Shown here: in pieces, positions 1 through 64,000 of the stretch
Position numbering within the stretch: the stretch's first letter is position 1
Layout of the letters: each line of letters starts with the position of its first letter
Virus record (IMG/VR): IMGVR_UViG_3300035698_035366
Location: 1-64,000 of that record
Strand: one strand, 5' to 3'
Length of the DNA: 64,000 nucleotides
Notes under the pieces: generated by a model
The model's input: only the letters and a program-made list of their open reading frames with translations
Told to the model about the DNA's origin: nothing
The model's database searches: none
Translations under genes and position numbers: made by a program

Positions 1-3000
1 TCTAGATTTTACAATAATTGCATCGGGGGTGCCTGGCAAGCCGTGCCCGATAGTTGCAGCCAATCCATTACCTGTAAAGGTTGCAATACTAAAATGTCCA
101 GGAGCGGCTACAGATACACTGGTTTCGATTGTTCCTTCGGTATTGCTTTGGACAGTTCCATCAGCTTTCCAATTCCATGATACAAATTTGTTGTTAAAAC
201 TATTTACTGCTGTATTATCACCCACAACAAAACCATTGTCAACGAATGCAGTCAGTGCGTTGGTGTCTATTGTTTCAGCACTTAATGAATTCGTTCGCAG
301 AGTGTGATTTTCTCCTCGAAGGGTATCAGTAAGCATATTGTCAAGGGATTGGTTTCTAGCTTTAATCCAGGTTAGGTCTGGACTGAAACCAACATTTGAA
401 ATTGTTTGTCCACCAGTAATAACCGCTGGCATATTTTGTGCGCCGACCGGCGGGGTGTTTACAAATGGTGTATCTCCGAAATTAACCGTTCCTATAACTG
501 TAGGTGAAAATGGGGAAGAATAAAGGATCGCAAATCTAACGCCGCCGAAAATAGTTGCACCAACAAATTGGCTTACTCCGTTCTTAAAGAATTCAACAGT
601 GTTATTTTTCACAAACGCGGCTATAGTATCACCTGGCGCCCATGTTGCTCCTGCACTATTAAACACTTGACCATTTGCAATATTCTGACCCTGGTCATTG
701 TATAACATAGTATTTGATGTATTATTCAATGAGCTATTGCTATCATGATCAGTGCTGACAAAACCTACACCGACAAGACCAACAGATGGATTTGAATTAG
801 CATCTAGTGTAAATTCAACATAGAATCCATCAGCGTTTCCCGCATCAACTGAGCTTAGAGAAAATATTCCACCAAATTCTTGCAATCCAGTTAAATTTGC
901 AGTTAGGTTACCATTAGAAAGTGTTGCTCCGGGAATTAAATCATTTGGATCTATCGCAACAACCGGAGATCCAACGCTTGCTACGCCGTTTCCTGTATAA
1001 GTAACCGCATTGAAGAAATCTGCACCCTGAAATTGTGGTGTACTAACATTTCGCGTATTCCATGGAACAAACCCCGTTAATGGGGTGTCCTGGAATTCTG
1101 ATGGTTCAGAGCGCAATCGATAACGAATATCAACAGCGGCCGATGATCTATCACCAACAATAACCGTATAATCTTCTTCTGATATTGGTCGTTTTGGTGT
1201 TATTACCGCAATACCAATACCGTTCTTAAAGAAGTTGATAACGTTGTTATCAAAATCGACAGCCATTGTAATTCTATCACCATTGGTATAAGGTGTGCTT
1301 GGAGTAATTTGCATAACCCCATCGGATGCATCAATGATACCAACACCACTGTCATACATCACTTGACCAAATGGCTGTGTAGTATGACCAGATGAGGCCC
1401 CGCCCTGTGTGTCAGCAACTCTTGGAGCAATACCCACACCATAACCATTGGCGGCAGCGCCTGTTCCTAAAATATCAATCTCGATGTGGAATTTACCTGA
1501 ATGAGCATAAATGTTTCCGAGGGCTTGATAGTTGGCAATAATATTGGCTAAACCAGTACAAATCTTATTACCATCTAAGAAATTCCAACTAAAATTCTGT
1601 AATGGATTAAAAATCATATGCAAGTTTGACGGGCTATTCACGGAACCGTTTAATGCGTGCGTCATACTTGATGGTGAAAAATTGTTTCCGTGGCTTGATG
1701 AATCAAGGCCATCGCCGATGTTTTCTCCCAATATAAATGAAGTTGTGTCGGTTGAGTTCACAAGAGCAACTATCTGTGTATTAGTTTTTGCCTTCCATAT
1801 AGCAGCATTATCACCTGTACCAACTGGAACAAATGATCCAAATTCGTTTGCATCAGTGCTATTTGATTTCCCAGATAGGAACGCGAATTGTGAAATGTAT
1901 CCATTAAAGTCTTGTATACCAACAACATTACCAATTATAAAAGACTGTCCAGCAGTTGTAAGACTAGCTGTAATACCCAATGGATATGTCCCGCTTTCTC
2001 GTTCTATACGGTTTCCATTGATAAACACGCGAACTCTTTCCGACTCAACAGAATTATTTGTATCCCATACCAAAACTAGGTGATACCATGCACTATCTCT
2101 AAAGAGTGGTCTGTAAATATTATTATTAGCGTCAGCAACCGCTGGACCATTAGTGTGTTGTACTAAAAATTTATTACCAGTGAACGATACGTGCAATCGA
2201 GTACCACCGGCTGAACTTGAAAATATTGTATGATCTGGCTTTAGGTTATTCAACTGGAACCAACATGATACCGTCCATGATGTTTGATTTTGTGTGGTAC
2301 TGACAACTCTTGATAAGAAATCAACATCTCCATCAAACCATGCACTGACTAAATCGTCGGATGGTGGAGGAGATGGTGGCCCGTCTGGGTTTGGAGAGAC
2401 GGTTGCAACGGTTTGCCAATCATTGCCGTTTCCTGAAATATCTTTTCCTAAATCACCAGTATCCTTAAAATCTAGATGATAGCCAGCATTACCGAATGGA
2501 CCAGTGTACAGGATTGGTGCGCCTGATCCGTTTGTTACGAATGCAGAAGGTGGAACAATGAGTCCATCGATAAGATACCATTCAGCGGTTTTTCCGGTCA
2601 AAGTGTCAATTAAAGTATGGCCCGTTTCTTTTATTATTTGTGTATTGTTAATCCAGGATGGTACTGAAGTACCAATAATACCTGAACCCGCACCAGAGGA
2701 TGGACCTAAACTAGCGACTAATTCAACACCATCAAAATAGAATCGTAAAGTTTCTCTTCTTTGTGAATCACTAACAGAGGCATTGGCGTCATATTGAAGA
2801 AGACAATGATGCCATCTTCCTAATATCAAAGGAACGTCCCATGTAGCATTAGCACTAACAACATTATTAATTGTCTGGAAATAATTAACAGTATTATTAC
2901 CGTTTAGGAATCGCCAATCTAAAACCGAAATATTATTATCATCATTGATACTTATTACCTGTCTTTTACCAGCACCAACAGGAACGTTAGCATCAAGGCG

Positions 3001-3978
3001 TGTCCACCACGAAATTGTAAATTTACTACTATCAGTAGCAATATTTGAGCCAGCAGCTGGTTTTGTTAGTCTTCCAACACCATCGAATGTTATAGACACC
3101 GACGCTGGGGTACTAGGTGGTAAAACTGGTGGAATTACTAGAGTTGTTACATAAGCAATATCGCCGTCATCGCCCTGGGAATTTAATGGGGGATCCTCTT
3201 GAACGAATCTCGCACCAAATGCATTACCGGTTGAAGCCGAAAGCTTTCCACCAGTAATAACACTAGTACCAATTTTACTCTTACCAATTGTTTCATCAAC
3301 GATATGATTAGTTAATACGCCAGCATCAACAATCTTATCAGCTGTTATATTACTATTGGCTATCTTATCAGTAGTTACCGAACCATCTTCAAATTTTAGT
3401 GCTTCCGCAGCACCTGCCGCAATTCTATCTGTCGCTATTGAGTCATCTGTAATCTTATCAAACGTAATTGATCCCGGGACAAATTTTTCATTAGGAATAC
3501 TATTTGTTTTAATTTTAGCCGTAGTAATTGCTGGTGGTGTAGGAGGAACCGTGTCTGGACCTTCAATATCTGCATTTTCAATTTCCAATTGTGCTGTCAA
3601 ATTTCCAGAGCCATCAAATCGTAAAATAGCATCAGTTGAACTTGATATTAATCTATCAAACGGTAATGAAGCTAACTGGATTCTACTACCTTCAAGTTCA
3701 TTCTCAAAAATTGCAATACCAGAGCTATCAAATTTGATAAGATTAACGCCAACCGCACCTTGTGTTAAAGAATTGGCTAATGCCCCTAAACCATTAAAGG
3801 CACCATTTTCTACATTTGCCAAATCGGCGCGGGCAAGCTCGACGCCACCGGTTGTAATACCATCATGAATGCGCAATGCTGCGGGTACATCAGTAACAAC
3901 TGACATTTCACCAGGTTGACCAGTGAAAGCGTCATTCTCTGATTTTGATCCTCTTCTTAATTGAAACTGTTCAGACAT
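1..3978 (-). CDS. Long tail fibre / receptor-binding protein, partial (runs off the window at position 1; >=1326 aa)
   Basis: Absent from the ORF track because it has no stop in the window. Manual translation from ATG 3978 (GAAGGA RBS upstream): MSEQFQLRRGSKSENDAFTGQPGEMSVVTDVPAALRIHDGITTGG (Mtd-N/hyaluronidase-like fibre anchor), TxDKI-type repeats, LamG/SPRY-like beta segments (FTISWWTRL, WHHCLLQYD, WTVSCWFQL, WYHLVLVWD) and a PDLTWIKAR...FVSWNWKA...HFSIATFTGNG segment typical of aquatic-phage fibres. Confidence 0.85.
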   Translation of the reverse strand, partial: MSEQFQLRRGSKSENDAFTGQPGEMSVVTDVPAALRIHDGITTGGVELARADLANVENGAFNGLGALANSLTQGAVGVNLIKFDSSGIAIFENELEGSRIQLASLPFDRLISSSTDAILRFDGSGNLTAQLEIENADIEGPDTVPPTPPAITTAKIKTNSIPNEKFVPGSITFDKITDDSIATDRIAAGAAEALKFEDGSVTTDKIANSNITADKIVDAGVLTNHIVDETIGKSKIGTSVITGGKLSASTGNAFGARFVQEDPPLNSQGDDGDIAYVTTLVIPPVLPPSTPASVSITFDGVGRLTKPAAGSNIATDSSKFTISWWTRLDANVPVGAGKRQVISINDDNNISVLDWRFLNGNNTVNYFQTINNVVSANATWDVPLILGRWHHCLLQYDANASVSDSQRRETLRFYFDGVELVASLGPSSGAGSGIIGTSVPSWINNTQIIKETGHTLIDTLTGKTAEWYLIDGLIVPPSAFVTNGSGAPILYTGPFGNAGYHLDFKDTGDLGKDISGNGNDWQTVATVSPNPDGPPSPPPSDDLVSAWFDGDVDFLSRVVSTTQNQTSWTVSCWFQLNNLKPDHTIFSSSAGGTRLHVSFTGNKFLVQHTNGPAVADANNNIYRPLFRDSAWYHLVLVWDTNNSVESERVRVFINGNRIERESGTYPLGITASLTTAGQSFIIGNVVGIQDFNGYISQFAFLSGKSNSTDANEFGSFVPVGTGDNAAIWKAKTNTQIVALVNSTDTTSFILGENIGDGLDSSSHGNNFSPSSMTHALNGSVNSPSNLHMIFNPLQNFSWNFLDGNKICTGLANIIANYQALGNIYAHSGKFHIEIDILGTGAAANGYGVGIAPRVADTQGGASSGHTTQPFGQVMYDSGVGIIDASDGVMQITPSTPYTNGDRITMAVDFDNNVINFFKNGIGIAVITPKRPISEEDYTVIVGDRSSAAVDIRYRLRSEPSEFQDTPLTGFVPWNTRNVSTPQFQGADFFNAVTYTGNGVASVGSPVVAIDPNDLIPGATLSNGNLTANLTGLQEFGGIFSLSSVDAGNADGFYVEFTLDANSNPSVGLVGVGFVSTDHDSNSSLNNTSNTMLYNDQGQNIANGQVFNSAGATWAPGDTIAAFVKNNTVEFFKNGVSQFVGATIFGGVRFAILYSSPFSPTVIGTVNFGDTPFVNTPPVGAQNMPAVITGGQTISNVGFSPDLTWIKARNQSLDNMLTDTLRGENHTLRTNSLSAETIDTNALTAFVDNGFVVGDNTAVNSFNNKFVSWNWKADGTVQSNTEGTIETSVSVAAPGHFSIATFTGNGLAATIGHGLPGTPDAIIVKSR

Positions 3979-3990
3979 TGTTTATCCTTC

Positions 3991-5811
3991 TTAAATTTGT
4001 GCGCCGCGAACGTCGCCACCAATTGAACCCGTAATATTTGCTATACCAACGATTGCCTTACCTGCCCCGCCAGCACTTCCCGGTGAAGGACCAACGCCAT
4101 TAAGACCAGCTTGACCCAAATTACCACCGCGGCCACCGCCACCGGTTGGATCAGCCACCCCAATAGGTGATCCCTGACCACCCAGAAGCAGTGTTCCGTC
4201 TGTTGCACCAGTTCCACGTCCTAGTCCTGGAGATCGGCCTGCGCCACCACCACCACCTGGTGATGTGGTTCCGGATGAGCTGTCATTACCACCACCACCA
4301 CCACCACCACCGCCGCCGATGACTCCATTATTTATCAAGGTAATTGTTGCGCCAGTGGTGTCAGTAACTTGAAAAGCATTGCCACCAGTCTGACCGTTAC
4401 CACCACCAAAATTTAGCCCACCACCATTACCGCCGCCATCACCACCAGTACCAGCAATGGTTCCGTTATTCGTTACATTGATGGTTGATCCTTCAGGAAT
4501 ATTGTCGATTACGAAGGCTGCACCAGTTATAGCATTTGAGCCAACTACAACATTGTTATCGACGATGATAGTTGAATTAGTTTTTTGGATGCCATTCCAA
4601 CCTGCATTAATTAATGCAGTTCTTGCATCAAAGTTTTGGGTGTCGGTTGAAATAATAATATTAGCTTCGAAAGCTGTGGTGCTGGTATCAAAAATTGTCG
4701 CCGTAGCAGTATTAACACCGCCGGGAACAATTAACACCATTATCTCATCACCCTCACCAGTGCTGATATCATCAGTAATTGCAAAAGGAATAGACGCTTG
4801 TAAATTGGCACCTAATACAAAATTACCAGTTAATGGTATACTGATATCAGAGGATTGTATTCCTGTAATTGTGTACGGAACGGTTAATCCAGCAAAACCA
4901 CCAGATAATGCTAGAACATTAATTGCTCCAGTTTCACCTTCATTGTATGCTTCTTTGAGGAAGAAAACATTGAAGATTTGTGGTACTGGATCACCGAGAA
5001 CATAAAATATATCACCATCGTTACCAATACTATTACTTACTGGTGGGTCTTCTGATGTAAATCTTCTACCAAGGGAATTTCCAGCAGTTGCTGAATTGAA
5101 ATTTCCCGCAAATACGGCACCGTTTTGAATTTTTGCACCTGTGACATTCCCATCTTTTATTTTATCTGAAGAAATTGCAGAATCTTGGATTTTTTCATTG
5201 GTGATTTGACTAGCTGCGACCGTAGCGGATAACACCGCACCATCGTCAATTTTTTCCGACGTGATAGCATTATTTTTCAATTTATCAGTTGTTATTGAAT
5301 CAGTAGCCAAGGAATCTGTTAAAATAGTCCATTTTACAATTTTGTCACCAGTTACTGCATCATCAGCAATTTTATCTAACGTTACCGATTCATTTGCAAA
5401 ATCAAATTCTGCTGATAATTGGGCCTTAAAAACAAAATTCCCATTTGAATCAGTTGTTGCAAATCTATTCGGATCACCGCTAATGTCAGCGACTAATCGA
5501 TCTGTTGACAATGTACTGTCAAGAATAAAACTACCATCAAGAGTTGGTTGAAATTCTGGTTCACCGCTTGAGTTGAACACGATAAACGTATCGGGATCAC
5601 CAGGGCCGAGAAGATCGATGGTAAAGGACCCCTCTGCAAGATTTGTTAAGTCTGCACGTAATAACGGAATGCCACCGAAAGGAGCACCAATGTGGCCGTC
5701 ATGAAGGCGCAATACATCGTTTGTTGTGTCAATGGAGAGTTCTCCCGCAACACCGTTAAATGTTAAATGGTCCGTTTCCGTACCGCGCCTGAACTGGTAT
5801 TGTTTAGCCAT
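3991..5811 (-). CDS. Tail fibre / adhesin with Mtd-N-like anchor and glycine-rich C-terminus (606 aa)
   Basis: N-terminus QYQFRRGTETDHLTFNGVAGELSIDTTNDVLRLHDG; DKIADDAVTGDKI-type repeats; C-terminal GGGGGGGGG...GGAGKAIVG motifs like T-even gp38 adhesins. Confidence 0.8.
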   Translation of the reverse strand: MAKQYQFRRGTETDHLTFNGVAGELSIDTTNDVLRLHDGHIGAPFGGIPLLRADLTNLAEGSFTIDLLGPGDPDTFIVFNSSGEPEFQPTLDGSFILDSTLSTDRLVADISGDPNRFATTDSNGNFVFKAQLSAEFDFANESVTLDKIADDAVTGDKIVKWTILTDSLATDSITTDKLKNNAITSEKIDDGAVLSATVAASQITNEKIQDSAISSDKIKDGNVTGAKIQNGAVFAGNFNSATAGNSLGRRFTSEDPPVSNSIGNDGDIFYVLGDPVPQIFNVFFLKEAYNEGETGAINVLALSGGFAGLTVPYTITGIQSSDISIPLTGNFVLGANLQASIPFAITDDISTGEGDEIMVLIVPGGVNTATATIFDTSTTAFEANIIISTDTQNFDARTALINAGWNGIQKTNSTIIVDNNVVVGSNAITGAAFVIDNIPEGSTINVTNNGTIAGTGGDGGGNGGGLNFGGGNGQTGGNAFQVTDTTGATITLINNGVIGGGGGGGGGGNDSSSGTTSPGGGGGAGRSPGLGRGTGATDGTLLLGGQGSPIGVADPTGGGGRGGNLGQAGLNGVGPSPGSAGGAGKAIVGIANITGSIGGDVRGAQI

Positions 5812-5915
5812 AGTTTTTCCCTTTTATGGTTTGTTACCTATATTTAGTACAGAAGCAAGTTCCATTTACCGAATTTAATTAATTGTGCTAAATAATTATA
5901 TCCTGCTATTACGCA

Positions 5916-5923
5916 TATAAATA
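5916..5923 (+). promoter_or_regulatory. T4-type late promoter TATAAATA
   Basis: Perfect TATAAATA 50 nt upstream of ORF 5974; a gp55-like sigma factor is encoded in the window. Confidence 0.6.
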
Positions 5924-5973
5924 AGATACACAAAACCTGTTATTGGGTGTCAAAATAATAAACGGAGAGTATA

Positions 5974-6270
5974 ATGAGTCGTCCAAAACCAGAAATTCTT
6001 ATAGATTTCACAGATAAAAAGACATATAAAGCAGAGCAGGTTTTAAGGGCGGAAGCCATTTATGCCGTTTTCTATGAAAATACGCCTATCAATCTGAGAT
6101 CCAAGCACGCAATGCTTGATTATCCAGGTCCAAAATACAAGAAATGCAGTTTCAGTAATCCAGGTCACGCATTTAATCTATCCGATAAACTCAATGAAAT
6201 GTTTAAAACTGATAAATTTTCAGTATATAAGCTAACCGCTGGTGAAAAAATCGAGCGTGATATTATTTAA
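5974..6270 (+). CDS. Hypothetical protein, 98 aa (resembles conserved jumbo-phage proteins)
   Basis: ATG with GGAG RBS; YKKCSFSNPGHAFNL motif; no function recognised. Confidence 0.7.
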   Translation: MSRPKPEILIDFTDKKTYKAEQVLRAEAIYAVFYENTPINLRSKHAMLDYPGPKYKKCSFSNPGHAFNLSDKLNEMFKTDKFSVYKLTAGEKIERDII

Positions 6271-6273
6271 AAT

Positions 6274-6681
6274 ATGTCAAAACATCGAGAAATCGCCGAT
6301 CTTTTGATGCCTGAGTTTAAAGAATTTTCCGAAGATTTAACCGATAAAGAACAATACCGGCTTGTTTATAAACTACTTTTCTTAAATTTTAGAATGAAGC
6401 ATGGTGAACCGTATGGGTTATATCTAACGCATATGGGGTTTGAATTCCTGTCCAAACATGCGAAATCATATGATGTCACAATGCCAGATGGTTATAAAAT
6501 TAATATGACAGATAAATTATCACTTGACAATATGTGCATTTTACCATATTATTATGAATCTAAAGAACACGTAACATTGTATATGTTTGAAGAAGAACTG
6601 GCAACTATTATGAAACTTAATGACGGTAATATCATACAAGCACAAGAAATGCTATATGGGCAAAAAAAGTTTCTAAAATAA
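6274..6681 (+). CDS. Hypothetical protein, 135 aa
   Basis: ORF 3 nt after the previous stop, same strand. Confidence 0.65.
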   Translation: MSKHREIADLLMPEFKEFSEDLTDKEQYRLVYKLLFLNFRMKHGEPYGLYLTHMGFEFLSKHAKSYDVTMPDGYKINMTDKLSLDNMCILPYYYESKEHVTLYMFEEELATIMKLNDGNIIQAQEMLYGQKKFLK

Positions 6682-6683
6682 GG

Positions 6684-6711
6684 TTGACAAATAATATATC
6701 GATGCTACAAT
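6684..6711 (+). promoter_or_regulatory. Sigma70-type early promoter
   Basis: TTGACA-16 nt-TACAAT with extended -10 (TGC-TACAAT), upstream of the AAA+ gene. Confidence 0.75.
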
Positions 6712-6768
6712 GTGTTTCTAAGTTAGTTACATACTTTTAATTTAAACCTAGGAAAAGGAAGACACAAT

Positions 6769-7893
6769 ATGGCTAAGTCGCATATGGATACCACACTAAC
6801 GCTTCGCCCAAGTAATGCTCGGCAGGCGCTTCTACACGGTGCTAAGACAAAGAGCCCTCTTTTCGTTTGGGGCCCTCCTGGAATTGGTAAGTCACAGATC
6901 TTGAAGCAGATTGCCGAAGAGCTCGGTATGAACTTTGTTGATATTCGGCTGTCCCAGATGGATCCGACGGATCTTCGCGGTATCCCATATCCCGGTAAGG
7001 ACGAAGACGGTAATAACGTTATGTACTGGTCTCCTCCGCATTTTTACGAACGTGACCCCAGCAAGCCAACGATGTACTTGTTCGATGAAATGAACGCGGC
7101 GCCGCAGTCCATTCAGGCCGCAGCCTACCAGATTATCCTGGATCGCCAGATTGGTGATTACAAGATTGGACCCGACGATGTCGTGTTTGCTGCTGGTAAC
7201 CGTGATACGGATAAGGGCTCCACATTCAAGATGCCCACGCCTCTTATGAACCGCTTTGTTCATATTGAGATGGAAAGCAACTTCGATGATTTCCAGGAAC
7301 ATGCGATCCTGTCGGGTTATCACAAGACGGTCGTTGGTTACCTTACCTGGCAGAAGCAGGATCTGTTTAACTTTGATCCAGCCAGTGCGTTCCGTGGCTT
7401 CCCAACACCGCGTTCTTGGGAGCGTGTCAGCAAGCTGATCAGCGATGACCCCGATCTTTCCGACATGGTTAAGCTGGCACTGATTGCTGGTGCTGTTGGT
7501 GAGGGGGTTGCTGCAAAGTTCATCGAATACCAGAAGATGAACGAGTCACTTCCGAACCCAAGCGACATTCTCCTGGGTAAGATCAAGACACTCGATCCCG
7601 CCCAGCGTAAGGAAACCAGTGTCATGTACGCCTTGACAATTGGTCTCTGCTACGAAATGCGCGATATTTTCACCGTTGGTAACGAAAAGGGTCGGTCCAG
7701 CCCAGAATGGGATCACTGGGTCGAAGTTACTGATAACTTCCTGGCTTTCATGATGGATAACATGCAGCCGGAAATTGCCATCCTCGGGATGCGGACTATC
7801 CTGAGCGTGTTCAAGTTGAAGCCCGATGCGAAGAAGCTGAAGAACTGGAAGCGGTTCAGCGAACAGCACGGTGAGCTAATTCTTGCTAACTAA
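6769..7893 (+). CDS. MoxR-like AAA+ ATPase (374 aa)
   Basis: Walker A GPPGIGKS, Walker B YLFDEMN, AAGNR sensor, LMNRF arginine finger, TPRSWE motif. Confidence 0.9.
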   Translation: MAKSHMDTTLTLRPSNARQALLHGAKTKSPLFVWGPPGIGKSQILKQIAEELGMNFVDIRLSQMDPTDLRGIPYPGKDEDGNNVMYWSPPHFYERDPSKPTMYLFDEMNAAPQSIQAAAYQIILDRQIGDYKIGPDDVVFAAGNRDTDKGSTFKMPTPLMNRFVHIEMESNFDDFQEHAILSGYHKTVVGYLTWQKQDLFNFDPASAFRGFPTPRSWERVSKLISDDPDLSDMVKLALIAGAVGEGVAAKFIEYQKMNESLPNPSDILLGKIKTLDPAQRKETSVMYALTIGLCYEMRDIFTVGNEKGRSSPEWDHWVEVTDNFLAFMMDNMQPEIAILGMRTILSVFKLKPDAKKLKNWKRFSEQHGELILAN

Positions 7894-7906
7894 TCGTTCC
7901 TAGGCC

Positions 7907-7935
7907 GGGGGAGGGGAAACTCTCCCCCTAATTTC
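7907..7935 (+). terminator. Probable intrinsic terminator hairpin
   Basis: GGGGGAGGG-GAAA-CTCTCCCCC (9-bp stem, GAAA loop) followed by only TAATTT, just after the AAA+ stop. Confidence 0.6.
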
Positions 7936-7957
7936 CCAGGAATGAGGATCGATATCC

Positions 7958-7986
7958 TTGACAACGAAGTCAAACAGTGCTACAAT
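7958..7986 (+). promoter_or_regulatory. Sigma70-type early promoter
   Basis: TTGACA-17 nt-TACAAT with TGC extended -10; boxes identical to the 6684 promoter. Confidence 0.8.
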
Positions 7987-8014
7987 ACTGAACACTTAAA
8001 AGAGGAAAACAAAA

Positions 8015-9301
8015 ATGTCACTAGATTTGAATGATCCAGTTGTAAAAGAAATTGTTTCCGCGCGGGTTAACTTGCTGTTCCGCAAGCCCTTCTTTGGAAA
8101 CCTTATTGCGCGACTGGAAATTATTGATGCCAGTTCCTGGTGCAAGACGGCGGCAACTGATGGCCGGCGCTTCTATTACAATCGGGATTTTATCAAGAGC
8201 CTTACAAAGCCCCAACTAATTTTCCTCCTGGCGCACGAAATCCTTCACTGTGTGTACGATCATTTGGGTCGACGCGGTGGACGAGATCCTGCGCTTTGGA
8301 ACATGGCGAATGATTATATCAGCAACTGGACACTGAAGCAGGAAGGCGTTGGTGAGATGCCCCCACAGGGACTTATCTCGGACAAGTACACAGACGAGAT
8401 GACTTCAGAAGAAGTTTACCAATTGCTTTTGGATAACTCCGTTGAAATCGAGGCGACGCTGGATGAACATCTTGAACTGTCCGGTGAGGAAGGTGAGGGA
8501 GACGGTGATGGTGAAGGAGAGGGTGAAGGAGAGGGTGAAGACGGTGATGGCGATGGTAATGGCAAGAAGGTTAAGATGCGCATCACTGGTAAGGATGGCA
8601 AGCCCAAATTAACCGAAGATGACATCAGCTCAATCCGCAACGAGATGAAAGCCGCAGTTCTACAGGCGGCGCAGACGGTTGATGCGGGAAAGATTCCTGC
8701 TGGTATCCGACGCCTTATCAAGGAACTAACCGAATCAAAGATTGATTGGCGGTCATTGCTTGAAATCCATATCCAGAGCACTGTAAAGGACGATTACACG
8801 TTCCGGCGCATGGCGAAGAAGACCTGGGGTATGGGTGGTCGAGCAATTATTCCTGGACAGGATTGGGGCGAAGAAGCCGAAGTGTTTGTTTGGATTGATG
8901 CTTCCGGTAGTATTGACGAGCAGATGCTCCGAGACTTCTTGGGTGAGACCAAGGGAATTATGGAGACGTTCTCCACATTCAAACTCCATCTCGCAACGTT
9001 TGATACCGAAGCTTATAATTACCAGGTATTCACACATGACAACCTCGACGAAATTAATGAATATGATATCGGTGGCGGCGGCGGGACGGACTTCATGGCA
9101 ATGTGGCGCTTTATGAAGGACAATGATCTCGAACCGGAGAAGATGGTTTGCTTCACAGATGGTTACCCGTTCGGTGATTGGGGTTGGGAAGAATATTGTT
9201 CCGATGTACTGTGGGTTATCCACTACGATGACAATGTTGAACCCCCGTTTGGTACTAAGGTGCTATACAACACAGATGGCAACCGCGGATATCGTTCGTA
9301 A
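8015..9301 (+). CDS. Metallopeptidase-vWA protein (DUF2201-like partner of MoxR AAA+), 428 aa
   Basis: TAATDG, AHEILH (HExxH), acidic GE/GD linker, C-terminal vWA with DASGS MIDAS, GGGTDF and FTDGY. Confidence 0.85.
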   Translation: MSLDLNDPVVKEIVSARVNLLFRKPFFGNLIARLEIIDASSWCKTAATDGRRFYYNRDFIKSLTKPQLIFLLAHEILHCVYDHLGRRGGRDPALWNMANDYISNWTLKQEGVGEMPPQGLISDKYTDEMTSEEVYQLLLDNSVEIEATLDEHLELSGEEGEGDGDGEGEGEGEGEDGDGDGNGKKVKMRITGKDGKPKLTEDDISSIRNEMKAAVLQAAQTVDAGKIPAGIRRLIKELTESKIDWRSLLEIHIQSTVKDDYTFRRMAKKTWGMGGRAIIPGQDWGEEAEVFVWIDASGSIDEQMLRDFLGETKGIMETFSTFKLHLATFDTEAYNYQVFTHDNLDEINEYDIGGGGGTDFMAMWRFMKDNDLEPEKMVCFTDGYPFGDWGWEEYCSDVLWVIHYDDNVEPPFGTKVLYNTDGNRGYRS

Positions 9302-9302
9302 C

Positions 9303-9653
9303 ATGCTCAACGATGGTGAGAACATACGCTTAGAGAGATTGGGAAGGTTCGTTGAACTTTCCCTTCTCGAGCGTTTCGAAACAGAAGAGAAACTCCCCAG
9401 TTATCTAAGGAATGCGTGCATCTTAACGATTTTGTGCAAAACTAGTATACTGCGAGATGTCGTTGATGAAATCGGTTCAATAATTAATAACAATTGTTCA
9501 GGTTTTGTTGCATACGAAGTTGTTGAACACAATCATACTGGATTGCAACATAATATACCGTTTGAGTTCAAAATTCAAATGTTTTTTGAAAGCGATCACG
9601 ATATGGCGTTGCTTAAATTAAGTTCTGGATCACTTGATGGGCTTTTAGGATGA
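9303..9653 (+). CDS. Hypothetical protein, ~116 aa (C-terminal FESDHDMALLKL motif)
   Basis: Start moved to ATG 9303, directly after the vWA stop; the ORF-track extension overlaps the upstream gene. Confidence 0.6.
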   Translation: MLNDGENIRLERLGRFVELSLLERFETEEKLPSYLRNACILTILCKTSILRDVVDEIGSIINNNCSGFVAYEVVEHNHTGLQHNIPFEFKIQMFFESDHDMALLKLSSGSLDGLLG

Positions 9654-10057
9654 CTGTTGAATTTACCAATTTTCGAGTCGAGGATGAAACGGAACTCTAT
9701 TCGATCAACGATATAAACAATGTAACATCTGTTTGGGATGAAAACTGGACACGGGTAATTGTATTACACCATAATAGTCAATGGCAAAATGAAGCAAACG
9801 TATCAACGGTTATGCAATGGATTGAAAAAAACTTTGAGCCACATGGTAAATGGGGAGTTTATGCTTATGTTACTAAAGAAAAACTCAACTTACAAGGCGT
9901 AAGCTCGTTCAAATCTTTTCGACAACGTGCTAGGCGGGAGGGAATGCGTGACGTTACAAAAATTGTTGCTGGGTTTGAAGACGGAGACGACGCATTACAA
10001 TTCAAATTAATGGCGGGTGCAAACATCGAAGACTTCCAGGATAATGACAATGCCTAA
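9650..10057 (+). CDS. Hypothetical protein, 135 aa (FEDGDDALQFKL motif)
   Basis: ATGA overlap with the previous gene. Confidence 0.65.
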   Translation: MTVEFTNFRVEDETELYSINDINNVTSVWDENWTRVIVLHHNSQWQNEANVSTVMQWIEKNFEPHGKWGVYAYVTKEKLNLQGVSSFKSFRQRARREGMRDVTKIVAGFEDGDDALQFKLMAGANIEDFQDNDNA

Positions 10058-10153
10058 AAAACCACCAACTGTTTATGGTAATTTACTTCGAAGAGAATTC
10101 AGACTTAGTTTTATTTAAGACAGCATTTGACAATTAACCCAGAGGAGAAGAAA

Positions 10154-10768
10154 ATGTCAAGATTTGTACCAATGGTTATCGAACAAGAAGGTCGCGGCGA
10201 GAGGTCATACGATATCTACTCACGCTTGCTTAAAGAGCGGATTGTTCTCCTCACCGGAGCCGTTGAGGATGATGTTGCAGCAAGTATCGTTGCACAATTG
10301 TTATTTTTGGAAAGTAGTGATGCCAAGAAAGATATTAGTTTTTATATCAATTCCCCAGGGGGTGTTGTTACCTCAGGAATGAGCATTTATGATACAATGA
10401 ATTTTGTAAGTTGCGACATCCAAACCATTTGTATTGGACAGGCTTGTTCGATGGGGTCATTCTTGCTTGCTGCTGGCACAAAGGGGAAACGATATTCGCT
10501 GCCAAGCAGTCGTATCATGCTTCACCAGCCAAGCGGTGGGGCTCAGGGCCAGGCTTCGGATATTGAAATCCAAGCAACTGAAATCCTGAAGCTTCGTGAA
10601 CGTTTGAACCAGATTTATGCAGATAACACTGGTCAGACTGTCGAACGCATTACGGAAGATTTGAACCGTGATAAGTTCTTTAGCGCAGATGAAGCCAAAG
10701 AATACGGCATTGTTGATCATGTTGTTGCCACCAAAGCGGAAGTTGGTTCCAGCAGCACGGATGAATGA
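10154..10768 (+). CDS. clpP: Clp protease proteolytic subunit
   Basis: [45 protein letters not shown] (Ser), MLHQP (His), RDKFFSA (Asp); GAGGAG RBS before ATG 10154. Confidence 0.95.
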
Positions 10769-11036
10769 ACCAAATTTGAATGAAGCCAATGCTGGTATAG
10801 AGGTAGTGATCAAATTGGATCGCAATATATCTCATAACCAGCTTGGCGATTTCGAAATTGGTCTTTCGATGTGGATTGAAGTAAATTGTCATTCTCCGGT
10901 ACTTGCTCGAAGAAATTATGGTGTTTCAACACTTGATATTCCTAAGTCGATCACAATAAAATTTGATGATCAAACAGAAGCCGTTTTATTCAAACTTTCT
11001 GATATATGTGATCATGATATCATAAGAAAAGATTGA
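10761..11036 (+). CDS. Hypothetical protein, 91 aa ([12 protein letters not shown] motif)
   Basis: ATG overlaps the clpP stop by 8 nt. Confidence 0.6.
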
Positions 11037-11060
11037 CTTCTACTCCGGTCGTGTTATACT
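11033..11060 (+). promoter_or_regulatory. Sigma70-type promoter
   Basis: TTGACT-16 nt-TATACT with TG extension, upstream of the RNA ligase. Confidence 0.6.
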
Positions 11061-11087
11061 ATTAAATAGGATGAATTGGGGTTAATT

Positions 11088-12383
11088 ATGAAGTACAAGT
11101 TTCCAAAGATCACGCATATCGACCAGGTTCGGCGAGCAATTGCTGCGCATGGTCATGATGAATTTATCGAAGCGGAGCGTGAAGGATTCACGGTCTTTAA
11201 TTATCTTGTCAACAAGCCAAATACCTTTCCGTCGCTTAACACTCTTGTCTTTGATATTGAAAGTTACGACGATAATTGTGAAAACGATATCCAATTTTCT
11301 AATATTAACGAAGAGGATGCAACTATCCTCCGAGAGTGTCGGGGATTAACGTTTTATCCGGATGGTACGGTAGCAGCCCGGAAATTCCATAAGTTTTTCA
11401 ATCTCAATGAGCGTTTAGAGACTGAGTTCCGGAAGATCAATTGGGTGGATCAGCACGTTATTCTTGAAAAGTTGGACGGATCAATGTTGACACCGTTTAT
11501 GCGTGATGGTAAAATTGAGTGGCACACAAAAATGGGGGCTACCGATGTAGCCAAGATGGTTGATCCATTCATCAAGAATAATCCAAATTACAACGAGGCG
11601 GCTCGTTCGTTAATTAACGCCAGTCATACTCCGATTTTTGAATTCTGCTCACGTAAGAACCGAGTTGTCATTGATCACCCAGTTGACCGATTGGTTTTGC
11701 TTGCGGCGCGGGACAACATCACTGGTGAATATTACAATTATGAAGAACTGGTTATTCTTTCTTCGATGTTCAACCTTGAGTTGGTTCGCCAATATGAAGG
11801 CACGATCGAGACGATGGAGGCGTTCGTTGAGGGAGCACGCGGAGAGCCGGATATCGAAGGTTACGTGATCCGATTCGAAGATGGCCACATGCTCAAGGTT
11901 AAGGCGGACATTTATTTGGCTTTGCACAAGGCTGTTTCAAAGCTTTCCCAGGAGAAAGACGTTTGGCAGTTAGTCGTTGAGGATAAAATTGACGATTTGA
12001 AGGCAATCTTGCCGGATGACCAGCGATCCCGTTTAGACGATTTTGCCGGAAAGTTCTGGAAAAAGTTTGATGAGTTGGTTGATGGGCTTGTTACTGGCGT
12101 TCAGGCAGCGCGAGACGAGATTGACGCCGCTTACGTTGATCAGGAGAGTGTGTTCGACGGTGACGGATTGATGAAAGCAAAGAAGAAGGAGTATGCCCTT
12201 CATCACGCAGACAAGTTTGGTTATTTGAAACAGGCGTCTTTCCAGGTCTTCGATGGAAAGGATGCCCGAGAAATTGTGAAAAACGTTGTGTTGAGCAATG
12301 TTCGAACGAAGACGAAGGTTGATGCGTTCCGTAAGGTCTTTGATGGCCTAGAGTGGACGGAGTTTGAAATAGACGAGGATTAA
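11088..12383 (+). CDS. RNA ligase, T4 Rnl1/RnlA family
   Basis: RECRGL, KFHKFFN, motif I EKLDGS (KxDG), IFEF, EGYVI and KVKAD motifs. Confidence 0.85.
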   Translation: MKYKFPKITHIDQVRRAIAAHGHDEFIEAEREGFTVFNYLVNKPNTFPSLNTLVFDIESYDDNCENDIQFSNINEEDATILRECRGLTFYPDGTVAARKFHKFFNLNERLETEFRKINWVDQHVILEKLDGSMLTPFMRDGKIEWHTKMGATDVAKMVDPFIKNNPNYNEAARSLINASHTPIFEFCSRKNRVVIDHPVDRLVLLAARDNITGEYYNYEELVILSSMFNLELVRQYEGTIETMEAFVEGARGEPDIEGYVIRFEDGHMLKVKADIYLALHKAVSKLSQEKDVWQLVVEDKIDDLKAILPDDQRSRLDDFAGKFWKKFDELVDGLVTGVQAARDEIDAAYVDQESVFDGDGLMKAKKKEYALHHADKFGYLKQASFQVFDGKDAREIVKNVVLSNVRTKTKVDAFRKVFDGLEWTEFEIDED

Positions 12384-12391
12384 CAAAAAAG

Positions 12392-13087
12392 ATGACAGAT
12401 CACTTAGAAACACAATGGCAAAAAATTGTCAAACAAGCGTTTCCTGATTTAGTTAATGAGTCGGGCGAAGAAATCATTTTTCAAATGGCTGAAAGACTAG
12501 GGCAAGATCCCTACGAAGACAGTTATGACAAACTTGGTTATAAGAGTTTGTTTGGGCGAAGTTTCGATAAACTTTCTTTGAGTGATCTCACAAATAAAAC
12601 CATTTATTGCAAATTCCGTTCCGGTCCGCGCACCGGAACGGTTGCACGGCTTGTGAAGACTATCCAGATTTGGAAGAAGGGTGGGATGAAATATAAAAAC
12701 GGAACTTTTATTCCTTTGGTTGTTCAGCTTGAAAAGGTTGAAGTTAAAGTTGATAGTCGCCCTAGAAGCTGGAAACAGGACGTTTCGGAGATTGAGATTT
12801 TAGAGGGGGATGATCATGAAACGGTTTTCATTGAAGCCGATTCAGCTATTTCTTCCTTGCACGATAAGTTTGGAAAACAGCCAGAGATGGGGAGGTTTGT
12901 TATTGCCGCCGACCGAGACCGGATTCGAATGGGAACCGTTGAAAGCATTACACCAAAGACTTTTGTTATTGGTGGACAAACCGACAACGGTAATAATTGG
13001 ACACATCGAGTTACCGCAAAACATGGTTTTATAGTTGTCGATGAAAGTCTTGCCGATGATCTTCTTATATATCGCTTATCAATGTAG
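12392..13087 (+). CDS. Hypothetical protein, 231 aa
   Basis: Long ORF 8 nt after the ligase; no family recognised. Confidence 0.7.
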   Translation: MTDHLETQWQKIVKQAFPDLVNESGEEIIFQMAERLGQDPYEDSYDKLGYKSLFGRSFDKLSLSDLTNKTIYCKFRSGPRTGTVARLVKTIQIWKKGGMKYKNGTFIPLVVQLEKVEVKVDSRPRSWKQDVSEIEILEGDDHETVFIEADSAISSLHDKFGKQPEMGRFVIAADRDRIRMGTVESITPKTFVIGGQTDNGNNWTHRVTAKHGFIVVDESLADDLLIYRLSM

Positions 13088-13103
13088 GCTAAAGTTTTTT
13101 CCT

Positions 13104-13111
13104 TATAAATA
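13104..13111 (+). promoter_or_regulatory. T4-type late promoter TATAAATA
   Basis: Perfect match 37 nt upstream of the Hc1-like gene. Confidence 0.6.
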
Positions 13112-13148
13112 TTCATGTTATTATGAACATTTTGAAGGAGAATAACAA

Positions 13149-13337
13149 ATGTCAGTTGATTCACATACAGATAAACTACGTGAGCTTTTCGAACAATACC
13201 TAGAAGAGAATGAAAAGTTTTCACGCGGTAATGGTGCTGCTGGTACACGAGCACGAAAGGCACTAATGGAAATTAAGAAAGCTACGGACGGTCGCCGTAA
13301 GGAAATTCAAGAAGTTAAGAACGCCGCCAAAGGTTAA
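13149..13337 (+). CDS. Small histone H1-like (Hc1-family) nucleoid protein, 62 aa
   Basis: GNGAAGTRARKALMEIKK...RRKEIQ signature; GAAGGAG RBS. Confidence 0.7.
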   Translation: MSVDSHTDKLRELFEQYLEENEKFSRGNGAAGTRARKALMEIKKATDGRRKEIQEVKNAAKG

Positions 13338-13340
13338 TAG

Positions 13341-13979
13341 TTATTTTTTAGGTGCCGGTGGTACTGGCACATAAGTATTAGGATCGCTTGTTAGATTAAT
13401 TTCTAGCAGGCGATTTAATATGAGTGATAATTCATTGCAACCACCCTGTCCCTTAGAAAATCGTTTCCAAAATATATCCGACTCTGCTGGATCGGTTGTT
13501 GATATATAATGAGAATTGGCAAGAGTTTTTAATGTTTTGTCGCGTTCCTGGGCATATTCCACAATTATATTTGAAATATCAATTTTTCTAGTATTCGCAA
13601 CATCAACAATTTTCTTTAAAAGTTTAGATAACATTTCTGAGTCATTACCGGCGACTAAAGCGGCACTAACTAGTGGTTGCCATTCTAATGGTCGTGCACC
13701 AATTGCTCGCAAAAGACCAACGGATGATAATGATTCATGATAGAAGAATATATATGATCCCTGACAAAATGCAGCGCCATTAAACAACATATTTACAATT
13801 GGTCTAAATTGATTCATCTCTACGGTTCTTAAATCAATATCAGTTTTGGAATCTAATACTATGTTTTCATTGGTGTTGGTAGGAAGATCAACTTTTGGTA
13901 ATGACTGCGCATTAATAGGAAAGTTAATAAATAATAGGGCCAACGTTGTTACCATAAAACATGCTCGAACAATGTTCAT
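13341..13979 (-). CDS. Hypothetical exported protein with signal peptide, ~212 aa
   Basis: GGAG RBS before ATG 13979; MNIVRACFMVTTLALLFINFPINA-QS resembles a Sec signal peptide; the only minus-strand gene in a plus-strand block. Confidence 0.65.
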   Translation of the reverse strand: MNIVRACFMVTTLALLFINFPINAQSLPKVDLPTNTNENIVLDSKTDIDLRTVEMNQFRPIVNMLFNGAAFCQGSYIFFYHESLSSVGLLRAIGARPLEWQPLVSAALVAGNDSEMLSKLLKKIVDVANTRKIDISNIIVEYAQERDKTLKTLANSHYISTTDPAESDIFWKRFSKGQGGCNELSLILNRLLEINLTSDPNTYVPVPPAPKK

Positions 13980-14073
13980 TATTTTCTCCGAAAAGTAATT
14001 GAATACTTGTATATTTAGTATGTTAACTATAATACATATTGAATTAAAATACAACATAGGTTATAATCGTAAT

Positions 14074-15300
14074 ATGATAAAAGATATAAAAAAATTACCA
14101 CTGCATAGTTTAATCCTTGTTTTTGGTGCGGATGATCTAGAGAGAACAAACATAATATCGAATGTTTTTCTTAATTATGAAATTGTTTCAAAAAACAGTG
14201 TTATGGAAAGTGTTTTGGGTGTTTCAAATCGAAAAGAATTATATCGGGTTATGTGGCTAGAAGCCAAACGGCGGATTGTTTTAAAATTGCGGTATGGTGA
14301 GCGGGTTGTATTAGATATGGGCATGTTGACCCATAAGGAAAGACAGGAGGTTGCTCGAGTAGCAGAACGATACGCTGTATCAGTTTTTTATCTTATTGTT
14401 GGCAACAAAACAACTAATGATTTTATACGATTCGAAAAACAGATTAGGCGTGGTGATGGTTTAGCCGAGGTTATAGATGGTCGTACTTATAAAATAGAAG
14501 CTATTAGTAAATTACCATATAGTAATTTGTCTAAAGCAATTAAAGATCGCGGTTATACCGGAGTAACGGTTATACCTGATGTCCATGCAGTTTATACGGC
14601 TTTGCGATCAGCAAGAACATGGTCTACTTCAAGAGGCCACTTTATGGTCTTCCTCGGAGACATAGTTGACTATGGTCCAAAACCAGTAGAATGCATAGAT
14701 GAAATTTATGATATTGTTATGAATGGTGAAGGTTGTTTGGTTTATGGAAACCATGAACGGAAAATTGAAAAATGGCTTGAGCAAGATAGAACTGGGAACG
14801 TTCGCGTAAAACTTTCTGAAGGGAATAAGGTCACTATTGATATTATTCAAAAATTGAGCAGTTTCAATAGAGAGCGGTTTGAGAATCGATATATGGCTTT
14901 GATGATGCACGCGAGACACCATTTTAACATCGACAATACCACATTGGCCCATGCCGGAGTTGATCCCGAAATGTATAACAATACTGAACACCGTCTTAGC
15001 AATCATGCTCACGCAAATTTGGCTATGTTTGGTTTAATTGATGAAAAACACCCGAGAACAGAAAATGGAGAACTTAACCGTCTTTATACCTGGTGTGATA
15101 ATATACCAGAACAAAATATCGCTATTGTGGGTCATGATATTAGATCAATAGTTAAACCAATAACAGTTGTAAATAATAACGGTGGTGAATCAGTGTTTAT
15201 GGATACAGGGTCTGGAAAATCTGGAATTCTAACAACCGCTGATCTCAAATGGGATAAAAAAGATGGGAAACTCAGAATCAGTAATTTTAAACGGCATTAA
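14074..15300 (+). CDS. Pnkp-like protein: degenerate kinase domain plus calcineurin-like metallophosphoesterase (~408 aa)
   Basis: N-terminus parallels the bacterial Pnkp kinase (LILVFG...EIVS...RIVLKLRYGERVVLD), but the P-loop position reads GADDLERT; C-terminal PDVHA, FLGDIVDYG, GNHE, LAHAG, VGHD and MDTG motifs. Confidence 0.75.
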   Translation: MIKDIKKLPLHSLILVFGADDLERTNIISNVFLNYEIVSKNSVMESVLGVSNRKELYRVMWLEAKRRIVLKLRYGERVVLDMGMLTHKERQEVARVAERYAVSVFYLIVGNKTTNDFIRFEKQIRRGDGLAEVIDGRTYKIEAISKLPYSNLSKAIKDRGYTGVTVIPDVHAVYTALRSARTWSTSRGHFMVFLGDIVDYGPKPVECIDEIYDIVMNGEGCLVYGNHERKIEKWLEQDRTGNVRVKLSEGNKVTIDIIQKLSSFNRERFENRYMALMMHARHHFNIDNTTLAHAGVDPEMYNNTEHRLSNHAHANLAMFGLIDEKHPRTENGELNRLYTWCDNIPEQNIAIVGHDIRSIVKPITVVNNNGGESVFMDTGSGKSGILTTADLKWDKKDGKLRISNFKRH

Positions 15301-15523
15301 TATCGAAAAGCTATTTGCTGTATATATTGAAAAATATGATTGGGAAAGTAAAATTTCTTTTAGAAATCGGGCTGATAGATTAATACACCAACATAATTTA
15401 ACAGTAATTACCGGAAGATACATAGTTGAATTTCTTTCCGGAACACGACAAAACAAAATTCTGGGCTTAAAAATGTGGTTTGAGAATGAAGAAGATGCGG
15501 TTTTGCTGCGACTTTCTATATGA
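15263..15523 (+). CDS. Hypothetical protein, ~86 aa (FENEEDAVLLRL motif)
   Basis: Shares the C-terminal motif of other small ORFs here; start uncertain (38-nt overlap). Confidence 0.55.
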   Translation: MGNSESVILNGINIEKLFAVYIEKYDWESKISFRNRADRLIHQHNLTVITGRYIVEFLSGTRQNKILGLKMWFENEEDAVLLRLSI

Positions 15524-15526
15524 ACC

Positions 15527-15557
15527 TTGACATTTTAATTAAAGTAGTGTATAAATA
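15527..15557 (+). promoter_or_regulatory. Composite promoter: TTGACA-17-TATAAA overlapping late TATAAATA
   Basis: TTGACA at 15527-15532 and TATAAATA at 15550-15557, upstream of the HNH gene. Confidence 0.6.
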
Positions 15558-15643
15558 ATATTGGAGCAGTAATATATCCATTATGGGTTAAAATGATGTA
15601 TTCACTAAATACTTGAATACGTTGTAATACAGGAGTAGAACAA

Positions 15644-16192
15644 ATGAGCGACACACTGATTTTAAACGCGGATTATTTGCCTTTGAGCATAGTACCATTC
15701 AGTTCATTGACCTGGCAGGATGCTATTAAAGCTGAATGGCTTGAGCGTGCCGACGTGGCCGGAGAGTACGATAATTGGGTTGTGCGTTCTCCTTCAATTG
15801 AAATGTTTGTTCCTACTGTTCTACGTCTTCGTGATTATGTTACGATATCGCGTAAAATAAAGTTCAGTCGTTACAATTTATACTTACGCGACAGCTTTAA
15901 GTGCCAATATTGCGGTGATGATTATAGTGGTCACCCCCATGATTTAACAATGGATCATGTTATTCCACGCAAGGAAGGTGGTCGTACAAATTGGACCAAC
16001 CTTGTCGCGGCATGTTCTGATTGTAATGTCAAGAAGAGTCATTACCACAAAATGAAGCCTTCTTATGCTCCGTATCGGCCTGATTACTGGGAATTAACGA
16101 CTAAAAGGAAGAAGTTCCCTATTACGGTTTCTCATCCAGACTGGATTGAATATCTTGACTGGAAAGAAGGATTAATTGCCATCAAGCGTTAG
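15644..16192 (+). CDS. HNH endonuclease (McrA/HNH_5-like), 182 aa
   Basis: LRDSFKCQYCG, TMDHVIPRKEGG, NLVAACSDCNVKKSH; CAGGAG RBS. Confidence 0.9.
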   Translation: MSDTLILNADYLPLSIVPFSSLTWQDAIKAEWLERADVAGEYDNWVVRSPSIEMFVPTVLRLRDYVTISRKIKFSRYNLYLRDSFKCQYCGDDYSGHPHDLTMDHVIPRKEGGRTNWTNLVAACSDCNVKKSHYHKMKPSYAPYRPDYWELTTKRKKFPITVSHPDWIEYLDWKEGLIAIKR

Positions 16193-16215
16193 GCCAATTA
16201 ATAAATATTTCCATC

Positions 16216-16256
16216 TTAAAGGGGGTTTCATAATTATATTGAAAATCCCCCTTTAA
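16216..16256. terminator. Long inverted repeat, possible terminator
   Basis: TTAAAGGGGG...CCCCCTTTAA perfect 10-bp arms plus inner TTTCA/TGAAA, downstream of the HNH gene. Confidence 0.5.
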
Positions 16257-16290
16257 TACCCCATAATACAGTTATCTAAATAATACAATG

Positions 16291-16298
16291 TATAAATA
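16291..16298 (+). promoter_or_regulatory. T4-type late promoter TATAAATA
   Basis: Perfect match upstream of ORF 16352. Confidence 0.55.
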
Positions 16299-16351
16299 TT
16301 ATACGTTGTTGAGTTATATACTCATATAATAATCAAAAAGGAGAAATACAA

Positions 16352-16642
16352 ATGAACGAAGAAACCACACTAGAAACTGTTGAAACTACAACCGAAGACG
16401 CCGCTGTTCCTACTGAAGAGACTGAGGCAACTGGTCCAACACTAAGCATTGTTGACGTGCGTAATGCAGTTAATGTTATTGATTTTGCATGTAACCAGGG
16501 CGCTTTCAAGGGTTGGGAAGTAATTACTCAGGTTATGGGTGTTCGAAATAATTTGAACGCTTTTGTTCAAGCAGTTACGCCAGAAAAGCCAGAAGATGAA
16601 GGAAGTGCAGAAAGCCCAGAAAGCGAAACACCTGCTGAATAA
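16352..16642 (+). CDS. Acidic hypothetical protein, 96 aa (resembles conserved T4-like phage proteins)
   Basis: AAGGAG RBS; core LSIVDVRNAVNVIDFACNQGAFK flanked by acidic tails. Confidence 0.7.
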   Translation: MNEETTLETVETTTEDAAVPTEETEATGPTLSIVDVRNAVNVIDFACNQGAFKGWEVITQVMGVRNNLNAFVQAVTPEKPEDEGSAESPESETPAE

Positions 16643-16702
16643 CCAGTAGTATAAAATTAGTTAATAATAAAATAATAATAATAGCATGGATGCCAAACAC
16701 CA

Positions 16703-17026
16703 ATGACCAGTGACATGATTTTAGATTTTAATTTTAAACCAGGACAAAAAGCAAAACTAATTTATTGGTCTGGTCATCAGTTAGAAACAGCGCATTATAT
16801 TATCATTGAAGTTGTTAATTCTTTAAAAATAAGTGACCATAAATGGTATACAGTTAAAATACCAAAAACTATTATGTCACACAACAATCAAAAAAAATTG
16901 GGTGTAAGTAAAGAAAATATTACTTGCACTGATACGGATCATATTTTCTTTAAAGTAGATCCAGATGAATTAGAACCATTATCAAGTGATTTAGATTTGG
17001 TTATGAATGAACACTATTTGAGGTAA
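16703..17026 (+). CDS. Hypothetical protein, 107 aa
   Basis: ORF in co-directional cluster. Confidence 0.55.
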   Translation: MTSDMILDFNFKPGQKAKLIYWSGHQLETAHYIIIEVVNSLKISDHKWYTVKIPKTIMSHNNQKKLGVSKENITCTDTDHIFFKVDPDELEPLSSDLDLVMNEHYLR

Positions 17027-17030
17027 AAAT

Positions 17031-17732
17031 ATGTTAAAACACGTTGGAAGATTATCATCAACAGACGCAAAAGTTGTTGTTGTTTATATGCAAATACCTG
17101 GAAAAGAGGATCATGCACTTGTTTGCGAAAGTAATGCTCTTCCTGACCGAATGCACGACGCGGTTATGAGAGCGTTGGAATCAAAAACCGGGCAAGCCGC
17201 ACAAAACCTAGGTGAATATTTTGGTCGCCAATTCCTGAGTGATATGGGTTGTGATATTATGACCGGTCTACATCGTGCAGGTCGACTACGCCCCGTCCCC
17301 GTTACTGATGTACAGATGGTGCCATCAGCTGGTCATGCGTATCCGTTGAACGAAATTCTTCGAAACATGGGCAAGCTTCCAGAAGCAGGCATCCCAGTTG
17401 ATGCAGCAAAGTATGGTGATCCAAACGATACAAAGTTTAATCCTCATGCCCATAATCATGGCATCGACGAGTCAGAAGATGCTTTACAGTCAGCTAAAGG
17501 AAGACTAGCTCAAGCTAATATGCTGCAAATGGAAGCAAACAAGATTAAGGAAGATGCCTACAGGATGGCACCAAGTTTACGTCCACAAAGTCAAGCTGCT
17601 AAAAAATCCGAAGTTGATTCAGCAGAAGTGCTAGTAGAAGAGAAGAAAACTACTAGAACGGCCCCAACTAAGAAAACAACTACTAGAAAAACACCAGCTA
17701 AAAAAGCTGCTACTAAAAAAGTAACGGCATAA
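17031..17732 (+). CDS. Conserved phage hypothetical protein with basic K/T/A-rich tail, 233 aa
   Basis: GAGG RBS; MLKHVGR N-terminus; tail KKTTRTAPTKKTTTRKTPAKKAATKK. Confidence 0.75.
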   Translation: MLKHVGRLSSTDAKVVVVYMQIPGKEDHALVCESNALPDRMHDAVMRALESKTGQAAQNLGEYFGRQFLSDMGCDIMTGLHRAGRLRPVPVTDVQMVPSAGHAYPLNEILRNMGKLPEAGIPVDAAKYGDPNDTKFNPHAHNHGIDESEDALQSAKGRLAQANMLQMEANKIKEDAYRMAPSLRPQSQAAKKSEVDSAEVLVEEKKTTRTAPTKKTTTRKTPAKKAATKKVTA

Positions 17733-17752
17733 ATTTAAATAATAAAATAACA

Positions 17753-18037
17753 ATGAGCGGGTTAAACCGCTCAGATCGAATGAGAAAAGAACTTATAAAA
17801 GCAATCATTGAAGAACGGGAACGTCACTTAAACCTTCCTGGTTCCGAATTTGACTTAAATAATGGTCCAAATGATTGGGTCGCAATTGCTGGTCGATACC
17901 TTACAGAAGGAGCCCAGCGTAAAGGTGTAACTCCTTTATCAGATGATTTTATTGATAATCTTACCAAAGCTGCCGCGGTGATATTAGCTGGGCTTGAACA
18001 TGTCAACCACATGAAAGAAAATAAGAGATTAAAATAA
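17753..18037 (+). CDS. Small all-helical protein, possibly MazG-like NTP pyrophosphatase fold
   Basis: EERERH...NDW...L.KAAAVILAGLE pattern resembles MazG-like phage proteins; weak. Confidence 0.4.
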   Translation: MSGLNRSDRMRKELIKAIIEERERHLNLPGSEFDLNNGPNDWVAIAGRYLTEGAQRKGVTPLSDDFIDNLTKAAAVILAGLEHVNHMKENKRLK

Positions 18038-18105
18038 TATTGACTTTTCACTTGATAATGCGTTAGTATTAATTGTTAACTAATTAATTATTGGTAAGAA
18101 AATAT

Positions 18106-18663
18106 ATGAATAATAAAAGTTTATTACCAAGCTATAGGGCAAAATTACTGCGCCGTTACAAGAAATTTAATCAATGTTTTATTAAATCCAATGGCCCGTG
18201 GTTTTTACGTTTTGCCAAGTGGCTACGTTATCGTGGAAAAACTAGAATGATTCTGGATAGGTCGGGTGATGAGCCGTACCTCGAAAGATTTTATCTCTTA
18301 AATTTACGTCCTTTATGCAGGATAACAATTCATTGTTTCTGGAAATCAGATGATGATGGTGGATTGCATGATCACCCCTGGAGGTTTGCTGGATCTAAAA
18401 TTTTATCTGGTGGTTATTGGGAACATTTAGAAGATGGATCAAAAGTTTGGTGTGATAATAAAACCCCATTAAGATGGTTTGGTGGAGAATATTTGCATCG
18501 CGTAGAATTGCAAAACGAGGGTGATAGAGTTTGGACCTTGTTTATTATGGGACCAAAATATCGAAACTGGGGATTTGTACCGTTTGATGGTGATAAAAAA
18601 TGGGTTTATTGGAAAGATTATATAACCCAAAAGCGTTTACGCTTACAAGGGAGGGTTCAATAG
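18106..18663 (+). CDS. Cupin-fold protein, ~185 aa
   Basis: LHDHPW, ILSGGYWEH, LHRVEL, WTLFIMGPK.RNWGF motifs. Confidence 0.7.
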   Translation: MNNKSLLPSYRAKLLRRYKKFNQCFIKSNGPWFLRFAKWLRYRGKTRMILDRSGDEPYLERFYLLNLRPLCRITIHCFWKSDDDGGLHDHPWRFAGSKILSGGYWEHLEDGSKVWCDNKTPLRWFGGEYLHRVELQNEGDRVWTLFIMGPKYRNWGFVPFDGDKKWVYWKDYITQKRLRLQGRVQ

Positions 18664-18707
18664 ACTAAGAACTAAATACTAATACAACAATTAATTGAGG
18701 TATTGTT

Positions 18708-19025
18708 ATGTTAGTTAGAAGAAAAATTACTGAGCTTACTGATAACGATCTTATTGAAATCTTTTCAAATGTGCAATATGAAGATATTCCTGCAGAATTT
18801 ATTGCGGGTGCAAAATTAATGAATCAGAATGGTACGTGTAGTTATTTTACTGGTGAAGAATTTAAAGATTTTATGATGAAAATAAAGCAAACCAACAATA
18901 TAGTTCCATATGGTGAGTTTGAATTGTCTTTAAATGTAGATCGATTTTCAAAAAATGTAAATTCTATTACCAAAGAAATTTTGGATAAGGCCATTAGGAA
19001 TGATAAAAGCAATTCTAGCAATTGA
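18708..19025 (+). CDS. Hypothetical protein, 105 aa
   Basis: GAGG RBS; overlaps the DHFR start. Confidence 0.65.
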   Translation: MLVRRKITELTDNDLIEIFSNVQYEDIPAEFIAGAKLMNQNGTCSYFTGEEFKDFMMKIKQTNNIVPYGEFELSLNVDRFSKNVNSITKEILDKAIRNDKSNSSN

Positions 19026-19503
19026 TGCCAATGGTGGTATAGGTTTAGATAACCATCTTCCGTGGCCAAATATCCCACTTGATTTACAAAATTTTCAAAA
19101 ATTAACAACTAACCACCATGTAATAATGGGCAGGAAAACTTGGGAAAGCCTTCCAGAAAAATATCGCCCCTTACCCAACCGTATGAATTACGTCGTTACT
19201 CGGTCACAACGTGATGATGTTGTCTGTATTCACCCAACCGAAGTTATAGATTTTGTTAGTAACTTGGACAAAACTTCTACCAAAGACATTTGGGTTATTG
19301 GTGGCGCGAATTTAATCAATCATATGATCGACGAAATCAAAGAATTTCATCTAACGAGGATTCAAGCAAGCTACACAGCCGACACCTATATTGACATAGA
19401 TAACATGTTGAAAACCTTTGATAAAATTTACGAAAAACAGCACGAAGGGTTGCTGGACGCAACAATTGGATTTGAAATATGGCGCACCAAACCCCACCAG
19501 TAA
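19000..19503 (+). CDS. folA: Dihydrofolate reductase
   Basis: AILAID.NGGIG, LPWP, VIMGRKTWESLP, PLPNRMNYVVT, WVIGGA motifs. Confidence 0.95.
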   Translation: MIKAILAIDANGGIGLDNHLPWPNIPLDLQNFQKLTTNHHVIMGRKTWESLPEKYRPLPNRMNYVVTRSQRDDVVCIHPTEVIDFVSNLDKTSTKDIWVIGGANLINHMIDEIKEFHLTRIQASYTADTYIDIDNMLKTFDKIYEKQHEGLLDATIGFEIWRTKPHQ

Positions 19504-20000
19504 AAATCAAATATATAACATTACCAAGCCGAACAATTTACAATTATTGTGGTGCTTGGTCGTATCTACCAGATGGAAGGGTGGATAATCGTTATCCAAA
19601 TAAAGCGTTTTTTGATAAAAAGGATTGGTCCAATTTCTATGAACGGATTGAGAAAAGTATATTGAATTCAGGGTTTGATGATCCTATAATAATATATGCT
19701 GGATGGAATAGAAGATGGAAAAATCATCCAGACGAAATACAAGATCTAGGTTTAGAGAATCTTTTAACTTGCACCAATACCGGTGGAAGCCGGCTGTGGG
19801 TTGCACAAAAATATAACATGGATATTCCATGTATGGTTAATGATTTTGTGGATCGTTTTCCTGATGCGCCAGAATTGAAAACACTTGAAGAAATCGAACT
19901 GTTGCACACAAAGAAAAAACCAATGGCTATTCATCTTCGTGACGATGGTGTTTTTATACAGCCCAACGTTGATAAAGATAATGAATGGCGGAAACAATGA
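19479..20000 (+). CDS. Hypothetical protein with possible ParB/Srx N-domain-like motif, 173 aa
   Basis: EKSILNSGFDDPIII...GGSRLWVAQKYNMDIPCMV loosely parallels the ParB-N pattern. Confidence 0.5.
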   Translation: MAHQTPPVKIKYITLPSRTIYNYCGAWSYLPDGRVDNRYPNKAFFDKKDWSNFYERIEKSILNSGFDDPIIIYAGWNRRWKNHPDEIQDLGLENLLTCTNTGGSRLWVAQKYNMDIPCMVNDFVDRFPDAPELKTLEEIELLHTKKKPMAIHLRDDGVFIQPNVDKDNEWRKQ

Positions 20001-20704
20001 GAATAACAGACCTAAATAAAAAATCATTATTTGAATCATATCTAAATGAAGTTTTACAATATGATGATAATTTTATCGACGAACTAAAAACAATGTTTGG
20101 TGAAATATACGATAAATTCGTTAATACAAATGCGTCAAAAAATGATGTTGCGGATTATATTAAATCCAAATTAGACGTTATACTAAAAAAGCAATTTCCT
20201 ACGAAAATAATTGATACGGTAATAGATATAAAAAGAAGTAATTCATCTGTTAAAACGTTTAATAATTCACATTTTGAATTGACATTAAATTTTAGTCCAA
20301 CATATATAACACAAATGACGACTAATATATCCCAAGTAAACATATCAAAAAGTATGTTTATATGGAATTGTATTGATATAACTGCTCATGAAATGGGTCA
20401 CATAGAACAAAATATAAAAAACCAAAATAATAAATTTGATTTCAATGATCCAAAAAGTGTCCGTGTTCTACGAGCCGAAATTGCGCCATATGCTAAACAG
20501 ATAAGTCTGATAATTAAAAATGTGTTGGATTCAAACGGATTAACGGGTATAGAAACCAACTTACTATTTCATCTTTTAGATACTATCCCACAGTATGATG
20601 ACTTTATAACAGATCTTTCATTTATTAAAAATGACAAAATTAAAAAACATTTTGAAAATGAATTTAAAAAACATATTACTAATTATTTAAAGGGTTACTT
20701 ATAA
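19997..20704 (+). CDS. AT-rich hypothetical protein with HExxH motif, ~235 aa
   Basis: TAHEMGHIEQ; starts MRITDL; visibly much more AT-rich than flanking folA and thyA. Confidence 0.6.
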   Translation: MRITDLNKKSLFESYLNEVLQYDDNFIDELKTMFGEIYDKFVNTNASKNDVADYIKSKLDVILKKQFPTKIIDTVIDIKRSNSSVKTFNNSHFELTLNFSPTYITQMTTNISQVNISKSMFIWNCIDITAHEMGHIEQNIKNQNNKFDFNDPKSVRVLRAEIAPYAKQISLIIKNVLDSNGLTGIETNLLFHLLDTIPQYDDFITDLSFIKNDKIKKHFENEFKKHITNYLKGYL

Positions 20705-21627
20705 TGAAACAATATTTAGAATCGCTAAAATATGTTATGGAAAACGGAGAAGACCGAGGTGATAGGACCGGAGTTGGCACTCGCTCGATATTCGGTCACA
20801 CAATGCGCTTTGATCTTCGAGAAGGATTTCCCGCAATGACCACAAAGAAGCTCGCTTGGAAATCTGTCGTTTCGGAATTATTGTGGTTTCTTGAAGGTTC
20901 AGATGATGAACGCAGACTTGCAGAAATTTTGTATGGAAAGCCCGCCAAGGACCTTGTTGGAAAAAATACAATCTGGACCGCTAATGCCGATAAACAAGGT
21001 GTTGAACTTGGCTATGATAATAATGATTTTGTCAAAAGATTGGGCCCAGTGTATGGTGTACAATGGAGGGCCTGGGAGGGTATTGATGAGTTTCATGGTG
21101 CCTTACTAAGGGACGAAGAACCACATACATTACACACCTATACCAGCAAGAAAGTGGATCAAATTGCGCGTCTAGTGGATGACATTAAGAACAATCCTGA
21201 AAGTCGTCGACATATGTTATCTGCTTGGAATGTATCATCGATTGATAAGATGGCGCTTCCACCATGTCATTTGTTGGCCCAGTTTTATGTTTCTAATGGT
21301 CGATACTTAAATTGTATGGTGAATATGAGGTCAATCGATTCTTTCTTAGGCTTGCCATTTAATATCGCCTCTTATGCACTATTAAATCATTTAATGGCGC
21401 AGGTAACTGGCTTAGAAGCAGGTGAACTAATTATGACTCTTGGTGATTTGCATATCTATAATAACCATTTTGATCAGGTCAAAGAGCAATTAGAAAGAGA
21501 ACCTCTTGAATTGCCTAAGCTATGGATAAATCCAGAGATTGCAAGAATTGACGATTTCACAATGCAAGATATTAAATTAGAAAATTATCAATCACATGAT
21601 AGCATCAAAGCACCAATGGCAGTTTAA
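20704..21627 (+). CDS. thyA: Thymidylate synthase
   Basis: DRTGVGTRS, FPAMTTKKL, ELLWFL, LGPVYGVQWR, ALPPCH, RSIDSFLGLPFNIASY, GDLHIY motifs. Confidence 0.97.
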   Translation: MKQYLESLKYVMENGEDRGDRTGVGTRSIFGHTMRFDLREGFPAMTTKKLAWKSVVSELLWFLEGSDDERRLAEILYGKPAKDLVGKNTIWTANADKQGVELGYDNNDFVKRLGPVYGVQWRAWEGIDEFHGALLRDEEPHTLHTYTSKKVDQIARLVDDIKNNPESRRHMLSAWNVSSIDKMALPPCHLLAQFYVSNGRYLNCMVNMRSIDSFLGLPFNIASYALLNHLMAQVTGLEAGELIMTLGDLHIYNNHFDQVKEQLEREPLELPKLWINPEIARIDDFTMQDIKLENYQSHDSIKAPMAV

Positions 21628-22253
21628 TCACCAAACGCTGTAACCATTATAGCCGAGACGCCTGTTTCATCCAATCCATTTGAGGTATTTCTAATCTTGA
21701 CTTCAATTGAACCAGGTAACTGGTTGGAAAATAGAGGTGTAATTACTTCTGTTCCGGCGGTTAAAATTGATGCTTGTACGACATAATCAGAATCACTAAA
21801 AGCTGTATCCCATGTAATTACCCATTCACCTGTATCGCCCGGAAGTGCATTGATTCTATCAACACTTAACACACCAAATGATTTCAAATTGATAGGAGTG
21901 TTGGTTCCATTTGGAACGAATTTTACCAGTGCCTTTGCTGCATTATCAGACGCAGTTGTAACAAGTGAATCGACCTCGGTAAGAATTTTTTCATATGTTT
22001 TAGGTGCATCGTTTACTAGGACATTTAGACTGGAATCAGCTGTATTATAATACAATTGACCAATTAATGGTTTCAATGGTGCGGACTCATTGGCGAAGTT
22101 TTCAACCATATGGACCAAATTTTCTGCCATAATTTCACCATAATTTGATACGTTACGACCAAACAGTTTGATGTCTGTTTTAGCGTCATTCACCGTTCCG
22201 TCAAGGACCGTGGTTAATGCCGTACCGTTTGTTTTATCTATATCATATGCCAT
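21624..22253 (-). CDS. Virion structural protein (short fibre/baseplate-associated), 209 aa
   Basis: MAYDIDKTNG...GRNVSNYGEIMAENLVHMVENFAN...GQLYYN N-terminus typical of jumbo-phage fibre/baseplate proteins. Confidence 0.7.
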   Translation of the reverse strand: MAYDIDKTNGTALTTVLDGTVNDAKTDIKLFGRNVSNYGEIMAENLVHMVENFANESAPLKPLIGQLYYNTADSSLNVLVNDAPKTYEKILTEVDSLVTTASDNAAKALVKFVPNGTNTPINLKSFGVLSVDRINALPGDTGEWVITWDTAFSDSDYVVQASILTAGTEVITPLFSNQLPGSIEVKIRNTSNGLDETGVSAIMVTAFGD

Positions 22254-22313
22254 ATTGTTGTCCTTATGTCCTGTATTTGTATTTATTTATGCTATTTTAT
22301 CATGACTTGAATG

Positions 22314-23363
22314 TTAAAAACTTGTTCCAACGTGTCTTGCTGATCTAGCAAACTCGTCGCCATTATCATAGTACTCAATCTGTCTCTTGTTTCTATTAGC
22401 AAGATAATCAATTGCTTCATGCGCGTCCTCGATCTCACCATCAATTAAATGTCTGAATACAATAGACCATTCAACTGGTGGGATAGCTGGATGGATTAAA
22501 TTGGCTTCTCTAGCTTGTCCAATAATTGAACTAATTATATTGTCGCCATATTTGAGCATCTTCATTGCTCTAATTACAAGTTTTTCAATATGTTCTGGTT
22601 TGATTTCTTCAATCGTTCTAGAAGTATAATACTTATTAAACATATTGGTGATACTGTTGGCTTTCTGTCGTCTAAGTACAGTATCACTTTCAAGTGGTTT
22701 GTCCCAGTGATCTGTAAGGTGATATTTTTCTGATAGACGTAATAATCCCTTCTGAAAAGATGCGCCGCGGTTATGAAGCGTCCTAACATCTTTTAAGAAA
22801 CTACGTTCTTTATTGGTTAAGTCTTGACCAACTTTCTTTGACCAAACTGGTTTCTTCCAATCCTCCATGACATGAAAAAGTGTTTCAATGGCTTTTGGTG
22901 ATGCTGTTTTTGTAGCGCCACTAAAAATTCCACCCCGTGATTCTGGATTTGCATATAATAACCATTGAACGGATTTTTGACTAAAAAGGTCAAATATTAA
23001 TACTACGCCTTTGAGGTATCTATTCAAAGGTTTGATAATTTTCGTATCAATACCAATTTCTCTTTCATTCGCTGAATCTGACGTTCCATCCGTATATGTC
23101 ATTTGGAAATCGTATTCGAATGCTCCATATTTCTTAACCAATGGCTTAGCATTAAAGACAAATTTGAAATCATAATGATCGCCCCCAACAAAGCGATTCA
23201 TATCGGGGTCATATGTGGTGCTAATATAAGTATTTCTTAATGTTTTCAAACTGTTAGAATCAATGCTATGTGAAACCCCGTGATGATCAGTGAGGTGATA
23301 TAGATAGTCATACTTAGTTGTATATTCAGTATCTCCTTGCTTATGTAATTCAATTAGTCTCAT
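22314..23363 (-). CDS. Hypothetical protein, 349 aa (MRLIEL start; possible head-packaged protein)
   Basis: Long ORF; start overlaps the stop of the upstream gene (TAATG). Confidence 0.7.
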   Translation of the reverse strand: MRLIELHKQGDTEYTTKYDYLYHLTDHHGVSHSIDSNSLKTLRNTYISTTYDPDMNRFVGGDHYDFKFVFNAKPLVKKYGAFEYDFQMTYTDGTSDSANEREIGIDTKIIKPLNRYLKGVVLIFDLFSQKSVQWLLYANPESRGGIFSGATKTASPKAIETLFHVMEDWKKPVWSKKVGQDLTNKERSFLKDVRTLHNRGASFQKGLLRLSEKYHLTDHWDKPLESDTVLRRQKANSITNMFNKYYTSRTIEEIKPEHIEKLVIRAMKMLKYGDNIISSIIGQAREANLIHPAIPPVEWSIVFRHLIDGEIEDAHEAIDYLANRNKRQIEYYDNGDEFARSARHVGTSF

Positions 23364-24616
23364 TACTTCTTTCCCTTCATTACATCAGATTGATTAACTT
23401 TTTCACCATTCAGATACCATTTTTTAGTTCCATCGGAGTATTCAAGAGCTGGGCCGTCTTCTCTATGGAGTTGACCATTCAGATACCAAGCTTTAGTTCC
23501 ATCGGGGTATTCAATAGCGGGTCCGTCTTCTCTATGTAGTATACCATTCAAAAACCATTCCTTCCCTCCATCTGTGGATTCGATAGCTGGACCGTCTTCT
23601 CTATGGGGTTCACCATTTAGATACCATTCTTTGGTTCCATCTGCCTTTTCAACAGCGGGGCCGTCTTCTCTATGGAGTTGACCATTCAAGTGCCATTTTT
23701 TAGTTCCATCTGCCGTTTCAAGGGCGGGCCCATCTTCTCTATGTAGTATACCATTCAAAAACCATTTCTTTGAGCCACCTGGTTCTCCAATAGTATCAAT
23801 AGCAGGACCGTCTTCTCTATGGAGTTCCCCTTCTTTGTTATACCACTTATCGCCTAGTCTAAATGATCCATTCACATAATCCACTTTACTCAATTTCTTA
23901 AAAATACCAAATATCTTCTTATGTTCCATTAGAAAGGGTATTGGTTTTATTTGGCTATCTTGCTCATCCATATATTGACCAGTTTCAAAATGGAATTGCC
24001 ATCTGGTGTTGGTTGGTTTATGTAAAACAATATACATCGGGCCACGTTTGCTGTATTGGTTGTGAAATTTAGGGTCATCTTTCGTAGTCGTACACCATTT
24101 CGTGTTTTTACCGAAATAGCAACTGGCTTTATGGGTTATTGGTATTACTACTTTATATTCCGAGTCATTAAATAGCAATTGAGCATCACCATTATCATAC
24201 ATTTGTTGTTCTACTTCATCTTTCTTTTCTTTTTTACTAGAAAGATCTTCAGTATTATCCTTGTATGTGTCCACAACATCAAGTAATTGGTTTGCGTCTT
24301 TGAATTTGTTGATGTCTTTATGTTCTGGATTTAATTTCTTTTTGATTGCTAGTCTGGCATATATTTTTAAGGCAGGCGTAATTTTTGAAGGTATGTCTTC
24401 CAGGCGCTGTATAGTCCCTTTGAGATATCGAGTAATCATCCAATTTACGTATTTGTTATTTTGTGTTGGATCTTGATCTTCAAGCCAATCGGTCCAGTTC
24501 TCACCTTGGGCGCCGATCTGATCCTTATACATATCAAAAGAATTATCTTGATTTAATCGCGACAATAATGACTCTTGTTTATAGTCGTGATATTCATATA
24601 ACTCTATTGCTCTCAT
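23363..24616 (-). CDS. Hypothetical protein with WCT domain and C-terminal HREDGPA repeats, 417 aa
   Basis: MRAIELYE start; ASCYFGKNTKWCT domain; six HREDGPA...W.LNG repeats. Confidence 0.8.
   Translation of the reverse strand: MRAIELYEYHDYKQESLLSRLNQDNSFDMYKDQIGAQGENWTDWLEDQDPTQNNKYVNWMITRYLKGTIQRLEDIPSKITPALKIYARLAIKKKLNPEHKDINKFKDANQLLDVVDTYKDNTEDLSSKKEKKDEVEQQMYDNGDAQLLFNDSEYKVVIPITHKASCYFGKNTKWCTTTKDDPKFHNQYSKRGPMYIVLHKPTNTRWQFHFETGQYMDEQDSQIKPIPFLMEHKKIFGIFKKLSKVDYVNGSFRLGDKWYNKEGELHREDGPAIDTIGEPGGSKKWFLNGILHREDGPALETADGTKKWHLNGQLHREDGPAVEKADGTKEWYLNGEPHREDGPAIESTDGGKEWFLNGILHREDGPAIEYPDGTKAWYLNGQLHREDGPALEYSDGTKKWYLNGEKVNQSDVMKGKK
23405..23827 (-). repeat. Intragenic tandem array, 6 x ~69 bp (23-aa LHREDGPAxExxDGTKxWxLNG unit)
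   Basis: CCGTCTTCTCTATG-like core recurs at 69-bp spacing (e.g. 23454, 23523); the first unit is 3 codons longer. Confidence 0.9.
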
Positions 24617-24683
24617 TACTTCTTTCCTATCATCTCTATGTCACTATACCAGTATCATGAGATATTACTCATTTAACCATTAG

Positions 24684-24691
24684 TATTTATA
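24684..24691 (-). promoter_or_regulatory. T4-type late promoter TATAAATA
   Basis: Perfect match on the minus strand upstream of 24616. Confidence 0.6.
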
Positions 24692-24754
24692 ATTACTGCA
24701 ATACCAAATCAATTGTATCCCGTTCCCGGTTATAATTTACCACACATTTTAAAA

Positions 24755-25339
24755 TTATGCCATTGATATTCTAATAGTGTATTCGATAACAATCGCACGA
24801 TTAAGTGATTTCTGAACAGGATGGAAAATTACGTGAGTGAGTAATAATCCAGTAACAGTTGGATCAAACGCTCTAATACCTAGCTCATCAAACACAAAAT
24901 TGCCGTTATTATCAGTGGTATCATCAAATGCCGCTTGGCTTGATGGCTCACCGAAATCTAGAGTACAAGTTATTACAATATCAGTGAACAAGGTGTTTGC
25001 TGTATGGTTAATTGTAATGAAATTTGTCTCCGGATTAATGTTGAGTGGTGATTTATCATTTACAACCTTTGCAAATGTTTCACCATATAATGTTGCGTTT
25101 TGTCCAGTAACGTTTGGTGGTAGATAAGTAACGGTACCATTACCTGATACTGTTGCTCCACCATTACCGAATGCCATATCGAAAATAGTTCCTGAATCGC
25201 GATCAGCTAACGAATTGGCGATTGCTATGCTCATATTTTCAAAATTTATTGCGTTAGATTTTGAAACTAATATTTCTCCCGTAGTTTTATCGAAGATTTT
25301 TATAAAGCCTTCAAATTTGGGTCTAATAACATCTTTCAT
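24755..25339 (-). CDS. Conserved virion structural protein (baseplate/tail), ~194 aa
   Basis: GAGGA RBS before ATG 25339; FEGFIKIFD, NAINFENMS, MAFGNGG, FVFDELG, THVIFHPVQKSLNR motifs. Confidence 0.75.
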   Translation of the reverse strand: MKDVIRPKFEGFIKIFDKTTGEILVSKSNAINFENMSIAIANSLADRDSGTIFDMAFGNGGATVSGNGTVTYLPPNVTGQNATLYGETFAKVVNDKSPLNINPETNFITINHTANTLFTDIVITCTLDFGEPSSQAAFDDTTDNNGNFVFDELGIRAFDPTVTGLLLTHVIFHPVQKSLNRAIVIEYTIRISMA

Positions 25340-25343
25340 TAAA

Positions 25344-25484
25344 TTATCCTCTCTTATCCAATACAACTAAACCTGTCTCTTTATCACGCATAACCAAATG
25401 ATCAATTATACGAATTCGAGTAGGCTCAATGGATTGTGCCTCTAATGTTTGTTGCTTTGATTGTTTTTGTTTATTCATAACCAT
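25344..25484 (-). CDS. Small protein, 46 aa (not in the ORF track)
   Basis: MVMNKQKQSKQQTLEAQSIEPTRIRIIDHLVMRDKETGLVVLDKRG; AGGA RBS; TAAATA just upstream; fills the gap between two structural genes. Confidence 0.6.
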   Translation of the reverse strand: MVMNKQKQSKQQTLEAQSIEPTRIRIIDHLVMRDKETGLVVLDKRG

Positions 25485-25497
25485 TGTCCTATATTTA

Positions 25498-28400
25498 TTA
25501 ATCTAGTGTACCAGCTTCTTTTCGTAAGAAATTAATCTGTCTTGTTTGCTTATTGAGCAAGTTTAATGATTCAGGAATTACTTGAATAATACGCAATGCA
25601 TCTGCTACTGGTGCAACATCAAATTCAATTTGTGATCCAAGAATTATATTATCCACATTAGTAATATTGTTAATTGTATAAATTTTGTTATCTGTTTCGT
25701 TAATCAGTGGCGTTAATACCTCAGTTGATCCACTTTGATCAACTAAGTAAACCGATGTTATTGTTCTTTCAACAGGGTATATATCAAGCGCATAAACAAA
25801 TGTATTACCGTCTGCTATCTTATCAATCGATGATGATTCTGCTAGAATAGCTTCTGCACCTAGGCTAATTAGTGGATCAGGTGATACCTCTTCATATACA
25901 TGACTAATTTGCTCAAGTGGTCCGGCTCGTTCAATAACAGTCCCTATACCATATGACGGGCTAGGTGATATAAGTCTAGTTGCTCGATTCAATCCACTGA
26001 ATTCATAAAACCTCTTACCAGTTGTGTTATCAAATAATGGTCCATTAACATTTGAATATTCCAATCGTTCTGTTCCAATGTATAGAACACCTGGTGCAGA
26101 AGCTGTTGGCTCATAAACATAATCAATTGGGAATTCAGATTCTAAAAATGTTGGATTGACATCGGCTTTCAAAATAACGTCAGTTGATGTGAATTCTTCG
26201 CGTACAAACAATTTAAAGAAATCAGCAATTCTTGAGAACTGTTTACTTCCCAATGCACCAGTGAATACTCGATATGCAAATGGTGTTTGGATAGGTGGTC
26301 CTGAAATTATGGTAGCAACAATGTCATCTTTGCTTTTTGCTAACCAATCAGCAGTTGTACCAACAAATGGGTTTGTTCTAATAATCGACGACGAGGTTAC
26401 AGTATCCCAACCATCACTTCCTGGGAATGGTATAAGCTTTCCGCGGTTATCCTTTGTAACTTCTTGAATTTCTTTATAAGTTATATCACAAATAGTAGGT
26501 GATGGGTTGCCAAACTCATCGAATTGGGCTTCATCGAATAAACCACCACCATCTTCCATGTCTTCTTCACTGTCATCAACAACGGACACTATTCCAAAAT
26601 CATATTGTTCGATAACTTCAATAATATCAGAAATAATTATTCCTTCATTTGAGACTGGTTCACGGCGATCATCATCACCACCGGCATCCCAAGGTGTTGT
26701 ATCCCAACCAGTTCCAGCTGATGTAATCAAATAATCTCTTTGATAAAGTTTTCGTTCACCATTAACACTAAACCAAATATACGAGTCATCGAATGGTAGA
26801 TTGTTAATTTGGTAGATACCATCTCTGCTTTCGTCATATACGTGAGTTTCAATATTCAAACTATCATCAATTGAGAAGAAAGTTACTTGGTATTCAGAAG
26901 CAGGATTTGGATTTAGAATAGTAACGGTTGTACTATCAGCATCATATTCCCTATCAACATCATTAAGCCAAAATACAATATCATTTTCTTCTGCTGATGG
27001 ATTGACAAAATGTATCTCGCGTTCTGGCACTAATGGATTTTGCGTTTTCCTCCATCCATCAGCGTCTATCCCATCGGCTGGTCCATTCCAATATAGAACA
27101 TCACCGTCAATAAATGATCCTAGTGGTAAAGAACCAAAGAAATTATCAATTACCGTTGTTGTTACCTTAAATGTATCACCGATAAGCAAATCATCATAAG
27201 TTAATCCAAGATTAGTTAAATTATCAGCAATTGTAATGGAAGCATCCATTGTTTCTGGGCGATAGAATTTATCAGCTGCAAGGACTGAGAATGTATTGTT
27301 ACCAATGTACAATATACCTTGTCCTTCTTCAAAACTAACTGGCACAATATTAAATGCATTTGTTGGTGTTGCTACAGAAAACCCTGATTCTATTCCGTCT
27401 CTTCTATTTAGGTATGTTGTGAGTCCATAAACCCTTCCTGAATCAATATCAGTTGTTGGGTCATAACTAAACTCACCGTCTAGACCATCATCACAATCTT
27501 CAACTAGAAGTTCACTTTGTGTAAACAAATCAGTTGGATCATAAACATCAACATGAGATTCAATGTCTGGCGGGAGGATTGAAAATTCATTTCCCCAACC
27601 ACCCTGGAAGTCATTTGTTATGACTGTATTTGCAAGATTAGTTACTGTAAAGTAATCACCTGGATTCAAATCACCCACTGTTAAACCAATATCAGAAAGG
27701 GCTTGTACCATTGAAACACTCGTGTCAAGAGTCCCTCGGCGTGTTGATGGATTAACATAATCTACGTTTTCAGTTTGTTCAACCCCATCTCGAATTAATG
27801 AAATAACTTCTCCATTGGTTGTATCAACTTCTGTATCAAGAACAAGCAAGTATTGATCAGGTATTAGTGTCTGGTAAAAAGTTCTATCTGGACGTAGACG
27901 TAAACCATCTTCTCGGACTAACATATTTGCATGTGATGGCATTGAATTTTCTTGTTCAATTGGTAATGTTACTGTTAAGCTGCTATCACCGTTAACTACT
28001 GTGTCAGGGGTTGTTCCATCACCAGCAAAAACAATAGTTCGAACAAGACTTGGACTAATTTGATTGAATACAGTAATACGAACTGAACTACCAGGGGTAG
28101 GGATACCTGTCAATAACGTAACTTCTCCAGTTAATGAAGTATATGTGAATGGTTCTGGCACTGAGTCAACAGTTACAAGGATTTGTCCTTCAGTTATACC
28201 CGTTGGGTTATCCAAAACATATGTATCAGTAAATGGATCATTGTCTTCAATGGTTTCTGATACACCAGTATCATACACAACAACAAATACTCTTGTATCA
28301 GTTGGTACTGGTCCAGTAGTAATGGATAATTCGTCGCCGAATACAACATAGTCGACTGGATCTAAGGGTTCACCATCAACAAACACCAATGTGGAGGATT

Positions 28401-31400
28401 TAACAAAAAATGTTCTCAACTGGAAGGTATCTGTTCCTCCCTCAAACACTGTACTAAACGCAACACGGTTTCCGCCATGACTAAAGGTTGAAATCTTTAG
28501 GATAACCCCTTCTACCGGAATGGTTGGTGTTCCACCAGTATCTTCAAATACAATTTCATTTGTGGTCCAGTCAACTACATAATCATCTCCTTGGTCAAGC
28601 TTTACACCATCAGCATAAACAAAAATCCCTGCATTACTCTGTGGTATTTGTAGCAGACCATATCTCTTTTGTGTTCCATTAGAACGGAGTCTATCTACAA
28701 GGATAATAGGAGAACCAGGTACTCCATCATAAAACACTTTGATATCAACTGATGAATCAACATTAACCTTTACAAGTTCTTCTGGGTGGTCAGAAGCGAA
28801 GTATGGTCTGTGGAAACCCGTACCGTCTGTAACAATGTTATGTTGGTTAGGACTCAACTCACTAAAGTCATTTGAATCAGGATTCATAATAACATCGATA
28901 TCAATTTCAGTATTCATTATTGGTGCAATAGCTGAAGTATTAAACGGTTGGATAACACCACCAAGATTACCATTTACTAGTTTTAACCAACCATTGTCAC
29001 CGTCACCGTCAATAATACCATTCCAATAAATGACATCATCTTCTACGAAGGTTCCAATAGGTATATCAAGTGGTTCTTCACCATTAAAATCATTCACCGC
29101 ACTTGTTAAAGTAACAGCAAAACCATCACCTGGAGTTAAATCTTCATAAGTCAATCCAAGATTTAATAGATTATCACCAAACTTGATAGAAGCGTTCATA
29201 ACCTCAGATCGTAAATTAATATTAGCTGCGGCAATAATTTGTTGGGGTAAAGCGGTTTGTGTAATCTTCTCAAGCCATTTTGGATCTGATACACCATAAA
29301 CTAATGTTCCACGGAAATCACAACCTGGAATTGGATTAACTCTAAATTCTGGACGGATAATTTCATTATAAACCAAATCAGTTCCAAAGAATCCTTCACC
29401 TTTGATTCGTTTTTTGGTTTCAAGTGGTGTTAATAATTGTTGTGGTTCAGAATCAATAGCATTGTAGAATAATGCGACACGGTCAGCAGCATCAAGACCT
29501 TCTGCGCTTGTGAACTTAAAAGTATCAACTGTAACAATGTATTCAAATTCCACATCAACTACACCATGAACAGCACCTTTTGATCCAAACGATACATTAA
29601 TATTTGTATCAAAATTGGTTAGTTTGTTAATATCAAAATCAGCAGTACCAGTGAAGTCAAGCGTTTTAACATTAAGGATATCTCCAGGATTTTGATCAGT
29701 ACCAATGAATACAAATGCACCAGTTAAATTACCATCATTATCAGTAAATCTTTCATCAATAGTAATATCCAAGTCAAGACCAGTTGCAGGTGCGTTATTG
29801 AACAAAATATCCAAGCCGTCAGTTGTAACTGCAAAACGGTGATCTGGATTAGTTGATAACTGGGAACCATTTTTGAAAATTGTAATACCATTCAATACAA
29901 CCGTTAAGGTTTCTAATTGAACAATTTGCTTAGGCATCGCAAACCTTCTAGTTGAAAAATCACCCACATAAGATGAAGTAACTGGTTCATTAATTGTTAA
30001 ACGAACAACCCTAGAAATGATTCTTGAATTTAATACTGACACCATATTGTGTTTAACAGTTAGTTGATTAAGATCAAAGCTACCAATAGTAGGAATCTGT
30101 AAAGCTGAGCTTAGTAAAGTAATTTTTGAAACTTGTGTTCCACTCTGTGGGATATTTGTCGTACATTTGACACGGTCAAAAACAATCTTTGAATTAAGCC
30201 TACGAACACGTTGATATGATCCATCCTCTTCTAGATCAGCATACCATTCATTCCATGGAGAATTTTCTTGAATTACTTCAAAGTCTTCTGCAATATTTTC
30301 ATCTAGAACACGGAAATTGGTTCCATCAAAATAAACTGGTTTATCAAAATCTGTAGCGTGTAACAGTGCTTCATCAATATTTGAATCATATGGTATAACT
30401 AAGTCTTGGCGGAAATCGCGTATCTTTGTATGATAAGGTTTAGCTTCTTCAATATATTCAATTATGGATTGCGTGATATCTTCACGTAGGATTGGTGTCT
30501 GTTTTAATTCTTCTTCTAGTCCACGAATAATAATGTATGAAGTCTTGAATGCCCAATCAACCATGTTCTGTTCTGAATGAACAAAATTAATCATAACAAA
30601 CACAAGATGATTCTGTTCCTGTGGAGTAAGAATATCATTACGGAGGTTATTAGTGAAGATTTGGTATTCTGGTGCTAAGAAAGTATCATTAAGCTGGAAA
30701 GTTACATCTTCAGCAAACACTGTGGTCGTAGTCTTCAATCCATCATCTGCAACAATTAACCAGGTTTCTTTCCCATTTGTATCTGTTGTGATCTCAACAA
30801 TGGTGTTCAATGGTACACTGTCAATCGCAAGTGCATTATCAAACGCTATCCGGTCTGCATAAACAACTGTTGGTGTAAACGTGTCAGATACATTATTCAG
30901 TTCAGTACCACGGTAATCTGCGTAATCCCATACATCTTCTAATCGAACTTCCTGTGTTTCAATTAAGGTGAAAGTATTTACGGCTGTATATTCCCAACGG
31001 GTCCATCTGTTATTATTTTCTGTTGTAGCTTCAACTAGAACTATTTCACCAATTGCAATTGTTGCAATTAACGCATCGCGCTCAGCATTATCCACAACCT
31101 GATAATCAAATCCAGTTGTTGGTAAAGGAGTAACATAGAATAAATTATCATCTGCGGTAATTCTGTTTAATAAGATTGGTTCAGCAGTAAGTAATCTATT
31201 CACTTCATCAACAAAAACGGTTCGGGCTTTCGTTAAATTTCTAAACCACGTTTGTCGAGGACGGATGAATGTTCCATAGCGTTCTGTTTCAGTTAATAAT
31301 GGATCAGGAACTAAATTGTCACTACTAATACCATCAAAGCCAACAATTGAGTCTCGCATCTTTATCCAAATATCATTTGGAATTAACGAAGATGGATCAT

Positions 31401-34400
31401 CTTCACGCAATAACTGCCATTCTTGGTGGATATTAATATCAGGATCTGAAATTTCCCAATTAACCTGAACAACACTATCAATATCTTCTAGAAGTGGTCC
31501 TGAATTAGAATAAATCAATGCGTTGGTTGCAATAGGAGAGAACCATAAAATACCAGCACTTGTCGGGTTTTCAAGTATCTGCCTAACCTGGATAGCGTTA
31601 ATTGAACGGAAATCATAAGCTGGTGTTTGATCAGTATCTTCAACCCAGAAGAAGAATACAGTCTTAAAGTCACCAATTGCTTGATCGAATTCCTGTTTTT
31701 CTACCCAAGATGGATTATCGGGATCTTTAACAGTTCCAGAATAAGTTCCTTCAGAATCTATTTTGGGTTGATCAATAACTGTTTGATAAGAAAGGGGCTC
31801 AACTGGAGATTTAGTCCATTCGTAGATTTTGATCTCTGCACCTGGTGCTAGTTTACCCCAATTTTGTCTACGGTATTCTCGGCTTCCCTGTTCATAATCA
31901 AGGTATAATGATTTACTCGTGTCCCACCACAGTCTAGCAACGGCGGCATCACCCCATGCCAATTTTTCATTAATTGTGTCCAGTTCCGGATCACCGTCAG
32001 TATAGATGGCTGGATCATAATCAATGTGGTAATAAATTTCCTCATCTGCTACTCCAGGAACTAATCCCTTACGTGGATCATTAACATTAAATCTATTCTT
32101 CACTCTATTCGTATGTGCGTTATACAATACGGAGTTGGTTATACGACGGTTTGCTACACGGAGTTCTTGTTCTCGTTCAATGGTATCAGCATCAATATCA
32201 ACAACCACCCAATGCGGTTCGTCGTCAGCACCATTTGAAATATCATCAATCCATGCTTTTGTTAAACCAATTGGAGCATTAACCGCTGGATCAACATCAA
32301 AAACTGTTTTACTTGGAAAACGAACAGGGATAAGCTGGAGAAGAGTTGGAACAATAACGTCAGTATCAATTGGTAGTGCTGTATAATCAAACGGGGCTGA
32401 AGCAATTGTAGAAACAGTAAATTCGGTTGGGTCATTGATTGAAACTACCTCAATTATTCCTTGTAAACTATTTCCTGTTTCGTTGCTTGTATCATTGTCA
32501 ATTATAAACAAAGACCCAGCAACCATAAATTCTAAGTCATTATCAACTTTAATAATCGCCTGGTCACCATCAGTAACCGTTTCAATTTGGCTACTAGTAT
32601 CAATTACTTGGTAAACTTGGAACTCATCAGCGAAGTCCTGATAAACCCAAATATGATCACCCGGCTCAATAGGATTACCATTATCTATAGCATTGAAATA
32701 CGTATCATTCAATACCGAACGGTCAAATGCAGTATAGTCAATATCAGCCAAGTTTACATAACCAGCTGAACGGTAATCACCCTTTTGATCTAAGTAGCTC
32801 GTACGCAATTCCCAAACATTATTAAAGTCAGCTGGTTTACGTTGCCATCTTGGACTCGAATCATCAATCTGTAATACATCATCGAATGGGAAATCATCTG
32901 TGTCGAAACCAGTTCCAAATTCAATTAACTGAGGATTGGTTTTGTGATCTTCCTTAAACATTTGGAATTCGATGCTTGGACGGATTTCTGTTCCGCCGAA
33001 ACGACCGATTCTAACTGCAAACTCTTCAAACACTGTAAATATTTGATTGTTTTGGCCAGTAGCCGCCTTTAAGAATTTATCCAAGCTTAGTCGAGTTCCC
33101 TTGGCTTGAATCATTCCTTGATAGAATTGGAAACTAGTATCAGGATCAATTAGAAGTTGACGAAAATAATCCCTAACTTGGTATCCAGTAATATGACGGG
33201 CGTGTTCACGTAGTGTTACGCGATCAACCGAGTCTTCGATATCAAAATAGTGCTCAAAATCAGTAACGGTTTTATCAAAGTTTTCATAAATGTTATCTGC
33301 TTGCACAATGAAACCAGCAGCATCTAACCGACCAGTCCAATTGTCAGTGATAACTGTGTTGAGCTTTAGACGCTGTTGTCTAACATTAAATACTGGATCA
33401 TAAATCAAATCATTGAATGCTGTTGTGTTGCTTAGAAGCAAAATATGCTCAAACTCTTTAACAAAGGTTCGGCATAAGAAAATACCAATTCCAGCATTAG
33501 GAGTAACCGTCATGGTGTCTTCAGAACGGACAACGGTTGTGTCTTGTGGTTCAATCCGCTGACCAGTTTTATTCAATAATGGGTAAGAACCGTTTACTAA
33601 GGTTTCAATATTTTGCGTAACGCCTTGCGGTGTTCTAAACTTTACAATATCTGATAATGGAGATAGCGCAATAAAGTTACCTTCTGCCCACTTAGTGAGT
33701 GTCCAGAACAAGAATTCCTTACCACTCTGTCTCCAATTATTGATTGTATTTGTGTCTTCATTGAATTTATCAAATATCCACCCCTCAGTTTTTAGATACC
33801 TTTCATAATTAATTAGGAATTGGTAAACATCCTGCTTTGACGTAAATTGTGTACCATAAGGAATTAATTCTGGTTGAGCATCTAAAATACCATCAGTGTA
33901 CTCAGTAACAACTACAGCATTATTTGCAACAGGTGAACCAATAAACCTCCAATTTCCTCTTTCAAAGTTTTCTGTTGATTGGTGAGCAATTGTGCATTCA
34001 AAGATGCTTGCTTGATACTGTATAATTATACCAACAGCATAAGAAGTATTTGTTTCCCAACGAGGACGTGGTTCCGGATCAGGTTCACCAACTCTAATTG
34101 AAACTTTGCGACCATTTGGATCATGTGGTAAAGTTTTGAACAATGGATTTAGTGAGTCGTAACCAAACACTTGCCATCCCTTGCCGTTCCAAGTAATAAT
34201 CACTCCGGAATAAACAAACTCCTGCAAAGAAGCTGATGAGTACAATTCAATTGGTGTGTCTTCTTGTGGTACGAGACCGAAGTTATCGGCAACAACAGTA
34301 ATATTTTCAGTCTCGGTGTAACCACCCATTTTATGACCAAGCTGGACATCAATTCCACGTAAAATATCACCAAAGTTTGTAGTAATATCTTGACCTTGGC

Positions 34401-37400
34401 TAACGACGCGATCACTAATCCACTGTTGTATACCACTACCAATATAACGTACATTGTTTACAACTTCTCCATGAACATTCAATTCACTATTTTGTGGACG
34501 GTTTTTGGTAATAGTGTTAACCCATTGTTCACGAGTAGTTCCAACAAATATTTCATCATATCGAGCTGGATCCCATGCAAATTCAATAAATCGGGCTGGT
34601 TTAATTAGATAACCAACCTGCGCAACAGCAAACGGATATGATTCAGAATTTCTCCAAACCGACTCGATTGGGCCGCCATCACCAAATTCCCAAGGACGTG
34701 AAGCATTGTCAATTGTTGGGGTTGATAAAACAATCCCTGCAGAAACTGGATTAAGAAGAGTTCCTGATGCGTCAACTGGTAAAATATTAGAAAGTCCTGG
34801 ACGGGCATAAATTGGATCAATTCCTTTACGTATTCCGTCTTTAATTTCACCATTTTCAATGTCAGTCCATAATGAACTGTTACCAGAAGTGTATGGTGAT
34901 GGACCATATTCTGCATCCCAATAAGAAGGTTTCTTGTCAAAACCAAGCATTTCCCAAGGATATAGATCGGGACGTTCAGTACCATAAACAAAACGATACA
35001 TTCCTCTCCAATAGCCTGGAACGGGTTTACCATTAAAGGTTTGGAGTCCTTTGTAATTATAAGTGAACGGTTCACCAGCAGTGGCTATAACGTTTTCTCT
35101 ATAATCAGCGTTATTTAAAATAGCCCATCGCTCAAACATAGGGCGGAATAATGTACTTACTTCATCTGGTGTATAATCAGTTTCTCTGAAGTAATTAGGA
35201 ACGAATTCGTCAATGTTAAAATCTCTAACATTTTCGCTGGTATACTTTGTATCAACCGAGGCATAAACCATATTTTCATATTGAAGTTGTGCCTGGTCTC
35301 GTGGATCAACGAGATCTAATGGATTGTTGGTTGGTAGAGTTGTTGATTCAGAAATAAGATAATACAATGACCCATCATGTCCACGTAGAACAGGTTGTGG
35401 GTTTGGTAATGTAGTATCCAAGAAAACTTCTGGTTCATAAACTGGAAAAACACCAAGAAATGATGGAGTAGCGGGGATTAAACTTCCTTCACTAATCATT
35501 CCCGAGTAATAGAATGGAAAGGTGTTTGTTTTTCCAACATTGATTTGGATGATCGCTTCATTGACCATTTGTGTAGGAGACAATGACGTGAGTTGTCCAG
35601 TCCTAAGCATCTGATCAACTTTACTAACAAATTTGTTTCTAAACCGTGTATATTCTCTTTCAACAAACCTCACAGCCTTCATATAATCTAAATTATCATC
35701 TGACGCTAAGAGCATTAATTTCAACATTGGTGCTTGGTGTTGCATAATTGAACGACCAAATGATAAATCTTGCGTAGTATCACGCCAATTGTTTAATCCA
35801 TAAGCCGTTCCTTGGAAATCTTCTTGGTTCTCGATAATTTCTCTAAAGTGGTTAAAGAATTCTGTCTGGGATACTTCTTGAATATCTTCATTATTTGGAT
35901 TAGCTACCAAATTCAATGGTATTTCATAATTTGCAACATCTTCATTTGTTGGTCGGAAATCCGGATTATGAGATCTAACTCTAACAACTGGTTCAAGTGT
36001 ACCTACGGAAGGAGTAATGCTTAGGATATTTCCAGAGATTGAAAATTCTGATTCATCTAATTGTCGACCAGCAGCCTGAACAATTAAATTTGGAACATCA
36101 CCTGGAACGTTGGCTGCTGGCTCCTGTGTAAGAGGAAACTCAGAGGTTGGAAACTTGGAAGCTTCAAACACGTCAATGATGTATTGCTTTGTTTTGTTGT
36201 TGATAAGGTTCCAGCTATTGGAATACAAATCGTCTTCTACTGTATCACCAATTTGACGGAAGAAGTAGTAACCAATTGTTTCACCAAAATCTGAGGAGAA
36301 TCGTTCAGTTGCTAGAGTGTTTTCAAAAACAATTTCACCAGTGTTGTTGAACGATAGTTTTAGACCGACGTTTGGATCAACTGGTTGGAAAGGACTTTGA
36401 TTTTCTTTATAGGTGAAAATGGTTGATCCTTGGAAATCTGAGCCAGGATAAACACCAACATCATTCAATTTCACATTATCAATATCGTAAAGCTGGAATT
36501 TTGGTGGATCATTCTTCCCCAATTTCCTAATTCCTGGGTTCCAATTTGTTCCATCAAATTCAACAACCGTTCCGCCGAATGTATTACCATATCGTATTCT
36601 GTAAACATCGTCTGATACTGCAAGATCTTTAACAAGAGTGAGTTCAATAATACCAGTTGTTTTAATACCAGATACTTCGTATATTCGATTGTTAACAGCA
36701 GGGTTGATATCACTTGTTACGAGAATCTTTAAACCATCACTAATAGCTATACCATTAAACTCATTTGTTCCGTCAACTGTTATTGCCTGTGTAACACCAT
36801 CAACTATATGACCAGCAATTCCATATTGACCATATGCTTTACCAATAATATTATTTGGATTGTCAAGTTGTGAACCTGGAAACCAAATAGTTTTTCCATT
36901 AAGCGCACCGAAGAAGTTAATCGATTCAGTATAAACAACATCAGCGGTATATGAAGGTACTCCGTAGTTGAATACTTCCAAGTCTCTTATAAATTCGATA
37001 ATTGGGCGTTTTGCTTGTAAAGAACTTGGGTCTTCTTCAATAACGGTGTTGGATATTTCAATAACATCTCTGTGATACCAATGATTACCAGTACTCCAAG
37101 GAGATCCTTCAATACTTCCACGCTCGATAAGAAAATATTCAGGTCCTGGTTCTTGATCGTTGTCAGAGGCTAGAATATCCCATAATGATGCGTCCCAACC
37201 ATCTTCGTCCCAACCGGAGAAGCTTCCTTCATCTGTTACTTCTAGAAGACGTATTCCTCTACCAACACCCTCAACACCATAAGTCTTACCATTGGTCAAG
37301 GCATTTGCATCATCGGTAATTGTTATTCTCAATCCAGAAGTAAGATCAATGGTGTTACCGTCAACGGTTACCGTCGCAGTAACTTGTCCAATAATATAAT

Positions 37401-37923
37401 TTTGAATATCTGTTGGTGAATCAACGACAATTGGGTTGGGTCCTTGGTCTAGCCAGAAATAATTACTAAATGATGCAAATTTATCTAGATCAATTGGTGG
37501 AGCCCATGAATAATATTCTTGCTCAAATAATCTATTATGATCATTAACAATACCGCCTTGAAAACGGAGGTGATTAAGGATATCTTCGTAAAACAGCGAG
37601 TTAGTCAAATTGTTATCAATATCACGCGATGTAAGGATTGGCGCTAATTGGTAATATTCACGTGGTTTTGTTTCTTCGGATAGATAAAACTCTCGAGTTG
37701 GTTCCCAGAAGAAAGTCTTTTCCCCTATAAAACCAGAAACTTTTCGGCTACGGTTAGGTTCAAATAGGTGATCAATTGTTGCACCAAAGAATTTCTTTAG
37801 TGCATCTGTTTGATTAATTACTGGTAGGAGACCAATCTGCTCACGTTTTGGTTGAACCGAACGCTCGTCGACTTGCTCTGGAACCGGGTTTCTTGGATCT
37901 TTGTTAATTTTCCGTACTGCCAT
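25498..37923 (-). CDS. Giant virion structural protein (probable baseplate wedge/fibre scaffold), 4141 aa
   Basis: 12.4-kb uninterrupted ORF directly downstream of the gp6-like gene; acidic, beta-rich, WDxxxWD motifs and internal repeats. Confidence 0.85.
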   Translation of the reverse strand: MAVRKINKDPRNPVPEQVDERSVQPKREQIGLLPVINQTDALKKFFGATIDHLFEPNRSRKVSGFIGEKTFFWEPTREFYLSEETKPREYYQLAPILTSRDIDNNLTNSLFYEDILNHLRFQGGIVNDHNRLFEQEYYSWAPPIDLDKFASFSNYFWLDQGPNPIVVDSPTDIQNYIIGQVTATVTVDGNTIDLTSGLRITITDDANALTNGKTYGVEGVGRGIRLLEVTDEGSFSGWDEDGWDASLWDILASDNDQEPGPEYFLIERGSIEGSPWSTGNHWYHRDVIEISNTVIEEDPSSLQAKRPIIEFIRDLEVFNYGVPSYTADVVYTESINFFGALNGKTIWFPGSQLDNPNNIIGKAYGQYGIAGHIVDGVTQAITVDGTNEFNGIAISDGLKILVTSDINPAVNNRIYEVSGIKTTGIIELTLVKDLAVSDDVYRIRYGNTFGGTVVEFDGTNWNPGIRKLGKNDPPKFQLYDIDNVKLNDVGVYPGSDFQGSTIFTYKENQSPFQPVDPNVGLKLSFNNTGEIVFENTLATERFSSDFGETIGYYFFRQIGDTVEDDLYSNSWNLINNKTKQYIIDVFEASKFPTSEFPLTQEPAANVPGDVPNLIVQAAGRQLDESEFSISGNILSITPSVGTLEPVVRVRSHNPDFRPTNEDVANYEIPLNLVANPNNEDIQEVSQTEFFNHFREIIENQEDFQGTAYGLNNWRDTTQDLSFGRSIMQHQAPMLKLMLLASDDNLDYMKAVRFVEREYTRFRNKFVSKVDQMLRTGQLTSLSPTQMVNEAIIQINVGKTNTFPFYYSGMISEGSLIPATPSFLGVFPVYEPEVFLDTTLPNPQPVLRGHDGSLYYLISESTTLPTNNPLDLVDPRDQAQLQYENMVYASVDTKYTSENVRDFNIDEFVPNYFRETDYTPDEVSTLFRPMFERWAILNNADYRENVIATAGEPFTYNYKGLQTFNGKPVPGYWRGMYRFVYGTERPDLYPWEMLGFDKKPSYWDAEYGPSPYTSGNSSLWTDIENGEIKDGIRKGIDPIYARPGLSNILPVDASGTLLNPVSAGIVLSTPTIDNASRPWEFGDGGPIESVWRNSESYPFAVAQVGYLIKPARFIEFAWDPARYDEIFVGTTREQWVNTITKNRPQNSELNVHGEVVNNVRYIGSGIQQWISDRVVSQGQDITTNFGDILRGIDVQLGHKMGGYTETENITVVADNFGLVPQEDTPIELYSSASLQEFVYSGVIITWNGKGWQVFGYDSLNPLFKTLPHDPNGRKVSIRVGEPDPEPRPRWETNTSYAVGIIIQYQASIFECTIAHQSTENFERGNWRFIGSPVANNAVVVTEYTDGILDAQPELIPYGTQFTSKQDVYQFLINYERYLKTEGWIFDKFNEDTNTINNWRQSGKEFLFWTLTKWAEGNFIALSPLSDIVKFRTPQGVTQNIETLVNGSYPLLNKTGQRIEPQDTTVVRSEDTMTVTPNAGIGIFLCRTFVKEFEHILLLSNTTAFNDLIYDPVFNVRQQRLKLNTVITDNWTGRLDAAGFIVQADNIYENFDKTVTDFEHYFDIEDSVDRVTLREHARHITGYQVRDYFRQLLIDPDTSFQFYQGMIQAKGTRLSLDKFLKAATGQNNQIFTVFEEFAVRIGRFGGTEIRPSIEFQMFKEDHKTNPQLIEFGTGFDTDDFPFDDVLQIDDSSPRWQRKPADFNNVWELRTSYLDQKGDYRSAGYVNLADIDYTAFDRSVLNDTYFNAIDNGNPIEPGDHIWVYQDFADEFQVYQVIDTSSQIETVTDGDQAIIKVDNDLEFMVAGSLFIIDNDTSNETGNSLQGIIEVVSINDPTEFTVSTIASAPFDYTALPIDTDVIVPTLLQLIPVRFPSKTVFDVDPAVNAPIGLTKAWIDDISNGADDEPHWVVVDIDADTIEREQELRVANRRITNSVLYNAHTNRVKNRFNVNDPRKGLVPGVADEEIYYHIDYDPAIYTDGDPELDTINEKLAWGDAAVARLWWDTSKSLYLDYEQGSREYRRQNWGKLAPGAEIKIYEWTKSPVEPLSYQTVIDQPKIDSEGTYSGTVKDPDNPSWVEKQEFDQAIGDFKTVFFFWVEDTDQTPAYDFRSINAIQVRQILENPTSAGILWFSPIATNALIYSNSGPLLEDIDSVVQVNWEISDPDINIHQEWQLLREDDPSSLIPNDIWIKMRDSIVGFDGISSDNLVPDPLLTETERYGTFIRPRQTWFRNLTKARTVFVDEVNRLLTAEPILLNRITADDNLFYVTPLPTTGFDYQVVDNAERDALIATIAIGEIVLVEATTENNNRWTRWEYTAVNTFTLIETQEVRLEDVWDYADYRGTELNNVSDTFTPTVVYADRIAFDNALAIDSVPLNTIVEITTDTNGKETWLIVADDGLKTTTTVFAEDVTFQLNDTFLAPEYQIFTNNLRNDILTPQEQNHLVFVMINFVHSEQNMVDWAFKTSYIIIRGLEEELKQTPILREDITQSIIEYIEEAKPYHTKIRDFRQDLVIPYDSNIDEALLHATDFDKPVYFDGTNFRVLDENIAEDFEVIQENSPWNEWYADLEEDGSYQRVRRLNSKIVFDRVKCTTNIPQSGTQVSKITLLSSALQIPTIGSFDLNQLTVKHNMVSVLNSRIISRVVRLTINEPVTSSYVGDFSTRRFAMPKQIVQLETLTVVLNGITIFKNGSQLSTNPDHRFAVTTDGLDILFNNAPATGLDLDITIDERFTDNDGNLTGAFVFIGTDQNPGDILNVKTLDFTGTADFDINKLTNFDTNINVSFGSKGAVHGVVDVEFEYIVTVDTFKFTSAEGLDAADRVALFYNAIDSEPQQLLTPLETKKRIKGEGFFGTDLVYNEIIRPEFRVNPIPGCDFRGTLVYGVSDPKWLEKITQTALPQQIIAAANINLRSEVMNASIKFGDNLLNLGLTYEDLTPGDGFAVTLTSAVNDFNGEEPLDIPIGTFVEDDVIYWNGIIDGDGDNGWLKLVNGNLGGVIQPFNTSAIAPIMNTEIDIDVIMNPDSNDFSELSPNQHNIVTDGTGFHRPYFASDHPEELVKVNVDSSVDIKVFYDGVPGSPIILVDRLRSNGTQKRYGLLQIPQSNAGIFVYADGVKLDQGDDYVVDWTTNEIVFEDTGGTPTIPVEGVILKISTFSHGGNRVAFSTVFEGGTDTFQLRTFFVKSSTLVFVDGEPLDPVDYVVFGDELSITTGPVPTDTRVFVVVYDTGVSETIEDNDPFTDTYVLDNPTGITEGQILVTVDSVPEPFTYTSLTGEVTLLTGIPTPGSSVRITVFNQISPSLVRTIVFAGDGTTPDTVVNGDSSLTVTLPIEQENSMPSHANMLVREDGLRLRPDRTFYQTLIPDQYLLVLDTEVDTTNGEVISLIRDGVEQTENVDYVNPSTRRGTLDTSVSMVQALSDIGLTVGDLNPGDYFTVTNLANTVITNDFQGGWGNEFSILPPDIESHVDVYDPTDLFTQSELLVEDCDDGLDGEFSYDPTTDIDSGRVYGLTTYLNRRDGIESGFSVATPTNAFNIVPVSFEEGQGILYIGNNTFSVLAADKFYRPETMDASITIADNLTNLGLTYDDLLIGDTFKVTTTVIDNFFGSLPLGSFIDGDVLYWNGPADGIDADGWRKTQNPLVPEREIHFVNPSAEENDIVFWLNDVDREYDADSTTVTILNPNPASEYQVTFFSIDDSLNIETHVYDESRDGIYQINNLPFDDSYIWFSVNGERKLYQRDYLITSAGTGWDTTPWDAGGDDDRREPVSNEGIIISDIIEVIEQYDFGIVSVVDDSEEDMEDGGGLFDEAQFDEFGNPSPTICDITYKEIQEVTKDNRGKLIPFPGSDGWDTVTSSSIIRTNPFVGTTADWLAKSKDDIVATIISGPPIQTPFAYRVFTGALGSKQFSRIADFFKLFVREEFTSTDVILKADVNPTFLESEFPIDYVYEPTASAPGVLYIGTERLEYSNVNGPLFDNTTGKRFYEFSGLNRATRLISPSPSYGIGTVIERAGPLEQISHVYEEVSPDPLISLGAEAILAESSSIDKIADGNTFVYALDIYPVERTITSVYLVDQSGSTEVLTPLINETDNKIYTINNITNVDNIILGSQIEFDVAPVADALRIIQVIPESLNLLNKQTRQINFLRKEAGTLD

Positions 37924-40900
37924 TAAATGCCAATCCTAAGTGTTGATTTATTAAAGTTTTCTACTATATCTACATCAGTAACTCTTGCTGATGAAATGAA
38001 TAATTGGTTTGTTTCTAATCTAATTTCTTCAAGTTGTCCGAAGCGGCTTTCGTCATTTAACGGTACAATTTCTACGCCACCCACAACTGTTGCATTTTGC
38101 AAATGTATAAATGCTTGAAGTTCCGAGGCATAAAAAGTATCACCAACATCCCATCTAGTAACGTCAAAAAATTCATTAATTGAGTTAATTACTCGTGTTT
38201 TCAGTTCACCGTCGGATACATCGGTTCCTTGCACCTTAATTATTTTGAATTTAGCTCTAACTTCAGCCTCTGCTCTATCCCCGAACAAGGTAACATATTC
38301 CACTGGACGCCAAACAAGAGTATCGGATACCATTTTGTTCGTATCAAAGAAGTTAAAGTCTCTTCTCAACTCTTCACTTGTTGGTGGAAGCGGTGCTGGA
38401 TTAGACGGGCCAACTGGTTTCGTTCCAGCAATAAAGCGGCGATATTCTATATCGTATCCTTCGGTTAATGCATAAAGATCAATGATGTTTGTAATGGCTG
38501 GGTCAATACGTCGGTCTCTATCAGCAATGTGCTTCCAAATAAAGCGCATACCAGACCTACCCGTACGGGCTTTGAAAACCCTTAATGTTAATGTATAATT
38601 ACCAAGAATAGTTTTATCCAGGTCGTCTGTTGATGCGTTTGTATATTCATAAAATGCGCCATCAGTAGCGTTATAAACAATCGTTCCCTGTACTATCTTT
38701 GATCTATCTTCTGCATTAGGTAGTGGGTCTGTTGCATTAATCCCAGGGACTGATACAATTGTAAAAATTGGTATTTCCGTCTCTGTTTGATCCAAATTAG
38801 TTACTACTTCATGAAAAACAAACGGTGAAGTGGTCACACCTTCTTCCACCGCCTTGACAAAAATTGATGGATCATCTGGAATACCGTCTTCATCCAAATC
38901 AGTGTATGAAACAATAACACGACGTGGTTCCTGGAAACCATCTGGATAAAGGAACACATCAGTAACTGCCATTTTGATATCTTCACCTAGACCTATAGCA
39001 GGATTATTTGGTTGTGCCACTGTAGATGGAATAGTAATTGTATCACTTGATACACGGCCAGCTAATAATCCCTGGACTTTTCTGAACTGGTTAACGAAGA
39101 AACGAACATCACGAACGCTTTCCCAGATGAAACGTAATCCCCGTGCTCGTACTTTCCATACATCACCACTAAAGTCCATACGTAACAACCATGACGCATC
39201 GAGGTTTTGTAGATCAACATTGCCTGCGTTGTCTAAGCTGAATGGTGTAGAGACGGGTGAGATGTTTGCGGCTGTGATGATTACCCAATTTTGGTTAACT
39301 GCATCAAAGCGCAAACCGAAAGTTTCTTCATTATCAATCTCTGCGCGTACAGCGTTAATTTCCGAGAGAATGAGTGTATTGCGGAATGATGGGAAGACTG
39401 TTATAACTTTGGATCCAGTGATGACTGGTTCTGCAAGCGTTACTCGACCTTTACCACTGGCAAAAATACCATCACCACCGTCGGAACCATTATTGGTTAC
39501 GCTTTGTACTGCTACCCAGTTCTTTGCTGCGGTGTTGGGGTCTTCAAACTCAATAATTGCGCCTTCATCGATATAATTACGGGTTTGGTCAACAGTGTCG
39601 ATTGGCCCGATTTGTATAGCTGATGTATTACCAGAAACATTGAAGAAACCAGTTGAGCTGAATGCCAAATCTGATGCTTGAGTCCATTCCAAGTCTTCGT
39701 CATTTCCTTTAATAATTCGGGGATTGGTTGGATCTGGATCGAGCGTCCCTAGCGTGGCGTCAACGTATGGAAAAATCTCATAATAAAATTGCTGCAATTC
39801 TCTATCGAGTAGTGCTGGATTAACAGTTTCAGTTATAATTTCTGCAGAAGTTTTGTTCGATGACAGTGGAATTTCAGTGTAGAAATCGTTTGGCTCTTGA
39901 TAAAACATACCATCATCAGCAATAACTTTTACACTTTGTGAAGTTGAAGTGGGATCATTTAGATCGATGAAACGACTGTGGCCACTATATGTTCTGTTTA
40001 ATGCTTTTAGCTTTAAAATGCGTGTATCTTGTAGAGGGAAGACATTATAATCTTCACCATTAACCATTCTGTTCTGTGTATAAAATACTTGTGGAGCACG
40101 TTCACGGATTTGGTCGATTGATTCACTGATGGCAGAATTTGAAACTGTTTCTTGAAGATTCATTACCAACGTTAAGGAATGTGAATCACCGCGAGCATTA
40201 AAATATGGTATAGATATTTGGACACCGCGCATATTGGATGGTTTGATATCAAAAAGTTGATTAGCAGATACCCTATAATATGAACGTAAGGTACCAGTTG
40301 GAACATTACCAAACACACCATCACCGAAACGTAAACTTATTTGATCATTGTCACGTGTAATTACTGAGAAAATATCATTGATATTATTAACCAATGAATT
40401 GAAAATAACATTGTTACCAACAATAGCCGGAACCGGTGTCCAATTAGTAAAAGGTGTCCCATCACCATTAATTGATTGTACAAACACATCAAAATTATTG
40501 ATATTAGGTGTATTGATATTAATAACTCTATTTTCAATTGGAACTGATAGATTGAAATCTCTAAAATTCAATGTTCCTTGCTTAAAGTACATAAAGAACC
40601 CTGTATTAGCTGAAGAGTTCCCATTGCCATCATTACGATAAATGATATGTGATGTATAATCAGGAGTTGGATTTCTTTCTGTGAAACCAGTTGTTTCATT
40701 GAAATCAACGTTTACTATTTCAAAGTTGAACGAGCCCTGGTTTGTATTAGCACTAAAGGGATATTGGCCAACATCAACTGGGTCGGTATCAATCGCATAC
40801 AAATCAGTTGGTATATTGTTTACAATTCCGTTTTTAACTGGTTGACCAAATGGATTTGTTGTTTGGAACGCAGAGTTCATAATTAAACTCCATTGTTCGA

Positions 40901-41357
40901 AGAAATCTGGATTATTAGCATCATTCCAAACAATATTTGCGTTTTGGAGGTTCTGCCCAAGAGAATCAACAATTCTTTCTGAAGTTCGGATCGCAACAAC
41001 TTTCAATAAGCCACTAGAGCCAATATTACGTGTTGGTTGATATGAAAGAAGTCTTCCCATCCGTAGAAGTGATTCCTTTCTTTCAGCGGTATCAATAAAG
41101 TTTTCCCGTGTATTCAAATCCATACGGAAAGCCAGGGATTGCCCCAGATAAGCCATTAAATCTACAAGTGCCACAAATTCAGATGATTCAATCCAATCGT
41201 TAAAGTCTTCAGGAAAGTTGAATCGGATATAATCAATCATCGACTGGCGGATGGTATCGAAATCATATGCATTAAAATTAATATCAGAAAATGCTCGATA
41301 TATAACTGTCCAGTCTTCTGCAGAAAAAAGCTCACTTTGTCGGCGAATTTGTGCCAT
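37923..41357 (-). CDS. Baseplate wedge subunit, T4 gp6-like, 1144 aa
   Basis: DFDTIRQSMIDYIR.NFPEDFNDWIESSE, RENFIDTAERKESL, ESIDQIRERAP..FYTQNRMVNGEDY motifs. Confidence 0.85.
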   Translation of the reverse strand: MAQIRRQSELFSAEDWTVIYRAFSDINFNAYDFDTIRQSMIDYIRFNFPEDFNDWIESSEFVALVDLMAYLGQSLAFRMDLNTRENFIDTAERKESLLRMGRLLSYQPTRNIGSSGLLKVVAIRTSERIVDSLGQNLQNANIVWNDANNPDFFEQWSLIMNSAFQTTNPFGQPVKNGIVNNIPTDLYAIDTDPVDVGQYPFSANTNQGSFNFEIVNVDFNETTGFTERNPTPDYTSHIIYRNDGNGNSSANTGFFMYFKQGTLNFRDFNLSVPIENRVININTPNINNFDVFVQSINGDGTPFTNWTPVPAIVGNNVIFNSLVNNINDIFSVITRDNDQISLRFGDGVFGNVPTGTLRSYYRVSANQLFDIKPSNMRGVQISIPYFNARGDSHSLTLVMNLQETVSNSAISESIDQIRERAPQVFYTQNRMVNGEDYNVFPLQDTRILKLKALNRTYSGHSRFIDLNDPTSTSQSVKVIADDGMFYQEPNDFYTEIPLSSNKTSAEIITETVNPALLDRELQQFYYEIFPYVDATLGTLDPDPTNPRIIKGNDEDLEWTQASDLAFSSTGFFNVSGNTSAIQIGPIDTVDQTRNYIDEGAIIEFEDPNTAAKNWVAVQSVTNNGSDGGDGIFASGKGRVTLAEPVITGSKVITVFPSFRNTLILSEINAVRAEIDNEETFGLRFDAVNQNWVIITAANISPVSTPFSLDNAGNVDLQNLDASWLLRMDFSGDVWKVRARGLRFIWESVRDVRFFVNQFRKVQGLLAGRVSSDTITIPSTVAQPNNPAIGLGEDIKMAVTDVFLYPDGFQEPRRVIVSYTDLDEDGIPDDPSIFVKAVEEGVTTSPFVFHEVVTNLDQTETEIPIFTIVSVPGINATDPLPNAEDRSKIVQGTIVYNATDGAFYEYTNASTDDLDKTILGNYTLTLRVFKARTGRSGMRFIWKHIADRDRRIDPAITNIIDLYALTEGYDIEYRRFIAGTKPVGPSNPAPLPPTSEELRRDFNFFDTNKMVSDTLVWRPVEYVTLFGDRAEAEVRAKFKIIKVQGTDVSDGELKTRVINSINEFFDVTRWDVGDTFYASELQAFIHLQNATVVGGVEIVPLNDESRFGQLEEIRLETNQLFISSARVTDVDIVENFNKSTLRIGI

Positions 41358-41370
41358 CTATCCTACTCCA

Positions 41371-41739
41371 TTACTGTTCGTCGCGTCTATTATCAAAATC
41401 AACTTCAAATGTATCAACAACGTTAAACCCAACATATAAAACACTCAATCTCAATTCCAAACCATGTTGCTTTTCAACCACATCTAAATTTTGTAGCTGA
41501 ACTCTGGGCTCAGACCGTATAATTCGATCTACATCGTCCCGAATAGCAACAACGTTTGCTTCAGACATAGGCTCGAATAACATATCCCAAATAATACTAC
41601 CGAATTCAGGATACATTACTCGTTCTCCCAAACGAGTATGAAAATGATTCAACAAGTCTCTTTTCACCAATTCAATATCTTCCAGAACATTATTATTCTG
41701 ATTTCGTTTAAATGTGGAGAATCCTGTAAATAATGCCAT
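41371..41739 (-). CDS. Baseplate wedge subunit, T4 gp25-like, 122 aa
   Basis: DIELVKRDLLNHFHTRLGERVMYPEFGS, EPRVQL motifs. Confidence 0.9.
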   Translation of the reverse strand: MALFTGFSTFKRNQNNNVLEDIELVKRDLLNHFHTRLGERVMYPEFGSIIWDMLFEPMSEANVVAIRDDVDRIIRSEPRVQLQNLDVVEKQHGLELRLSVLYVGFNVVDTFEVDFDNRRDEQ

Positions 41740-41770
41740 TTAAAGCCTTTAGTTTCAATATACGTATATA

Positions 41771-41778
41771 TATTTATA
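41771..41778 (-). promoter_or_regulatory. T4-type late promoter TATAAATA
   Basis: Perfect match 31 nt upstream of the gp25-like start. Confidence 0.65.
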
Positions 41779-41867
41779 CACCGTATTAACTGGGGTTATT
41801 ATTCTTGACTTCTGTTAAATTTTAATATAATATTAAAAAACATGTTAATATGAAAGATTAATTAGGA

Positions 41868-42824
41868 ATGGCCAAACACAAAGTTTTTATGACTAGAACG
41901 CGGCGATTAGATTTTATTCCGTCAGATCACGATGTTCATGGGGTTGCGTGGGATACAAGAGATCCCCATCCAGGATGGGCAATTTTTCAAGGACGGGATT
42001 TTCTTGGTTACTCAGGTGGCCCAGATGATATAGCGATAAACGAAAAGGATGCTATAATGACAGATATGTCAGAAGACAAAATGAGGGAGATTTATGAGAA
42101 GGCGAAACTGGGGAACCCAGACCTCACGTTTGAAGGTTTTGTTGAAATGAAAGAAAAACAAGCCGCCGCTAAAAATCAAAAAAAGAAAAACAAAGATGGA
42201 AAGCAGGTCGACGGGGTAGAACCTCCGAAGAAGAAAGTTAAAAAGGCGGCGCCAGTCCAAGCAGAATCAGATAGTAAAGAAACTCTAACAATTGATGATG
42301 CTGTTAAAATGGTTTCTCCGGTTGACCCAACCGACATTGAAAAATTCCAGGAACAAATGAAAATTAGTGGTGTACACGATAGCTTTCATCAGTCATTAAA
42401 GGCATATGCCGAAAGTTTGTGGGGTCCGTTCGGTGGTATAGATCCAGCTTTTGAAGATTCATTGAAATCATTTGCTGTTAAGAGATGGGGCCCGTTTGCT
42501 TCTGATGTTCCCAAAGAAGTTGATACAATTGACGTCGAGGAATTAGTTGACAATGTTTACGCTAGAGAAGATTTAAGTGAATCGCTGGGCTTAAAAAATA
42601 CCTATGTGCTAAAATGGTCATGGCATTATGGTAAGGAAAGCAAAGAATTCGGGTCTTTGAAGGAAGCGTTAGACTATCCCGCTTATCTTATATCGTTCTT
42701 TCGGGGATTTGACTTTAGTAATGCTGGTTGGAAAGTATTTGAACGAAAACAATCCGACGATGTTGAAATTAAAAAAGGCATCAAATTTAAACTAACCGAT
42801 GATGTAGAAAGTAAAAAGAAATGA
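41868..42824 (+). CDS. Hypothetical protein, 318 aa
   Basis: AGGA RBS; K-rich central linker. Confidence 0.7.
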   Translation: MAKHKVFMTRTRRLDFIPSDHDVHGVAWDTRDPHPGWAIFQGRDFLGYSGGPDDIAINEKDAIMTDMSEDKMREIYEKAKLGNPDLTFEGFVEMKEKQAAAKNQKKKNKDGKQVDGVEPPKKKVKKAAPVQAESDSKETLTIDDAVKMVSPVDPTDIEKFQEQMKISGVHDSFHQSLKAYAESLWGPFGGIDPAFEDSLKSFAVKRWGPFASDVPKEVDTIDVEELVDNVYAREDLSESLGLKNTYVLKWSWHYGKESKEFGSLKEALDYPAYLISFFRGFDFSNAGWKVFERKQSDDVEIKKGIKFKLTDDVESKKK

Positions 42825-43072
42825 CTGATAATGTAATTAATTTTGAAGAGCACAAAAAGGCACGGGATGAAAAAAGTTACCATGATGCGATTGAAAGACC
42901 GGATCTTGAAATAGCTGCCGACCTTATCGCTAATGAAATGAATATGGGGATAGCGAACATGTTTTCTTCGTTTGATATTGATATAATGCATCCAGACCGT
43001 GAAGTTGATGGTAAGCATTTACAGCGTATGGTTAGAAAAATTGTTCTTGACCATTTTAGTGTAGGTGATTGA
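42821..43072 (+). CDS. Hypothetical protein, 83 aa
   Basis: ATGA overlap; DNVINFEEHKKAR N-terminus. Confidence 0.65.
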   Translation: MTDNVINFEEHKKARDEKSYHDAIERPDLEIAADLIANEMNMGIANMFSSFDIDIMHPDREVDGKHLQRMVRKIVLDHFSVGD

Positions 43073-43470
43073 TGATACGTCCAAAACTCGTCAAATATAT
43101 TGAAAACGTTGACGATGATGAAATCTTACAAATGTCAGAAAATGAGTATATCAATTTAGCTGGATTGTTAGCCGAAGCAAGAATTATTGCATTCTCCACT
43201 ATAAGAAACGATCGATCGTCGGTATTGGAGATTGATCGATTAAGATCTATGTCAGATGATAAACTCACAGAATATATGAACGGTGTACAAGAAGTCATTG
43301 ATCTTTTAGTAGAATCCCATTCAATTGTAGGGAATATTGGAAGACGAAAAAATCATGAACTCCAAAAGAAGGCATCGTGGGATATATTGGATGAAAAATG
43401 CAGAACAGATCCATTGGTCGCTGAGTTGTGGCAAGAAATACAAGTTTTATTAAAATTAGAAGAAGATTAA
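43069..43470 (+). CDS. Hypothetical protein, 133 aa
   Basis: Overlapping stop/start coupling with the previous gene. Confidence 0.6.
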   Translation: MMIRPKLVKYIENVDDDEILQMSENEYINLAGLLAEARIIAFSTIRNDRSSVLEIDRLRSMSDDKLTEYMNGVQEVIDLLVESHSIVGNIGRRKNHELQKKASWDILDEKCRTDPLVAELWQEIQVLLKLEED

Positions 43471-43491
43471 ATAATTAGAAAGAACATAAAA

Positions 43492-44079
43492 ATGACTAAT
43501 AATTACACTACTGAAATATTTGTAAGTGTTGATATTGAAGCAGATGGCCCGTCTCCCGGTCCAAATTCAATGCTTTCATTCGCCGCCGTGGCTCTCGACA
43601 TTGATAGAAATAATTTTGGTGAATTTGAAAGAAACCTTATGGTTTTAGATGGTGCTCAGCAGAACAAGAAAACGATGACTGAGTTTTGGGCCAATTTTCC
43701 AGAAATGTATGAAGCTACTAGACAAAACATGGTTCACCCAAACCAAGCAATGGAAGAGTTTAAGAAGTGGCTTAATGGTTTACGAAAACACGGTATTCCA
43801 ATTTTCGTCGCTTATCCGTTGGGCTTTGATTATAAGTTTATCGATTGGTATATGAACAAGTTTTTAGGAAAAAATGCCTTTGGTATCAGCGGTATAGACA
43901 TGAAGAGTTTTGCTATGGCTATGCTGGGTACCAATTTCAAAGAAACAAATAAAGGGTCATTTCCGAAGCGTTGGCGCCCAAAAAATATGCCACATACTCA
44001 CTTAGCAATCGATGATGCTAAAGAACAAGGACAAGTATTCATTAATATGCTTCGAGAAAATAGGGGTCTTCCTCTTTAA
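43492..44079 (+). CDS. DEDD-family 3'-5' exonuclease (Rv2179c-like), 195 aa
   Basis: FVSVDIEADG (Exo I), AYPLGFDY (Exo II), HTHLAIDDA (Exo III). Confidence 0.85.
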   Translation: MTNNYTTEIFVSVDIEADGPSPGPNSMLSFAAVALDIDRNNFGEFERNLMVLDGAQQNKKTMTEFWANFPEMYEATRQNMVHPNQAMEEFKKWLNGLRKHGIPIFVAYPLGFDYKFIDWYMNKFLGKNAFGISGIDMKSFAMAMLGTNFKETNKGSFPKRWRPKNMPHTHLAIDDAKEQGQVFINMLRENRGLPL

Positions 44080-46595
44080 GCAAAACTAATGTTACCTTGA
44101 ATAAACAGTGGTTTACTTGCTAAGGTTAACGGTAATTGTTGTCCAGTAGTACGTCTAACTACCGCACTCGCCTGTTTAATTTGTCTTGTTGTTGTATCCA
44201 CACCTCGTCTTGGTTCTAAGAATCCCTTACTCCAATTTGTAATAGTTTTATTAATACCTATCTTTTCATGTTGTTTTCTTGATACAACGTTTGGGTAAAG
44301 CTCACTAGTAAACATCTTCAATTCAATTCGTCTGCGTGCGAGCAGCGCGGAATTAACTTCCAACTGACCATTAGAATTCCTGGATTTTGAATATCTCAAG
44401 AAAATTTCAGCAGCGTCATTAAACCGTGCTTCTTTGAGTGCGGTTTTTATACCTGACTTCAAACTACCAACGTTGTAAACCAATGATACTAATGCATCGA
44501 ATTGTCCTTGCGTAAGTGTGGTGTTTGGTAAGCTTCGCTTAACGATATTTTCACGAAGTTTTACATCATCTGTGAATAATTTGAAAGCTTCTTCTTCCGT
44601 TATACCGTCATCGAAGTTTGAATTAGGACCACTATCTTGTAAGTGCCCATAACCAATGGAGTATCCCTTGATATCAAAATATTCGTACGGGAAATACGAT
44701 TCAAATTTTCTAATAGCGTCAAGTCCATTTTCAGAAATTCCAAGAATTGAGATTGGTTGTAGACCACCTTCTATTGATGCGTTTTTAACCTCGTCGATTG
44801 TTTTTTGTATTTCCTCATTTGGAATTTGTCTTGATGCACCAGTTGAAACCGAACTACCATTCGTCGCAGTTACTGATGGTGGTTTTGTGGCAATTATAGG
44901 CGTTTCCGAAGATTCTCCTTTTGGAGATGGTTCACCGGCGTCTATTCGAACATGACCAGACCATGGTTCATGTTGTGGTACACGGTTGGTTATTGACTCT
45001 TTTATATCACCGTTGTTTTTATTTTCATTTGTTAGATCATTGATTTCTGGCGGGGTTGAGGATCCCGCTGGTCCCGCAGGAGAAGCTAATGGTATGTCAT
45101 CGCAACTTATGTCACCTGTTCTTGGTGGATCAGTTGGGCAACCAAAATCAATTCCTCCATTAGGAAGTCTTGAATATCTATCGGCGCCAAAATGCTGTTT
45201 GTGATCACCTTCAAATCGAACATTGTATTCAGAAGAAAATGTTTCTTTATTGATTCCTGATACTATGAGATCATTTGTGCCTGATACTAATACCAATTTA
45301 GAGCCATTTTGCTCATTGTGTTGCCCAGAAACCGATAAATTGTAATTTTCGCCTACTTGTTTATTGTGAGTTTGTGCAACAGAAACGTTATAATCTCCAC
45401 CAATTGTGAAATCAACATTTCGTTTTGATTCCATTTTGATATTACCATTAACTCCAGTATCGTTCGGGCCGCCTTCTGCAATTAGTTCACCATCTTCGTC
45501 GAATTGTGAAACATCACCAAAGCCCGAACCATCATCACCAACAGCCTTCATATTGATATCGTTGCCAGCTTCAATGTTTACATTTTGGTTTGCACGAAGA
45601 TTAAGATCGCCTTCACTGTGGATAGAAATAGAATCCTTACCATAGATATCAATATGCCCGTCATTGGCCAATTCAATCCAATTATTACCATCACGACTAA
45701 TCACGTAAACCATACCAAACTCTTCATTGATAAGAATTTGTGCACCAGAGCGTGTTCGGAAACGAATCAATTCATCTTTTCTTGATCCCAAATTAGATGC
45801 GGGATTATCCCGTGCTGAAGTTTTACCCGTTGATGTGAAAACTCGACCGTCGGATTTATCATCATCTGTATAACCATCATCCATGACAAATTGTGTTCCA
45901 CGGGGAGTTGATATACCGTATGATTTAGAAACTACATCGCGCCGAGCACTACTCGTTCCAGTACCTCTAATATAATCTCGCAATAATCCTTGCTGACTTA
46001 GTCCAGAGTATAATGGATAATGAACGGGTCTTTCTGGGTCATCAGTTTTATTAATTAACCCCTTATCTTTTTTATTGTATTCGGTGGTGGGGTAGTGTTC
46101 ATCGGCAGCATTATCAGCAGTGTGCCTATATGTTTTACCACCAGCTACGCCGGGAACCATATGATTCATATTATATCCGTAGAATCCACCCATAATAACA
46201 CCCTGATCGATACGACCATTGAGAAATGATATAACCACTTCATTACCAACATCGGGAATTGGAAACCACATACCGTATGATTTTTGGGTATACTTAAATT
46301 GCTCTCTCATTTGCTCATCAGTTGAAACGGTCTGTGGTTGTCCTTGTTCCCTAACAGGTATACCATCTTCACTTAGTTCAAGCAATGGGGTTGCCCCAGC
46401 GAACGGTGCCATATAACGAACCATAACCCACGAGTCCCGGTCACCTGATGATCCACCAAAATCAGGAACATAAACCAAACAGCGGCCTTGTCTTTTAATA
46501 TCATTAACTTCCATTATTTGAGCGCTATAAATTCCATCATATCGCTTATTGGGCGACAATCCCGTGGTGGCTTGATAAGAACTTTCTTTTTCCAT
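44076..46595 (-). CDS. Baseplate hub / tail spike with C-terminal GH24 lysozyme (gp5/VgrG-like), 839 aa
   Basis: OB-fold N-terminus (YGMWFPIPDVGNEVVISFLNG), beta-helix-type repeats (GDYNVSVAQTHNKQVGENYNLSVSG), C-terminal GLDAIRKFES...IGYGH...TQGQFDALVSLVYNVG. Confidence 0.85.
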   Translation of the reverse strand: MEKESSYQATTGLSPNKRYDGIYSAQIMEVNDIKRQGRCLVYVPDFGGSSGDRDSWVMVRYMAPFAGATPLLELSEDGIPVREQGQPQTVSTDEQMREQFKYTQKSYGMWFPIPDVGNEVVISFLNGRIDQGVIMGGFYGYNMNHMVPGVAGGKTYRHTADNAADEHYPTTEYNKKDKGLINKTDDPERPVHYPLYSGLSQQGLLRDYIRGTGTSSARRDVVSKSYGISTPRGTQFVMDDGYTDDDKSDGRVFTSTGKTSARDNPASNLGSRKDELIRFRTRSGAQILINEEFGMVYVISRDGNNWIELANDGHIDIYGKDSISIHSEGDLNLRANQNVNIEAGNDINMKAVGDDGSGFGDVSQFDEDGELIAEGGPNDTGVNGNIKMESKRNVDFTIGGDYNVSVAQTHNKQVGENYNLSVSGQHNEQNGSKLVLVSGTNDLIVSGINKETFSSEYNVRFEGDHKQHFGADRYSRLPNGGIDFGCPTDPPRTGDISCDDIPLASPAGPAGSSTPPEINDLTNENKNNGDIKESITNRVPQHEPWSGHVRIDAGEPSPKGESSETPIIATKPPSVTATNGSSVSTGASRQIPNEEIQKTIDEVKNASIEGGLQPISILGISENGLDAIRKFESYFPYEYFDIKGYSIGYGHLQDSGPNSNFDDGITEEEAFKLFTDDVKLRENIVKRSLPNTTLTQGQFDALVSLVYNVGSLKSGIKTALKEARFNDAAEIFLRYSKSRNSNGQLEVNSALLARRRIELKMFTSELYPNVVSRKQHEKIGINKTITNWSKGFLEPRRGVDTTTRQIKQASAVVRRTTGQQLPLTLASKPLFIQGNISFA

Positions 46596-46609
46596 AAATC
46601 TATCCTTTT

Positions 46610-49492
46610 TTATTCTTCAGGTAATTGAGATCGAGACAGAGGAAGAGTTCGAAGTTGAGCCCGTCTACGGATTTCTTCAAATGATAATTTAGATAATTCA
46701 GCCAATTTTCTAGCATCTTCAGAAGTGCGGGCGGGTGCCTTTGGGATTGAATCAATAAGTTTTTTCTGTGCTGCTTCGTCTGCTGGAGACGGATCAATCC
46801 TTTTTGCTGACGCAAGAAGACCTTTCTGGGATGGGCCTTCTCTAGGTCTTTTCACCGCGATAGATTCAGCAGTTTTATTTACTTTTCCTTCAGATACTAA
46901 CGCTGGATCACCGACTGCATCAATGGATTTATCCTTCTTCTGATTTTCAACAATATCCAAAGATGATGTTGTTGTATCACGGACTGAAATTAATGTTTGC
47001 ATAAACTTACCATCGGTTCCAAATACAGTTTCAACTTCATTTACAACCCATAACCCACTAATCATGGCATTTTGAGTTAAAGACGCTACACCAGTTTCTT
47101 CAGTTGTGGCAAGTACATCCGGGGAATACATTTGAAACAACATCATTGGTTGGCCATATAGCGTCAATAATTCATTTTTATTGCGCTCTATCCCAGTATT
47201 TAAATCAGCGTTTGGCAACTCACTAGACCTAACAATATTATTAGTCTGCAAATTGACATTGTCAGCATCACTATCCGTTAAAATTTGATCTGTGGGTATT
47301 TGTATAAGAGAATTAAATATTTCATCAACTTGTGACCGAATTTTAACCAAAGTGTCAGGATTGTTTTTTGCTATAGATCCCTGAAAAGATAATGCTTGTG
47401 TTCTTTTTTGCAAATTTTTAATCTTTTCCAAATTAATAATATTATTAGAAAATAATGTTCGACCCTTAACAATAAATGTTTCAGCTGGGCTTGTTCCCAA
47501 CCACCAAGGATCTCCTCGAATTTGTAGTTCCATTTGTAATAAGTCGCCACCCTGCACAATATTATTAGCTAATGCATTAAACACCGATGTGGATTGTGGT
47601 TTTGATAAATTAAGCCCAGTAAATAAATCTGAATCTGACAAGTATCTAGCGGCACGGACAGGTGTAGAGATAACAGCATTCAATCCTTCTTGGGGTTTAT
47701 TTTCAATATCTTCAGCAAATATAGTTGATCCTTTCTTAAATTCTTCCAAAGATCGTTTACGAGCACGTTCAGCGGTAACTGCGGGTCCCAGACTAAATAA
47801 CAACGCGGCTTGTTCTCGCTGCAATCGGCTTAATTCTCTCGTTTTATCATTAGTTGCATCGCGACGGGTGCCTGCATCCGCATCATCTACTGGAACATTA
47901 TTTATTTCGTTATCCAATTCATCAATTTTTGATTGTAATGCTTCTAGTGCTGCTTCCATATCTTCTGCATTGAAAGCATCAGTTTGTTTTGAATTGATTG
48001 CAAATTTACCATCAACAGATTCAATTAGTGGTGACGCTGCACCAATATTAGTAGCTGATTTGAAATTGCTATTTGGTGCGATAAAAGAATAAAACAATGT
48101 ATTGTATTCCAAATTCATTTGCTCCACATCAACATTATCGCGGCCAAAAATATAGGTATACTTTTTTTGAACACTTCGAACAGCGGTGGCTTGGATTTTT
48201 TTCTGTGCTAAATCTCGCAAGGTTCCCCGTGGGTCTTTCATTGACGCAATTCTATCATCCATTACTTTAACCCATGCACTTACACCATCATATGGATAGA
48301 TGTTATAAATGATTATTTTGTTATAATCCTTAACTTTTAGATTATAATCTAAATAAAATACTTCAGGAACAATTTTAATAAATTTTAGAAATGGTGGTAG
48401 CTTATGTTTTTTCTCTTTATCTTCGTTAGATACAGGATCTCTTCCATCCCTATTAGTTTTTGCATCTTGCACATCATCAAGTTTTGGAAATATTTGATTA
48501 AGAATTAAATCCTGCCCCCAATTAGTAGCGGCGATCATCGCTTGTATAATTGCTGGATAACGTTTTCTATTAGGAACAGTGAATTGTTTTATATCACCCG
48601 TTATATCATCACTAGTTTTACTATAATCACCAGCTTTGTTTTCAAAATTAGGATCTGTTGTAAAATTTAATTTTTCCCATTTGATGTCATCAGTATCACT
48701 TGCATAGGATCCCTTAATTTCATGAAATACAAAATATGGCAATTCTAGAGGATGTGAATCAGTAACAGCTAATCTTAATGCAGTTTTTTGTGCATTATCC
48801 TGGAATTGTTTCATAATTCTGATGAACTCACCTTCGCCGGCGCCGATCATCAAATTCATTGATTCTTCGGTTCTTCCAGATATATCATTCAAGAATCGAT
48901 GTCCTGACTCAATTGCTGATAATGTATAAACACTGCCTTGTGATTCAACCTTCATATCAATTTTAGTAATTGTAATTCTATACAATTTTTTTAATTTTGA
49001 TGAAATATTGGTAGTTAGCGTTTCACCATCTTTATATCCAACAAACGAAACTTCTAGATACCAAGGTATAATTGAATAATTTTCAATTCCAAGATTATCA
49101 GCGGAAATTCGTATCAAATCCATAAATTTTGTACCAAATGGTTCAATAACTTTGAACTCTATATTTTGTGCTACACCAGAGGGTTTATTTGGTTTATGTG
49201 ATACAACATTTCTTATTCGAACATCTTCTATGTATAAACTTGTTCTCCCAGACTGGGCGAGGGTAATTTGCGGAACACTAGCTATAACATCTAAAAAGTC
49301 ATTACTACTTGTTGAATTACTAGTTTCATTAATTTTGTCATTCAGAATTCTTTCATTCAACATGAACAATTTGAAATTAACTGTGTAATTTCCATAAGAA
49401 TTCAGCTCATTATCTTGGAAATCAAAATCAATATTGACTTTGGCTCTGGAATCTTTTTCAGTTGGAAAAATTTGCTTTGGTTTATCAGCCAT
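46610..49492 (-). CDS. Probable baseplate hub/tail protein, 960 aa
   Basis: Lies between gp53-like and gp5-like genes; N-terminal NELNSYGNYT.NFKLF and C-terminal MELQIRGDPWWLG...SGLWVVNEVETVF. Confidence 0.65.
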   Translation of the reverse strand: MADKPKQIFPTEKDSRAKVNIDFDFQDNELNSYGNYTVNFKLFMLNERILNDKINETSNSTSSNDFLDVIASVPQITLAQSGRTSLYIEDVRIRNVVSHKPNKPSGVAQNIEFKVIEPFGTKFMDLIRISADNLGIENYSIIPWYLEVSFVGYKDGETLTTNISSKLKKLYRITITKIDMKVESQGSVYTLSAIESGHRFLNDISGRTEESMNLMIGAGEGEFIRIMKQFQDNAQKTALRLAVTDSHPLELPYFVFHEIKGSYASDTDDIKWEKLNFTTDPNFENKAGDYSKTSDDITGDIKQFTVPNRKRYPAIIQAMIAATNWGQDLILNQIFPKLDDVQDAKTNRDGRDPVSNEDKEKKHKLPPFLKFIKIVPEVFYLDYNLKVKDYNKIIIYNIYPYDGVSAWVKVMDDRIASMKDPRGTLRDLAQKKIQATAVRSVQKKYTYIFGRDNVDVEQMNLEYNTLFYSFIAPNSNFKSATNIGAASPLIESVDGKFAINSKQTDAFNAEDMEAALEALQSKIDELDNEINNVPVDDADAGTRRDATNDKTRELSRLQREQAALLFSLGPAVTAERARKRSLEEFKKGSTIFAEDIENKPQEGLNAVISTPVRAARYLSDSDLFTGLNLSKPQSTSVFNALANNIVQGGDLLQMELQIRGDPWWLGTSPAETFIVKGRTLFSNNIINLEKIKNLQKRTQALSFQGSIAKNNPDTLVKIRSQVDEIFNSLIQIPTDQILTDSDADNVNLQTNNIVRSSELPNADLNTGIERNKNELLTLYGQPMMLFQMYSPDVLATTEETGVASLTQNAMISGLWVVNEVETVFGTDGKFMQTLISVRDTTTSSLDIVENQKKDKSIDAVGDPALVSEGKVNKTAESIAVKRPREGPSQKGLLASAKRIDPSPADEAAQKKLIDSIPKAPARTSEDARKLAELSKLSFEEIRRRAQLRTLPLSRSQLPEE

Positions 49493-49495
49493 AAA

Positions 49496-49792
49496 TTATG
49501 CTCTTTCAATGTTATCTATACTCGGAATACGAATCTCCAACCCTTCAACAAGATCATAAATCGGATCTTTAATAATATCAACATTGCGTGAAATGAAAAC
49601 CCACCAATAATCAGGTGTCCCATAAAAGCGCGTTGATACTAAATCAGGGCGGTGAACAAATTGTCCAGTTATTATAAATCGATCATCACCGTCAGAGGAT
49701 AGAATATCAACAGGGGTCAATATATCAAGATATTGACTGAACTGTCGAGTTTGTGAATATGGTGACCTTGAAGAGTATTTTACTTGTGCCAT
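49496..49792 (-). CDS. Baseplate wedge protein, gp53/LysM-like, ~98 aa
   Basis: HRPDLVSTRFYGTPDYWWVF..RN...DPIYDL..G..IRIP; TAATG coupling to the upstream gene. Confidence 0.8.
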   Translation of the reverse strand: MAQVKYSSRSPYSQTRQFSQYLDILTPVDILSSDGDDRFIITGQFVHRPDLVSTRFYGTPDYWWVFISRNVDIIKDPIYDLVEGLEIRIPSIDNIERA

Positions 49793-50778
49793 TACCACCA
49801 TCCTCCGCCGCTTTGTTTAAGACCCTTGCCACCTGGACCATTAACAAGTAATTTACCACTTCTAAATTCATCTAAATTGAACGTTCGAACCTGTTTCGGT
49901 GTTCTGGTAACCTTTAAGGTAATACTGAATGTAAATTTAGATGGAAGCCATGCCCTTGAATAAGTTGTATCATTACCTACACCAGATTTCAATGCCAACG
50001 ATTTTTTAAGTTCGTGTTGTTCTCTAGAATCACTTACTACACCACAATTTGTTAGATCAGCATTACTAACCAAACTCTGCAACTGGGAGTTACTGGATGT
50101 TACGGGTATTTCAACGTAATCAGTATCATTGTTAAAATCCATTGCATATTGCGTCATAACAACCGGTAACTTATTAAACACATATTCACCGTAGCCACTA
50201 AAATGAAGGATTGGTGGTGGGGTTCCACCTCTTGAATCATTACTTCCAAAATACATTTTTGTCACTGTTCTAGCAAAATGCAAACAAGCTAACGCATATC
50301 TTCCCTCATCAATGTTCTGCACTGTTAACTCAGTAGTTATTGTAATAGTTGGGCTTGGTGTTCTTTGATATGCCGAGAAATCGGTAATGGAATGAATTGG
50401 AGTATATTCCCCATACGATGCCTGAAAATCTGTCGTTATTGTTGGCGTATATGGGAACAAAATTCCACCATGCTCTTTTAACGGGTGTAACAAATGAGAT
50501 TGATCATCACCTGATCCGCCACCAAACAACACTTGCCTCGTACCACCAACATCAAGGTTGTTTTTAACGAAATTATATGCTGTCAAACGGACTCGATGTT
50601 CAACATTGGCAGGTTTTTTCAAATCTTTATCAGCTTTAGATGTTGATACATCAGTTGCACCAGTTACTGGATTTTGACTTGCTTGACCAACCAGATTTTT
50701 TGTCTGATTAGCTGCCCTAGTGGTCGCGTTTTGTGCGGCTTGTTCAAACCCACTCAAATCTGTAAACGTAGTAGCCAT
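49792..50778 (-). CDS. Tail tube initiator / baseplate protein (gp48/gp54-like), ~328 aa
   Basis: GILFPYTPTI, GTPPPILHFSGYGEYVF.KLPVVMT motifs; GAGGA RBS before ATG 50778. Confidence 0.65.
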   Translation of the reverse strand: MATTFTDLSGFEQAAQNATTRAANQTKNLVGQASQNPVTGATDVSTSKADKDLKKPANVEHRVRLTAYNFVKNNLDVGGTRQVLFGGGSGDDQSHLLHPLKEHGGILFPYTPTITTDFQASYGEYTPIHSITDFSAYQRTPSPTITITTELTVQNIDEGRYALACLHFARTVTKMYFGSNDSRGGTPPPILHFSGYGEYVFNKLPVVMTQYAMDFNNDTDYVEIPVTSSNSQLQSLVSNADLTNCGVVSDSREQHELKKSLALKSGVGNDTTYSRAWLPSKFTFSITLKVTRTPKQVRTFNLDEFRSGKLLVNGPGGKGLKQSGGGWW

Positions 50779-50807
50779 AATAATCCTCAAGTATTCATAC
50801 TATTAAG

Positions 50808-50815
50808 TATTTATA
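50808..50815 (-). promoter_or_regulatory. T4-type late promoter TATAAATA
   Basis: Perfect match 29 nt upstream of the baseplate operon start. Confidence 0.65.
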
Positions 50816-50873
50816 TCACTAAATATATAGGTAGTTAATTAAAAAAAATTTTACAGTAAATTAATGTAAAATA

Positions 50874-50902
50874 TTGATTTTACACCACGAACAGTGTATT
50901 AT
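50874..50902 (+). promoter_or_regulatory. Sigma70-type promoter for the late sigma gene
   Basis: TTGATT-17 nt-TATTAT. Confidence 0.5.
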
Positions 50903-50984
50903 TATTGTAATAATCTTTTTGTAATGTTATAACGTTGCAAAAACGAGTTGCGATTAATAATTAATAATAATCTAGGAGTACTCT

Positions 50985-51902
50985 ATGGCCCGTAGGAATT
51001 ACCTCAACAACCGCGATCTTTTATTAGAAATACACAAAAGCAAACTTACCTTCTGCGAATATTTGGACGATAAACATCTATACCACGATGTCATTGTTAA
51101 TGATCTAAGCGAAATCAATTCAACCCTGATAAAGGAAACCCTTGAAGAAAAGGCAAACAAAATAACAAGGGATAAAAGAGCAGCAAATAGAGAAGAAGGC
51201 ATCAAAGAAACAGTTGAACCAATTGATCCAGAAACATTATTGGTTGATGATCTTGTTTTCCGTGTTATGACTTTTGAACACGTTCCCAAAACAGAAGAAC
51301 GGATCAGAAAAGCAAAAACCTCTGATCAAGAACACACAAAATGCAATTTTCCACCATTCAAACATTATATTCTTGAAAACTTTCGAGTTAATCGTTTAGG
51401 TAATTATACCGACCTCGAGTTTAAAGAGGTTCTGCGTTCACATTGGGAAGGTGGATTCGATAATGGGCATTTTGTTCTTGAAAAAGGAAAGATTTCAGAA
51501 AAATTAGCTCGCATGTTTATGCTCCTTGTTTCCCGTAATGGTATGAAAGGTAATTGGAGAAATTATACATACAATGATGAAATGCAGGGTCAAGCGTTAC
51601 TTCAATTGAGCCAAGTTGGTCTACAATTTAATGAGGCAAAATCATCTAACCCATTTTCATATTATACTGAAACTGTAAATCATTCGTTTACTCGCATATT
51701 AAATAACGAAAAGAAGGGACAGAAAATCAGAGATGACATACTTATCGCTAGTGGTGCATCACCATCATATACCCGTCAAGTAGAAAATGATATGGAATTG
51801 AAAAAATTGGGCGAGGAGCAAGGGTGGGCCAAACCATTAGAACGAAAACCAGGGAGACCAGGACGGAAGCCCGCAAATAAAACAATACCATTACCCGAGT
51901 AA
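50985..51902 (+). CDS. Sigma factor for late transcription, T4 gp55-like, 305 aa
   Basis: NYLNNRDLL N-terminus; NWRNYTYNDEM, FNEAKSSNPFSYYT, FTRILNNEKK motifs; upstream of gp47/gp46 as in T4-like phages. Confidence 0.85.
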   Translation: MARRNYLNNRDLLLEIHKSKLTFCEYLDDKHLYHDVIVNDLSEINSTLIKETLEEKANKITRDKRAANREEGIKETVEPIDPETLLVDDLVFRVMTFEHVPKTEERIRKAKTSDQEHTKCNFPPFKHYILENFRVNRLGNYTDLEFKEVLRSHWEGGFDNGHFVLEKGKISEKLARMFMLLVSRNGMKGNWRNYTYNDEMQGQALLQLSQVGLQFNEAKSSNPFSYYTETVNHSFTRILNNEKKGQKIRDDILIASGASPSYTRQVENDMELKKLGEEQGWAKPLERKPGRPGRKPANKTIPLPE

Positions 51903-51905
51903 ATA

Positions 51906-51934
51906 TTGAATTATGACAAGTATTCGTTTATAAT
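51906..51934 (+). promoter_or_regulatory. Sigma70-type promoter
   Basis: TTGAAT-17 nt-TATAAT upstream of the gp47-like gene. Confidence 0.55.
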
Positions 51935-51963
51935 TACTATAATAATTTAAGCATAGGATAATA

Positions 51964-52989
51964 ATGAATAATCAATTATTTAATAAAGTAGCGTGCTTCA
52001 CCGATATTCACTTTGGCAAGAGCTCAAATTCTGAAGATTATAACGTCAAATGTGATCAGTTCGTTGATTGGTTTATTGAAAAATCAAAAGCTGCTGGTGC
52101 TGAAAGTTGTATTTTTCTAGGGGACTGGCATGAAAGCCGTATTAGTCTACAAGTAAAAACACTCAACTATAGTCTCCGGTGTATGGAAAAACTATCTGAA
52201 GCTTTTGATAATTTCTGGTTTATTCCGGGCAATCATGATATTTTCCATAGAACAAAGAGAGAATATAACTCCATTGTAATGGGTAGAAATCTTAGCAATA
52301 TTAACATCGTAAATGATATTTTTTGCGAAGGTAATGTTGCTATTGTTCCTTGGTTAGTTGGCGACGAATGGAAAAAAGTACGAAAGCTTAAATGTCGATA
52401 CATGTTCGGGCATTTTGAATTACCAAGATTCTTAATGAATGCAATGGTAGAGATGGGTGATCATGGGGGATTAAAATCAGAAGACTTGAAAGGTCCAGAA
52501 TTTGTATTCTCCGGCCACTTCCACAAGCGACAAGTCCGTGATAATATCATTTATATCGGTAATGCATTCCCGCAAAACTATACTGATGCGTGGGATGATG
52601 ATCGTGGCATGATGCTATTAGAATGGGGTAAGGAGCCTGAGTTCTTTACGTGGCAAGATCAACCTCTCTTCCGAACCTATAATCTTTCAGATATTATTGA
52701 GGAGCCAGAGAAGCACATATACAAGCACATTAATGCTCGGGTTACTGTTGATATCGAAATGTCGTATGAAGAGTCGCAGGTTCTGAAAGAAACTTTTCGG
52801 TCTGCTTTTGGTGCAAATGATATCAAATTCTTACACAAACATACTGAAGTTGAAGATGCGCAATGGGATGAAAATGTTGTGTTCCAATCAGTTGATCAAA
52901 TTGTGGTGGAAGGTTTAACTTCATTAGATGAAAAATCAGCTTATGATAAGAATCTTTTGGTAGGTATATACAACCAAATAGGCGAGTAA
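51964..52989 (+). CDS. Recombination endonuclease subunit, gp47/SbcD/Mre11-like, 341 aa
   Basis: FTDIHFG, FLGDWH, PGNHD, FGHFE, FSGHFH motifs. Confidence 0.92.
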   Translation: MNNQLFNKVACFTDIHFGKSSNSEDYNVKCDQFVDWFIEKSKAAGAESCIFLGDWHESRISLQVKTLNYSLRCMEKLSEAFDNFWFIPGNHDIFHRTKREYNSIVMGRNLSNINIVNDIFCEGNVAIVPWLVGDEWKKVRKLKCRYMFGHFELPRFLMNAMVEMGDHGGLKSEDLKGPEFVFSGHFHKRQVRDNIIYIGNAFPQNYTDAWDDDRGMMLLEWGKEPEFFTWQDQPLFRTYNLSDIIEEPEKHIYKHINARVTVDIEMSYEESQVLKETFRSAFGANDIKFLHKHTEVEDAQWDENVVFQSVDQIVVEGLTSLDEKSAYDKNLLVGIYNQIGE

Positions 52990-52991
52990 AT

Positions 52992-53429
52992 ATGCAGCCA
53001 AAATCAGAATATCTAAGATACCATAAGATATGGAGAAATGCTGAAATAGAGGAGATATATAAAGAAACTATGGTAGAATTTTTATATTCAAATTCACATT
53101 TTTTAGAAGCACCATTAGGTCATGCAACACTAGATTATGTATATTCTATACAATTTCAGTTGCCTGGTAGTTTTTCTAGATCAAAATATTTAAGATTACT
53201 TGATGAAATAAATGATCATTTTAATGAACAATTAGAAAGTCACAATTTTTTCTATCTAACAATCGGGGATGAATGTTTTGTGATTTTTATGGAATGTTCT
53301 GAAGAGATAGACGATGTGTTGTTGAAACTCGCAACTTCGTCACAAGTGTTAAATCAACACACTAAAGAAGAATATAATAAAAGTGTTGATGAGATTAATT
53401 TAACCCGCAATACAAAATATAATCCGTAA
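52992..53429 (+). CDS. Hypothetical protein, 145 aa, between gp47 and gp46
   Basis: AT-rich ORF 2 nt after the gp47 stop. Confidence 0.6.
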   Translation: MQPKSEYLRYHKIWRNAEIEEIYKETMVEFLYSNSHFLEAPLGHATLDYVYSIQFQLPGSFSRSKYLRLLDEINDHFNEQLESHNFFYLTIGDECFVIFMECSEEIDDVLLKLATSSQVLNQHTKEEYNKSVDEINLTRNTKYNP

Positions 53430-53495
53430 AAATCAAGTACAAATACGGTATCAACATATAATTATTCATAAGAAGATATGAAGGAATAGAAATAA

Positions 53496-55748
53496 ATGTT
53501 AACGATCAAATCTATAACTATGAAAAATTTCCTGAGTGTAGGTAATGTTACGCAAGCAATCAATTTATCTGATAAAGGGTTGACACTTGTTCTAGGACAA
53601 AACATTGATCTTGGTACCGATGGTTCACGAAATGGTGTTGGTAAATCTACCATCATCCAAGCGTTATGTTATGGGTTATATGGTACTCCGTTAACAAATA
53701 TTAAAAAAGATAATTTAATCAACAAAACAAATGAAAAAAATATGTTTGTTACGGTTGAGTTTTCAAAGAATGACATTAACTATAAAATTGAACGCGGTCG
53801 GAAACCAAACACGATACGATTTCTAGTTAATGATAAACAATTCAATACCGATGAAGAAGGTGATGATGAAGCACATGGCGACATGCGGGTTACACAGTTG
53901 CATATCAATAGTATTCTTGGCCTATCACGAGAAATGTTTAAACATATTTTCGCTCTAAATACGGTTACTGAACCTTTCCTTGCGCTTGGTGCTCACCCAC
54001 AAAGACAAATTATCGAAGAACTACTTGGTGTTACCCAATTATCTGAAAAGGGTGAAAAACTAAAAGAACTGAATCGGACAACAAAGGAATCAATTACGTC
54101 TGAAGAATTTCGTATCAAATCTATGCAAGAAGCTAATAGCACTATTCAATCAAATATTAATAATTTAAAGACTAGAGCAAGTGGTTGGAAAGTAAAGCAT
54201 AAGAAGGATATTAATGATGTGATCAATGCGTTAGATCAATTGTCTCATGTTTCAATCGACGATGAAATTTCTATCCATAAAGCGTTAATTGTTGTCAAGG
54301 AATTAACAACAGAAAAAGATACCATTCAATCAAATATTAATAACCTGAAGAATAGATCAAATAGTTGGGGATTGAAACATGAGAAGGACATTAACGATGT
54401 GATTAATACATTAGATCAATTGTCTCATGTTTCAATCGATGATGAAATCTCTATTCATAAATCTTTAATTGTTGCTGAAGGATTAAGAACGGAAAAAGAT
54501 ACTATTGATATAAAATTGAAGACAGAGAATAAAAATAAAACGAGAATTGAAAAACAAATAAGTAGCTATAAAACACAGATTAGTGGTATAGACAGGCAAA
54601 TTGAAACAACCAACGAGCAATTGAAGAAAGCAGAAGAGCACGGTTGCCCAACTTGTGGTCAGGAATTGCATGACGAAAAACATGAGGAAATTGTAAATTC
54701 TATTAAAAATACTTTAGACGACCTTACACAGCAAATAACTGAATTAAACAATGATATTAATGAGTTAGAAACATCTTTGTTGGAAATAGTTAAAACAATC
54801 GACGGTATAAACGCCAATATCGAAGCAGTTGAAAAAAGTATAGAAGAAATGGGAGAAATTTCTACTCCATTCTATTCGGATATTGAGGAAGCATACAATC
54901 ATCGCGGCTCCTTTGAAAGTTTACAACGTGAGAAAGAGCGCATCGAGAGTGAAATTAATCCTTTCGATGAACAAATTGAACACTTTAATGTCAATTTCGA
55001 ATCGGTTGAAAAAAGTATAGAAGAAATGGGAGAAATATCAACTCCGTTCTATTCAGATATTGAGGAAGCCTATAATCACCGTAGCTCTTTAGAAGAATTA
55101 AAGCGTGAGAAAGACCGCATTGAGGGTGAAATTAACCCTTTCGATGAACAAATTGAACAACTTACGGAAAATGGTTTACAGGAAGTTTCATATGATCAAT
55201 TGAATTCGCTCACCACACAACGGGAACATCAAGAATTTCTTATCAAACTCCTCCTCAATAAGGACTCATTTATTCGAAAGAAAATCATTGAACAAAACCT
55301 TGCGTACCTTAATCATCGACTGAACAGTTACCTAGATAAACTCGGCTTGCCACATGAAGTTATTTTCCGCAATGATCTTTCTGTAGAAATTACTGAACTT
55401 GGTAGGGATTTTGATTTTGATAATTTAAGCCGCGGTGAAAGAAACCGTTTGATACTTGGACTTAGCTTTAGTTTTCGAGATGTTTGGGAAAGTTTGAACA
55501 TGAGCTGCAATCTAATGTTCATTGACGAACTAATTGATTCCGGAATGGATCCAGTCGGGGTTGAAAATTCTCTAAGTGTATTGAAAAGTATGGGAAGAGA
55601 TCAAGGCAAGGACGTATTCCTTATCAGTCACAAGGAAGAGCTATTATCAAGAGTAAGCCGAGTCATGTTGGTGAAGAAAGAAGGCGGGTTCACTAACTTC
55701 GTTGAGGACGTTGAGGATATTGAAGAAGTTGAAATAGATTTAGATTAA
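53496..55748 (+). CDS. Recombination ATPase subunit, gp46/SbcC/Rad50-like, 750 aa
   Basis: KNFLSVGN, Walker A GSRNGVGKST, zinc hook CPTC, signature LSRGE, Walker B FIDELID, FLISH. Confidence 0.93.
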   Translation: MLTIKSITMKNFLSVGNVTQAINLSDKGLTLVLGQNIDLGTDGSRNGVGKSTIIQALCYGLYGTPLTNIKKDNLINKTNEKNMFVTVEFSKNDINYKIERGRKPNTIRFLVNDKQFNTDEEGDDEAHGDMRVTQLHINSILGLSREMFKHIFALNTVTEPFLALGAHPQRQIIEELLGVTQLSEKGEKLKELNRTTKESITSEEFRIKSMQEANSTIQSNINNLKTRASGWKVKHKKDINDVINALDQLSHVSIDDEISIHKALIVVKELTTEKDTIQSNINNLKNRSNSWGLKHEKDINDVINTLDQLSHVSIDDEISIHKSLIVAEGLRTEKDTIDIKLKTENKNKTRIEKQISSYKTQISGIDRQIETTNEQLKKAEEHGCPTCGQELHDEKHEEIVNSIKNTLDDLTQQITELNNDINELETSLLEIVKTIDGINANIEAVEKSIEEMGEISTPFYSDIEEAYNHRGSFESLQREKERIESEINPFDEQIEHFNVNFESVEKSIEEMGEISTPFYSDIEEAYNHRSSLEELKREKDRIEGEINPFDEQIEQLTENGLQEVSYDQLNSLTTQREHQEFLIKLLLNKDSFIRKKIIEQNLAYLNHRLNSYLDKLGLPHEVIFRNDLSVEITELGRDFDFDNLSRGERNRLILGLSFSFRDVWESLNMSCNLMFIDELIDSGMDPVGVENSLSVLKSMGRDQGKDVFLISHKEELLSRVSRVMLVKKEGGFTNFVEDVEDIEEVEIDLD
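54141..54500 (+). repeat. In-frame tandem duplication, 2 x 180 bp (60 aa), in the gp46 N-terminal coil
   Basis: Units start ACTATTCAATCAAATATTAATAA (54141) and ACCATTCAATCAAATATTAATAA (54321). Confidence 0.92.
54816..55160 (+). repeat. In-frame tandem duplication, 2 x 177 bp (59 aa), in the gp46 C-terminal coil
   Basis: GTTGAAAAAAGTATAGAAGAAATGGGAGAAAT at 54828 and 55005. Confidence 0.92.
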
Positions 55749-55848
55749 TTCATATCCCCATCCCTCGGGTACTACACCGTTTAATCGTGTAGGTATTATA
55801 ATACTCCAGTTGAAATCCAATGTATTGATATTTAACCAACACTGGAAA

Positions 55849-56022
55849 TTAAACTGTTATATCGATAATTTTACCCCTATCTTTATTCGTAGATTGGTGG
55901 TCTTTCTTAGAATTTTGATTGTATGAAGATGAATCACTCGGAGACTCAGGTGGTAGAACAACACCATCCTTAATAGTATGTGTAATTTTTCTCATATTAC
56001 CTTGTAATATAGGCAAATTCAT
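55849..56022 (-). CDS. Small protein, 57 aa
   Basis: GGAG RBS before ATG 56022; own promoter TTGCAA-16-TATAAT (minus strand, 56074-56047). Confidence 0.55.
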   Translation of the reverse strand: MNLPILQGNMRKITHTIKDGVVLPPESPSDSSSYNQNSKKDHQSTNKDRGKIIDITV

Positions 56023-56046
56023 TACAACTCTCCATTTACTAAAAAT

Positions 56047-56117
56047 ATTATAACACAATTATATAAAATTGCAAGCATTTTTTGTAAGGTTGACATCTAT
56101 TTGTATCATGTTATCAT
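56047..56117. promoter_or_regulatory. Back-to-back sigma70-type promoters
   Basis: Minus: TTGCAA(56074-56069)-16-TATAAT(56052-56047). Plus: TTGACA(56090)-16-TATCAT(56112); both with TG extension. Confidence 0.6.
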
Positions 56118-56123
56118 TATAAC

Positions 56124-56738
56124 ATGGAATACAATTTTACAAAGTTTAGCAGCAAGCCATTAATATCTTCACGTCATAGTTCCGACGATAAAGAAGAATT
56201 TATCAATTTATTTGAATTTGTTAAAAGTAATAAAATTATGACTAAACCAAACCCTGGGTGGGATAATTTTAGTATTGAAATCCTTCAAGGACTTTTAAAT
56301 ATAAAAAATTATTCAATTATCAATATTACTAATGCAAGCCCGTACGAAATAAACAGGATATGCTCAACAATAAACAGCACTAAGTGGGGCCGGGATATAC
56401 CGTTCAAATCTCGCATCACTGGGACTATCGATGATTGTAACGATGAAGTGTGGGCTTACCAAGAAACTGGTAATTTCTTTTTCGTCGAAGAAAATGTTGA
56501 ACCAATATTATTAAATTTTATTAATGATATTATTGATCAATTTGAACCTAAAAATTACACAGTTTTTGTTGATGATGTTTCAGTTGTCAATGAAGCTTAT
56601 TATAATTATTTAGAGATAGTAAACGATATTAATATATTCAATCAACGATACACAAAATTTATAAATACATCTGAAATTGTACATATTTATCACTTTTCTT
56701 CTAAAGACGATGCATTGGAATTTAAGCTTAGTATATAG
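56124..56738 (+). CDS. Hypothetical protein, 204 aa (FSSKDDALEFKL motif)
   Basis: ORF downstream of a sigma70-type promoter. Confidence 0.65.
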   Translation: MEYNFTKFSSKPLISSRHSSDDKEEFINLFEFVKSNKIMTKPNPGWDNFSIEILQGLLNIKNYSIINITNASPYEINRICSTINSTKWGRDIPFKSRITGTIDDCNDEVWAYQETGNFFFVEENVEPILLNFINDIIDQFEPKNYTVFVDDVSVVNEAYYNYLEIVNDINIFNQRYTKFINTSEIVHIYHFSSKDDALEFKLSI

Positions 56739-57297
56739 ATTGATATAAAGGAACGTTCCTAGAAATAGCCCATTGGCTTGCTTCTAGATAAGAATCAGAC
56801 CACATCAAATCGTCGTTTGTCTCAATAAACCATTTAGAATTAGGTTTATAATCTAGTATTTTTGTAGAAAATTCCTTTCCGCCTGGGACTTCATATTTAA
56901 TAATCTTATTAATTTTTTCATTAAACATGAAACCAAATGTGTAAACATCAGTGATATCTGTAAAATAAATTTTCGCAATTTTATCAACAGATTTACGAAC
57001 ATCACCAACAAATTTAGTCTTACCAACACAGAGATTATTAATATTATTCATAAAATCATCTACATAAAATATATTATCTCTTGATCCGCTTCGCCATCCA
57101 CCCCCAGCATTAATGATATATTTTGCTTTTTTCAAAGCTGACTTAGTTGTAATTTTCAAAGGTCGCCCGTATACAAGCATATAATAATTGTATTTTTTAC
57201 TTTGTAACAGTATTTGGGTTCCCAAATTCAAATGGATACAATATTGATATGTACCAAATGGTAAACATTTCCTACCGGTTTTTGACATTTTGAACAT
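56728..57297 (-). CDS. Hypothetical protein, 189 aa
   Basis: Preceded by TTGACA-17-TAACAT on the minus strand (57349-57321). Confidence 0.6.
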   Translation of the reverse strand: MFKMSKTGRKCLPFGTYQYCIHLNLGTQILLQSKKYNYYMLVYGRPLKITTKSALKKAKYIINAGGGWRSGSRDNIFYVDDFMNNINNLCVGKTKFVGDVRKSVDKIAKIYFTDITDVYTFGFMFNEKINKIIKYEVPGGKEFSTKILDYKPNSKWFIETNDDLMWSDSYLEASQWAISRNVPLYQSIY

Positions 57298-57320
57298 CGA
57301 ATATTCCCTAATTTCTTATA

Positions 57321-57393
57321 ATGTTACAGTAAACTATAGTAATTGTCAACTAATTATTTATATATTGACCTTATATTAACTATACTGTATTGT
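57321..57393. promoter_or_regulatory. Divergent sigma70-type promoters
   Basis: Minus TTGACA-17-TAACAT (57349-57321); plus TTGACC-17-TATTGT (57365-57393). Confidence 0.5.
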
Positions 57394-57429
57394 AAAGATA
57401 ATAAAAAATCCATAAAGGAGAACAAAAAT

Positions 57430-58317
57430 ATGGCGCAAGCTAATTGGCAAAAGTCAATGAGTAATACTATGATTACTGAACGGACCGGAGACCGTCAACG
57501 GTTCCAACCACAAACAATTGACATAACGTTAGAAGAACGAGATTATACAAGGCTTCGACAGTATATCCAAGCCGAGACAGGTTTTTATAACGCTATTAAT
57601 AACATATTCGCTCCCAAATTGCGAGGGTTCCCGCATGAATTGGTTGAGCTTGACGAAAGATTTGAAAAATTGTTTATCGATCTTTCTTATACTGGTTTCA
57701 ATTTGCGAGATGTCATTTACAGAAACAAAGAAACTGCTGAACTACCAGATGAACTAGAAAAACATAGAGATTTTATTTACGGAAAAAATAGTACCGGAAA
57801 TAGATTAGTTACTGAATCATTTGTTATTATGACTGAAGAATTTGGAAAAGGTCATTTTGTTCATCCGTTGGTTAAAAAAAGAATGGCAACGGAAATGTTT
57901 AGGTTTTACGTTAAACAAGCTAAAAATATTATGCAAACTGTTCGAAACCGAGAAGGTGAACTCGAACTCCGTGACACTGGTGAACTACTTGAACCAATGG
58001 ATACCATTAGAAAACGACATCTACAAATACCTAGAGAAATCGTAGATATTAAATGGGACAAAGATAAAGAAGAAACAATAATCACCAACCCATTTTGTTC
58101 ACCTATTAAATTTAGACATAATAATATACTAGCTGATAAGGGATGGAATCTTATGATTCTGCACCAAGAGCCTGGAAAAATGGCTTTAGGATTTACTCCA
58201 TGGGTGATAGATATTCGACATTCAAAGGCATTATACTTACTCAAATATGTTGATGTACGTTCTCCTAACGGAGGAGGAGCATTTTTTACTGCAAAATCCG
58301 GTGCAGGAAAGCATTAA
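57430..58317 (+). CDS. Hypothetical protein, 295 aa; tentative TnpB/Cas12f WED-REC-like protein without RuvC
   Basis: AAGGAG RBS before ATG 57430, so the CDS itself is secure. The TnpB resemblance is by-eye only (see findings); confidence refers to that call. Confidence 0.4.
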   Translation: MAQANWQKSMSNTMITERTGDRQRFQPQTIDITLEERDYTRLRQYIQAETGFYNAINNIFAPKLRGFPHELVELDERFEKLFIDLSYTGFNLRDVIYRNKETAELPDELEKHRDFIYGKNSTGNRLVTESFVIMTEEFGKGHFVHPLVKKRMATEMFRFYVKQAKNIMQTVRNREGELELRDTGELLEPMDTIRKRHLQIPREIVDIKWDKDKEETIITNPFCSPIKFRHNNILADKGWNLMILHQEPGKMALGFTPWVIDIRHSKALYLLKYVDVRSPNGGGAFFTAKSGAGKH

Positions 58318-58362
58318 AAATCAATTGTTTAATAAGCTAGAAAATTAATTACTATATACTTA

Positions 58363-58430
58363 TAGGCATATCATTTAGGCACACTAATCAACTACCGATC
58401 AACTACTAATCATAGGCACATTTTAGGCAC
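58363..58430 (+). repeat. Cluster of short direct repeats: 4 x TAGGCA and 2 x ATCAACTAC
   Basis: TAGGCA at 58363, 58376, 58413, 58424; ATCAACTAC at 58387 and 58398. Confidence 0.75.
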
Positions 58431-58451
58431 CAGCCATAATATCAAGTCGTG

Positions 58452-58483
58452 AAAAAAGCGACCCGAAAGTCGCTTTCTATTTT
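58452..58483. terminator. Bidirectional intrinsic terminator
   Basis: AAAGCGAC-CCGAAA-GTCGCTTT stem with a U-rich tract on both strands (TTTCTATTTT plus; TTTTTT minus). Confidence 0.7.
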
Positions 58484-58539
58484 GATTGTGTGTAATTTTT
58501 ACACCAATCAAAAAACCACAACGTTATATGACACTTCGC

Positions 58540-59070
58540 AGCGTCACAAGTATTTAGCATACTTGTTATTTGCAGACTCGGAAATAAGAGACCTGAGAAG
58601 TGACTACGTCGCTAGAGCATAGTGACTGATCCCCCTCATTGCGGTTGTGGGCAGTGATAGGGCCAGGAAAGTCATCGAAACCCTGGGAAGGATAGAAGAT
58701 AGGAACGCTGCCTGTCGCTATTGTTCGAGAATCTAAGCCTGTGCTAAGGTCAACTGCTGACTATGTGCCGCTTAGTACAAATCCAGAGTCCAGACTAAAA
58801 ATCTGGAACGTTTCCCTCTATTGGTCGCTGATATGAGCTGATAGAATGGCCGAAGCTGTAGGTTAAATCAAACCTCAGACCGTCGTGTTGGATAGAGTAA
58901 AATTCGGGAGGCTGCATCGTAGTTCGAAAGAAGTAAGGTTGTAATGGCACACCTGGTGACCGTAAGATGCACATGTCAGAAGAATATTCTATTTTTTATC
59001 TATTTTTTTCTCCACCTTTTGGGGGCGGGGGAGGAAGAGTCTGAAAAGAATTAGGATAAGAAAAGAATTA
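58540..59070 (+). ncRNA. Candidate large structured non-coding RNA, family not recognised
   Basis: No ORF in the track; GC-richer than flanks; at least 7 helices found by eye, several with G-U pairs that favour the plus strand; GAAA-capped stem; purine-rich linkers. Confidence 0.5.
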
Positions 59071-59310
59071 AAACACTTCGTGTTTACCAATGGGGATGAT
59101 TAAAGGAAGCAAGCCGTGCTTGCTTCTAATTTAGCAGTAATATCATTCGCGTAGCTCATGCAATTACTGCTAAATTGGTTTACTTATTAATTAATTCGTT
59201 TAATTATATGATAATTTGTAACTATATAAAATGATTATAGTATTCTTTAATGAAACGTTAGTGCAATGCTAAGAATACTATAATCCGTTTGAAGCGAAGC
59301 TTCTAACGTA
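59071..59310. other. Cluster of perfect inverted repeats / DNA hairpins (possible origin or ssDNA signal)
   Basis: Stems of 6, 9, 14, 15 and 5 bp; GCGAAGC at 59294, GCGTAGC at 59149, C-GAA-G triloop on the minus strand at 59071-59085. Confidence 0.6.
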
Positions 59311-59372
59311 ATAGTTATATAAAAAATCATAAAAAAGCGTTTCACTATGTTGGAGGAGGTTCTGAGTAGAAT

Positions 59373-59567
59373 TTATATTAACGGCATACTAGAATTTTTA
59401 GTATTTTCAATATTTTCTTCAATTATGTGGTGTATGATCTTTCTTTCCTTATAACTTAATCTCCAACCATCCTCTCTAGATATGGAGCCACGCATGTACC
59501 AACAGATATGATAGATCGTATCCATCAACTGCATTTCTTCATTCTCCATTTGCTTTAATAAGTCCAA
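59373..59567 (-). CDS. Tail/baseplate assembly chaperone C-terminal ORF (gp51-like or GT-type frameshift extension)
   Basis: ICWYMRGSISREDGWRLSYKERKII motif; TTG start only; frame is open back to the slippery site at 59609-59603. Confidence 0.7.
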   Translation of the reverse strand: MDLLKQMENEEMQLMDTIYHICWYMRGSISREDGWRLSYKERKIIHHIIEENIENTKNSSMPLI

Positions 59568-59599
59568 GATCTCCTGAGGAGATAGATAACGGAGTCTTG

Positions 59600-60574
59600 T
59601 TATAAAAAATTTGCAGGATTAAACTCTAATGGTATATCCCATTTATGTCCACATTTTCTACATACAACTTCATGCTCTGTTGGTACAGTTTTAATTCCTG
59701 TAACACTATCAACTTTATCCTGTATTACCTTTTGATCCCTAGCTGGTAATGATACCATAAACTCATTGATAAAATCTCGATTTGTTATTTCTTGACCATC
59801 TGGCATAATAATGTGAGTAATTGATTTAGCAGCCAAATTAAGTTTAACATCATTAAGTCTGTCAATTGTATCACCGAACGCTTTAATTGAACTGATATCT
59901 TCACCCTTATCTTCTAACAATTTGAAATGTTCGATTTTCTTTGATTCTTGGAATGCGATTTGTTGAGCAATAAAGATATTTTCTAGATCATATTGTTTAA
60001 CAAATACGTTTAAGTCTTTCATTTGTACAGAATATGGTGGATCCAATGGTTCAATTCCTGACATTAAATTGCGTATATCAATTTGGTATGAATTTTCTGC
60101 TTCACAGTCTGGACATTTTGTTTGAATTTCGTAATCATCTCCGTAAGTAACTGCACGAATCGCCATCATAATTATATCAATATCAGCTTGAACTAAACTT
60201 CGTGTATGAATAATACAAGGAACGCAACTCTTAATTGCATTTTCTGTTGCTCGTCCACTCATAATAGCATCAGGGTTCTTAAATAATAATTCATCCGCGG
60301 CAGTCATTGGAAAAATTTCAACTTCACCTGAAATCGTTAAATCGATATCACTATCGGCATACCATACAAGTTGACTTGGTAATTTAATAGTCATTCCTGG
60401 CGCTCTAAAATAGCTACTTAAAGGATTACCTGGCTTTGTTGGTGTTGCTTTTGTTTCTGGGGCTCTTGTGGATGGATTATTAATGTTTTGAGTCTTGGGT
60501 TCTTCCCAATCGTCATCTAATTGTTTTATATTACCCATATGTGGCATTTGTGTTGGATCAAATTCGTTGCTCAT
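59600..60574 (-). CDS. Baseplate hub / tail assembly chaperone (gp26-like), 324 aa
   Basis: NPLSSYFRAP, IKLPS, PMTAADELLFKNPDA, DIDIIMMAIRAVTYG, CPDC and CRKC Zn-binding pairs, EFNPANF end. Confidence 0.8.
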   Translation of the reverse strand: MSNEFDPTQMPHMGNIKQLDDDWEEPKTQNINNPSTRAPETKATPTKPGNPLSSYFRAPGMTIKLPSQLVWYADSDIDLTISGEVEIFPMTAADELLFKNPDAIMSGRATENAIKSCVPCIIHTRSLVQADIDIIMMAIRAVTYGDDYEIQTKCPDCEAENSYQIDIRNLMSGIEPLDPPYSVQMKDLNVFVKQYDLENIFIAQQIAFQESKKIEHFKLLEDKGEDISSIKAFGDTIDRLNDVKLNLAAKSITHIIMPDGQEITNRDFINEFMVSLPARDQKVIQDKVDSVTGIKTVPTEHEVVCRKCGHKWDIPLEFNPANFL

Positions 60575-60607
60575 TTTAATATCCTTAGAATTAAATACTG
60601 TTATTAT

Positions 60608-60615
60608 TATTTATA
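60608..60615 (-). promoter_or_regulatory. T4-type late promoter TATAAATA
   Basis: Perfect match 33 nt upstream of 60574. Confidence 0.65.
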
Positions 60616-60685
60616 GCTAGTGAAAACTACGTAGTTAATTCTTACATAAATATATTATATGTAATTAAATTTTATGGTATAGTAA

Positions 60686-62989
60686 ATGTCTGATATAGAC
60701 TCTCTAATCGACGCGATATATGGTATGACAAATGCGGTTTCAAAAAATACAACCGGTCAAGGCTCTGTATCTTTGAAAGATAATCCCGAAAAAGCTGCTG
60801 GGATACTGAGTTCTTCAATGGGTATCGCTACGAAATCACTAATTGAATTTAATAGTGAAACATCATCTGTGACAACAGAGGTTAATAGATTTAGTAGCAA
60901 TATTAGTAAGATACCATTAATTGGTGTTGCTGTATCAGCACTTGGTGTTGGAACCGCCATGGGAATATTAGCAGGTGCTACTCAAAAGTTATATGATAGT
61001 TGGGTCGACTTATATAAAGTAGGTGCAGTTGATGGAATGACTGGGCTAACTGAGTTGGGTAAAATCGCAAGTGATTCATATCAATCACTTGAGGAATTTA
61101 CAAATTCAGCGCGTGAATCAGCTAAAGTTGTTGCTGAATTGGGTTTGAAAGGTTTTTCAGAATTACAAACAGATGTTCGTCTGGCTGCACGAGAATTTGG
61201 TAGTTTTGGTATGCAAATCAGTGAACAGAATGAAGCATTGGGTGAATTTTTGGAAGTACAAAGAACGTTGGGTACCATTGAGAATATAAACAGGGGCCAA
61301 GCAATTTCAGATTTTATTAATTTGAGCTCGGCAACTTCGGCTTTGGCACATGCAACTGGTCGGTCACGTGATCAAATTGCGAAACAAACCGCTGAAAATA
61401 TGAAAAATAACACCTCGTTATATGGCTTTTTAAATACACTACCGAGTGGAATTAAACAATCTGTCACCGCTTCAGCTCAAGGAGCCATGAGTGTGTTTGC
61501 ATCATTGGGTGAACAGACCGGTGGGGATTTAAATAAAATATTGAGTGGTACCCTGGCAACGGGATCAGCGGGATTGGCTAATGGTATGGCTGAAATACAA
61601 GCCTTTATACCGGGTGTTGTGCGAGGTTTTGATGGATTACAAGGAGCGATCCGAAGCGGTGATCTTGAAGCTGCCCAAGAAGGTGCTATTGGTGTTGTTG
61701 AAGAAATAAAGAAAATGGGACCAGCGCAAGCGCAACAACTTGCAATGCTTGCAGAGCGCGGAAACCAAGCTGCTCAACAAATTTTAGCAATGTCGCAAAG
61801 TGCTGAAACTTTCAATTCTGATCAATTGCGTCGTAGTATACGTGATAAAGAACAGTTTACATCAACAAACCAATTCTTTGGTAACTTTAATCAAAACATG
61901 AAAGTGATTACGAGTCAACTAAGGAGAGTGTTTTTTGCTGTTTTAGAACCAATAATGGCATCATTTGGTAGTTCAGATACTGATGCATTTTCTGATTTTA
62001 CTGATTCAGTACGTATATTTGTTGATGATAACATTATCCCTATGTCAGAACGTCTTGGTGAATGGTTGGCAGATGACGGTATACCAAAAGCTATGGGTAA
62101 AATTGCAGATTGGTATGATGGTTTATTTGAAGGGGTGGCTGGAACAGACCCAGGGAAAAAATTTACTAATTGGATAGATGGTATTTTTGCATCAGCTGAT
62201 GGTAAAGCTGCTACTGGAATTTTGAATGGCCTTGGAAATATGTTTGAAAACATAGGTATTAAGCTTAAAGAAATTTTCTTTGGATCAACAAAGGAAATTG
62301 AAGGTGTGATGAAAACATTACCTGGAGTTTTTGGTGATCCTGGAGATTGGGAAGCTATAAAGAAATATGTTAGTGGTTTTATTGAAGGTATAAAAAATAC
62401 TTTTGCTTCTTTTGGTGAGTTGACAAAAGAAGACGTTGCAAAAAAAATATCCGAAGTGATTAATAGTGTAATTACAGCTTTTGCGGCTTTTCCAGAATTT
62501 ATTGATAATTTTATTGCTTCTTTTATCGGTAGCAAGTTTTTCTCTGATGAAACTGTTGAAGATGCTGAAAAAAGAATTAAAGATAGAGCAATAGCAAAAT
62601 TGGAAGCCGAAACAACTGATATTCTTAATAATCCCAAAACCGATCCGAAGAGTAAATATAATCTAGAAATGAAGGAACAGGAAAGAGTTAAAACGGATGT
62701 ATCAAACAGAGATTCTGGTGGATGGTTTTCCTTACCTACAAAACCAGAAGAACAACGTGGCCCAACGATACAAGATAGTCTTCAAAAAATGATTGCAGCA
62801 AGACAAGATGGTGGTTTGGATAGCAATGAATTAAAAGAAATTAAAGCTGCCATCGCAAAGCTTGGCGTTCCTTTAGAAAAAGCAAATGATGCAATGCAAT
62901 ATTTGGCAAGTGTTAAACCTGGTGAGTTGAATGCTGCGACCGCCGCGGTTGAATTAAATGGAAGAATACTTAGAGTTGCTAGAGAATAA
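60686..62989 (+). CDS. Tape-measure-like protein, 767 aa
   Basis: Helical, A/G/S/Q-rich composition; next to tail chaperone and portal genes. Confidence 0.65.
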   Translation: MSDIDSLIDAIYGMTNAVSKNTTGQGSVSLKDNPEKAAGILSSSMGIATKSLIEFNSETSSVTTEVNRFSSNISKIPLIGVAVSALGVGTAMGILAGATQKLYDSWVDLYKVGAVDGMTGLTELGKIASDSYQSLEEFTNSARESAKVVAELGLKGFSELQTDVRLAAREFGSFGMQISEQNEALGEFLEVQRTLGTIENINRGQAISDFINLSSATSALAHATGRSRDQIAKQTAENMKNNTSLYGFLNTLPSGIKQSVTASAQGAMSVFASLGEQTGGDLNKILSGTLATGSAGLANGMAEIQAFIPGVVRGFDGLQGAIRSGDLEAAQEGAIGVVEEIKKMGPAQAQQLAMLAERGNQAAQQILAMSQSAETFNSDQLRRSIRDKEQFTSTNQFFGNFNQNMKVITSQLRRVFFAVLEPIMASFGSSDTDAFSDFTDSVRIFVDDNIIPMSERLGEWLADDGIPKAMGKIADWYDGLFEGVAGTDPGKKFTNWIDGIFASADGKAATGILNGLGNMFENIGIKLKEIFFGSTKEIEGVMKTLPGVFGDPGDWEAIKKYVSGFIEGIKNTFASFGELTKEDVAKKISEVINSVITAFAAFPEFIDNFIASFIGSKFFSDETVEDAEKRIKDRAIAKLEAETTDILNNPKTDPKSKYNLEMKEQERVKTDVSNRDSGGWFSLPTKPEEQRGPTIQDSLQKMIAARQDGGLDSNELKEIKAAIAKLGVPLEKANDAMQYLASVKPGELNAATAAVELNGRILRVARE

Positions 62990-63042
62990 TGACTAATACT
63001 ATAAACAATAAATACTATGTAATTAACTTTTAGGTTGAAAAT

Positions 63043-64000
63043 ATGAGCTGGAAAAAACATTTGGCTGCCGTACCACAAGGGCAAAAACTCCAAGCTGCAA
63101 TTGATAGAATGCACGCTAATATGGATAATGAAGCCATTACTGGTACGAGTGGTAAATTTACTTCTTATCTACCAGAAGTTTATTCTGGGCAAGATAACCG
63201 TATTGAAAGATACGGTCAATATTTGAACATGGATAAAGATCCAGCCGTCAATGCTGCATTGGATACCATTTCATATTTCTGTACACAAACTGAAGAAGAA
63301 TCACCTTTGATGTTCAAAATTGATTACTTTGATAATGTCACTGATGCGGAAACAGAAGTGTTACAAGCTTCCCTTAGAAAATGGACATTAATCAATAAAT
63401 TCAAACAACGACTATTTGGTATTTTCAGAAAAACTATTATGTATGGTGATCAATTCTTTATTCGCGACCCAGAAACATTTGAACTGCATTGGGTCAATCA
63501 CGAAAATGTTGATAAGATAATTGTAGATGAGGCACAAGGAAAGAAACTTGATCAATTCATAGTTAGGGATTTGGATTTGAATCTGCAGACATTAGTAGCA
63601 ACTCAGCCTAGAAAAGGACGTGGTTCACAAGGACCAACAGGGTGGGCTGGAACGCCTAAGGCCGCTGGACCAGTCACTGTTCCATCATCAGCAGGTGGTT
63701 ATGGTACAAGGTTTGATACTGGTCAAGGTGAATATATTGATGCAAATCATGTTGTTCAATTCTCTCTTTCAGATGGACAAGACGCAAATTGGCCGTTTGG
63801 TTCTTCAATTTTGGAATCAGTTTTCAAACCATACAAGCAGAAAGAATTAATTGAAGATGCGGTTATCATTTATCGAGTTCAAAGAGCACCTGAACGTAGA
63901 GTATTTTATATTGATACTGGTAATGCACCCCCACATAAGGCTATGGAGTTCGTTAATCGAATTTCAAATGAAATACACCAACGACGTATACCAACACAGA
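63043..64000 (+). CDS. Portal vertex protein, T4 gp20-like, partial (runs off the window)
   Basis: Manual translation from ATG 63043: MSWKKHL...RIERYGQYLNMDKDPAVNAALD...YGDQFF...SILESVFKPYKQKELIEDAVIIYRVQRAPERRVFYIDTGN; no stop before 64000. Confidence 0.92.
   Translation, partial: MSWKKHLAAVPQGQKLQAAIDRMHANMDNEAITGTSGKFTSYLPEVYSGQDNRIERYGQYLNMDKDPAVNAALDTISYFCTQTEEESPLMFKIDYFDNVTDAETEVLQASLRKWTLINKFKQRLFGIFRKTIMYGDQFFIRDPETFELHWVNHENVDKIIVDEAQGKKLDQFIVRDLDLNLQTLVATQPRKGRGSQGPTGWAGTPKAAGPVTVPSSAGGYGTRFDTGQGEYIDANHVVQFSLSDGQDANWPFGSSILESVFKPYKQKELIEDAVIIYRVQRAPERRVFYIDTGNAPPHKAMEFVNRISNEIHQRRIPTQ

What the first reader, a model, noticed from the sequence alone, without database searches (positions are those of the whole stretch)
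54141..55160. Mirror-image duplications lengthen both arms of the gp46 (Rad50-like) coiled coil equally
Seen: a 60-aa tandem duplication (54141-54500) before the CPTC zinc hook (54645-56) and a separate 59-aa duplication (54816-55160) after it. They sit about 48 and 53 codons from the hook. Known: Rad50/SbcC arms are antiparallel coils folded at the hook, so these segments should pair with each other. The A-A'-hook-C-C' pattern cannot come from one simple tandem duplication; it needs two compensating events or a nested double crossover. High DNA identity suggests it is recent. Inference: a snapshot of selection keeping coil register while arm length grows.
Basis: partly seen in the sequence, partly recalled or inferred. 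Interest (0 to 1): 0.6.

Follow-up and report, generated by a model that had tools for sequence, protein, structure and literature searches.

The report
Paired duplications lengthen phage Rad50 arms
A giant salt-lake phage's DNA-repair protein (a Rad50/gp46 relative) has doubled one 60-residue segment in each of its two arm strands at matching positions, and its relatives gain or lose this segment only as a pair.

Summary
ORF 53496-55748 (+) encodes an intact 750-aa Rad50/SbcC-type ATPase, a T4 gp46 homolog, lying next to a gp47/Mre11 gene. It has two in-frame tandem duplications: A/A' (54141-54500, 2x60 aa, 83% nt identity) and C/C' (54810-55163, 2x59 aa, 85% nt). They lie 49-168 and 52-169 residues from the CPTC hook, so they should face each other in the folded-back coil.

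Contigs from an independent sample cross both junctions, so this is not an assembly artefact. It is not recent: dS is about 0.7 and dN/dS about 0.14 for both pairs, and their divergences are indistinguishable.

The duplicated unit is a conserved arm module. Among 120 close homologs, 81 have 1+1 copies, 39 (ours included) have 2+2, and none has 2+1 or 1+2. Across 261 relatives the two arm lengths correlate at r=0.98.

On a head-domain tree this protein sits inside strongly supported clades of 1+1 forms. The copy-number state needs at least 4 changes, and a single origin of all 2+2 forms is rejected (AU p=5e-10). Cultured jumbo phages GAP32 and Vibrio phage 2.275.O carry an old, diverged 2+2 version.

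Physical pairing of the copies and the number of mutational events are inferred, not shown.

The parts
51964..52989 (+). gp47 / Mre11 / SbcD-like nuclease subunit (341 aa), the partner of gp46
   Evidence: Pfam Metallophos E=5.9e-07. PHROG 100 'SbcD-like subunit' E=3.8e-53. The same order (late sigma factor, gp47, gp46) is seen in phages PAC2 and GAP32.
53496..55748 (+). gp46 / Rad50 / SbcC-like ATPase, 750 aa, intact ORF (P0001)
   Evidence: PHROG 77 'SbcC-like subunit' E=5.9e-108 over aa 1-745. Pfam AAA_23 and Rad50_zn_hook. Foldseek best match is Rad50 7zr1_C, E=6.6e-19. It is the only copy in the 296-kb record.
53496..54029 (+). N-terminal ATPase lobe (aa 1-178): Walker A G47-x-G49-K50-S51, Q-loop Q134
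   Evidence: These residues are invariant columns in the 119-sequence alignment. The AF2 model shows a beta/alpha head with pLDDT mostly 80-95.
54141..54320 (+). Arm module A, head-proximal copy (aa 216-275); holds family-invariant W231 and E257
   Evidence: Module HMM hit 216-273, E=5e-19. Invariant columns. AF2 helix break at aa 250-253.
54321..54500 (+). Arm module A', hook-proximal copy (aa 276-335); 83% nt and 78% aa identical to A
   Evidence: HMM hit 276-333, E=4e-17. AF2 helix break at aa 310-313. A contig of independent sample X3 (54263-54413) crosses the A/A' junction with 0 differences.
54501..54635 (+). Distal N-arm helix (aa 336-380); starts with ACTATT, the same hexamer that starts module A
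   Evidence: AF2 helix 314-380. Flank comparison. This segment is about 14 aa longer than in all relatives.
54636..54671 (+). Zinc hook (aa 381-392); CPTC at 54645-54656 (C384, C387)
   Evidence: Pfam Rad50_zn_hook E=1.8e-06. C384 and C387 are invariant in 119 sequences.
54672..54809 (+). Distal C-arm helix (aa 393-438)
   Evidence: AF2 helix 393-452. This segment is about 18 aa longer than in relatives.
54810..54986 (+). Arm module C, hook-proximal copy (aa 439-497), with motifs G-x3-P-F-Y, EAYNHR and NPFDEQI
   Evidence: HMM hit 439-497, E=1.6e-19. AF2 breaks at aa 453-462 and 485-489.
54987..55163 (+). Arm module C', head-proximal copy (aa 498-556); 85% nt and 81% aa identical to C; holds invariant Y519 and H528
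   Evidence: AF2 breaks at aa 511-521 and 544-549. 205-207-nt contigs (54828/54830-55034) cross the C/C' junction in X1, X2 and the independent X3.
55164..55748 (+). C-terminal ATPase lobe (aa 557-750): signature L644-S-R-G-E648, Walker B D677-E678, H-loop H712
   Evidence: Invariant columns. AF2 pLDDT about 90.

Best explanation
ORF 53496-55748 encodes the Rad50/SbcC-type subunit (T4 gp46 homolog) of the Mre11-Rad50 nuclease of a jumbo phage from a salt lake.

In this protein family each arm contains a conserved 'rung'. On the outgoing strand it is a module of about 60 aa (A: helix, 4-residue break, helix; invariant W and E). On the returning strand it is a module of about 59 aa (C: a G-x3-P-x-Y-Y loop, an EAxNHR helix and an NP[FY]xEQI kink).

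In this lineage each module was duplicated in tandem. The doubled stretches lie 49-168 residues before the hook and 52-169 residues after it. In the antiparallel coil the outer copies (A with C') and the inner copies (A' with C) therefore face each other, and each arm strand gains about 60 residues. That would be roughly 9 nm if helical (my arithmetic at about 0.15 nm per residue).

Shown here:
- The repeats, their frame and their mirror positions.
- Their equal divergence and purifying selection on all four copies.
- Their presence in an independent sample.
- Their origin inside a clade of single-module relatives.
- The absence of one-arm-only forms in the family.

Inferred:
- The copies pair physically as stated.
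- Two separate microhomology-type tandem duplications happened in quick succession, the second restoring arm balance.
- The longer rod changes the reach or clamp size of the nuclease.
For: - Repeats and coordinates.
- Family assignment and intact motifs.
- Selection and age: dN about 0.10, dS 0.66-0.76, omega about 0.14 for both pairs; 31/180 vs 27/177 nt differences, Fisher p=0.67.
- Not an artefact: a 31-kb contig spans A-A', a 205-nt contig bridges C/C', and the shared 32-mer has twice the depth. Independent sample X3 has contigs across both junctions. There were no joints and no differences.
- Module counts in 120 homologs: 81 with 1A+1C, 39 with 2A+2C (38 long forms plus ours), none mixed.
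- Arm lengths between head anchors and hook in 261 relatives: r=0.98. N minus C is 6-35 in all but two, and neither exception is a module duplication.
- Lineage-specific origin: A/A' and C/C' are sister pairs nested among modules of the protein's own clade. In the IQ-TREE head tree the protein sits in clades of 1+1 forms with support 99/98, 99/97 and 99/95. The state needs at least 4 changes. The AU test rejects one clade of all 2+2 forms, p=4.8e-10.
- Structure models: ours has N-arm breaks 71-74 and 131-134 residues from the hook, facing C-arm breaks at 66-75 and 124-134. The 1+1 relative P0003 has one such matched pair, at 57-60 and 52-61.
- Only this protein among 270 has young arm repeats.
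Against: - AF2 confidence is only 50-68 in aa 250-320 and 460-530. No coordinates or contact map could be read, so pairing rests on break positions and on the general Rad50 fold.
- The nearest relative is only 58% identical overall, so no close 1+1 or 2+1 sister brackets the event.
- Gene conversion between old copies could mimic a younger duplication.
- Only assembled contigs could be laid, not raw reads.
- The head tree could mislead if the arms were exchanged by recombination. Head and module trees disagree on the placement of P0012/P0055.
- No expression or biochemical data were obtained.
Confidence: 0.72

Rival explanations
1. One compound event rather than two. A block comprising module A, the hook region and module C, copied from a sister or closely related genome, replaced the hook region alone. 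This is a graft with two junctions that lengthens both arm strands at once, so no unbalanced intermediate ever existed.
For: The divergences of the two pairs are indistinguishable. The inner block A'-hook-C is a complete copy of the ancestral unit. No unbalanced forms are seen anywhere in the family. If the donor was a related phage, the copies would have been diverged at birth, which would also explain dS of about 0.7.
Against: The two junctions need offsets of opposite sign, so this is not a simple double crossover in one misaligned register (my reasoning). No donor lineage can be identified. A and A' are each other's closest relatives, as are C and C'. Only a 6-nt ACTATT microhomology is visible, and only at the A boundary.
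Confidence: 0.17
2. An old 2+2 form, like the 690-706-aa relatives, whose copies were homogenised by gene conversion in both arms and so only look young.
For: Diverged 2+2 forms are common in the family. In one relative, P0167, the C copies are more alike (29/57) than the A copies (22/58), which hints at conversion or uneven constraint.
Against: The protein is nested within three strongly supported clades made up otherwise only of 1+1 forms, so several independent paired losses would be needed. The AU test rejects grouping it with the other 2+2 forms. Its repeat units are 60/59 aa against 56 and 50-57 aa in the old forms. Conversion would have to have stopped at the same time in both arms.
Confidence: 0.07
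3. The extra modules do not extend the rod. A' and C fold together into a side bundle or a second docking site, for example for gp47 or the neighbouring 145-aa protein, and the reach of the arm is unchanged.
For: The modules are not plain coiled coil. They hold conserved loops and invariant W, E, Y and H residues. AF2 confidence is low exactly there.
Against: AF2 predicts continued long helices with breaks that face each other, repeating the pattern of the single-module relative. Across the family the added lengths are always balanced, which fits an extended antiparallel rod.
Confidence: 0.08
4. Assembly artefact: collapsed or expanded repeats in a metagenome contig.
For: The window is a metagenome assembly. 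The contig graph breaks at an exact 32-mer shared by C and C'.
Against: The copies differ at 15-17% of positions, so they assemble unambiguously. One contig spans all of A-A'. A unique 205-nt contig joins C to C' at single depth while the shared 32-mer has double depth. An independent sample shows both junctions. The frame is kept and omega is 0.14.
Confidence: 0.02

Closest known systems
Bacteriophage T4 gp46/gp47 (Rad50/Mre11 homologs)
   Same: It has the same two-gene nuclease with gp47 upstream. It shares the ABC-ATPase head split by an antiparallel coil, and a CxxC zinc hook.
   Different: T4 gp46 is 560 aa. My arm-module HMMs do not detect the A or C module in it. The protein here has arm strands of 198 and 182 residues between head anchors and hook, with doubled modules.
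gp46 of cultured jumbo phages: Cronobacter phage GAP32, Vibrio phage 2.275.O (2+2) and Pseudomonas phage PAC2 (1+1)
   Same: They belong to the same protein family (36-53% identity) and carry the same A and C arm modules. GAP32 (713 aa) and the Vibrio phage (718 aa) have two A modules and two, or about two, C modules. PAC2 (584 aa) has one of each.
   Different: Their doubled modules are old. Copy-to-copy identity in the long class is 21-50% for A and 21-57% for C, so nothing shows at the DNA level. Here the copies are 78-81% identical in protein and arose separately inside a 1+1 clade.
Periodic arm-length constraint of SMC proteins (Buermann et al. 2017, PMC5344682)
   Same: That paper reports natural SMC arm lengths that are multimodal in steps of about 100 aa, and engineered arms that work only in certain length regimes. 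It states that whether Rad50 arms have periodic elements is unclear. Arm length in this gp46 family is also multimodal.
   Different: That work concerns SMC proteins and engineered resizing. Here the step is about 56-60 aa per strand, has a visible mutational origin, and occurs in a phage Rad50.
Engineered paired truncations of Rad50 arms (yeast Rad50, Hohl 2011; T4 gp46, Barfoot 2015), as cited in PMC5344682, PMC5082667 and PMC7752040
   Same: Both strands of the coil are changed together to keep the arm paired. Arm length matters for function, according to those reviews.
   Different: Those are laboratory deletions. This is a natural paired insertion. The two primary papers are not in the held library, so details come from the citing papers only.

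Membership tests
Rad50 / SbcC / T4 gp46 family (SMC-like ABC ATPase of the Mre11-Rad50 nuclease) | N-terminal Walker A (P-loop) and Q-loop | tested here: met
   N46 G47 V48 G49 K50 S51 and Q134 are invariant columns in 119 homologs. Pfam AAA_23 E=4.8e-09.
Rad50 / SbcC / T4 gp46 family (SMC-like ABC ATPase of the Mre11-Rad50 nuclease) | C-terminal signature motif, Walker B and H-loop | tested here: met
   L644-S645-R646-G647-E648, D677-E678 and H712 are invariant.
Rad50 / SbcC / T4 gp46 family (SMC-like ABC ATPase of the Mre11-Rad50 nuclease) | Central CxxC zinc hook | tested here: met
   C384-P-T-C387. Pfam Rad50_zn_hook 28.1 bits against a cutoff of 24.3. Both cysteines are invariant.
Rad50 / SbcC / T4 gp46 family (SMC-like ABC ATPase of the Mre11-Rad50 nuclease) | Two long helical arm strands of matched length that fold back at the hook | tested here: met
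   AF2 predicts long helices at aa 179-380 and 393-560. The fold matches full-length Rad50 7zr1_C, E=6.6e-19. Arm strands are 198 and 182 residues. The antiparallel contacts themselves could not be read from the model.
Rad50 / SbcC / T4 gp46 family (SMC-like ABC ATPase of the Mre11-Rad50 nuclease) | Adjacent Mre11/SbcD-type phosphoesterase gene | tested here: met
   ORF 51964-52989: Metallophos and PHROG 100 'SbcD-like' E=3.8e-53.
Rad50 / SbcC / T4 gp46 family (SMC-like ABC ATPase of the Mre11-Rad50 nuclease) | ATP-dependent nuclease activity together with the Mre11 subunit | not testable with these tools
   Needs biochemistry.
Jumbo-phage gp46 subfamily with A/C arm modules (defined here) | At least one A module (W..KH ... 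DI..EI..H) in the N arm and one C module (P.[FY]Y ... EA.NHR ... NP[FY].EQI) in the C arm, in equal numbers | tested here: met
   Two A hits (E=5e-19, 4e-17) and two C hits (E=1.6e-19, 3.6e-20). All 120 close homologs have equal numbers.

The most novel reading that the evidence does not exclude
The arms of this phage Rad50 family are built from a discrete, conserved 'rung': one A module paired with one C module. Arm length evolves in quanta by gaining or losing a whole rung on both strands together. This has happened at least four times in the family. The window holds the youngest case, with both duplications still legible in the DNA and of equal age. If so, Rad50 arms, like SMC arms, are confined to particular lengths, and this gene and its relatives supply natural 1+1 and 2+2 variants for testing that.
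Probability: 0.4. Interest if true: 0.65.

Novelty: new variant of a known kind. Interest (0 to 1): 0.5.

Why it matters
Proteins of the Rad50 and SMC type must change both strands of a folded-back coil together if arm length is to evolve. How that happens, and whether only certain lengths work, is open for Rad50; Buermann et al. 2017 say so explicitly.

This gene shows the mutational route directly. Two in-frame tandem duplications of partner segments have equal age, and both are kept by selection. The wider family shows that the same rung is added or removed only in pairs, repeatedly.

That supplies natural 1+1 and 2+2 proteins, some from cultured phages such as PAC2, GAP32 and Vibrio phage 2.275.O. 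With them one can test how arm length and the conserved arm motifs affect nuclease function.

It does not reveal a new kind of system.

Tried and rejected
- Complex prediction with A-A' (aa 216-335) against C-C' (aa 439-556) gave no verdict (score 0.00, controls not run). I do not count it for or against pairing.
- Self-BLAST for internal repeats in 270 relatives returned nothing, not even for this protein. This was probably HSP culling. I replaced it with a diagonal identity scan.
- The secondary-structure rows came from a mistyped string (755 vs 750 letters) and should be ignored. The break positions I cite come from the element list.
- My module HMMs found no A or C module in T4 gp46. Whether T4 has a homologous rung is open.
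- Five literature searches found no earlier description of paired arm duplications in Rad50/SbcC/gp46. That covers the held library only. Barfoot et al. 2015 on the T4 gp46 coil is not held.
- The apparent mixed module counts (2+1, 1+2, 1+0) among distant representatives reflect limited HMM sensitivity. Head-anchored arm lengths are balanced in those proteins.
- P0138, the one clear arm-length outlier, has unrelated inserts, not a module duplication.
- A test of which copies are more ancestral-like gave outer copies 13 and inner copies 6 of the decided sites. This is not significant.
- Module trees of about 60 columns are too short to decide how many of the older 2+2 clades are independent gains.
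Full report
**Setting.** The window is the first 64 kb of a 296-kb virus record. That record is a trimmed part of a 362.9-kb contig of a JGI metagenome, which is identical to the window over 8253 nt. The runs that hold the sequence are salt-lake metagenomes.

Around the finding, all on the + strand, lie:
- a gp55-like late sigma factor (50985-51902);
- a gp47/Mre11/SbcD-like phosphoesterase (51964-52989);
- an unassigned 145-aa ORF (52992-53429);
- the 750-aa ORF 53496-55748.

That ORF matches PHROG 77, 'SbcC-like subunit', at E=5.9e-108 over its whole length, and also Pfam AAA_23 and Rad50_zn_hook. Its AF2 model (mean pLDDT 82) matches full-length Rad50 best (7zr1_C, E=6.6e-19). Walker A, Q-loop, signature motif, Walker B, H-loop and both hook cysteines are invariant columns in a 119-sequence alignment. 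The closest cultured relatives are jumbo phages: Atu_ph07, PAC2 (PA5oct-like), the GAP32 group and Vibrio phage 2.275.O.

Two independent repeat finders report the same two tandem repeats:
- 54141-54320 / 54321-54500, 180 nt, 83% identical;
- 54810-54986 / 54987-55163, 177 nt, 85% identical.

Both are in frame. A is aa 216-275 and A' is aa 276-335. C is aa 439-497 and C' is aa 498-556. The hook CPTC is aa 384-387.

Measured from the hook cysteines, the doubled stretch covers residues 49-168 on the N-terminal strand and 52-169 on the C-terminal strand (module rows). The two duplicated regions therefore start and end at the same distance from the fold-back point, to within three residues. In a Rad50-type antiparallel coil this means they face each other: A with C' as the outer pair and A' with C as the inner pair.

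**It is not an assembly artefact.** Only assembled contigs of public runs could be laid, not raw reads.
- In the two likely source samples, one 31-kb contig covers all of A-A' and the hook without a difference.
- The contig graph breaks only at an exact 32-mer shared by C and C'. That 32-mer has about double depth (19-20 against 10-16).
- A unique 205-nt contig at single depth runs from C into C'.
- A third, independent sample (X3) has contigs across the A/A' junction (54263-54413) and the C/C' junction (54828-55034), again without differences.
- No joints or indels were reported.
- The copies differ at 15-17% of positions, so an assembler has no reason to confuse them.

**Age and selection.** The A pair differs at 31 of 180 nt and the C pair at 27 of 177 nt (Fisher p=0.67). 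Most differences are at third codon positions. Nei-Gojobori estimates are dN 0.104 and dS 0.757 for A, and dN 0.094 and dS 0.658 for C, so omega is about 0.14 for both.

All four copies have therefore been kept under purifying selection, and the two duplications cannot be told apart in age. With dS near 0.7 the event is not recent. The estimates rest on 60 codons each, and other methods give dS between 0.26 and 0.55.

**What was duplicated.** The unit is not anonymous coiled coil. Aligned with relatives, the N-arm unit carries W231, I254 and E257. The C-arm unit carries Y519, A525, H528, L535, P548, Q552 and I553. All of these are invariant across those 12 sequences. W231, E257, Y519 and H528 remain invariant across 119 sequences.

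AF2 predicts the following for this protein:
- N arm: helices 179-249, 254-309 and 314-380.
- C arm: helices 393-452, 463-484, 490-510, 522-543 and 550-560.
- The N-arm breaks lie 131-134 and 71-74 residues from the hook. They face the long C-arm breaks at 124-134 and 66-75 residues.

The single-module relative P0003 (600 aa, pLDDT 87) shows one such matched pair, at 57-60 and 52-61 residues from its hook, plus one short kink. The duplication therefore added exactly one more 'rung' of a conserved, slightly irregular segment of the arm.

Confidence in this protein's model is only 50-68 across aa 250-320 and 460-530, and I could not read contacts. The pairing is an inference from geometry, not an observation.

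**The family.** The word-index search returned 120 close homologs in sharp length classes: 584-605 aa, 690-706 aa, this protein at 750 aa, and one of 634 aa.
- HMMs built from the modules find 1A+1C in all 80 short proteins and in the 634-aa one, and 2A+2C in all 38 long ones and in ours. No 2+1 or 1+2 form was found.
Copy-to-copy identity there is 21-50% for A and 21-57% for C.
- It is also present in cultured phages. Vibrio phage 2.275.O is 2+2, GAP32 is about 2+2, and PAC2 is 1+1.

Because the claim rests on an absence, I also ran the exhaustive profile search (22,337 hits at E<=0.001, best 150 representatives examined).
- Module HMMs lose sensitivity in the more distant representatives, so I measured arm strands from conserved head anchors to the hook instead.
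- In 261 proteins the two strand lengths correlate at r=0.98. N minus C is 6-35 in all but two.
- An unbalanced 60-aa duplication would give about +79 or -41, and none does.
- The clearest outlier, P0138 (+58), has an E/R/K-rich helix inserted in one strand and a proline-rich non-helical stretch in the other. That is not a module duplication.
- Arm length is multimodal across the family.

**Independent origin.**
- On an IQ-TREE tree of head-domain columns only (40 taxa, 361 columns), this protein lies inside nested clades with support 99/98, 99/97 and 99/95. Every other member of those clades is 1+1.
- The 1+1 versus 2+2 state needs at least four changes, in all bootstrap trees.
- Forcing all 2+2 proteins into one clade costs 116.6 log-likelihood units (AU p=4.8e-10). 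The group was defined by the trait, but I tested it after seeing the tree.
- In the module trees, A and A' are sisters, and C and C' are sisters. Both pairs sit among the modules of the protein's own clade.
- The repeat period is 60/59 aa here, against 56 and 50-57 aa in the old 2+2 forms.

This protein's doubling is therefore a separate, later gain. Whether the other three changes are gains or losses cannot be told without a root. Head and module trees disagree for P0012 and P0055, which may reflect recombination.

Among 270 proteins only this one has young arm repeats. Its distal arm segments are also 14 and 18 residues longer than in all relatives, again on both strands.

**Mechanism.** I take the most likely history to be two microhomology-type tandem duplications in quick succession, the second restoring balance. 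The hexamer ACTATT begins module A and recurs just after A'. An unbalanced intermediate might have been tolerated briefly, for instance by looping out a helix-break-helix unit or through complementation in mixed infections. This is inference.

A single compound event cannot be excluded. A block A-hook-C from a sister or related genome could have replaced the hook region. This would also explain the equal divergence and the lack of intermediates. It needs two junctions with offsets of opposite sign, so it is not a simple misaligned double crossover.

Gene conversion of an old 2+2 form is unlikely given the tree.

The functional consequence is inferred only: a rod about 60 residues longer per strand, and a second copy of whatever the conserved rung does.

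**Context in the literature.** A review puts phage Rad50 coils at about 100 Angstrom. It gives about 250 Angstrom for bacteria, about 300 for archaea and almost 600 for eukaryotes (PMC7752040). For SMC proteins, natural arm lengths are multimodal in steps of about 100 aa, and only certain engineered lengths work. The same paper says that for Rad50 it is unclear whether periodic elements matter (PMC5344682). I found no earlier description of paired arm duplications in Rad50/SbcC/gp46 in the held library.

**Verdict.** Its value is as a clear natural example of compensated arm lengthening, and as evidence that this family changes arm length by whole paired modules.

Noticed in passing
window 52992-53429 (+): A 145-aa ORF sits between gp47 and gp46 and has no Pfam or PHROG match. 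PAC2, GAP32 and Vibrio phage 2.275.O have no gene there. T4 has the small genes 46.1 and 46.2 at that place.
   Followed up: partly
relative P0032 (634 aa), aa ~455-540: A 100% identical 43-aa tandem repeat lies inside the C-terminal ATPase lobe, covering the LSRGE signature region. It is on a 2.7-kb contig. It is either an assembly artefact or a very young and probably harmful duplication.
   Followed up: no
relatives P0172, P0223 and about 15 others of 828-1055 aa: About 270-350 residues are inserted directly after the P-loop. P0172 and P0223 match LAGLIDADG_3 and Hom_end, and P0223 also matches Intein_splicing weakly, below its gathering score. This looks like an intein with a homing endonuclease in the Walker A motif of phage gp46.
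   Followed up: partly
relative P0138 (683 aa): This is the only clearly unbalanced pair of arm strands in 261 proteins (193 vs 135 residues). The N strand has a long E/R/K/Q-rich helix and the C strand a proline-rich, probably non-helical insert.
   Followed up: partly
window 54501-54542 and 54672-54809: Apart from the duplications, both distal arm segments are longer than in all relatives. The distance from the start of the hook-proximal A module to the hook is 108 residues against 94. The distance from the hook to the start of C is 52 against 34. This is a second balanced length change in the same gene.
   Followed up: partly
window 54141-54146 and 54501-54506: The hexamer ACTATT begins module A and recurs immediately after A' (ACCATT begins A'). 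This may be microhomology left from the duplication junction. Nothing comparable is visible at the C/C' boundaries.
   Followed up: partly
window 25498-37923 (-) and 37923-41357 (-): Two very large ORFs of 4141 aa and 1144 aa lie back to back, and another of at least 1326 aa runs off the window start (1-3978, -). I did not examine them.
   Followed up: no
relative P0167 (533-aa fragment of the 690-aa class): Its two C modules are more alike (29/57 identical) than its two A modules (22/58). This may reflect gene conversion or uneven constraint between the arms in an old 2+2 form.
   Followed up: no

Follow-up and report, generated by a model that had tools for sequence, protein, structure and literature searches.

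Can the recognition lobe of a TnpB-type protein exist as a free-standing protein, with a structured RNA beside its gene and no nuclease domain? The question is raised by a locus in the 64,000-nt stretch of DNA analysed here (the window; positions 1 to 64,000 of IMG/VR record IMGVR_UViG_3300035698_035366), in which a gene for a 295-aa protein lies upstream of about 1 kb of DNA free of open reading frames. The initial annotation, made from the letters alone, had mapped parts of the protein by eye onto the WED and REC segments of TnpB, had seen neither RuvC motifs nor a zinc finger, and had suggested a domesticated ribonucleoprotein made of the recognition lobe only.

Layout of the locus

The ORF-free stretch at 58318-59372 (1055 nt without an ORF of at least 60 aa) is the longest in the window. 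Apparent gaps at 1-3981 belong to a single 1327-aa minus-strand frame that runs off the start of the window, so 58318-59372 is the sole true ORF-free stretch of about 1 kb, just as had been annotated. The upstream gene is present as a single copy in the window (Table 1). An alternative TTG start at 57343 would lengthen its product to 324 aa; homologues begin at the ATG. The sigma70-type promoter assigned to the gene is a weak candidate: the proposed site (57365-57393) matches the consensus at only 9/12, both promoter-like pairs upstream of the gene (TTTATA-18-TATACT and TTGACC-17-TATTGT) score the same 9/12, and promoter-like sites are no more numerous in the region than in shuffled sequence (19 versus 13.4 +/- 4.1).

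The carriers of the gene are uncultured jumbo phages that form a clade with kinship to T4, Rak2 and Atu_ph07, and the gene occupies a constant syntenic position between gp46-like and gp26-like genes. No TnpA, serine recombinase or IS ends were found around it in any locus inspected, which extends to the other loci what had been noticed in the window. In other loci a PDDEXK_15 nuclease holds the position of the divergent upstream ORF (56728-57297, minus strand); the ORF of the window shows no relationship to that nuclease (hhalign probability 0.2%).

Table 1. Features of the 295-aa gene, the spacer and the downstream RNA, in window coordinates.
Feature	Position	Strand	Details
Weak sigma70-like promoter matches	57357-57393	+	Upstream of the 57430-58317 gene
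Shine-Dalgarno AAGGAG	57415-57420	+	9 nt ahead of ATG; read directly from sequence
ORF	57430-58317	+	295 aa counted from ATG; predicted TnpB/Cas12 recognition-lobe-like protein
Four direct TAGGCA(C/T) heptamers	58363-58430	+	Starts 58363, 58376, 58413, 58424
Terminator-like hairpin and T-run	58455-58485	+	Hairpin 58455-58476; 8-bp stem, 4 GC pairs, tail CTATTTTGAT
Candidate RNA promoter TTTACA, spacer, TTATAT	58498-58530	+	By eye, type A locus alignments
Large structured non-coding RNA, type A, ~600 nt	58535-59126	+	Ends approximate
5' hairpin, conserved loop motif UAUUUA	58546-58566	+	Alignments
5' and central domain	58622-58820	+	C-run helix, GGAAAGU, CUAAG/CUUAG helix, CCAGAGU, covarying hairpin; compensatory changes in helices
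3' domain	58821-58985	+	Closing helix 58828-58835 / 58972-58979; GAAA-tetraloop hairpin; invariant UAAUGGC
Long hairpin, U/C-rich strand against A/G-rich strand	58987-59067	+	G-run GGGGGCGGGGGAGG at tip
Small hairpin with UUCG loop	59074-59082	+	CUUCG motif recurs in other RNA types (by eye)
Single-stranded tail, then GC-rich hairpin	59083-59126	+	Tail 23 nt, 59083-59105; hairpin 59106-59126; sequence and fold

Predicted fold of the 295-aa protein

The AlphaFold (AF2) model of the 295-aa protein, computed from an alignment of 112 sequences, reached a pLDDT of 91.5 and a pTM of 0.86 and places a strand at residues 28-32, helices at 36-168 and six strands at 197-263. A second AlphaFold model, of a family member of ~25% identity and from a disjoint alignment (pLDDT 92.9), has the same topology of one strand, a helical bundle and a six-strand sheet. 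The segments that had been aligned to TnpB by eye fit the predicted secondary structure, with the strand and long helix at ~28-66, the last REC helix at ~146-168 and the beta sheet at ~197-263.

Foldseek comparison of the first model with the PDB returned structures of the Cas12/TnpB type in 14 of the 16 top places; the matches included Cas12f (8hr5, 7wju), Cas12p, Cas12n, Cas12k, TranC, Cas12X2, Cas12o1 and TnpB (8h1j, 8iaz, 8exa). Probability was 0.98-1.00 for the top four, and the Cas12/TnpB matches among the first 16 ranged down to 0.14. With the second model, ISDra2 TnpB stood at the top and 17 of the 18 best matches were Cas12 or TnpB. The scores behind these lists are modest (E 1e-3 to 1e-2, TM 0.3-0.4). 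In a structure search of BFVD the first two ranks went to members of the family and the third to an unnamed entry; most of the ranks that followed were giant-virus 'transposase' or Cas12f-like TNB proteins. In a recognition lobe the REC helices are inserted behind the first strand of the WED beta-barrel and part it from the other strands; this arrangement is predicted in the 295-aa protein, at a TM of only 0.3-0.4, and the idea of a WED/REC-type fold came through this comparison unrefuted.

No RuvC domain or zinc finger was found in the protein by AlphaFold model or Pfam, and it holds no Cys/His clusters, in agreement with the annotation; the chain stops ~30 aa past the last strand of the sheet, in a C-terminal tail that is short and basic. 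Our best reading, drawn from predicted structure and from similarity scores that are modest, is that the protein may be related to the recognition lobe of TnpB, Cas12 and Fanzor and lack the nuclease. By eye, a conserved Y-x-D after the sheet (D275) was picked out as a lead; it could be a vestige of RuvC motif I.

Protein family

The protein, which had been called an orphan, turned out to have homologues in 162 clusters at E<=1e-3 (107 at E<=1e-10), every one of them metagenomic and unnamed. Profile similarity may point to the same kinship as the models, at a modest level (HMM E ~2e-3). The best solved-structure match was Fanzor1 9cf0 for each of the profiles A3, A4 and A7 (E 0.0021-0.0076), two of which (A4 and A7) were built from disjoint sequences, and it covered the same segment each time, namely the first strand and first helix, ~90-110 residues only.

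Neither the protein nor its relatives matched a family in Pfam, PHROGs, PADLOC or NCBIfam, and the Pfam models, those of TnpB/OrfB included, matched none of the 112 family members. Searches of the ESM Atlas gave sub-threshold look-alikes only, tblastn of four members against 50,697 phage records gave no match, and neither did blastn of the locus. In the literature we found no account of a RuvC-less TnpB-like phage family or of the structured RNA described below.

A large structured RNA downstream of the gene

The initial annotation had placed a large structured RNA directly beside the gene. Such an RNA does lie downstream, but it does not abut the gene: ~210 nt separate the stop codon from the RNA start, and this spacer holds the heptamer repeats and the terminator-like hairpin. 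The RNA of the window, termed type A, is conserved by nhmmer in the window and in L001, L002, L024, L008, L029, L030, L031 and L035. It is encoded on the plus strand, as judged by G-U pairs and by a fold z of -1.6 on the plus strand against +1.0 on the minus strand.

Conservation of base pairing was assessed in the 3' domain. Across its 32 pairs, 94.5% of cells were paired, compared with 35-41% in slid controls; both sides had changed in a compensatory manner at 19 pairs, compared with 2-5; and the covariation score was 0.62, compared with 0.05-0.13. For three measures, the observed value was reached by 0 of 500 shuffles. These data show that the non-coding DNA encodes a structured, functional RNA whose base pairs are kept through compensatory changes beyond controls. 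We also considered the ORF-free DNA as a decayed remnant of RuvC-coding sequence and rejected this, as its compensatory changes are of the RNA type and it has no coding frame.

Further 3', a G-run hairpin is present in every RNA type at a matching relative position, on the plus strand and 530-1130 nt past the stop codon. The GC-rich hairpin at 59106-59126, which a terminator scan did not call, is likely to be the 3' end of the RNA.

Rfam 15, whose families include HEARO, GOLLD, ROOL, OLE, group I/II introns, RNase P, tmRNA and 6S, gave no gathering-level match in the window or in six other loci and only chance-level matches at E<=10; ARAGORN found neither a tRNA nor a tmRNA. RNase P, tmRNA (permuted forms included), group I and group II introns and HEARO had each been candidates by eye, and neither ARAGORN nor the two modes of Rfam search gave support to any of them. 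We propose that the RNA belongs to a new class. R1, a covariance model built on the central core of type A, did not detect types B-F. By eye, types A and B seem to share CCAGAGU and GCGCUGAUA, a similarity that R1 did not confirm.

Repeats in the spacer

The direct repeats of the spacer are ~12-13 nt apart and local to it, as three of the four TAGGCAC copies in the 64 kb fall here, within 55 nt. Similar plus-strand arrays follow the gene in L001, L019, L020, L022, L023 and L025, and copies of the form TAGGCTC follow it in the RNA-less loci L016 and L017. Type B loci and the L008/L029 group lack the arrays or have other motifs in their place. In L002 and L024 one copy sits, by eye, at about -35 of the putative RNA promoter. 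The terminator-like hairpin that follows the repeats is conserved in L001.

Linkage of gene and RNA across loci

Linkage was assessed in the 24 distinct loci with enough flanking sequence. In 18 of them the gene is followed at once by a covarying RNA in the same orientation, and the linkage test that the annotation had named for related jumbo phages did not refute its idea. It spans proteins down to 21% identity, and the neighbours further downstream vary (gp26-like in the window, SPRY in L025, RNase H in the L008 group, and others). An RNase HI-like ORF stands straight after the RNA in the L007-L011, L008, L029, L035 group and is not found in the window. When loci were sought by a DNA pattern of the RNA only, four new true RNA loci were recovered, with the gene immediately upstream in all four. 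Two of the eight viral pattern matches (L033, L034) were chance, and the one match of a scan of genome contigs, in a Methanosarcinaceae MAG and without nhmmer support, was taken as chance too.

The pairing is not invariable. The RNA is missing next to the gene in L010, L015, L016, L017, L039 and the P0162 contig; the protein tree divides these into three or more lineages, and their proteins keep every conserved residue. Conversely, in L031 and L035, which form one lineage, the RNA is well conserved and the KRH and HQ motifs of the protein are degenerate. Because the RNA can be missing beside intact proteins and kept beside decayed motifs, an obligate ribonucleoprotein is not established; the recognition-lobe ribonucleoprotein first suggested is supported in part, by the fold and the RNA linkage. 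The RNA bodies themselves are swapped like cassettes between close relatives, and the flanks stay conserved: in L008 and L009 the proteins share 66% identity and the flanks ~70%, with RNA bodies that are unrelated.

Search for a guide

The guide-like segment that had been anticipated was not found in the RNA. No exact 12-mer or >=17/20 match of the RNA occurs elsewhere in the 64 kb beyond chance, and no target was found. With the heptamer region the RNA has no >=17/20 match and no 10-mer in common, whether identical or complementary. Its 3' segment of highest variability is partly base-paired.

Discussion

The reading that we favour, while giving it somewhat less than an even chance, is that a nuclease-free TnpB-like recognition module and a partner RNA are bound together and target nucleic acid without cutting it. 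The RNA would be transcribed independently, downstream of the TAGGCAC-type direct repeats. The 295-aa protein would bind this ~600-nt RNA through its WED/REC surfaces, much as TnpB does with the omega-RNA that is encoded at the 3' side of the tnpB gene, and the particle would then bind a nucleic-acid target and leave it uncut, in regulation, in targeting or as a decoy. The analysis shows the predicted fold, the lack of RuvC, the strand and structure of the RNA and the repeated occurrence of gene and RNA side by side; the binding of RNA by protein, a guide role for any part of the RNA and the identity of the target are what we infer here. A bolder form of the proposal, which we regard as rather unlikely, is that a stand-alone TnpB-type lobe is joined by an ornate RNA, which makes up for the half that the particle lacks and comes in exchangeable cassettes. 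Jumbo phages would then have an RNA-dependent system of a new class, derived from TnpB by radical exaptation or else surviving as kin of a pre-nuclease ancestor of TnpB/Cas12.

Protein and RNA could instead be independent neighbours, the RNA being a free-standing ornate RNA or ribozyme, like GOLLD, ROOL and OLE, in a permissive slot between recombination-nuclease and baseplate genes. Since every locus belongs to a single phage clade in which gene order is conserved, the adjacency could be a matter of inheritance and not of function. Such independence would account for the loss of the RNA at least three times beside an intact protein, for its conservation where the protein motifs decay and for the replacement of RNA bodies between conserved flanks; the RNA also has its own promoter-like element behind a terminator-like hairpin, and its size and richness in helices are typical of ornate RNAs. 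However, wherever the RNA is present it immediately follows the gene in the same orientation, despite differing downstream genes, and the RNA-only search recovered the gene in four of four true matches. To our knowledge, moreover, all members of the TnpB/Fanzor/Cas12 fold family that have been characterised act together with an RNA from an adjacent gene. We consider independence unlikely, if a serious contender. The heptamers raise another explanation, which we hold to be improbable: the protein may be a sequence-specific DNA-binding factor that has kept the TAM-reading WED/REC surface, binds the TAGGCAC-type repeats 3' of its own gene and regulates the RNA or the neighbours with no RNA guide. 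The repeats are specific to the locus, recur on the plus strand after the gene in several divergent loci, persist as TAGGCTC in the RNA-less loci L016 and L017 and, by eye, have one copy at about -35 of the putative RNA promoter in two loci. That type B loci and the L008/L029 group lack them or have other motifs instead speaks against such a role, and we know of no precedent for a TnpB-like lobe that binds DNA without RNA.

The locus might also be a replication origin, with the heptamers as iterons, a structured transcript with a G-run that forms a persistent R-loop and primes DNA synthesis, and the WED/REC protein holding the RNA-DNA hybrid. R-loop priming has precedents in ColE1 RNA II, the mitochondrial CSBII G-run and T4 ori(uvsY), which lies next to baseplate genes, and REC lobes of the TnpB/Cas12 fold family cradle RNA-DNA hybrids. 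The ~12-13 nt spacing of the direct repeats, the invariance of the G-run hairpin across RNA types, the RNase HI-like ORF after the RNA in one group and the gp26-like baseplate genes that adjoin the locus, as at T4 ori(uvsY), all fit with this. Yet the RNase H neighbour is limited to that sub-lineage and absent from the window, cumulative GC skew has no turning point at 58-59 kb, the extensive covarying structure of tertiary type exceeds what a primer needs, and an essential origin would hardly be expected to lose its RNA in several lineages, all of which makes an origin very improbable. Like ColE1 RNA II and T4 ori(uvsY), the locus has a structured or promoter-driven transcript with a G-rich element and with repeats close by, to which some loci add an RNase H gene; it differs from them in that this gene is lineage-specific and the RNA structure is conserved beyond a primer's requirements.

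To return to the favoured reading of a recognition module with a partner RNA, the locus resembles TnpB, Fanzor and Cas12f in the predicted order of WED strand, REC helical insertion and WED sheet and in a structured RNA 3' of the gene on the same strand, but the 295-aa protein has no RuvC domain, zinc-finger/TNB domain or Pfam OrfB match. The RNA is three to four times longer than an omega-RNA and starts ~210 nt past the stop codon behind a hairpin, and the search for a guide in it was negative. Unlike IS200/IS605 or IS607 elements, the locus has no TnpA, serine recombinase or IS ends, and the gene is single-copy and syntenic. Among known immobilised derivatives, TldR, dCas12f-sigmaE, Cas12k and Cas12m are non-cleaving, have a 3' non-coding RNA and bind without cutting (PMC10691335; bioRxiv 10.1101/2023.11.30.569447; PMC13472631). 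They keep the RuvC fold with a mutated or truncated site, whereas the 295-aa protein misses the whole domain, and they have defined guides and targets, of which none was found for this RNA; the short guide of TldR matches a nearby promoter, whereas this RNA matches no local DNA.

A small protein with a large RNA that may replace a missing protein domain would, by analogy, recall IscB/IsrB and its large omega-RNA (HEARO). IscB is Cas9-like, and the HEARO RNA is located 5' of the IscB gene; the protein fold here is another, the RNA is 3' of the gene and Rfam HEARO does not match it. GOLLD, ROOL and OLE are many-helix RNAs of 500-800 nt, often associated with phages and of unknown biochemical function (bioRxiv 10.1101/2024.12.08.627333; PMC9723947). 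The present RNA differs from these in sequence and helix layout, in having no Rfam match and in being tied to a TnpB-like gene.

The RNA is of value alone, as a phage RNA of ~600 nt that covaries strongly, has no Rfam family and comes in alternative bodies at one locus. All characterised relatives of TnpB, Fanzor and Cas12 known to us, the nuclease-dead ones included, have retained the RuvC fold. If a widespread family consists of the WED/REC lobe only, this would show that the lobe is able to act as an independent module, and would bear on how RNA-guided nucleases were assembled or dismantled in evolution. A particle of the two, if it forms, would offer a protein scaffold of very small size for programmable, non-cutting binding of nucleic acid and a new player in the biology of jumbo phages.

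A phage protein family with a TnpB/Cas12-like recognition lobe

The 295-aa protein had been described as an orphan, which does not hold: an exhaustive HMMER search, clustered at 50% identity, recovered 162 homologue clusters with a cutoff of E<=1e-3 and 107 with E<=1e-10. Almost all are 250-310 aa long, and none has a name or Pfam domain. By tblastn, four family members gave zero matches in 50,697 phage records. The conserved positions comprise the motifs ELxYYN (E49, Y53, N54), KRHLQ (K195-Q199), HQ (245-246), TPW (256-258) and YLxKYxD (269-275), together with W239, and homologues share the window ORF's ATG as start. The sigma70-type promoter proposed for the gene is only a 9/12 consensus match of a kind that is not enriched in the region.

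In the AlphaFold2 model of the window protein (112-sequence alignment; pLDDT 91.5, pTM 0.86), residues 28-32 form one strand, 36-168 a bundle of helices and 197-263 six strands, followed by a short basic tail, and this predicted order of elements is the WED-REC-WED order of TnpB/Cas12. In Foldseek searches of the PDB (E 1.6e-3 upward), Cas12/TnpB proteins took 14 of the first 16 places (CnCas12f1, Cas12p, AsCas12f1, Cas12n, Cas12k, LaTranC, Cas12X2, Cas12o1 and three TnpB structures), with probabilities of 0.98-1.00 for the first four and down to 0.14 for the Cas12/TnpB matches within the first 16. A replicate model, built from 47 distant sequences disjoint from the 20 closest and representing a family member that shares ~25% identity with the window protein, had a pLDDT of 92.9; its best match was ISDra2 TnpB (8h1j), and 17 of its first 18 matches were Cas12 or TnpB. 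Against viral models, two family members and one unnamed entry came first, and giant-virus 'transposases' made up most of what followed, together with a Cas12f-like TNB protein, which is of the Fanzor type. Profiles built from all 112 sequences, the closest 20 and the distant 47 each ranked Parasitella Fanzor1 first among 177,635 PDB sequences (E 0.0021-0.0076), always over the first strand and first REC helix, the segment with the YYN motif.

The TnpB-type relationship suggested by the initial annotation stands at the level of fold in both models, but because individual scores are modest (TM 0.3-0.4) and Pfam TnpB models do not match the family, we regard it as remote and supported, not proven. 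As had been claimed, the protein contains nothing like RuvC or a zinc finger, and neither does the DNA downstream. Because the defining RuvC domain is missing, we do not class the family as TnpB and regard it instead as related to, or derived from, the superfamily's recognition lobe.

Genome setting

The window comes from a 296-kb IMG/VR contig (IMGVR_UViG_3300035698_035366), and contigs of 363-408 kb encode the same protein. Genes around the locus are T4-like, and the nearest cultured phages by the gp46-like protein (37-43% identity) are the jumbo myoviruses Sinorhizobium phage Phosso, Agrobacterium phage Atu_ph07, and Salmonella phage Munch and its Rak2-like kin. The coiled-coil arm of the gp46-like protein itself contains two internal tandem duplications, each made up of two almost identical segments of ~50-70 aa, on either side of the zinc hook.

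In many homologous loci (labelled L001, L002 and so on) a PDDEXK_15 (PF24608) nuclease is encoded upstream of the gene in divergent orientation. The window, L001, L002 and L024 have another family of ~190 aa in this slot, for which no relation to the nuclease could be detected (hhalign probability 0.2%), and L002 and L024 also have an Endonuclease VII gene there. Downstream of the RNA the neighbours vary (gp26-like, SPRY, RNase HI-like and others); in one sub-lineage the RNA is directly followed by an RNase HI-like ORF of 126 aa (Pfam RNase_H / RVT_3), which the window lacks.

Coordinates of features in the window and in homologous loci
Feature	Locus	Position	Strand	Remark
1327-aa open frame	window	1-3981	-	exits window start
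610-aa open stretch	window	3994-5823		next to the 1327-aa frame
gp46/SbcC-like ATPase	window	53496-55748	+
~190-aa family	window	56728-57297	-
295-aa ORF	window	57430-58317	+	ribosome-binding site AAGGAG
ORF-free stretch	window	58318-59372		1055 nt without ORF >=60 aa
TAGGCA(C/T) direct repeats	window	58363-58430		~12-13 nt spacing
Type A RNA	window	~58535-59126	+
RNA 3' domain	window	58821-58985
12-nt perfect inverted repeat	window	59130-59174		TTTAGCAGTAAT ... ATTACTGCTAAA; just past RNA's last hairpin
64-aa ORF	window	59373-59567	-	convergent
gp26-like baseplate hub	window	59600-60574	-
767-aa ORF	window	60686-62989
PDDEXK_15	L025	942-1520
PDDEXK_15	L037	2330-2854
PDDEXK_15	L039	2370-2900
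Thioredoxin gene	L016	1503-1844		after WED/REC gene
RNA body, type A	L008	5632-6954
RNA body, type B	L009	5659-7277
RNase HI-like ORF	L008	6954-7334		also in L011, L029, L035
RNase HI-like ORF	L009	7274-7657
RNase HI-like ORF	L007	7088-7483
Direct repeats	L038	3940-4060		ATAGTCATTAG; GCAGATAGCAGTTCATAGTT twice

A structured RNA downstream of the gene

The ORF-free stretch is, as initially annotated, the sole real gap of its size, because the apparent gaps near the window start are one open minus-strand frame. That frame is probably part of a very large structural (fibre-like) protein. Elsewhere in the window, GC content is ~0.50 at 7001-9000, compared with ~0.37 for the genome.

ORF-free DNA is conserved between homologous loci even at 34-40% protein identity. 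In an alignment of nine type A sequences (window, L001, L002, L024, L008, L029, L030, L031 and L035), the 32 predicted pairs of the 3' domain formed in 94.5% of cells, compared with 35-41% when partners were slid by 1-3 columns, and 19 pairs changed on both sides (2-5 in the slid controls); none of 500 shuffles attained the covariation seen. Further helices outside this domain also covary, and both G-U pairing and folding energy point to the + strand. Landmarks include a GGAAAGU element, an invariant UAAUGGC and several hairpins: a 5' one with UAUUUA, one with a GAAA tetraloop, a long one that is U-rich/purine-rich and has a G-run at its tip, and one with UUCG. Rfam 15 gave no gathering-level match in the window or six other loci (matches at E<=10 were at chance level), and ARAGORN found nothing. 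The inverted repeat past the RNA lies before the 64-aa ORF, of which L002 has a homologue by eye.

Loci were gathered both by protein similarity and, separately, by RNA pattern. We counted 24 distinct loci in which the sequence extends for ~700 nt or more past the gene, and in 18 of these the gene is followed directly, on its own strand, by a structured region free of ORFs. Scanning IMG/VR with the RNA pattern gave four new true RNA loci, all with the gene immediately upstream. By sequence, at least six RNA types can be distinguished (besides A: B, L007, L009, L011; C, L019, L020, L022; D, L025; E, L023; F, L037), which neither nhmmer nor a type A core covariance model could align with one another. 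Every type has a C/U-run:G-run hairpin on the + strand, 530-1130 nt past the stop codon, a motif nearly missing elsewhere in the loci.

Alternatives to an obligate protein-RNA partnership

The linkage is found in most loci, but several results argue against its being obligate. Six loci lack the RNA (L010, L015, L016, L017, L039 and the P0162 contig). These form at least three separate groups in a quick maximum-likelihood tree, and their proteins retain every conserved residue; conversely, the RNA of L031 and L035 is well conserved although KRH and HQ are degenerate. Both observations favour protein and RNA being independent neighbours, a reading that we consider rather doubtful. The RNA body has also been swapped as a cassette, because type B loci nest within a type A clade of the protein tree and the bodies of L008 and L009 are unrelated (1.3 kb without blastn similarity) between flanks ~70% identical, the proteins being 66% identical. 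A variable guide-like segment was not borne out: RNA segments matched the window or the heptamer region at chance level only, and the part most variable between close relatives, between the G-run and UUCG hairpins, pairs with the U-rich strand over at least some of its length. RNA-less L016 has a thioredoxin gene after the WED/REC gene, and the Cas12p-thioredoxin complex ranks among the best Foldseek matches; this is probably coincidence.

The heptamer repeats are a third element, between gene and RNA. Three of the window's four TAGGCAC copies lie within them, similar arrays occur in L001, L019, L020, L022, L023 and L025, and RNA-less L016 and L017 retain TAGGCTC copies after the gene. In L038 (type F), which of the RNA-bearing loci is the most distant, other direct repeats replace them at the same place and precede a GC-rich structured region ending in a GCUCCCC-GCAA-GGGGAGC hairpin. 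We think it unlikely that the protein is a DNA factor binding such repeats, and quite improbable that the locus is an origin with a primer RNA.

No earlier description of the RuvC-less family or of the RNA was found in the searchable literature. This is a new and widespread phage protein family with a TnpB/Cas12 recognition-lobe fold and no nuclease, the large structured RNA is likewise new, and the gene-repeat-RNA arrangement is recurrent, not universal. Our best mechanistic guess, held tentatively, is that the locus would produce a non-cleaving ribonucleoprotein, like TnpB with its omega-RNA.

Follow-up and report, generated by a model that had tools for sequence, protein, structure and literature searches.

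The window, by which we mean the whole 64,000-nucleotide stretch of DNA analysed here, covers the opening 64 kb of a viral record of 296 kb (GC 38%) that derives from a salt-lake metagenome assembly. Among its genes are those for a T4-type portal, a baseplate hub and Rad50/Mre11-like recombination proteins, and the closest cultured relatives are Atu_ph07, Phosso and PA5oct, with which the hub protein shares only about 31% identity. A 1.28-kb gap without ORFs (bounds 58318-59372/59599) separates the gene of a 295-aa protein, P0004, from the end of a convergent operon. GC content is 45-50% across 58500-58900, compared to about 30% in the flanks, and each of the six frames contains 8-19 stops, both in the window and in the homologous loci L009, L010 and L015. 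Judged by comparison with these homologues, the conserved element in the gap is a structured non-coding RNA gene on the plus strand, extending from 58536 to about 59100-59135 (roughly 560-600 nt); its transcription and both ends of the RNA are predictions. An earlier note, made from the letters of the window, had proposed a large multi-helix non-coding RNA on this strand, a proposal that is borne out by the homologues, the shared helices, the fold z-scores of the plus strand and the stops in all frames. The features of the locus are listed in Table 1.

Table 1. Features of the RNA locus and its flanks (window coordinates)
Feature	Position	Strand	Basis or remark
Gene of the 295-aa protein P0004, candidate RNA partner	57430-58317	+	Predicted WED+REC lobe of TnpB/Cas12f/Fanzor
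Four TAGGCA boxes, after the stop codon of the upstream gene and before its terminator	58363-58429	+	Motif count
Intrinsic-terminator-like hairpin and T run, ending the transcript of the upstream gene	58455-58484	+	Terminator scan
Candidate -10 element TTATAT, at the start of the conserved block	58524-58529	+	Alignment and L015 sequence
RNA body	58536-59100	+	Homology to L009 (91.4% identity), L010 and L015; 17 helices common to all four
5' hairpin Ha	58546-58566	+	Block AGTATTTAGCAT conserved in sequence; pairing partner varies among homologues
Insertion, window and L009 only	58567-58606	+	Gap in L010; holds the CAGACTC of the earlier note
Hairpin Hb, 7 bp	58608-58626	+	4 pairs changed on both sides
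Hairpin Hc, CCC-TC-ATTGC with GCAGT-GA-GGG	58633-58662	+	Shared helix, covariation block
Hairpin Hd, CCAGG/CCTGG, conserved loop AAAGT...AAAC	58663-58686	+	Shared helix
Three-tier hairpin He	58687-58726	+	Inner stem GATAGG 58698-58703 with CCTGTC 58711-58716; loop has conserved GGAACG
Three-tier hairpin Hf	58733-58775	+	Covariation block
Single-stranded conserved CCAGAG, then hairpin Hg (58789-58794 with 58802-58807)	58784-58807	+	Alignment, covariation block
Hairpin Hh, in place of the CTCTATT/GATAGAG of the earlier note	58817-58845	+	Shared helix
Hairpin Hi	58856-58878	+	Shared helix
EGFOA-like conserved core	58869-58973	+	Sub-threshold Rfam EGFOA matches, pair counts
Closing stem TCAGA/TCTGA round a pyrimidine-rich/G-rich hairpin (59003-59016 with 59024-59037)	58976-59044	+	Fold, shared helix
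A-rich unstructured linker	59045-59072	+	Fastest-diverging part, window versus L009
Small hairpin Hm, ACAC-TTC-GTGT	59073-59083	+	Compensatory in L009 and L010
10-bp GC-rich hairpin, weak T tail; possible RNA 3' end or terminator	59105-59127	+	Read off the sequence
Convergent operon end: 64-aa ORF (59373-59567) and baseplate hub (59600-60574)	59373-60574	-	Hub is PF12322

Flanks and neighbours of the RNA

The RNA starts about 200 nt past the P0004 stop codon, beyond the terminator-like hairpin, an equivalent of which was found in the homologues. The candidate -10 element reads TAATAT in L010 and TAATCT in L015, and we place a putative transcription start near 58536; no consensus sigma-70 promoter was scored at 58524-58529 by the promoter scan. 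At the other end, the RNA may extend to the hairpin at 59105-59127, which the terminator scan did not call. Between the RNA and the hub operon are two long perfect inverted repeats (59131-59174 and 59233-59285, with stems of 10 and 14 bp) that are about 74% conserved in L002. They are probably the terminators of the converging transcripts.

The TAGGCA boxes consist of a hexamer that is under-represented in the genome (19 forward-strand copies compared to about 67 expected), and 4 of the 19 copies fall within 58363-58429. Similar boxes, of TAGGCA or GGCTCA, stand before the RNA slot in L009, L010, L015, L016 and L034. Three further TAGGCA copies (G000:C1:134588-134675) lie directly upstream of a gene at 134699, which, judging by eye, we take to be gp32-like. 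The boxes may be a phage promoter or a regulator-binding motif.

Elsewhere in the record, 34 tRNA genes are found at 244-279 kb, at least 185 kb away from the RNA. The T4-type portal gene (63043-63999, continuing into L005 at 1-1532) is about 1000 codons long and has a match to an intein-splicing domain within its portal domain. Giant ORFs are present on the minus strand: 4141 codons at 25498-37923, 1144 codons at 37923-41357 and at least 1326 codons at 1-3978.

Homologues and shared helices

The homologues L009, L010 and L015 were recovered solely by way of the flanking proteins. L009 belongs to another phage (run SRR27977663), and its upstream protein is 78% identical to that of the window. 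The corresponding proteins of L010 and L015 are 40% and 41% identical, respectively; the latter locus came from an exhaustive profile search with the upstream protein, which gave 162 homologues. The RNA of the window is 91.4% identical to that of L009, while the flanking genes are only 75-77% identical, and the 120 nt from 58906 to 59025 contain no substitution between the two. Comparison of these loci shows that the RNA is kept across a small clade of T4-like jumbo phages sampled in saline and marine settings. The reads of four DNA runs yielded identical low-coverage fragments and, in marine sediment, one 238-nt relative of 58840-59057, in all not enough material for covariation analysis.

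Direct searches for the RNA gave little. A DNA search of 50,697 phage records yielded no match to the RNA, single-protein scans of viral contigs with both flanking proteins gave none, and three exact or degenerate core patterns matched nothing in viral contigs. A pattern scan of metagenomes returned the contig of the phage itself and three chance matches (L011, L013 and L014) in GC-rich coding DNA.

Folding energies were compared with those of dinucleotide shuffles, a control named in the earlier note. The plus strand of the window folds better than its shuffles (z = -2.11) and the minus strand does not (z = -0.32); for L010 the corresponding values were -7.38 and -2.94. Column shuffling of a naive three-way alignment with RNAalifold gave z = -3.49 on the plus strand and -2.3 on the minus strand. 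Naive MAFFT plus RNAalifold mispairs divergent hairpins, and on that alignment just 63% of the pairs derived from the window hold in L010. Because of this mispairing, the helices were checked block by block.

Seventeen helices occur in identical order in the window, L009, L010 and L015. In sequence-only MAFFT alignments, 95.3% of cells pair in the Hb-Hc block, compared to 30-40% when the partners are slid, and 96.6% pair in the Hf-Hg block, compared to 17-48%. Six pairs are changed on both sides in Hb-Hc and seven in Hf-Hg, and the covariation score of each block was reached by 0 of 500 shuffles, in a set of four sequences that form two close pairs and fall short of R-scape-grade statistics. 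In the 3' core 98% of cells pair (28-53% when slid), with 3-4 pairs changed on both sides. Many stems, chiefly that at 59003-59037, use G-U pairs, which are A-C on the opposite strand, and the earlier note was right that such pairs are feasible on the plus strand only.

Overall, the RNA consists of hairpins in a row, with short conserved linkers (TGATC, CCAGAG, GACCGTCGTGTT and GGGAGGC) between them. No long-range or pseudoknot pairs were established from the four sequences. Possible tertiary contacts among conserved linkers (GGGAG to CTCCC and GACC to the Hc loop) were considered and dropped as inconsistent across the homologues.

Ten helices had been proposed by eye before any homologue was at hand, of which seven find support in the homologues, one of them in part, and three are wrong. 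CCAGG/CCTGG is held in the homologues with 2-3 compensatory pairs, and CTAAGC/GCTTAG, TCCAGA/TCTGGA and TGCATC/GATGCA are present as well. The TTC-GAAA-GAA hairpin is kept and becomes CTC-GAAA-GAG, and the G-U-rich hairpin drawn at about 58987-59064 is supported, with its core at 59003-59037. The pairing ACAAGTAT/ATACTTGT (58546-53/58559-66) is right insofar as each homologue has a 5' hairpin, which in L015 is in a different register. Three pairings fail. Where AGTGATAGG/CCTGTCGCT (58653-61/58711-19) had been drawn, CCTGTC pairs instead locally with GATAGG 58698-58703 in all homologues. The 3' partner of CTCTATT/GATAGAG (58816-22/58891-97) is absent from L009, L010 and L015, and this helix is replaced by a local hairpin, 58817-58824 with 58838-58845, that shows a C-G to U-A change. 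The 5' partner of the long-range CAGACTC/GAGTCTG (58573-79/59037-43) lies inside the 40-nt insertion confined to the window and L009; TCTGA 59040-59044 pairs with TCAGA 58976-58980 in its stead.

Resemblance of the core to the EGFOA motif

The earlier note had found no match to tRNA, tmRNA, RNase P or group I/II introns, which Rfam and ARAGORN confirmed, and had suggested either a GOLLD- or ROOL-like RNA or a new one. The first half of that suggestion fell away, since neither model matches even at E<=10; as to novelty, the RNA is not quite without relatives, and the core gives a sub-threshold match to EGFOA with the same fold. Like GOLLD and ROOL, the RNA is large, multi-helix and phage-encoded and has GNRA-type loops; it differs in matching neither of their Rfam models at gathering score or at E<=10 and in not lying beside tRNA genes. 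Across the whole window no family reached its gathering score.

The EGFOA RNA motif is Rfam RF02955 (Weinberg et al. 2017), and a cryo-EM preprint describes RNA-only self-assembly of EGFOA RNAs into dimers and trimers (bioRxiv 10.64898/2026.07.01.735769). EGFOA was the sole recurrent Rfam signal, at 20.3 bits in the window, 30.3 bits in L010 (E=0.043, 4227 families) and 26.7 bits in L015, all below the gathering score of 37.7 bits. The three matches lie at the homologous position and cover the full model length (1-108). Other Rfam matches at E<=10, to miRNAs and leader peptides, were generic hairpin matches and were discarded, and RF02956 and RF02954, which had been guessed to be the EGFOA-associated motif, proved to be other families.

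All four stems of the EGFOA consensus structure (a 5' hairpin, and a closing stem round two hairpins) are present in the core. Its 5' part consists of the linker GACCGTCGTGTT, hairpin Hj (58890-58905) and GGGAGGC. Inside the closing stem (58913-58918 with 58966-58971) lie the GAAA hairpin (58923-58932) and a second stem (58937-58940 with 58958-58961) whose 17-nt loop is GTAATGGCACACCTGGT. Compensatory changes are seen in the 5' hairpin, in the GAAA hairpin and in the stem round the 17-nt loop, the last of which goes from GGTT/GACC to GGAC/GTCC. The nucleotides CCGTC, AGG and TAA(A)G that are conserved in EGFOA are present and the TAGT after CCGTC is absent, while the EGFOA loop GTAAAGCTAGACCTGGG is matched at 12 of 17 positions in the window and 10 of 17 in L010.

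The likeness extends to the order of elements (ACCGTC linker, hairpin, AGG, closing stem, small hairpin, 17-nt-loop hairpin, TAAA), to the form of the loop (GTAA.G....CCTGG) and to the location, an unusually long stretch of viral genome free of ORFs. The two RNAs differ in that the core here sits within about 450 more nucleotides of conserved helices outside any Rfam model, and in that CCAGAG lies about 90 nt upstream of ACCGTC, with three hairpins between, compared to 8 nt in EGFOA. Our own core model (R1) does not detect a true EGFOA in L029, nor the RNAs of L016 and L034, and MAFFT could not align true EGFOA with 58869-58973. On balance the core likely has the EGFOA fold and several of the signature nucleotides, as far as the alignments go, and we give homology between the two about even odds.

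A bona fide EGFOA (57 bits) is found at 8723-9094 of L029, a viral contig (IMG/VR UViG_2534681824_000001). It lies in a 900-nt gap and is preceded, at a distance of about 230 nt, by a near-consensus sigma-70 promoter (TTGACA-17-TATAAT, extended by TG). EGFOA in general may thus belong to a longer transcript as one of its domains rather than being a small RNA. No gene for a P0004-like protein is present among its neighbours.

A TnpB-like protein beside the RNA and what the pair may be

The gene directly upstream of the RNA on the same strand, which the earlier note had missed as a TnpB/Cas12-like gene, gave no Pfam or PHROG match. The AF2 model of P0004 (70-sequence alignment) has a pLDDT of 90.6 and a pTM of 0.84. 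In VIA-align, all 50 top solved chains were Cas12 or TnpB at Z 9.2-10.4; a similarity of Z about 10 and TM 0.3-0.4 denotes shared architecture, not function. Residues 24-265 of the model align with TnpB 1-174 and Cas12f 1-208/274, the N-terminal WED+REC lobe, and nothing in the model aligns to the RuvC lobe. Foldseek against PDB, BFVD and AFDB agrees, the AlphaFold clusters and viral models being IS605 OrfB/TnpB transposases, and the best PDB sequence match of the family profile is Fanzor1 (E=0.002). The predicted structure thus shows the fold of the guide-RNA-binding WED+REC lobe without the RuvC nuclease lobe. TnpB, Cas12f and Fanzor hold their guide RNA by means of this lobe, and the RNA is encoded just downstream on the same strand.

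The P0004 family has at least 162 uncultured members by exhaustive profile search, with a uniform length of about 295 aa. A profile scan of viral contigs gave one megaphage homologue locus (L031), and tblastn of three family members found no match among cultured phages. In several relatives, homing-type nuclease genes of the Endonuclease VII, PD-(D/E)XK and GIY-YIG types lie directly upstream of the TnpB-like gene on the opposite strand (L010 803-1294, L015 3473-3922, L016 942-1520 and L019 2866-3687).

The order of gene, then RNA on one strand is kept in the window, L009, L010 and L015, down to a protein identity of about 39%, counting every lineage with downstream DNA at that identity. Where the protein is 30-36% identical (L016/L017 and L034/L035), the slot is filled by another stretch without ORFs, about 1.1 kb long and similar among these loci. 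It shares with the RNA of the window an AGGAACG hairpin, an ACCGT-GTT plus hairpin and a TCAG...CTCCC/GGGGGGA...TCTGA module; in L016 and L034 this module is analogous to 58976-59044. These stretches (L016 3100-3560, L017 2830-3290 and L034 3760-4205; GC-richer in L016 and L017) match neither the core model nor EGFOA, and the L016 gap folds no better than its shuffles (z = -1.4 and -1.05). They are probably a second subfamily of the same RNA.

L003 and PA5oct have neither a P0004-like protein nor the RNA at the locus, and in PA5oct neither an EGFOA-like RNA nor a P0004-like protein was found. The same slot of PA5oct, from the hub to the recombination genes (L028 7526-8870; NC_071039.1 about 75.8-77.2 kb), is about 1.3 kb long, has only hypothetical ORFs of 38-50 codons annotated and matches neither EGFOA nor the core model. 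An unrelated RNA might be concealed there. By itself, adjacency says little for a partnership, because the gene order of the whole block is conserved in the clade.

Our preferred reading, to which we assign a probability of roughly one half, is that the RNA gene with its likely EGFOA-like core encodes the RNA subunit of a ribonucleoprotein whose protein subunit is the nuclease-less protein upstream. The RNA would be an omegaRNA-like partner of the 295-aa WED+REC protein, and the pair would be a domesticated, nuclease-free, RNA-heavy derivative of a TnpB-omegaRNA system in which the large RNA supplies the scaffold formerly given by the missing half of the protein. Such a complex might recognise a nucleic-acid target without cutting it, or serve in infection as a particle with a structural or regulatory role. 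Binding of the RNA by the protein is presumed in this proposal, as is any guide function.

Domesticated TnpB derivatives that lack the nuclease and have guide RNAs have been described in phages (PMC10705468, PMC13418256). The present pair resembles a TnpB-omegaRNA system in the WED+REC architecture of the protein (Z 9-10) and, in part, in the structured RNA directly downstream on the same strand. It differs in several respects. The protein lacks the RuvC/TNB lobe altogether. The RNA is 2-4 times the length of an omegaRNA, with no guide and no target found (the rest of the phage genome gave no guide-like match of at least 16 nt), and it begins past a terminator, whereas omegaRNAs overlap the 3' end of tnpB. 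Neither TnpA nor IS200/605 ends were detected among the neighbours, which are phage recombination and baseplate genes. Nuclease-dead derivatives of these systems include TldRs and exapted dCas12f, and TldRs reportedly keep an inactivated or shortened RuvC/TNB lobe. Here the lobe is absent, the RNA measures about 560 nt and the phage genome yielded no target, in contrast to the short promoter-aimed guide of a TldR. We suggest, tentatively and as something still rather doubtful, that the 295-aa WED+REC protein and the omegaRNA-like RNA of about 560 nt with an EGFOA-fold core represent an undescribed, RNA-dominated TnpB descendant in jumbo phages. If this is true, the orphan EGFOA motif would acquire a protein partner and be placed in the TnpB/Cas12 lineage, and RNA-guided or RNA-scaffolded recognition could outlast the nuclease lobe even when that is lost entirely.

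The chief alternative is a stand-alone, ornate EGFOA-like RNA, for example one that self-assembles into an RNA-only particle as reported for EGFOA, ROOL and GOLLD, with the adjacency to P0004 reflecting inherited gene order; we hold this to be possible, with well under an even chance. EGFOA RNAs are capable of forming trimers and dimers from RNA alone (bioRxiv 10.64898/2026.07.01.735769), the true EGFOA of L029 has no P0004-like neighbour, a terminator stands between the P0004 gene and the RNA, and the synteny of the whole block is conserved. Against it, the fold of the upstream protein is used elsewhere to hold an RNA encoded downstream, and in the few lineages sampled the protein and an RNA-sized gap are either both there or both missing.

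It is improbable that the conserved stretch acts instead as DNA or as an untranslated part of an mRNA (an origin, a promoter/operator array or convergent terminators) and that its helices are incidental. The repeated TAGGCA/GGCTCA boxes upstream and the several inverted repeats at 59105-59285 would fit such a role, but compensatory changes keep the pairing, many G-U pairs are valid on one strand only, the fold z-scores favour the plus strand and the boxes lie outside the helical body. Still harder to sustain is a functionless pseudogene, that is, the decayed RuvC/TNB 3' half of a tnpB gene with a remnant of its omegaRNA. The missing RuvC and TNB would measure about 600 nt, the size of the element, and the upstream gene stops where the WED lobe stops; yet the region is more conserved than the flanking genes, the substitutions in its stems are compensatory, no homologue has an open frame and the short form of the protein is old and stable, because the 162 family members are uniformly about 295 aa. 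That the RNA is a diverged form of one of the classical classes (GOLLD, ROOL, RNase P, tmRNA, group I or II intron) can be dismissed as highly improbable: the resemblances seen by eye, of AGGAAAGTC to RNase P CR-I (with P4) and of CAGACTAAA to the group I R element (with S), concern strings that lie in covarying hairpins or are not conserved in L010 and L015, and Rfam at E<=10 with lax filters gave no match to any of these families, ARAGORN none and the surroundings no exon context.

The structured RNA gene is well supported as real and may be a new and much enlarged relative of the poorly understood EGFOA. Large structured phage RNAs are few, and we know of none with a known function. For the present RNA, the conserved helix map, the probable link to EGFOA and the neighbouring protein with a TnpB/Cas12 fold and no nuclease are handles on function. 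If the RNA acts alone, the EGFOA fold would be extended to a five-fold larger architecture. If the RNA and P0004 form a particle, the pair would be a new branch of the RNA-guided TnpB/Cas12 world in lytic jumbo phages, a natural case of an RNA assuming the scaffold role of a protein domain that was lost, and a compact basis on which to develop nuclease-free, RNA-directed binders.

What the first reader, a model, noticed from the sequence alone, without database searches (positions are those of the whole stretch)
59071..59310. Array of long perfect hairpins with GNA-triloop minihairpins on both strands
Seen within 240 bp: AAACAC-TTC-GTGTTT (59071-85; GAA loop on the minus strand); GAAGCAAGC-CGT-GCTTGCTTC (59106-26); a 14-bp IR AATTTAGCAGTAAT/ATTACTGCTAAATT (59128-41/59163-76) enclosing GCGTAGC; a 15-bp IR GATTATAGTATTCTT/AAGAATACTATAATC (59233-47/59271-85); and GAAGC-GAA-GCTTC (59291-303) containing GCGAAGC. 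Known: GCGNAGC forms unusually stable DNA minihairpins, and GNA-type DNA hairpins occur in phage origins and N4 promoters. The perfect Watson-Crick arms, unlike the G-U helices upstream, point to DNA-level (cruciform or ssDNA) function. Inference: replication origin, packaging signal or priming site.
Basis: partly seen in the sequence, partly recalled or inferred. Interest (0 to 1): 0.6.

Follow-up and report, generated by a model that had tools for sequence, protein, structure and literature searches.

The report
Conserved hairpin array beside phage RNA gene
The hairpins are real and are kept by matching mutations in related giant phages, but they are the tail of a conserved 1-kb non-coding locus that encodes a large structured RNA (EGFOA-like) just after a nuclease-less TnpB/Cas12f-like gene, so they are not shown to be a stand-alone replication origin.

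Summary
**Observation:** confirmed. All five hairpins sit at the stated coordinates. The 296-kb phage record has nine perfect hairpins of 12 bp or more (0-3 in shuffles), and two of the three longest lie here.

**Conservation:** seven syntenic relatives (flanking protein 78% to about 31% identical) keep the same architecture. Hairpins B, D and E, or equivalents, occur in six of them. Stems change by paired substitutions (B: 8 of 9 pairs) and stay almost purely Watson-Crick.

- The array ends a 1.05-1.2-kb gene-free gap.
- Its core (58405-59050) is 90-100% identical in a relative whose flanking coding DNA is about 75% identical.
- The core holds an EGFOA (RF02955) match on the + strand in every EGFOA-bearing relative. 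The window scores 20 bits; relatives reach 40.1 against a gathering score of 37.7.
- A long hairpin that is more stable on the + strand follows the core.
- The 295-aa gene just upstream folds like the WED-REC lobe of TnpB/Cas12f/Fanzor (Z about 10) and has no RuvC domain.

**Best reading (0.45):** the hairpins are the 3' module of this + strand RNA locus.

**Main rival (0.3):** DNA-level hairpins. The near-absence of G-U pairs and C-GRA-G tips on either strand keep this open.

**Rejected:** terminators, N4-type promoters and a CRISPR array. No read data could be obtained.

The parts
57430..58317 (+). Gene for a 295-aa protein (P0004) with the fold of the WED-REC (RNA- and target-binding) lobe of TnpB/Cas12f/Fanzor. 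It has no RuvC or TNB nuclease lobe. It always lies directly upstream of the non-coding gap.
   Evidence: - AF2 model: pLDDT 87, pTM 0.82.
- Foldseek against PDB: top ~35 matches are nearly all Cas12f/n/p/k, TnpB and CasLambda, probability 0.99-1.0 for the best.
- VIA-align: Z 9.5-10.7, model residues 24-265 on TnpB residues 1-174 and AsCas12f 1-208.
- Profile against PDB sequences: best hit Fanzor 1, E 0.008.
- No PF07282 or PF01385 match anywhere in the record.
- Same gene order in all ten distinct syntenic loci fetched.
58363..58430 (+). Four direct copies of TAGGCA(C/T), starting at 58363, 58376, 58413 and 58424, just upstream of the conserved core. The last pair, 11 nt apart, is conserved as ATAG(G/A)CAC...(T/C)AGG in relatives. 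Possibly a promoter, operator or 5' element.
   Evidence: TAGGCAC occurs only 5 times on the + strand of the 296-kb record, 3 of them here. Alignment. A sigma-70-like TAGGCA-16-CATAAT match was listed; the -10 part is not conserved.
58455..58476 (+). Stem-loop AAAGCGAC-CCGAAA-GTCGCTTT followed by CTATTTTGAT. It is either the terminator of the upstream gene or the 5' hairpin of the RNA. Relatives have a hairpin at this place without a U tract.
58405..59050 (+). Highly conserved structured core of the non-coding locus, taken to be a large + strand RNA.
   Evidence: 90-100% identity to the nearest relative in 100-nt windows, where flanking coding DNA is about 75% and the hairpin array 54-73%. Shared sequence blocks with the distant clade. 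The 841-nt + strand stretch 58500-59340 folds with z = -6.4.
58869..58973 (+). EGFOA-like domain (Rfam RF02955). The match covers the full model but scores below the gathering threshold in this window.
   Evidence: Scores at the homologous position, + strand only: window 20.3 bits, L016 25.3, L017 31.9, L019 32.1, L018 36.0, L029 37.1, L030 38.0, L027 40.1. Gathering score 37.7.
58986..59057 (+). Long U-rich/G-rich hairpin with many U-G pairs, more stable on the + strand. It is present in all eight sequences and is not followed by a U tract.
   Evidence: Folds. The + strand is more stable than the - strand in 8 of 8 sequences, by 1.3 to 14.5 kcal/mol.
59071..59085 (.). Hairpin A: AAACAC-TTC-GTGTTT.
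   Evidence: The nearest relative has AGCAC-TTC-GTGCT, an A-T to G-C double change. The xAC-TTC-GTx minihairpin recurs in L017 and L027.
59106..59126 (.). Hairpin B: 9-bp stem with a 3-nt loop.
   Evidence: Present in 6 of 6 aligned sequences. 8 of 9 pairs change on both sides, none on one side only, and 98% of cells are paired (alignment A3).
59128..59176 (.). Hairpin C: 14-bp stem with a 21-nt loop holding a conserved sequence (59143-59159, TCATTCGCGTAGCTCAT) and the GCGTAGC minihairpin (59149-59155).
   Evidence: The nearest relative has a different but again perfect 14-bp stem (5 pairs changed), while the loop is nearly identical. The distant clade has a stem that also encloses a triloop minihairpin.
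59177..59232 (.). AT-rich spacer between hairpins C and D. It contains the best sigma-70-like match of the region on the - strand (59230 to 59203).
   Evidence: The AT-rich character is only partly conserved.
59233..59285 (.). Hairpin D: 15-bp stem (20 bp at 90% over 59228-59290) with a 23-nt loop.
   Evidence: The nearest relative keeps it with an A-T to G-C double change and one G-A mismatch. The distant clade has a 14-bp stem with conserved bulges and an inner GNRA-type (GCAA, GUAA) or GUAU hairpin on the + strand.
59286..59308 (.). Hairpin E: core GAAGC-GAA-GCTTC (59291-59303, with GCGAAGC at 59294-59300), extendable to 10 pairs with one T-T mismatch.
   Evidence: Seven sequences (six distinct): 5 of 10 pairs change on both sides, with one U-G (alignment A4).
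59373..59549 (-). Conserved small ORF (58 aa) that ends the convergent baseplate-hub operon. In the distant clade an RNase H gene on the + strand lies between the array and this ORF.
59600..60574 (-). Baseplate hub gene (PF12322), the right-hand syntenic anchor.

Best explanation
The hairpin array is the downstream module of a conserved non-coding locus of about 0.95 kb (roughly 58360-59310). The locus occurs in one lineage of uncultivated T4-like giant phages.

**Order of the locus:**
- a short repeat or promoter-like element;
- a ~570-650-nt structured core containing an EGFOA-type domain;
- a long hairpin that is more stable on the + strand;
- four to six stem-loops.

It lies immediately 3' of, and on the same strand as, a gene for a nuclease-less TnpB/Cas12f-like (WED-REC only) protein.

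**Most likely mechanism.** The + strand is transcribed from about 58.4 kb through the core. The hairpins are helices of the 3' extension of that RNA. They could serve as protective or processing structures, or as arms of a larger RNA or RNP assembly.

**Shown:**
- the hairpins and their statistical excess;
- their conservation by compensatory change;
- their fixed linkage to the core whatever gene follows;
- the EGFOA-like domain and its strand;
- the fold of the neighbouring protein.

**Inferred:**
- that the transcript runs into the array;
- that the protein binds this RNA;
- what the RNA or RNP does.
For: 1. Hairpins B, D and E, or equivalents, are kept in six relatives whose flanking protein is 78% to about 31% identical, with many double changes. 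The eighth sequence, L030, has its own hairpin array.
2. The array stays attached to the core whether the next gene is a convergent small ORF (window, nearest relative) or a co-oriented RNase H gene (L017-L019, L027, L029) or a 104-aa ORF followed by RNase H (L030).
3. EGFOA matches sit at the homologous place and on the + strand in all eight gaps, above the gathering score in L027 and L030.
4. The long hairpin between core and array is more stable on the + strand in 8 of 8 sequences. No intrinsic terminator was listed anywhere between the 58698-58716 candidate and the end of the array.
5. RNA-style features occur inside the array. The loop of hairpin C is conserved while its stem is replaced. 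Hairpin D carries conserved bulges in the distant clade. GNRA tetraloops GCAA and GUAA appear on the + strand in L018, L019 and the nearest relative.
6. The upstream protein has the RNA- and target-binding lobe of TnpB/Cas12f. Known relatives of that fold work with an RNA encoded just downstream (PMC13622181).
7. EGFOA RNAs are described as putative small RNAs in unusually large gene-free intergenic regions (bioRxiv 10.64898/2026.07.01.735769).
Against:
- Array stems almost lack G-U pairs. Hairpins B and E have one U-G and one C-A in 114 cells, and no pair varies on one side only. Core helices carry conserved G-U pairs.
- Hairpin tips are C-GRA-G on the - strand in some hairpins and on the + strand in others. 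That is strand-symmetric and fits DNA better than one RNA.
- Overall folding energy of the array is the same on both strands.
- The window's own EGFOA score (20.3 bits) is well below threshold.
- A sister lineage (L043) has the same protein and 5' module but neither an EGFOA core nor this array.
- No guide-like match to the phage's own genome was found.
Confidence: 0.45

Rival explanations
1. The hairpins act at the DNA level. They would form as cruciforms, or as hairpins in single-stranded DNA exposed by transcription or replication. Possible roles are a replication-origin or priming module, a stabiliser of an R-loop made by the adjacent RNA (as at ColE1 or the T4 oriF/oriG origins), or a landing site for a structure-specific protein.
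For: - Stems are almost purely Watson-Crick across clades, with no one-sided changes.
- C-GRA-G tips, the very stable DNA minihairpin type, appear on either strand. 13 of 23 perfect triloop hairpins in the eight arrays are of this kind, against about 6% expected by chance (minihairpin background from PMC13037366).
- Folding energy is symmetric between strands.
- There is an AT-rich 56-nt spacer inside the array and a cluster of TAGGCAC direct repeats upstream.
- The locus sits between recombination genes (Mre11, Rad50, a PDDEXK nuclease) and, in most relatives, an RNase H gene.
Against: - No positive sign of an origin: GC skew tracks gene strand only.
- The long loops of C and D (21-23 nt) disfavour cruciform extrusion (established knowledge).
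- The conserved loop sequence, conserved bulges and + strand GNRA loops look RNA-like.
- This phage record has no RNase H match.
- Perfect stems can also come from template-switch mutation in palindromes (my own knowledge).
Confidence: 0.3
2. The hairpins are transcription stops or barriers that separate the + strand RNA gene from the convergent baseplate-hub operon. They would act as bidirectional terminators or as blocks to 3' exonucleases.
For: In the window the array lies between convergent units. Perfect stems would fold in transcripts of both strands.
Against: - None of the hairpins is followed by a U tract on either strand, and the terminator scan lists none in 59071-59310.
- In six relatives the next gene (RNase H, or a 104-aa ORF followed by RNase H in L030) is co-oriented, so there is no convergence to insulate.
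Confidence: 0.08
3. The hairpins are N4-type hairpin promoters, or another single-stranded-DNA promoter or priming signal, read by a phage-encoded single-subunit polymerase.
For: Hairpin E (GAAGC-GAA-GCTTC) carries the GC-rich heptamer with a G-R-A loop that N4 virion RNA polymerase promoters show (PMC4496689). Many tips in relatives are C-GRA-G.
Against: - Loop sequences are not conserved at homologous hairpins (E: GAA, GTAA, TAC, AAG, AAT).
- Stems of 9-15 bp exceed the 5-7 bp of N4 promoters.
- No conserved -17 to +1 sequence is present.
- The three largest ORFs of the window show no polymerase domain.
- Syntenic cultured relatives carry a T4-like late sigma factor gene in this neighbourhood (annotations), and PA5oct relies on host RNA polymerase (PMC7318152).
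Confidence: 0.03
4. The inverted repeats have no function. They are created and kept perfect by template-switch replication errors, or they are relics of IS200/IS605-type transposon ends that came with the TnpB-like gene.
For: Multi-nucleotide paired changes such as GC to CT with GC to AG in hairpin C are what a single template-switch event gives. TnpB genes come from transposons whose ends carry DNA hairpins (background in PMC13622181).
Against: Hairpins sit at homologous positions in lineages whose flanking proteins are only about 31-33% identical, and the locus is fixed in a core-genome position. Neutral palindromes would not last that long. The locus shows no transposase-like ORF and no repeated copies elsewhere in the record.
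Confidence: 0.06

Closest known systems
EGFOA RNA motif (Rfam RF02955)
   Same: - Full-length matches on the + strand at the same place in all eight syntenic gaps, above the gathering score in L027 (40.1) and L030 (38.0).
- Shared blocks ACCGUCnUGUU, a CGAAAG hairpin and UAAnGGCAnACCU.
- Like described EGFOA RNAs, it sits in an unusually large gene-free intergenic region of a phage.
- A canonical 68.9-bit copy in IMG/VR contigs lies in an ~800-nt gap upstream of the terminase and portal genes.
   Different: - The window's copy scores only 20.3 bits.
- The domain (~105 nt) is embedded in a ~650-nt conserved core and followed by a long hairpin and the hairpin array.
- The canonical locus L025 shows no such perfect hairpins.
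- The function of EGFOA is unknown. Only in-vitro oligomers are reported (bioRxiv 10.64898/2026.07.01.735769).
TnpB-omegaRNA, Cas12f-sgRNA and TldR-gRNA systems
   Same: A small protein with the WED-REC lobe of this superfamily (Z about 10) is followed on the same strand by a conserved structured RNA gene. That is the layout of TnpB and TldR loci (PMC13622181).
   Different: - The protein lacks the whole RuvC/TNB lobe, whereas TldRs keep a degenerate RuvC domain.
- The RNA is several times longer than known scaffolds (97-250 nt).
- No guide segment or target was identified.
- The locus is fixed in the core genome of giant phages and is not mobile.
- Binding of protein to RNA is not shown.
GCGNAGC DNA minihairpins and N4 virion-RNA-polymerase hairpin promoters
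   Same: The window holds GCGTAGC and GCGAAGC. C-GRA-G triloop tips are strongly over-represented in the arrays of all relatives.
   Different: The tips are not conserved at homologous hairpins and lie on either strand. Stems are longer than in N4 promoters. There is no conserved flanking promoter sequence and no sign of an N4-type polymerase (PMC4496689).
R-loop origins (ColE1 RNA II with RNase H; T4 oriF/oriG)
   Same: A long structured transcript is followed by an AT-rich stretch and DNA hairpins, with an RNase H gene next door in most relatives and recombination genes upstream.
   Different: This is analogy only. No origin activity, R-loop or skew signal was shown. This phage record has no RNase H match.

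Membership tests
EGFOA RNA (RF02955) | Covariance-model score at or above the gathering score (37.7 bits) | tested here: not met
   Window 58869-58973, + strand: 20.3 bits, full model 1-108.
EGFOA RNA (RF02955) | Homology by position to sequences that pass the threshold | tested here: met
   The same place and strand in syntenic gaps scores 40.1 (L027), 38.0 (L030-32), 37.1, 36.0, 32.1, 31.9 and 25.3 bits. Alignment across clades.
TnpB/Cas12f/Fanzor superfamily (neighbouring protein) | WED plus REC lobe fold | tested here: met
   Z 9.5-10.7 over model residues 24-265 against TnpB 1-174 and Cas12f 1-208; 41 chains with Z of 8 or more, all of the listed ones from this superfamily. Foldseek probability 0.99-1.0 for the best matches. 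Fanzor 1 at E 0.008 by sequence profile.
TnpB/Cas12f/Fanzor superfamily (neighbouring protein) | RuvC nuclease lobe with D-E-D triad and TNB zinc finger | tested here: not met
   The protein ends about 30 residues after the WED-REC lobe. No PF07282 or PF01385 match in six frames of the record.
TnpB/TldR-type guide RNA | Scaffold followed by a guide that matches a DNA target next to a TAM | tested here: inconclusive
   No match longer than chance between the gap and the rest of the 296-kb record. The host genome is unknown.
Intrinsic terminator | G+C-rich stem followed by a U tract | tested here: not met
   The scan lists none in 59071-59310, and the flanks are not U-rich on either strand.
N4-type hairpin promoter | 5-7-bp stem, G-R-A loop on the template strand, conserved -17 to +1 sequence, cognate virion polymerase | tested here: not met
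   Loops vary at homologous hairpins. Stems are 9-15 bp. The window's giant ORFs have no polymerase domain. Defining features taken from PMC4496689.
CRISPR array | Direct repeats of one sequence separated by spacers | tested here: not met
   The hairpins differ in sequence. The only direct repeat is one 22-nt pair at 77% identity.
Replication origin | Initiation of DNA synthesis; strand-bias switch; unwinding element; initiator sites | not testable with these tools
   GC skew follows gene orientation. An AT-rich spacer and TAGGCAC repeats are present but non-specific. Read data were unavailable.
GCGNAGC DNA minihairpin | Sequence GCGNAGC | tested here: met
   GCGTAGC at 59149-59155 and GCGAAGC at 59294-59300. 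Neither is conserved in the nearest relative.

The most novel reading that the evidence does not exclude
A lineage of giant T4-like phages carries, in a fixed core-genome position, a domesticated RNA-guided module. It would consist of a TnpB-derived protein reduced to its RNA- and target-binding lobe, a very large EGFOA-containing RNA, and in most members an RNase H gene. In this reading the strictly Watson-Crick hairpin array is the DNA-level part of the device. One possibility is that the RNP forms an R-loop there, RNase H trims the RNA to prime replication, and the displaced strand folds into the hairpins. This would give EGFOA RNAs their first function and would be a new use of the TnpB scaffold.
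Probability: 0.15. Interest if true: 0.9.

Novelty: new variant of a known kind. Interest (0 to 1): 0.62.

Why it matters
EGFOA RNAs have no known function, and their gene context has hardly been described. Here an EGFOA-type domain is part of a much larger conserved RNA locus. The locus has a fixed place in giant-phage genomes, a conserved hairpin array, and a neighbouring protein that is the RNA-binding half of TnpB/Cas12f without any nuclease.

If the protein and RNA work together, this would be a new kind of domesticated RNA-guided, or at least RNA-scaffolded, system in phages. It would also give a concrete handle for testing what EGFOA RNAs do.

The contrast between G-U-bearing core helices and strictly Watson-Crick downstream hairpins offers a testable boundary between RNA-level and DNA-level constraint within one locus.

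Tried and rejected
**Searches that found nothing**
- Rfam at gathering thresholds on the window and on relatives L016-L018: no hit.
- tRNA and tmRNA scan: none.
- blastn of the window gap and of the L017 gap against 50,697 phage records: no match.
- tblastn of the 295-aa protein and of P0033 against the same records: no match.
- IMG/VR scans: the hairpin-C loop gave only chance coding hits; two core patterns gave nothing.
- JGI metagenome scan: only the window's own contig.
- The search for related loci with the hub protein and with the 295-aa alignment: nothing.
- nhmmer of the core against the syntenic regions of PA5oct and Atu_ph07: nothing. The four PA5oct ncRNAs lie elsewhere (PMC7318152).
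- The 295-aa family was not found in the two short canonical EGFOA contigs, which are 20-31% complete, so this is uninformative.
- A Mycobacterium MAG pattern hit (L026) did not reach the EGFOA threshold.
- PHROGs and Pfam gave nothing for the 295-aa protein, the 58-aa ORF or other neighbours.

- The supplement of the paper that defined EGFOA is not held.

**Analyses that did not discriminate**
- Whole-segment folding energy and G-U fractions from single-sequence folds did not separate the strands for the core. Only the long hairpin and the EGFOA model give the strand.
- Pairs predicted on both strands gave a weak 8:2 excess of + strand G-U in the core.
- GC skew was uninformative.
- The guide-target search within the phage gave only chance 14-15-mers.

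**Other**
- The sister lineage L043 proved to have a different gap, so it was of no use for covariation.
- Readings considered and rejected: terminators, N4 promoters, a CRISPR array and a REP-like repeat family.
Full report
**1. What the window is.**
The window is the first 64 kb of a 296,119-bp IMG/VR virus record. It carries a T4-type portal, a baseplate hub and a Rad50-like gene. Syntenic relatives place an Mre11-type phosphoesterase gene (Metallophos) just upstream of Rad50. The hub protein is only about 31% identical to those of Atu_ph07, PA5oct and the Rak2-like jumbo phages. This is therefore an uncultivated giant T4-like phage. Identical copies of the region occur in several metagenome assemblies, on contigs up to 408 kb.

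**2. The observation.**
Every hairpin is at the stated place.
- The whole record has nine perfect hairpins with a stem of 12 bp or more and a loop of 3-40 nt. Six block shuffles gave 0-3.
- The 14-bp and 15-bp ones here are two of the three longest, and they lie 160 nt apart.
- They sit in a 1,055-nt gene-free gap between a + strand gene ending at 58317 and a - strand small ORF ending at 59373.

**3. Relatives.**
Exact-protein look-ups of homologues of the two flanking genes gave seven further distinct sequences with the same gene order. That order is Mre11, Rad50, a few small genes, a PDDEXK nuclease on the - strand, the 275-295-aa gene, a 1.05-1.2-kb gap, then the small ORF, hub and portal.
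- The nearest relative is on two Logan contigs of one run (L016 and L007). They overlap by 18 nt at a 21-nt tandem duplication, and I joined them in a script.
- L017, L018, L019, L027 and L029 form a second clade. L030 (identical in the gap to L031 and L032) forms a third.
- In the second and third clades an RNase H gene on the + strand lies between the gap and the small ORF. In L030 a 104-aa ORF comes first.
- No relative exists in GenBank phages or IMG/VR.

**4. The gap is a conserved element, and the hairpins are its tail.**
Against the nearest relative, 100-nt windows between 58418 and 59065 score 82-100% identity, mostly 90% or more. The flanking coding DNA is about 75% identical (flanking proteins 71% and 78%), and the hairpin region is 54-73%. 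The core can be aligned to the distant clades through shared blocks.

The hairpins evolve fast in sequence but keep their pairing.
- **Hairpin C** has five changed pairs in the nearest relative and is again a perfect 14-bp stem. Its loop TCATTCGC(G/A)TAGCTCAT is almost unchanged.
- **Hairpin B** (six sequences) has 8 of 9 pairs changed on both sides, none on one side only, and 98% of cells paired. No shuffle, and no slid register, comes close.
- **Hairpin E** (seven sequences) has 5 of 10 pairs changed on both sides and one U-G.
- **Hairpin D** is kept in the nearest relative. In the second clade it is a 14-bp stem with conserved bulges.

**5. What the core is.**
- Rfam at gathering thresholds finds nothing in the window.
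- At relaxed thresholds the EGFOA model (RF02955, gathering score 37.7) matches full-length, on the + strand, at the homologous place in every gap.
- The scores are: window 58869-58973 at 20.3 bits, L016 25.3, L017 31.9, L019 32.1, L018 36.0, L029 37.1, L030 38.0 and L027 40.1.
- Two relatives thus pass Rfam's own threshold, and the window's copy is a divergent homologue.
- A pattern taken from the EGFOA consensus found canonical copies (68.9 bits) in two IMG/VR phage contigs. There the RNA lies in an ~800-nt gene-free region just upstream of the terminase large subunit and portal genes.
- A 2026 preprint describes the family as putative small RNAs in unusually large intergenic regions. It shows that they form trimers, hexamers or strand-swapped dimers in vitro (bioRxiv 10.64898/2026.07.01.735769). 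Their function is unknown.
- Downstream of the EGFOA-like domain, a long U-rich/G-rich hairpin (58986-59057) is more stable on the + strand than on the - strand in all eight sequences.
- The EGFOA matches and this hairpin together set the strand of the RNA as +.

**6. The neighbouring protein.**
The 295-aa product (57430-58317) has no Pfam or PHROG match. A profile search found 57 homologues, many on contigs of 0.2-1 Mb.
- An AlphaFold2 model built from 45 of them is confident (pLDDT 87, pTM 0.82).
- Its Foldseek matches in the PDB are almost all Cas12f, Cas12n, Cas12p, Cas12k, CasLambda and TnpB.
- VIA-align gives Z 9.5-10.7 over model residues 24-265. These align with residues 1-174 of ISDra2 TnpB and 1-208 of AsCas12f, which is the WED-REC lobe. 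Mimivirus Fanzor2 also scores Z 10.0.
- A sequence profile search of the PDB has Fanzor 1 as its best hit, at E 0.008.
- There is no room for a RuvC/TNB lobe, and neither domain is found anywhere in the record.
- Known nuclease-dead relatives (TldRs) keep a degenerate RuvC domain and work with a guide RNA encoded next to the gene (PMC13622181).

Same-strand adjacency of this protein gene and a large structured RNA gene, in every locus examined, suggests an RNA-protein pair. Binding is not shown. I found no guide-like match to the phage's own genome. In a sister lineage (L043) the protein and the first ~250 nt of the gap are kept, but the rest of the gap is different and has no EGFOA match.

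**7. RNA or DNA for the hairpins?**

*For RNA:*
- The array stays physically linked to the core whatever gene follows.
- The scan lists no terminator between the 58698-58716 candidate and the end of the array.
- The loop of hairpin C is conserved while its stem covaries.
- Hairpin D carries conserved bulges in the second clade.
- GNRA tetraloops (GCAA, GUAA) lie on the + strand in some members.

*For DNA, or for a constraint on both strands:*
- The conserved stems are almost free of wobble pairs, and no pair varies on one side only. Core helices carry conserved G-U pairs.
- Of the 23 perfect triloop hairpins in the eight arrays, nearly all are closed by C-G.
- Thirteen of them have TTC or TCC on the + strand (GAA or GGA on the - strand), or GAA or GGA on the + strand. 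About 6% would be expected by chance. C-GRA-G is the very stable DNA minihairpin type (PMC13037366, PMC4496689), and here it appears on either strand.
- The array folds equally well on both strands.

*Caveats:*
- The sequences are few and related, so these counts are not independent events.
- Template-switch mutation can make and keep perfect palindromes without selection against G-U (my own knowledge of the literature).

I therefore rank the RNA-module reading first (0.45) and a DNA-level role second (0.3).

**8. Readings rejected.**
- **Intrinsic or bidirectional terminators.** No U tracts follow the hairpins on either strand, and in six relatives the next gene is co-oriented.
- **N4-type hairpin promoters.**
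  - Loops differ at homologous hairpins, stems are too long, and there is no conserved flanking sequence.
  - The window's giant ORFs show no polymerase domain.
  - Syntenic cultured relatives carry a T4-type late sigma factor gene nearby (PMC4496689).
- **CRISPR array or repeat family.** The hairpins are unrelated in sequence and are unique in the record.
- **Origin of replication.** This is not excluded, but nothing positive supports it. GC skew follows gene strand, and no read data could be obtained.

**9. Verdict.**
Structure-level selection and the Watson-Crick-only pattern are real, but the proposed functions remain untested.

I found no description of this combination in the searchable literature. 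I rate it a new variant of known kinds (EGFOA RNA; TnpB-derived proteins), with moderately high interest.

Noticed in passing
window 58363-58430: Four direct copies of TAGGCA(C/T) within 68 bp. The motif occurs only 5 times on the + strand of the whole 296-kb record. The pair 11 nt apart is conserved in relatives as ATAG(G/A)CAC...(T/C)AGG. It could be a promoter or operator, an iteron, or the 5' end of the RNA.
   Followed up: partly
L016:7630-7667 and L007:6431-6465 (nearest relative): Between hairpins A and B the relative carries a 21-nt tandem duplication (GTGCTAACTAATGGGGTGATT twice). The assembly breaks into two contigs at that point. The window has a single copy (59080-59101).
   Followed up: partly
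L043:3429-4708 (also L044-L046): A sister lineage keeps the TnpB-like protein and the first ~250 nt of the gap. After that it has a different, shorter non-coding stretch without an EGFOA match, and an extra 157-aa ORF before RNase H.
   Followed up: partly
L025:11850-12640 (IMG/VR contig): A canonical EGFOA RNA (68.9 bits) lies in an ~800-nt gene-free region directly upstream of terminase large-subunit and SU10-type portal genes. This hints that EGFOA RNAs are phage RNAs placed near morphogenesis or packaging genes.
   Followed up: partly
window 63043-64000 and beyond (L003:1-1532): The portal gene product is 1,000 aa in the source assemblies, with a weak intein-splicing hit between two Portal_T4 segments. 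The portal may be interrupted by an intein.
   Followed up: no
window 25498-37923 (- strand): A 4,141-aa ORF whose only Pfam hit is a weak, below-cutoff carbohydrate-binding module (CBM_5_12). A 1,144-aa ORF follows it. They may be giant structural or fibre proteins.
   Followed up: partly
window 1-3978 (- strand): A protein of more than 1,326 aa with an Mtd_N (major tropism determinant N-terminal) domain plus Laminin_G_3, SPRY and DUF7483 domains. It is a receptor-binding-type protein and might be a target of a diversity-generating retroelement.
   Followed up: no
window 54370-54437: A perfect 15-bp inverted repeat with a 38-nt loop lies inside the Rad50-like coding sequence. It is the only other stem of this length in the record.
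   Followed up: no
window 58836-58842 and 59153-59159: The conserved loop of hairpin C (AGCTCAT) is complementary to ATGAGCT in the core. Both are unchanged in the nearest relative. This may be a long-range pairing, but a 7-mer match has a chance of a few percent.
   Followed up: no
window 59122-59143 and 59299-59320: The 3' arm of hairpin B plus the start of C resembles the 3' arm of hairpin E plus its downstream flank (22 nt, 77% identity). This hints at an old duplication inside the array.
   Followed up: no
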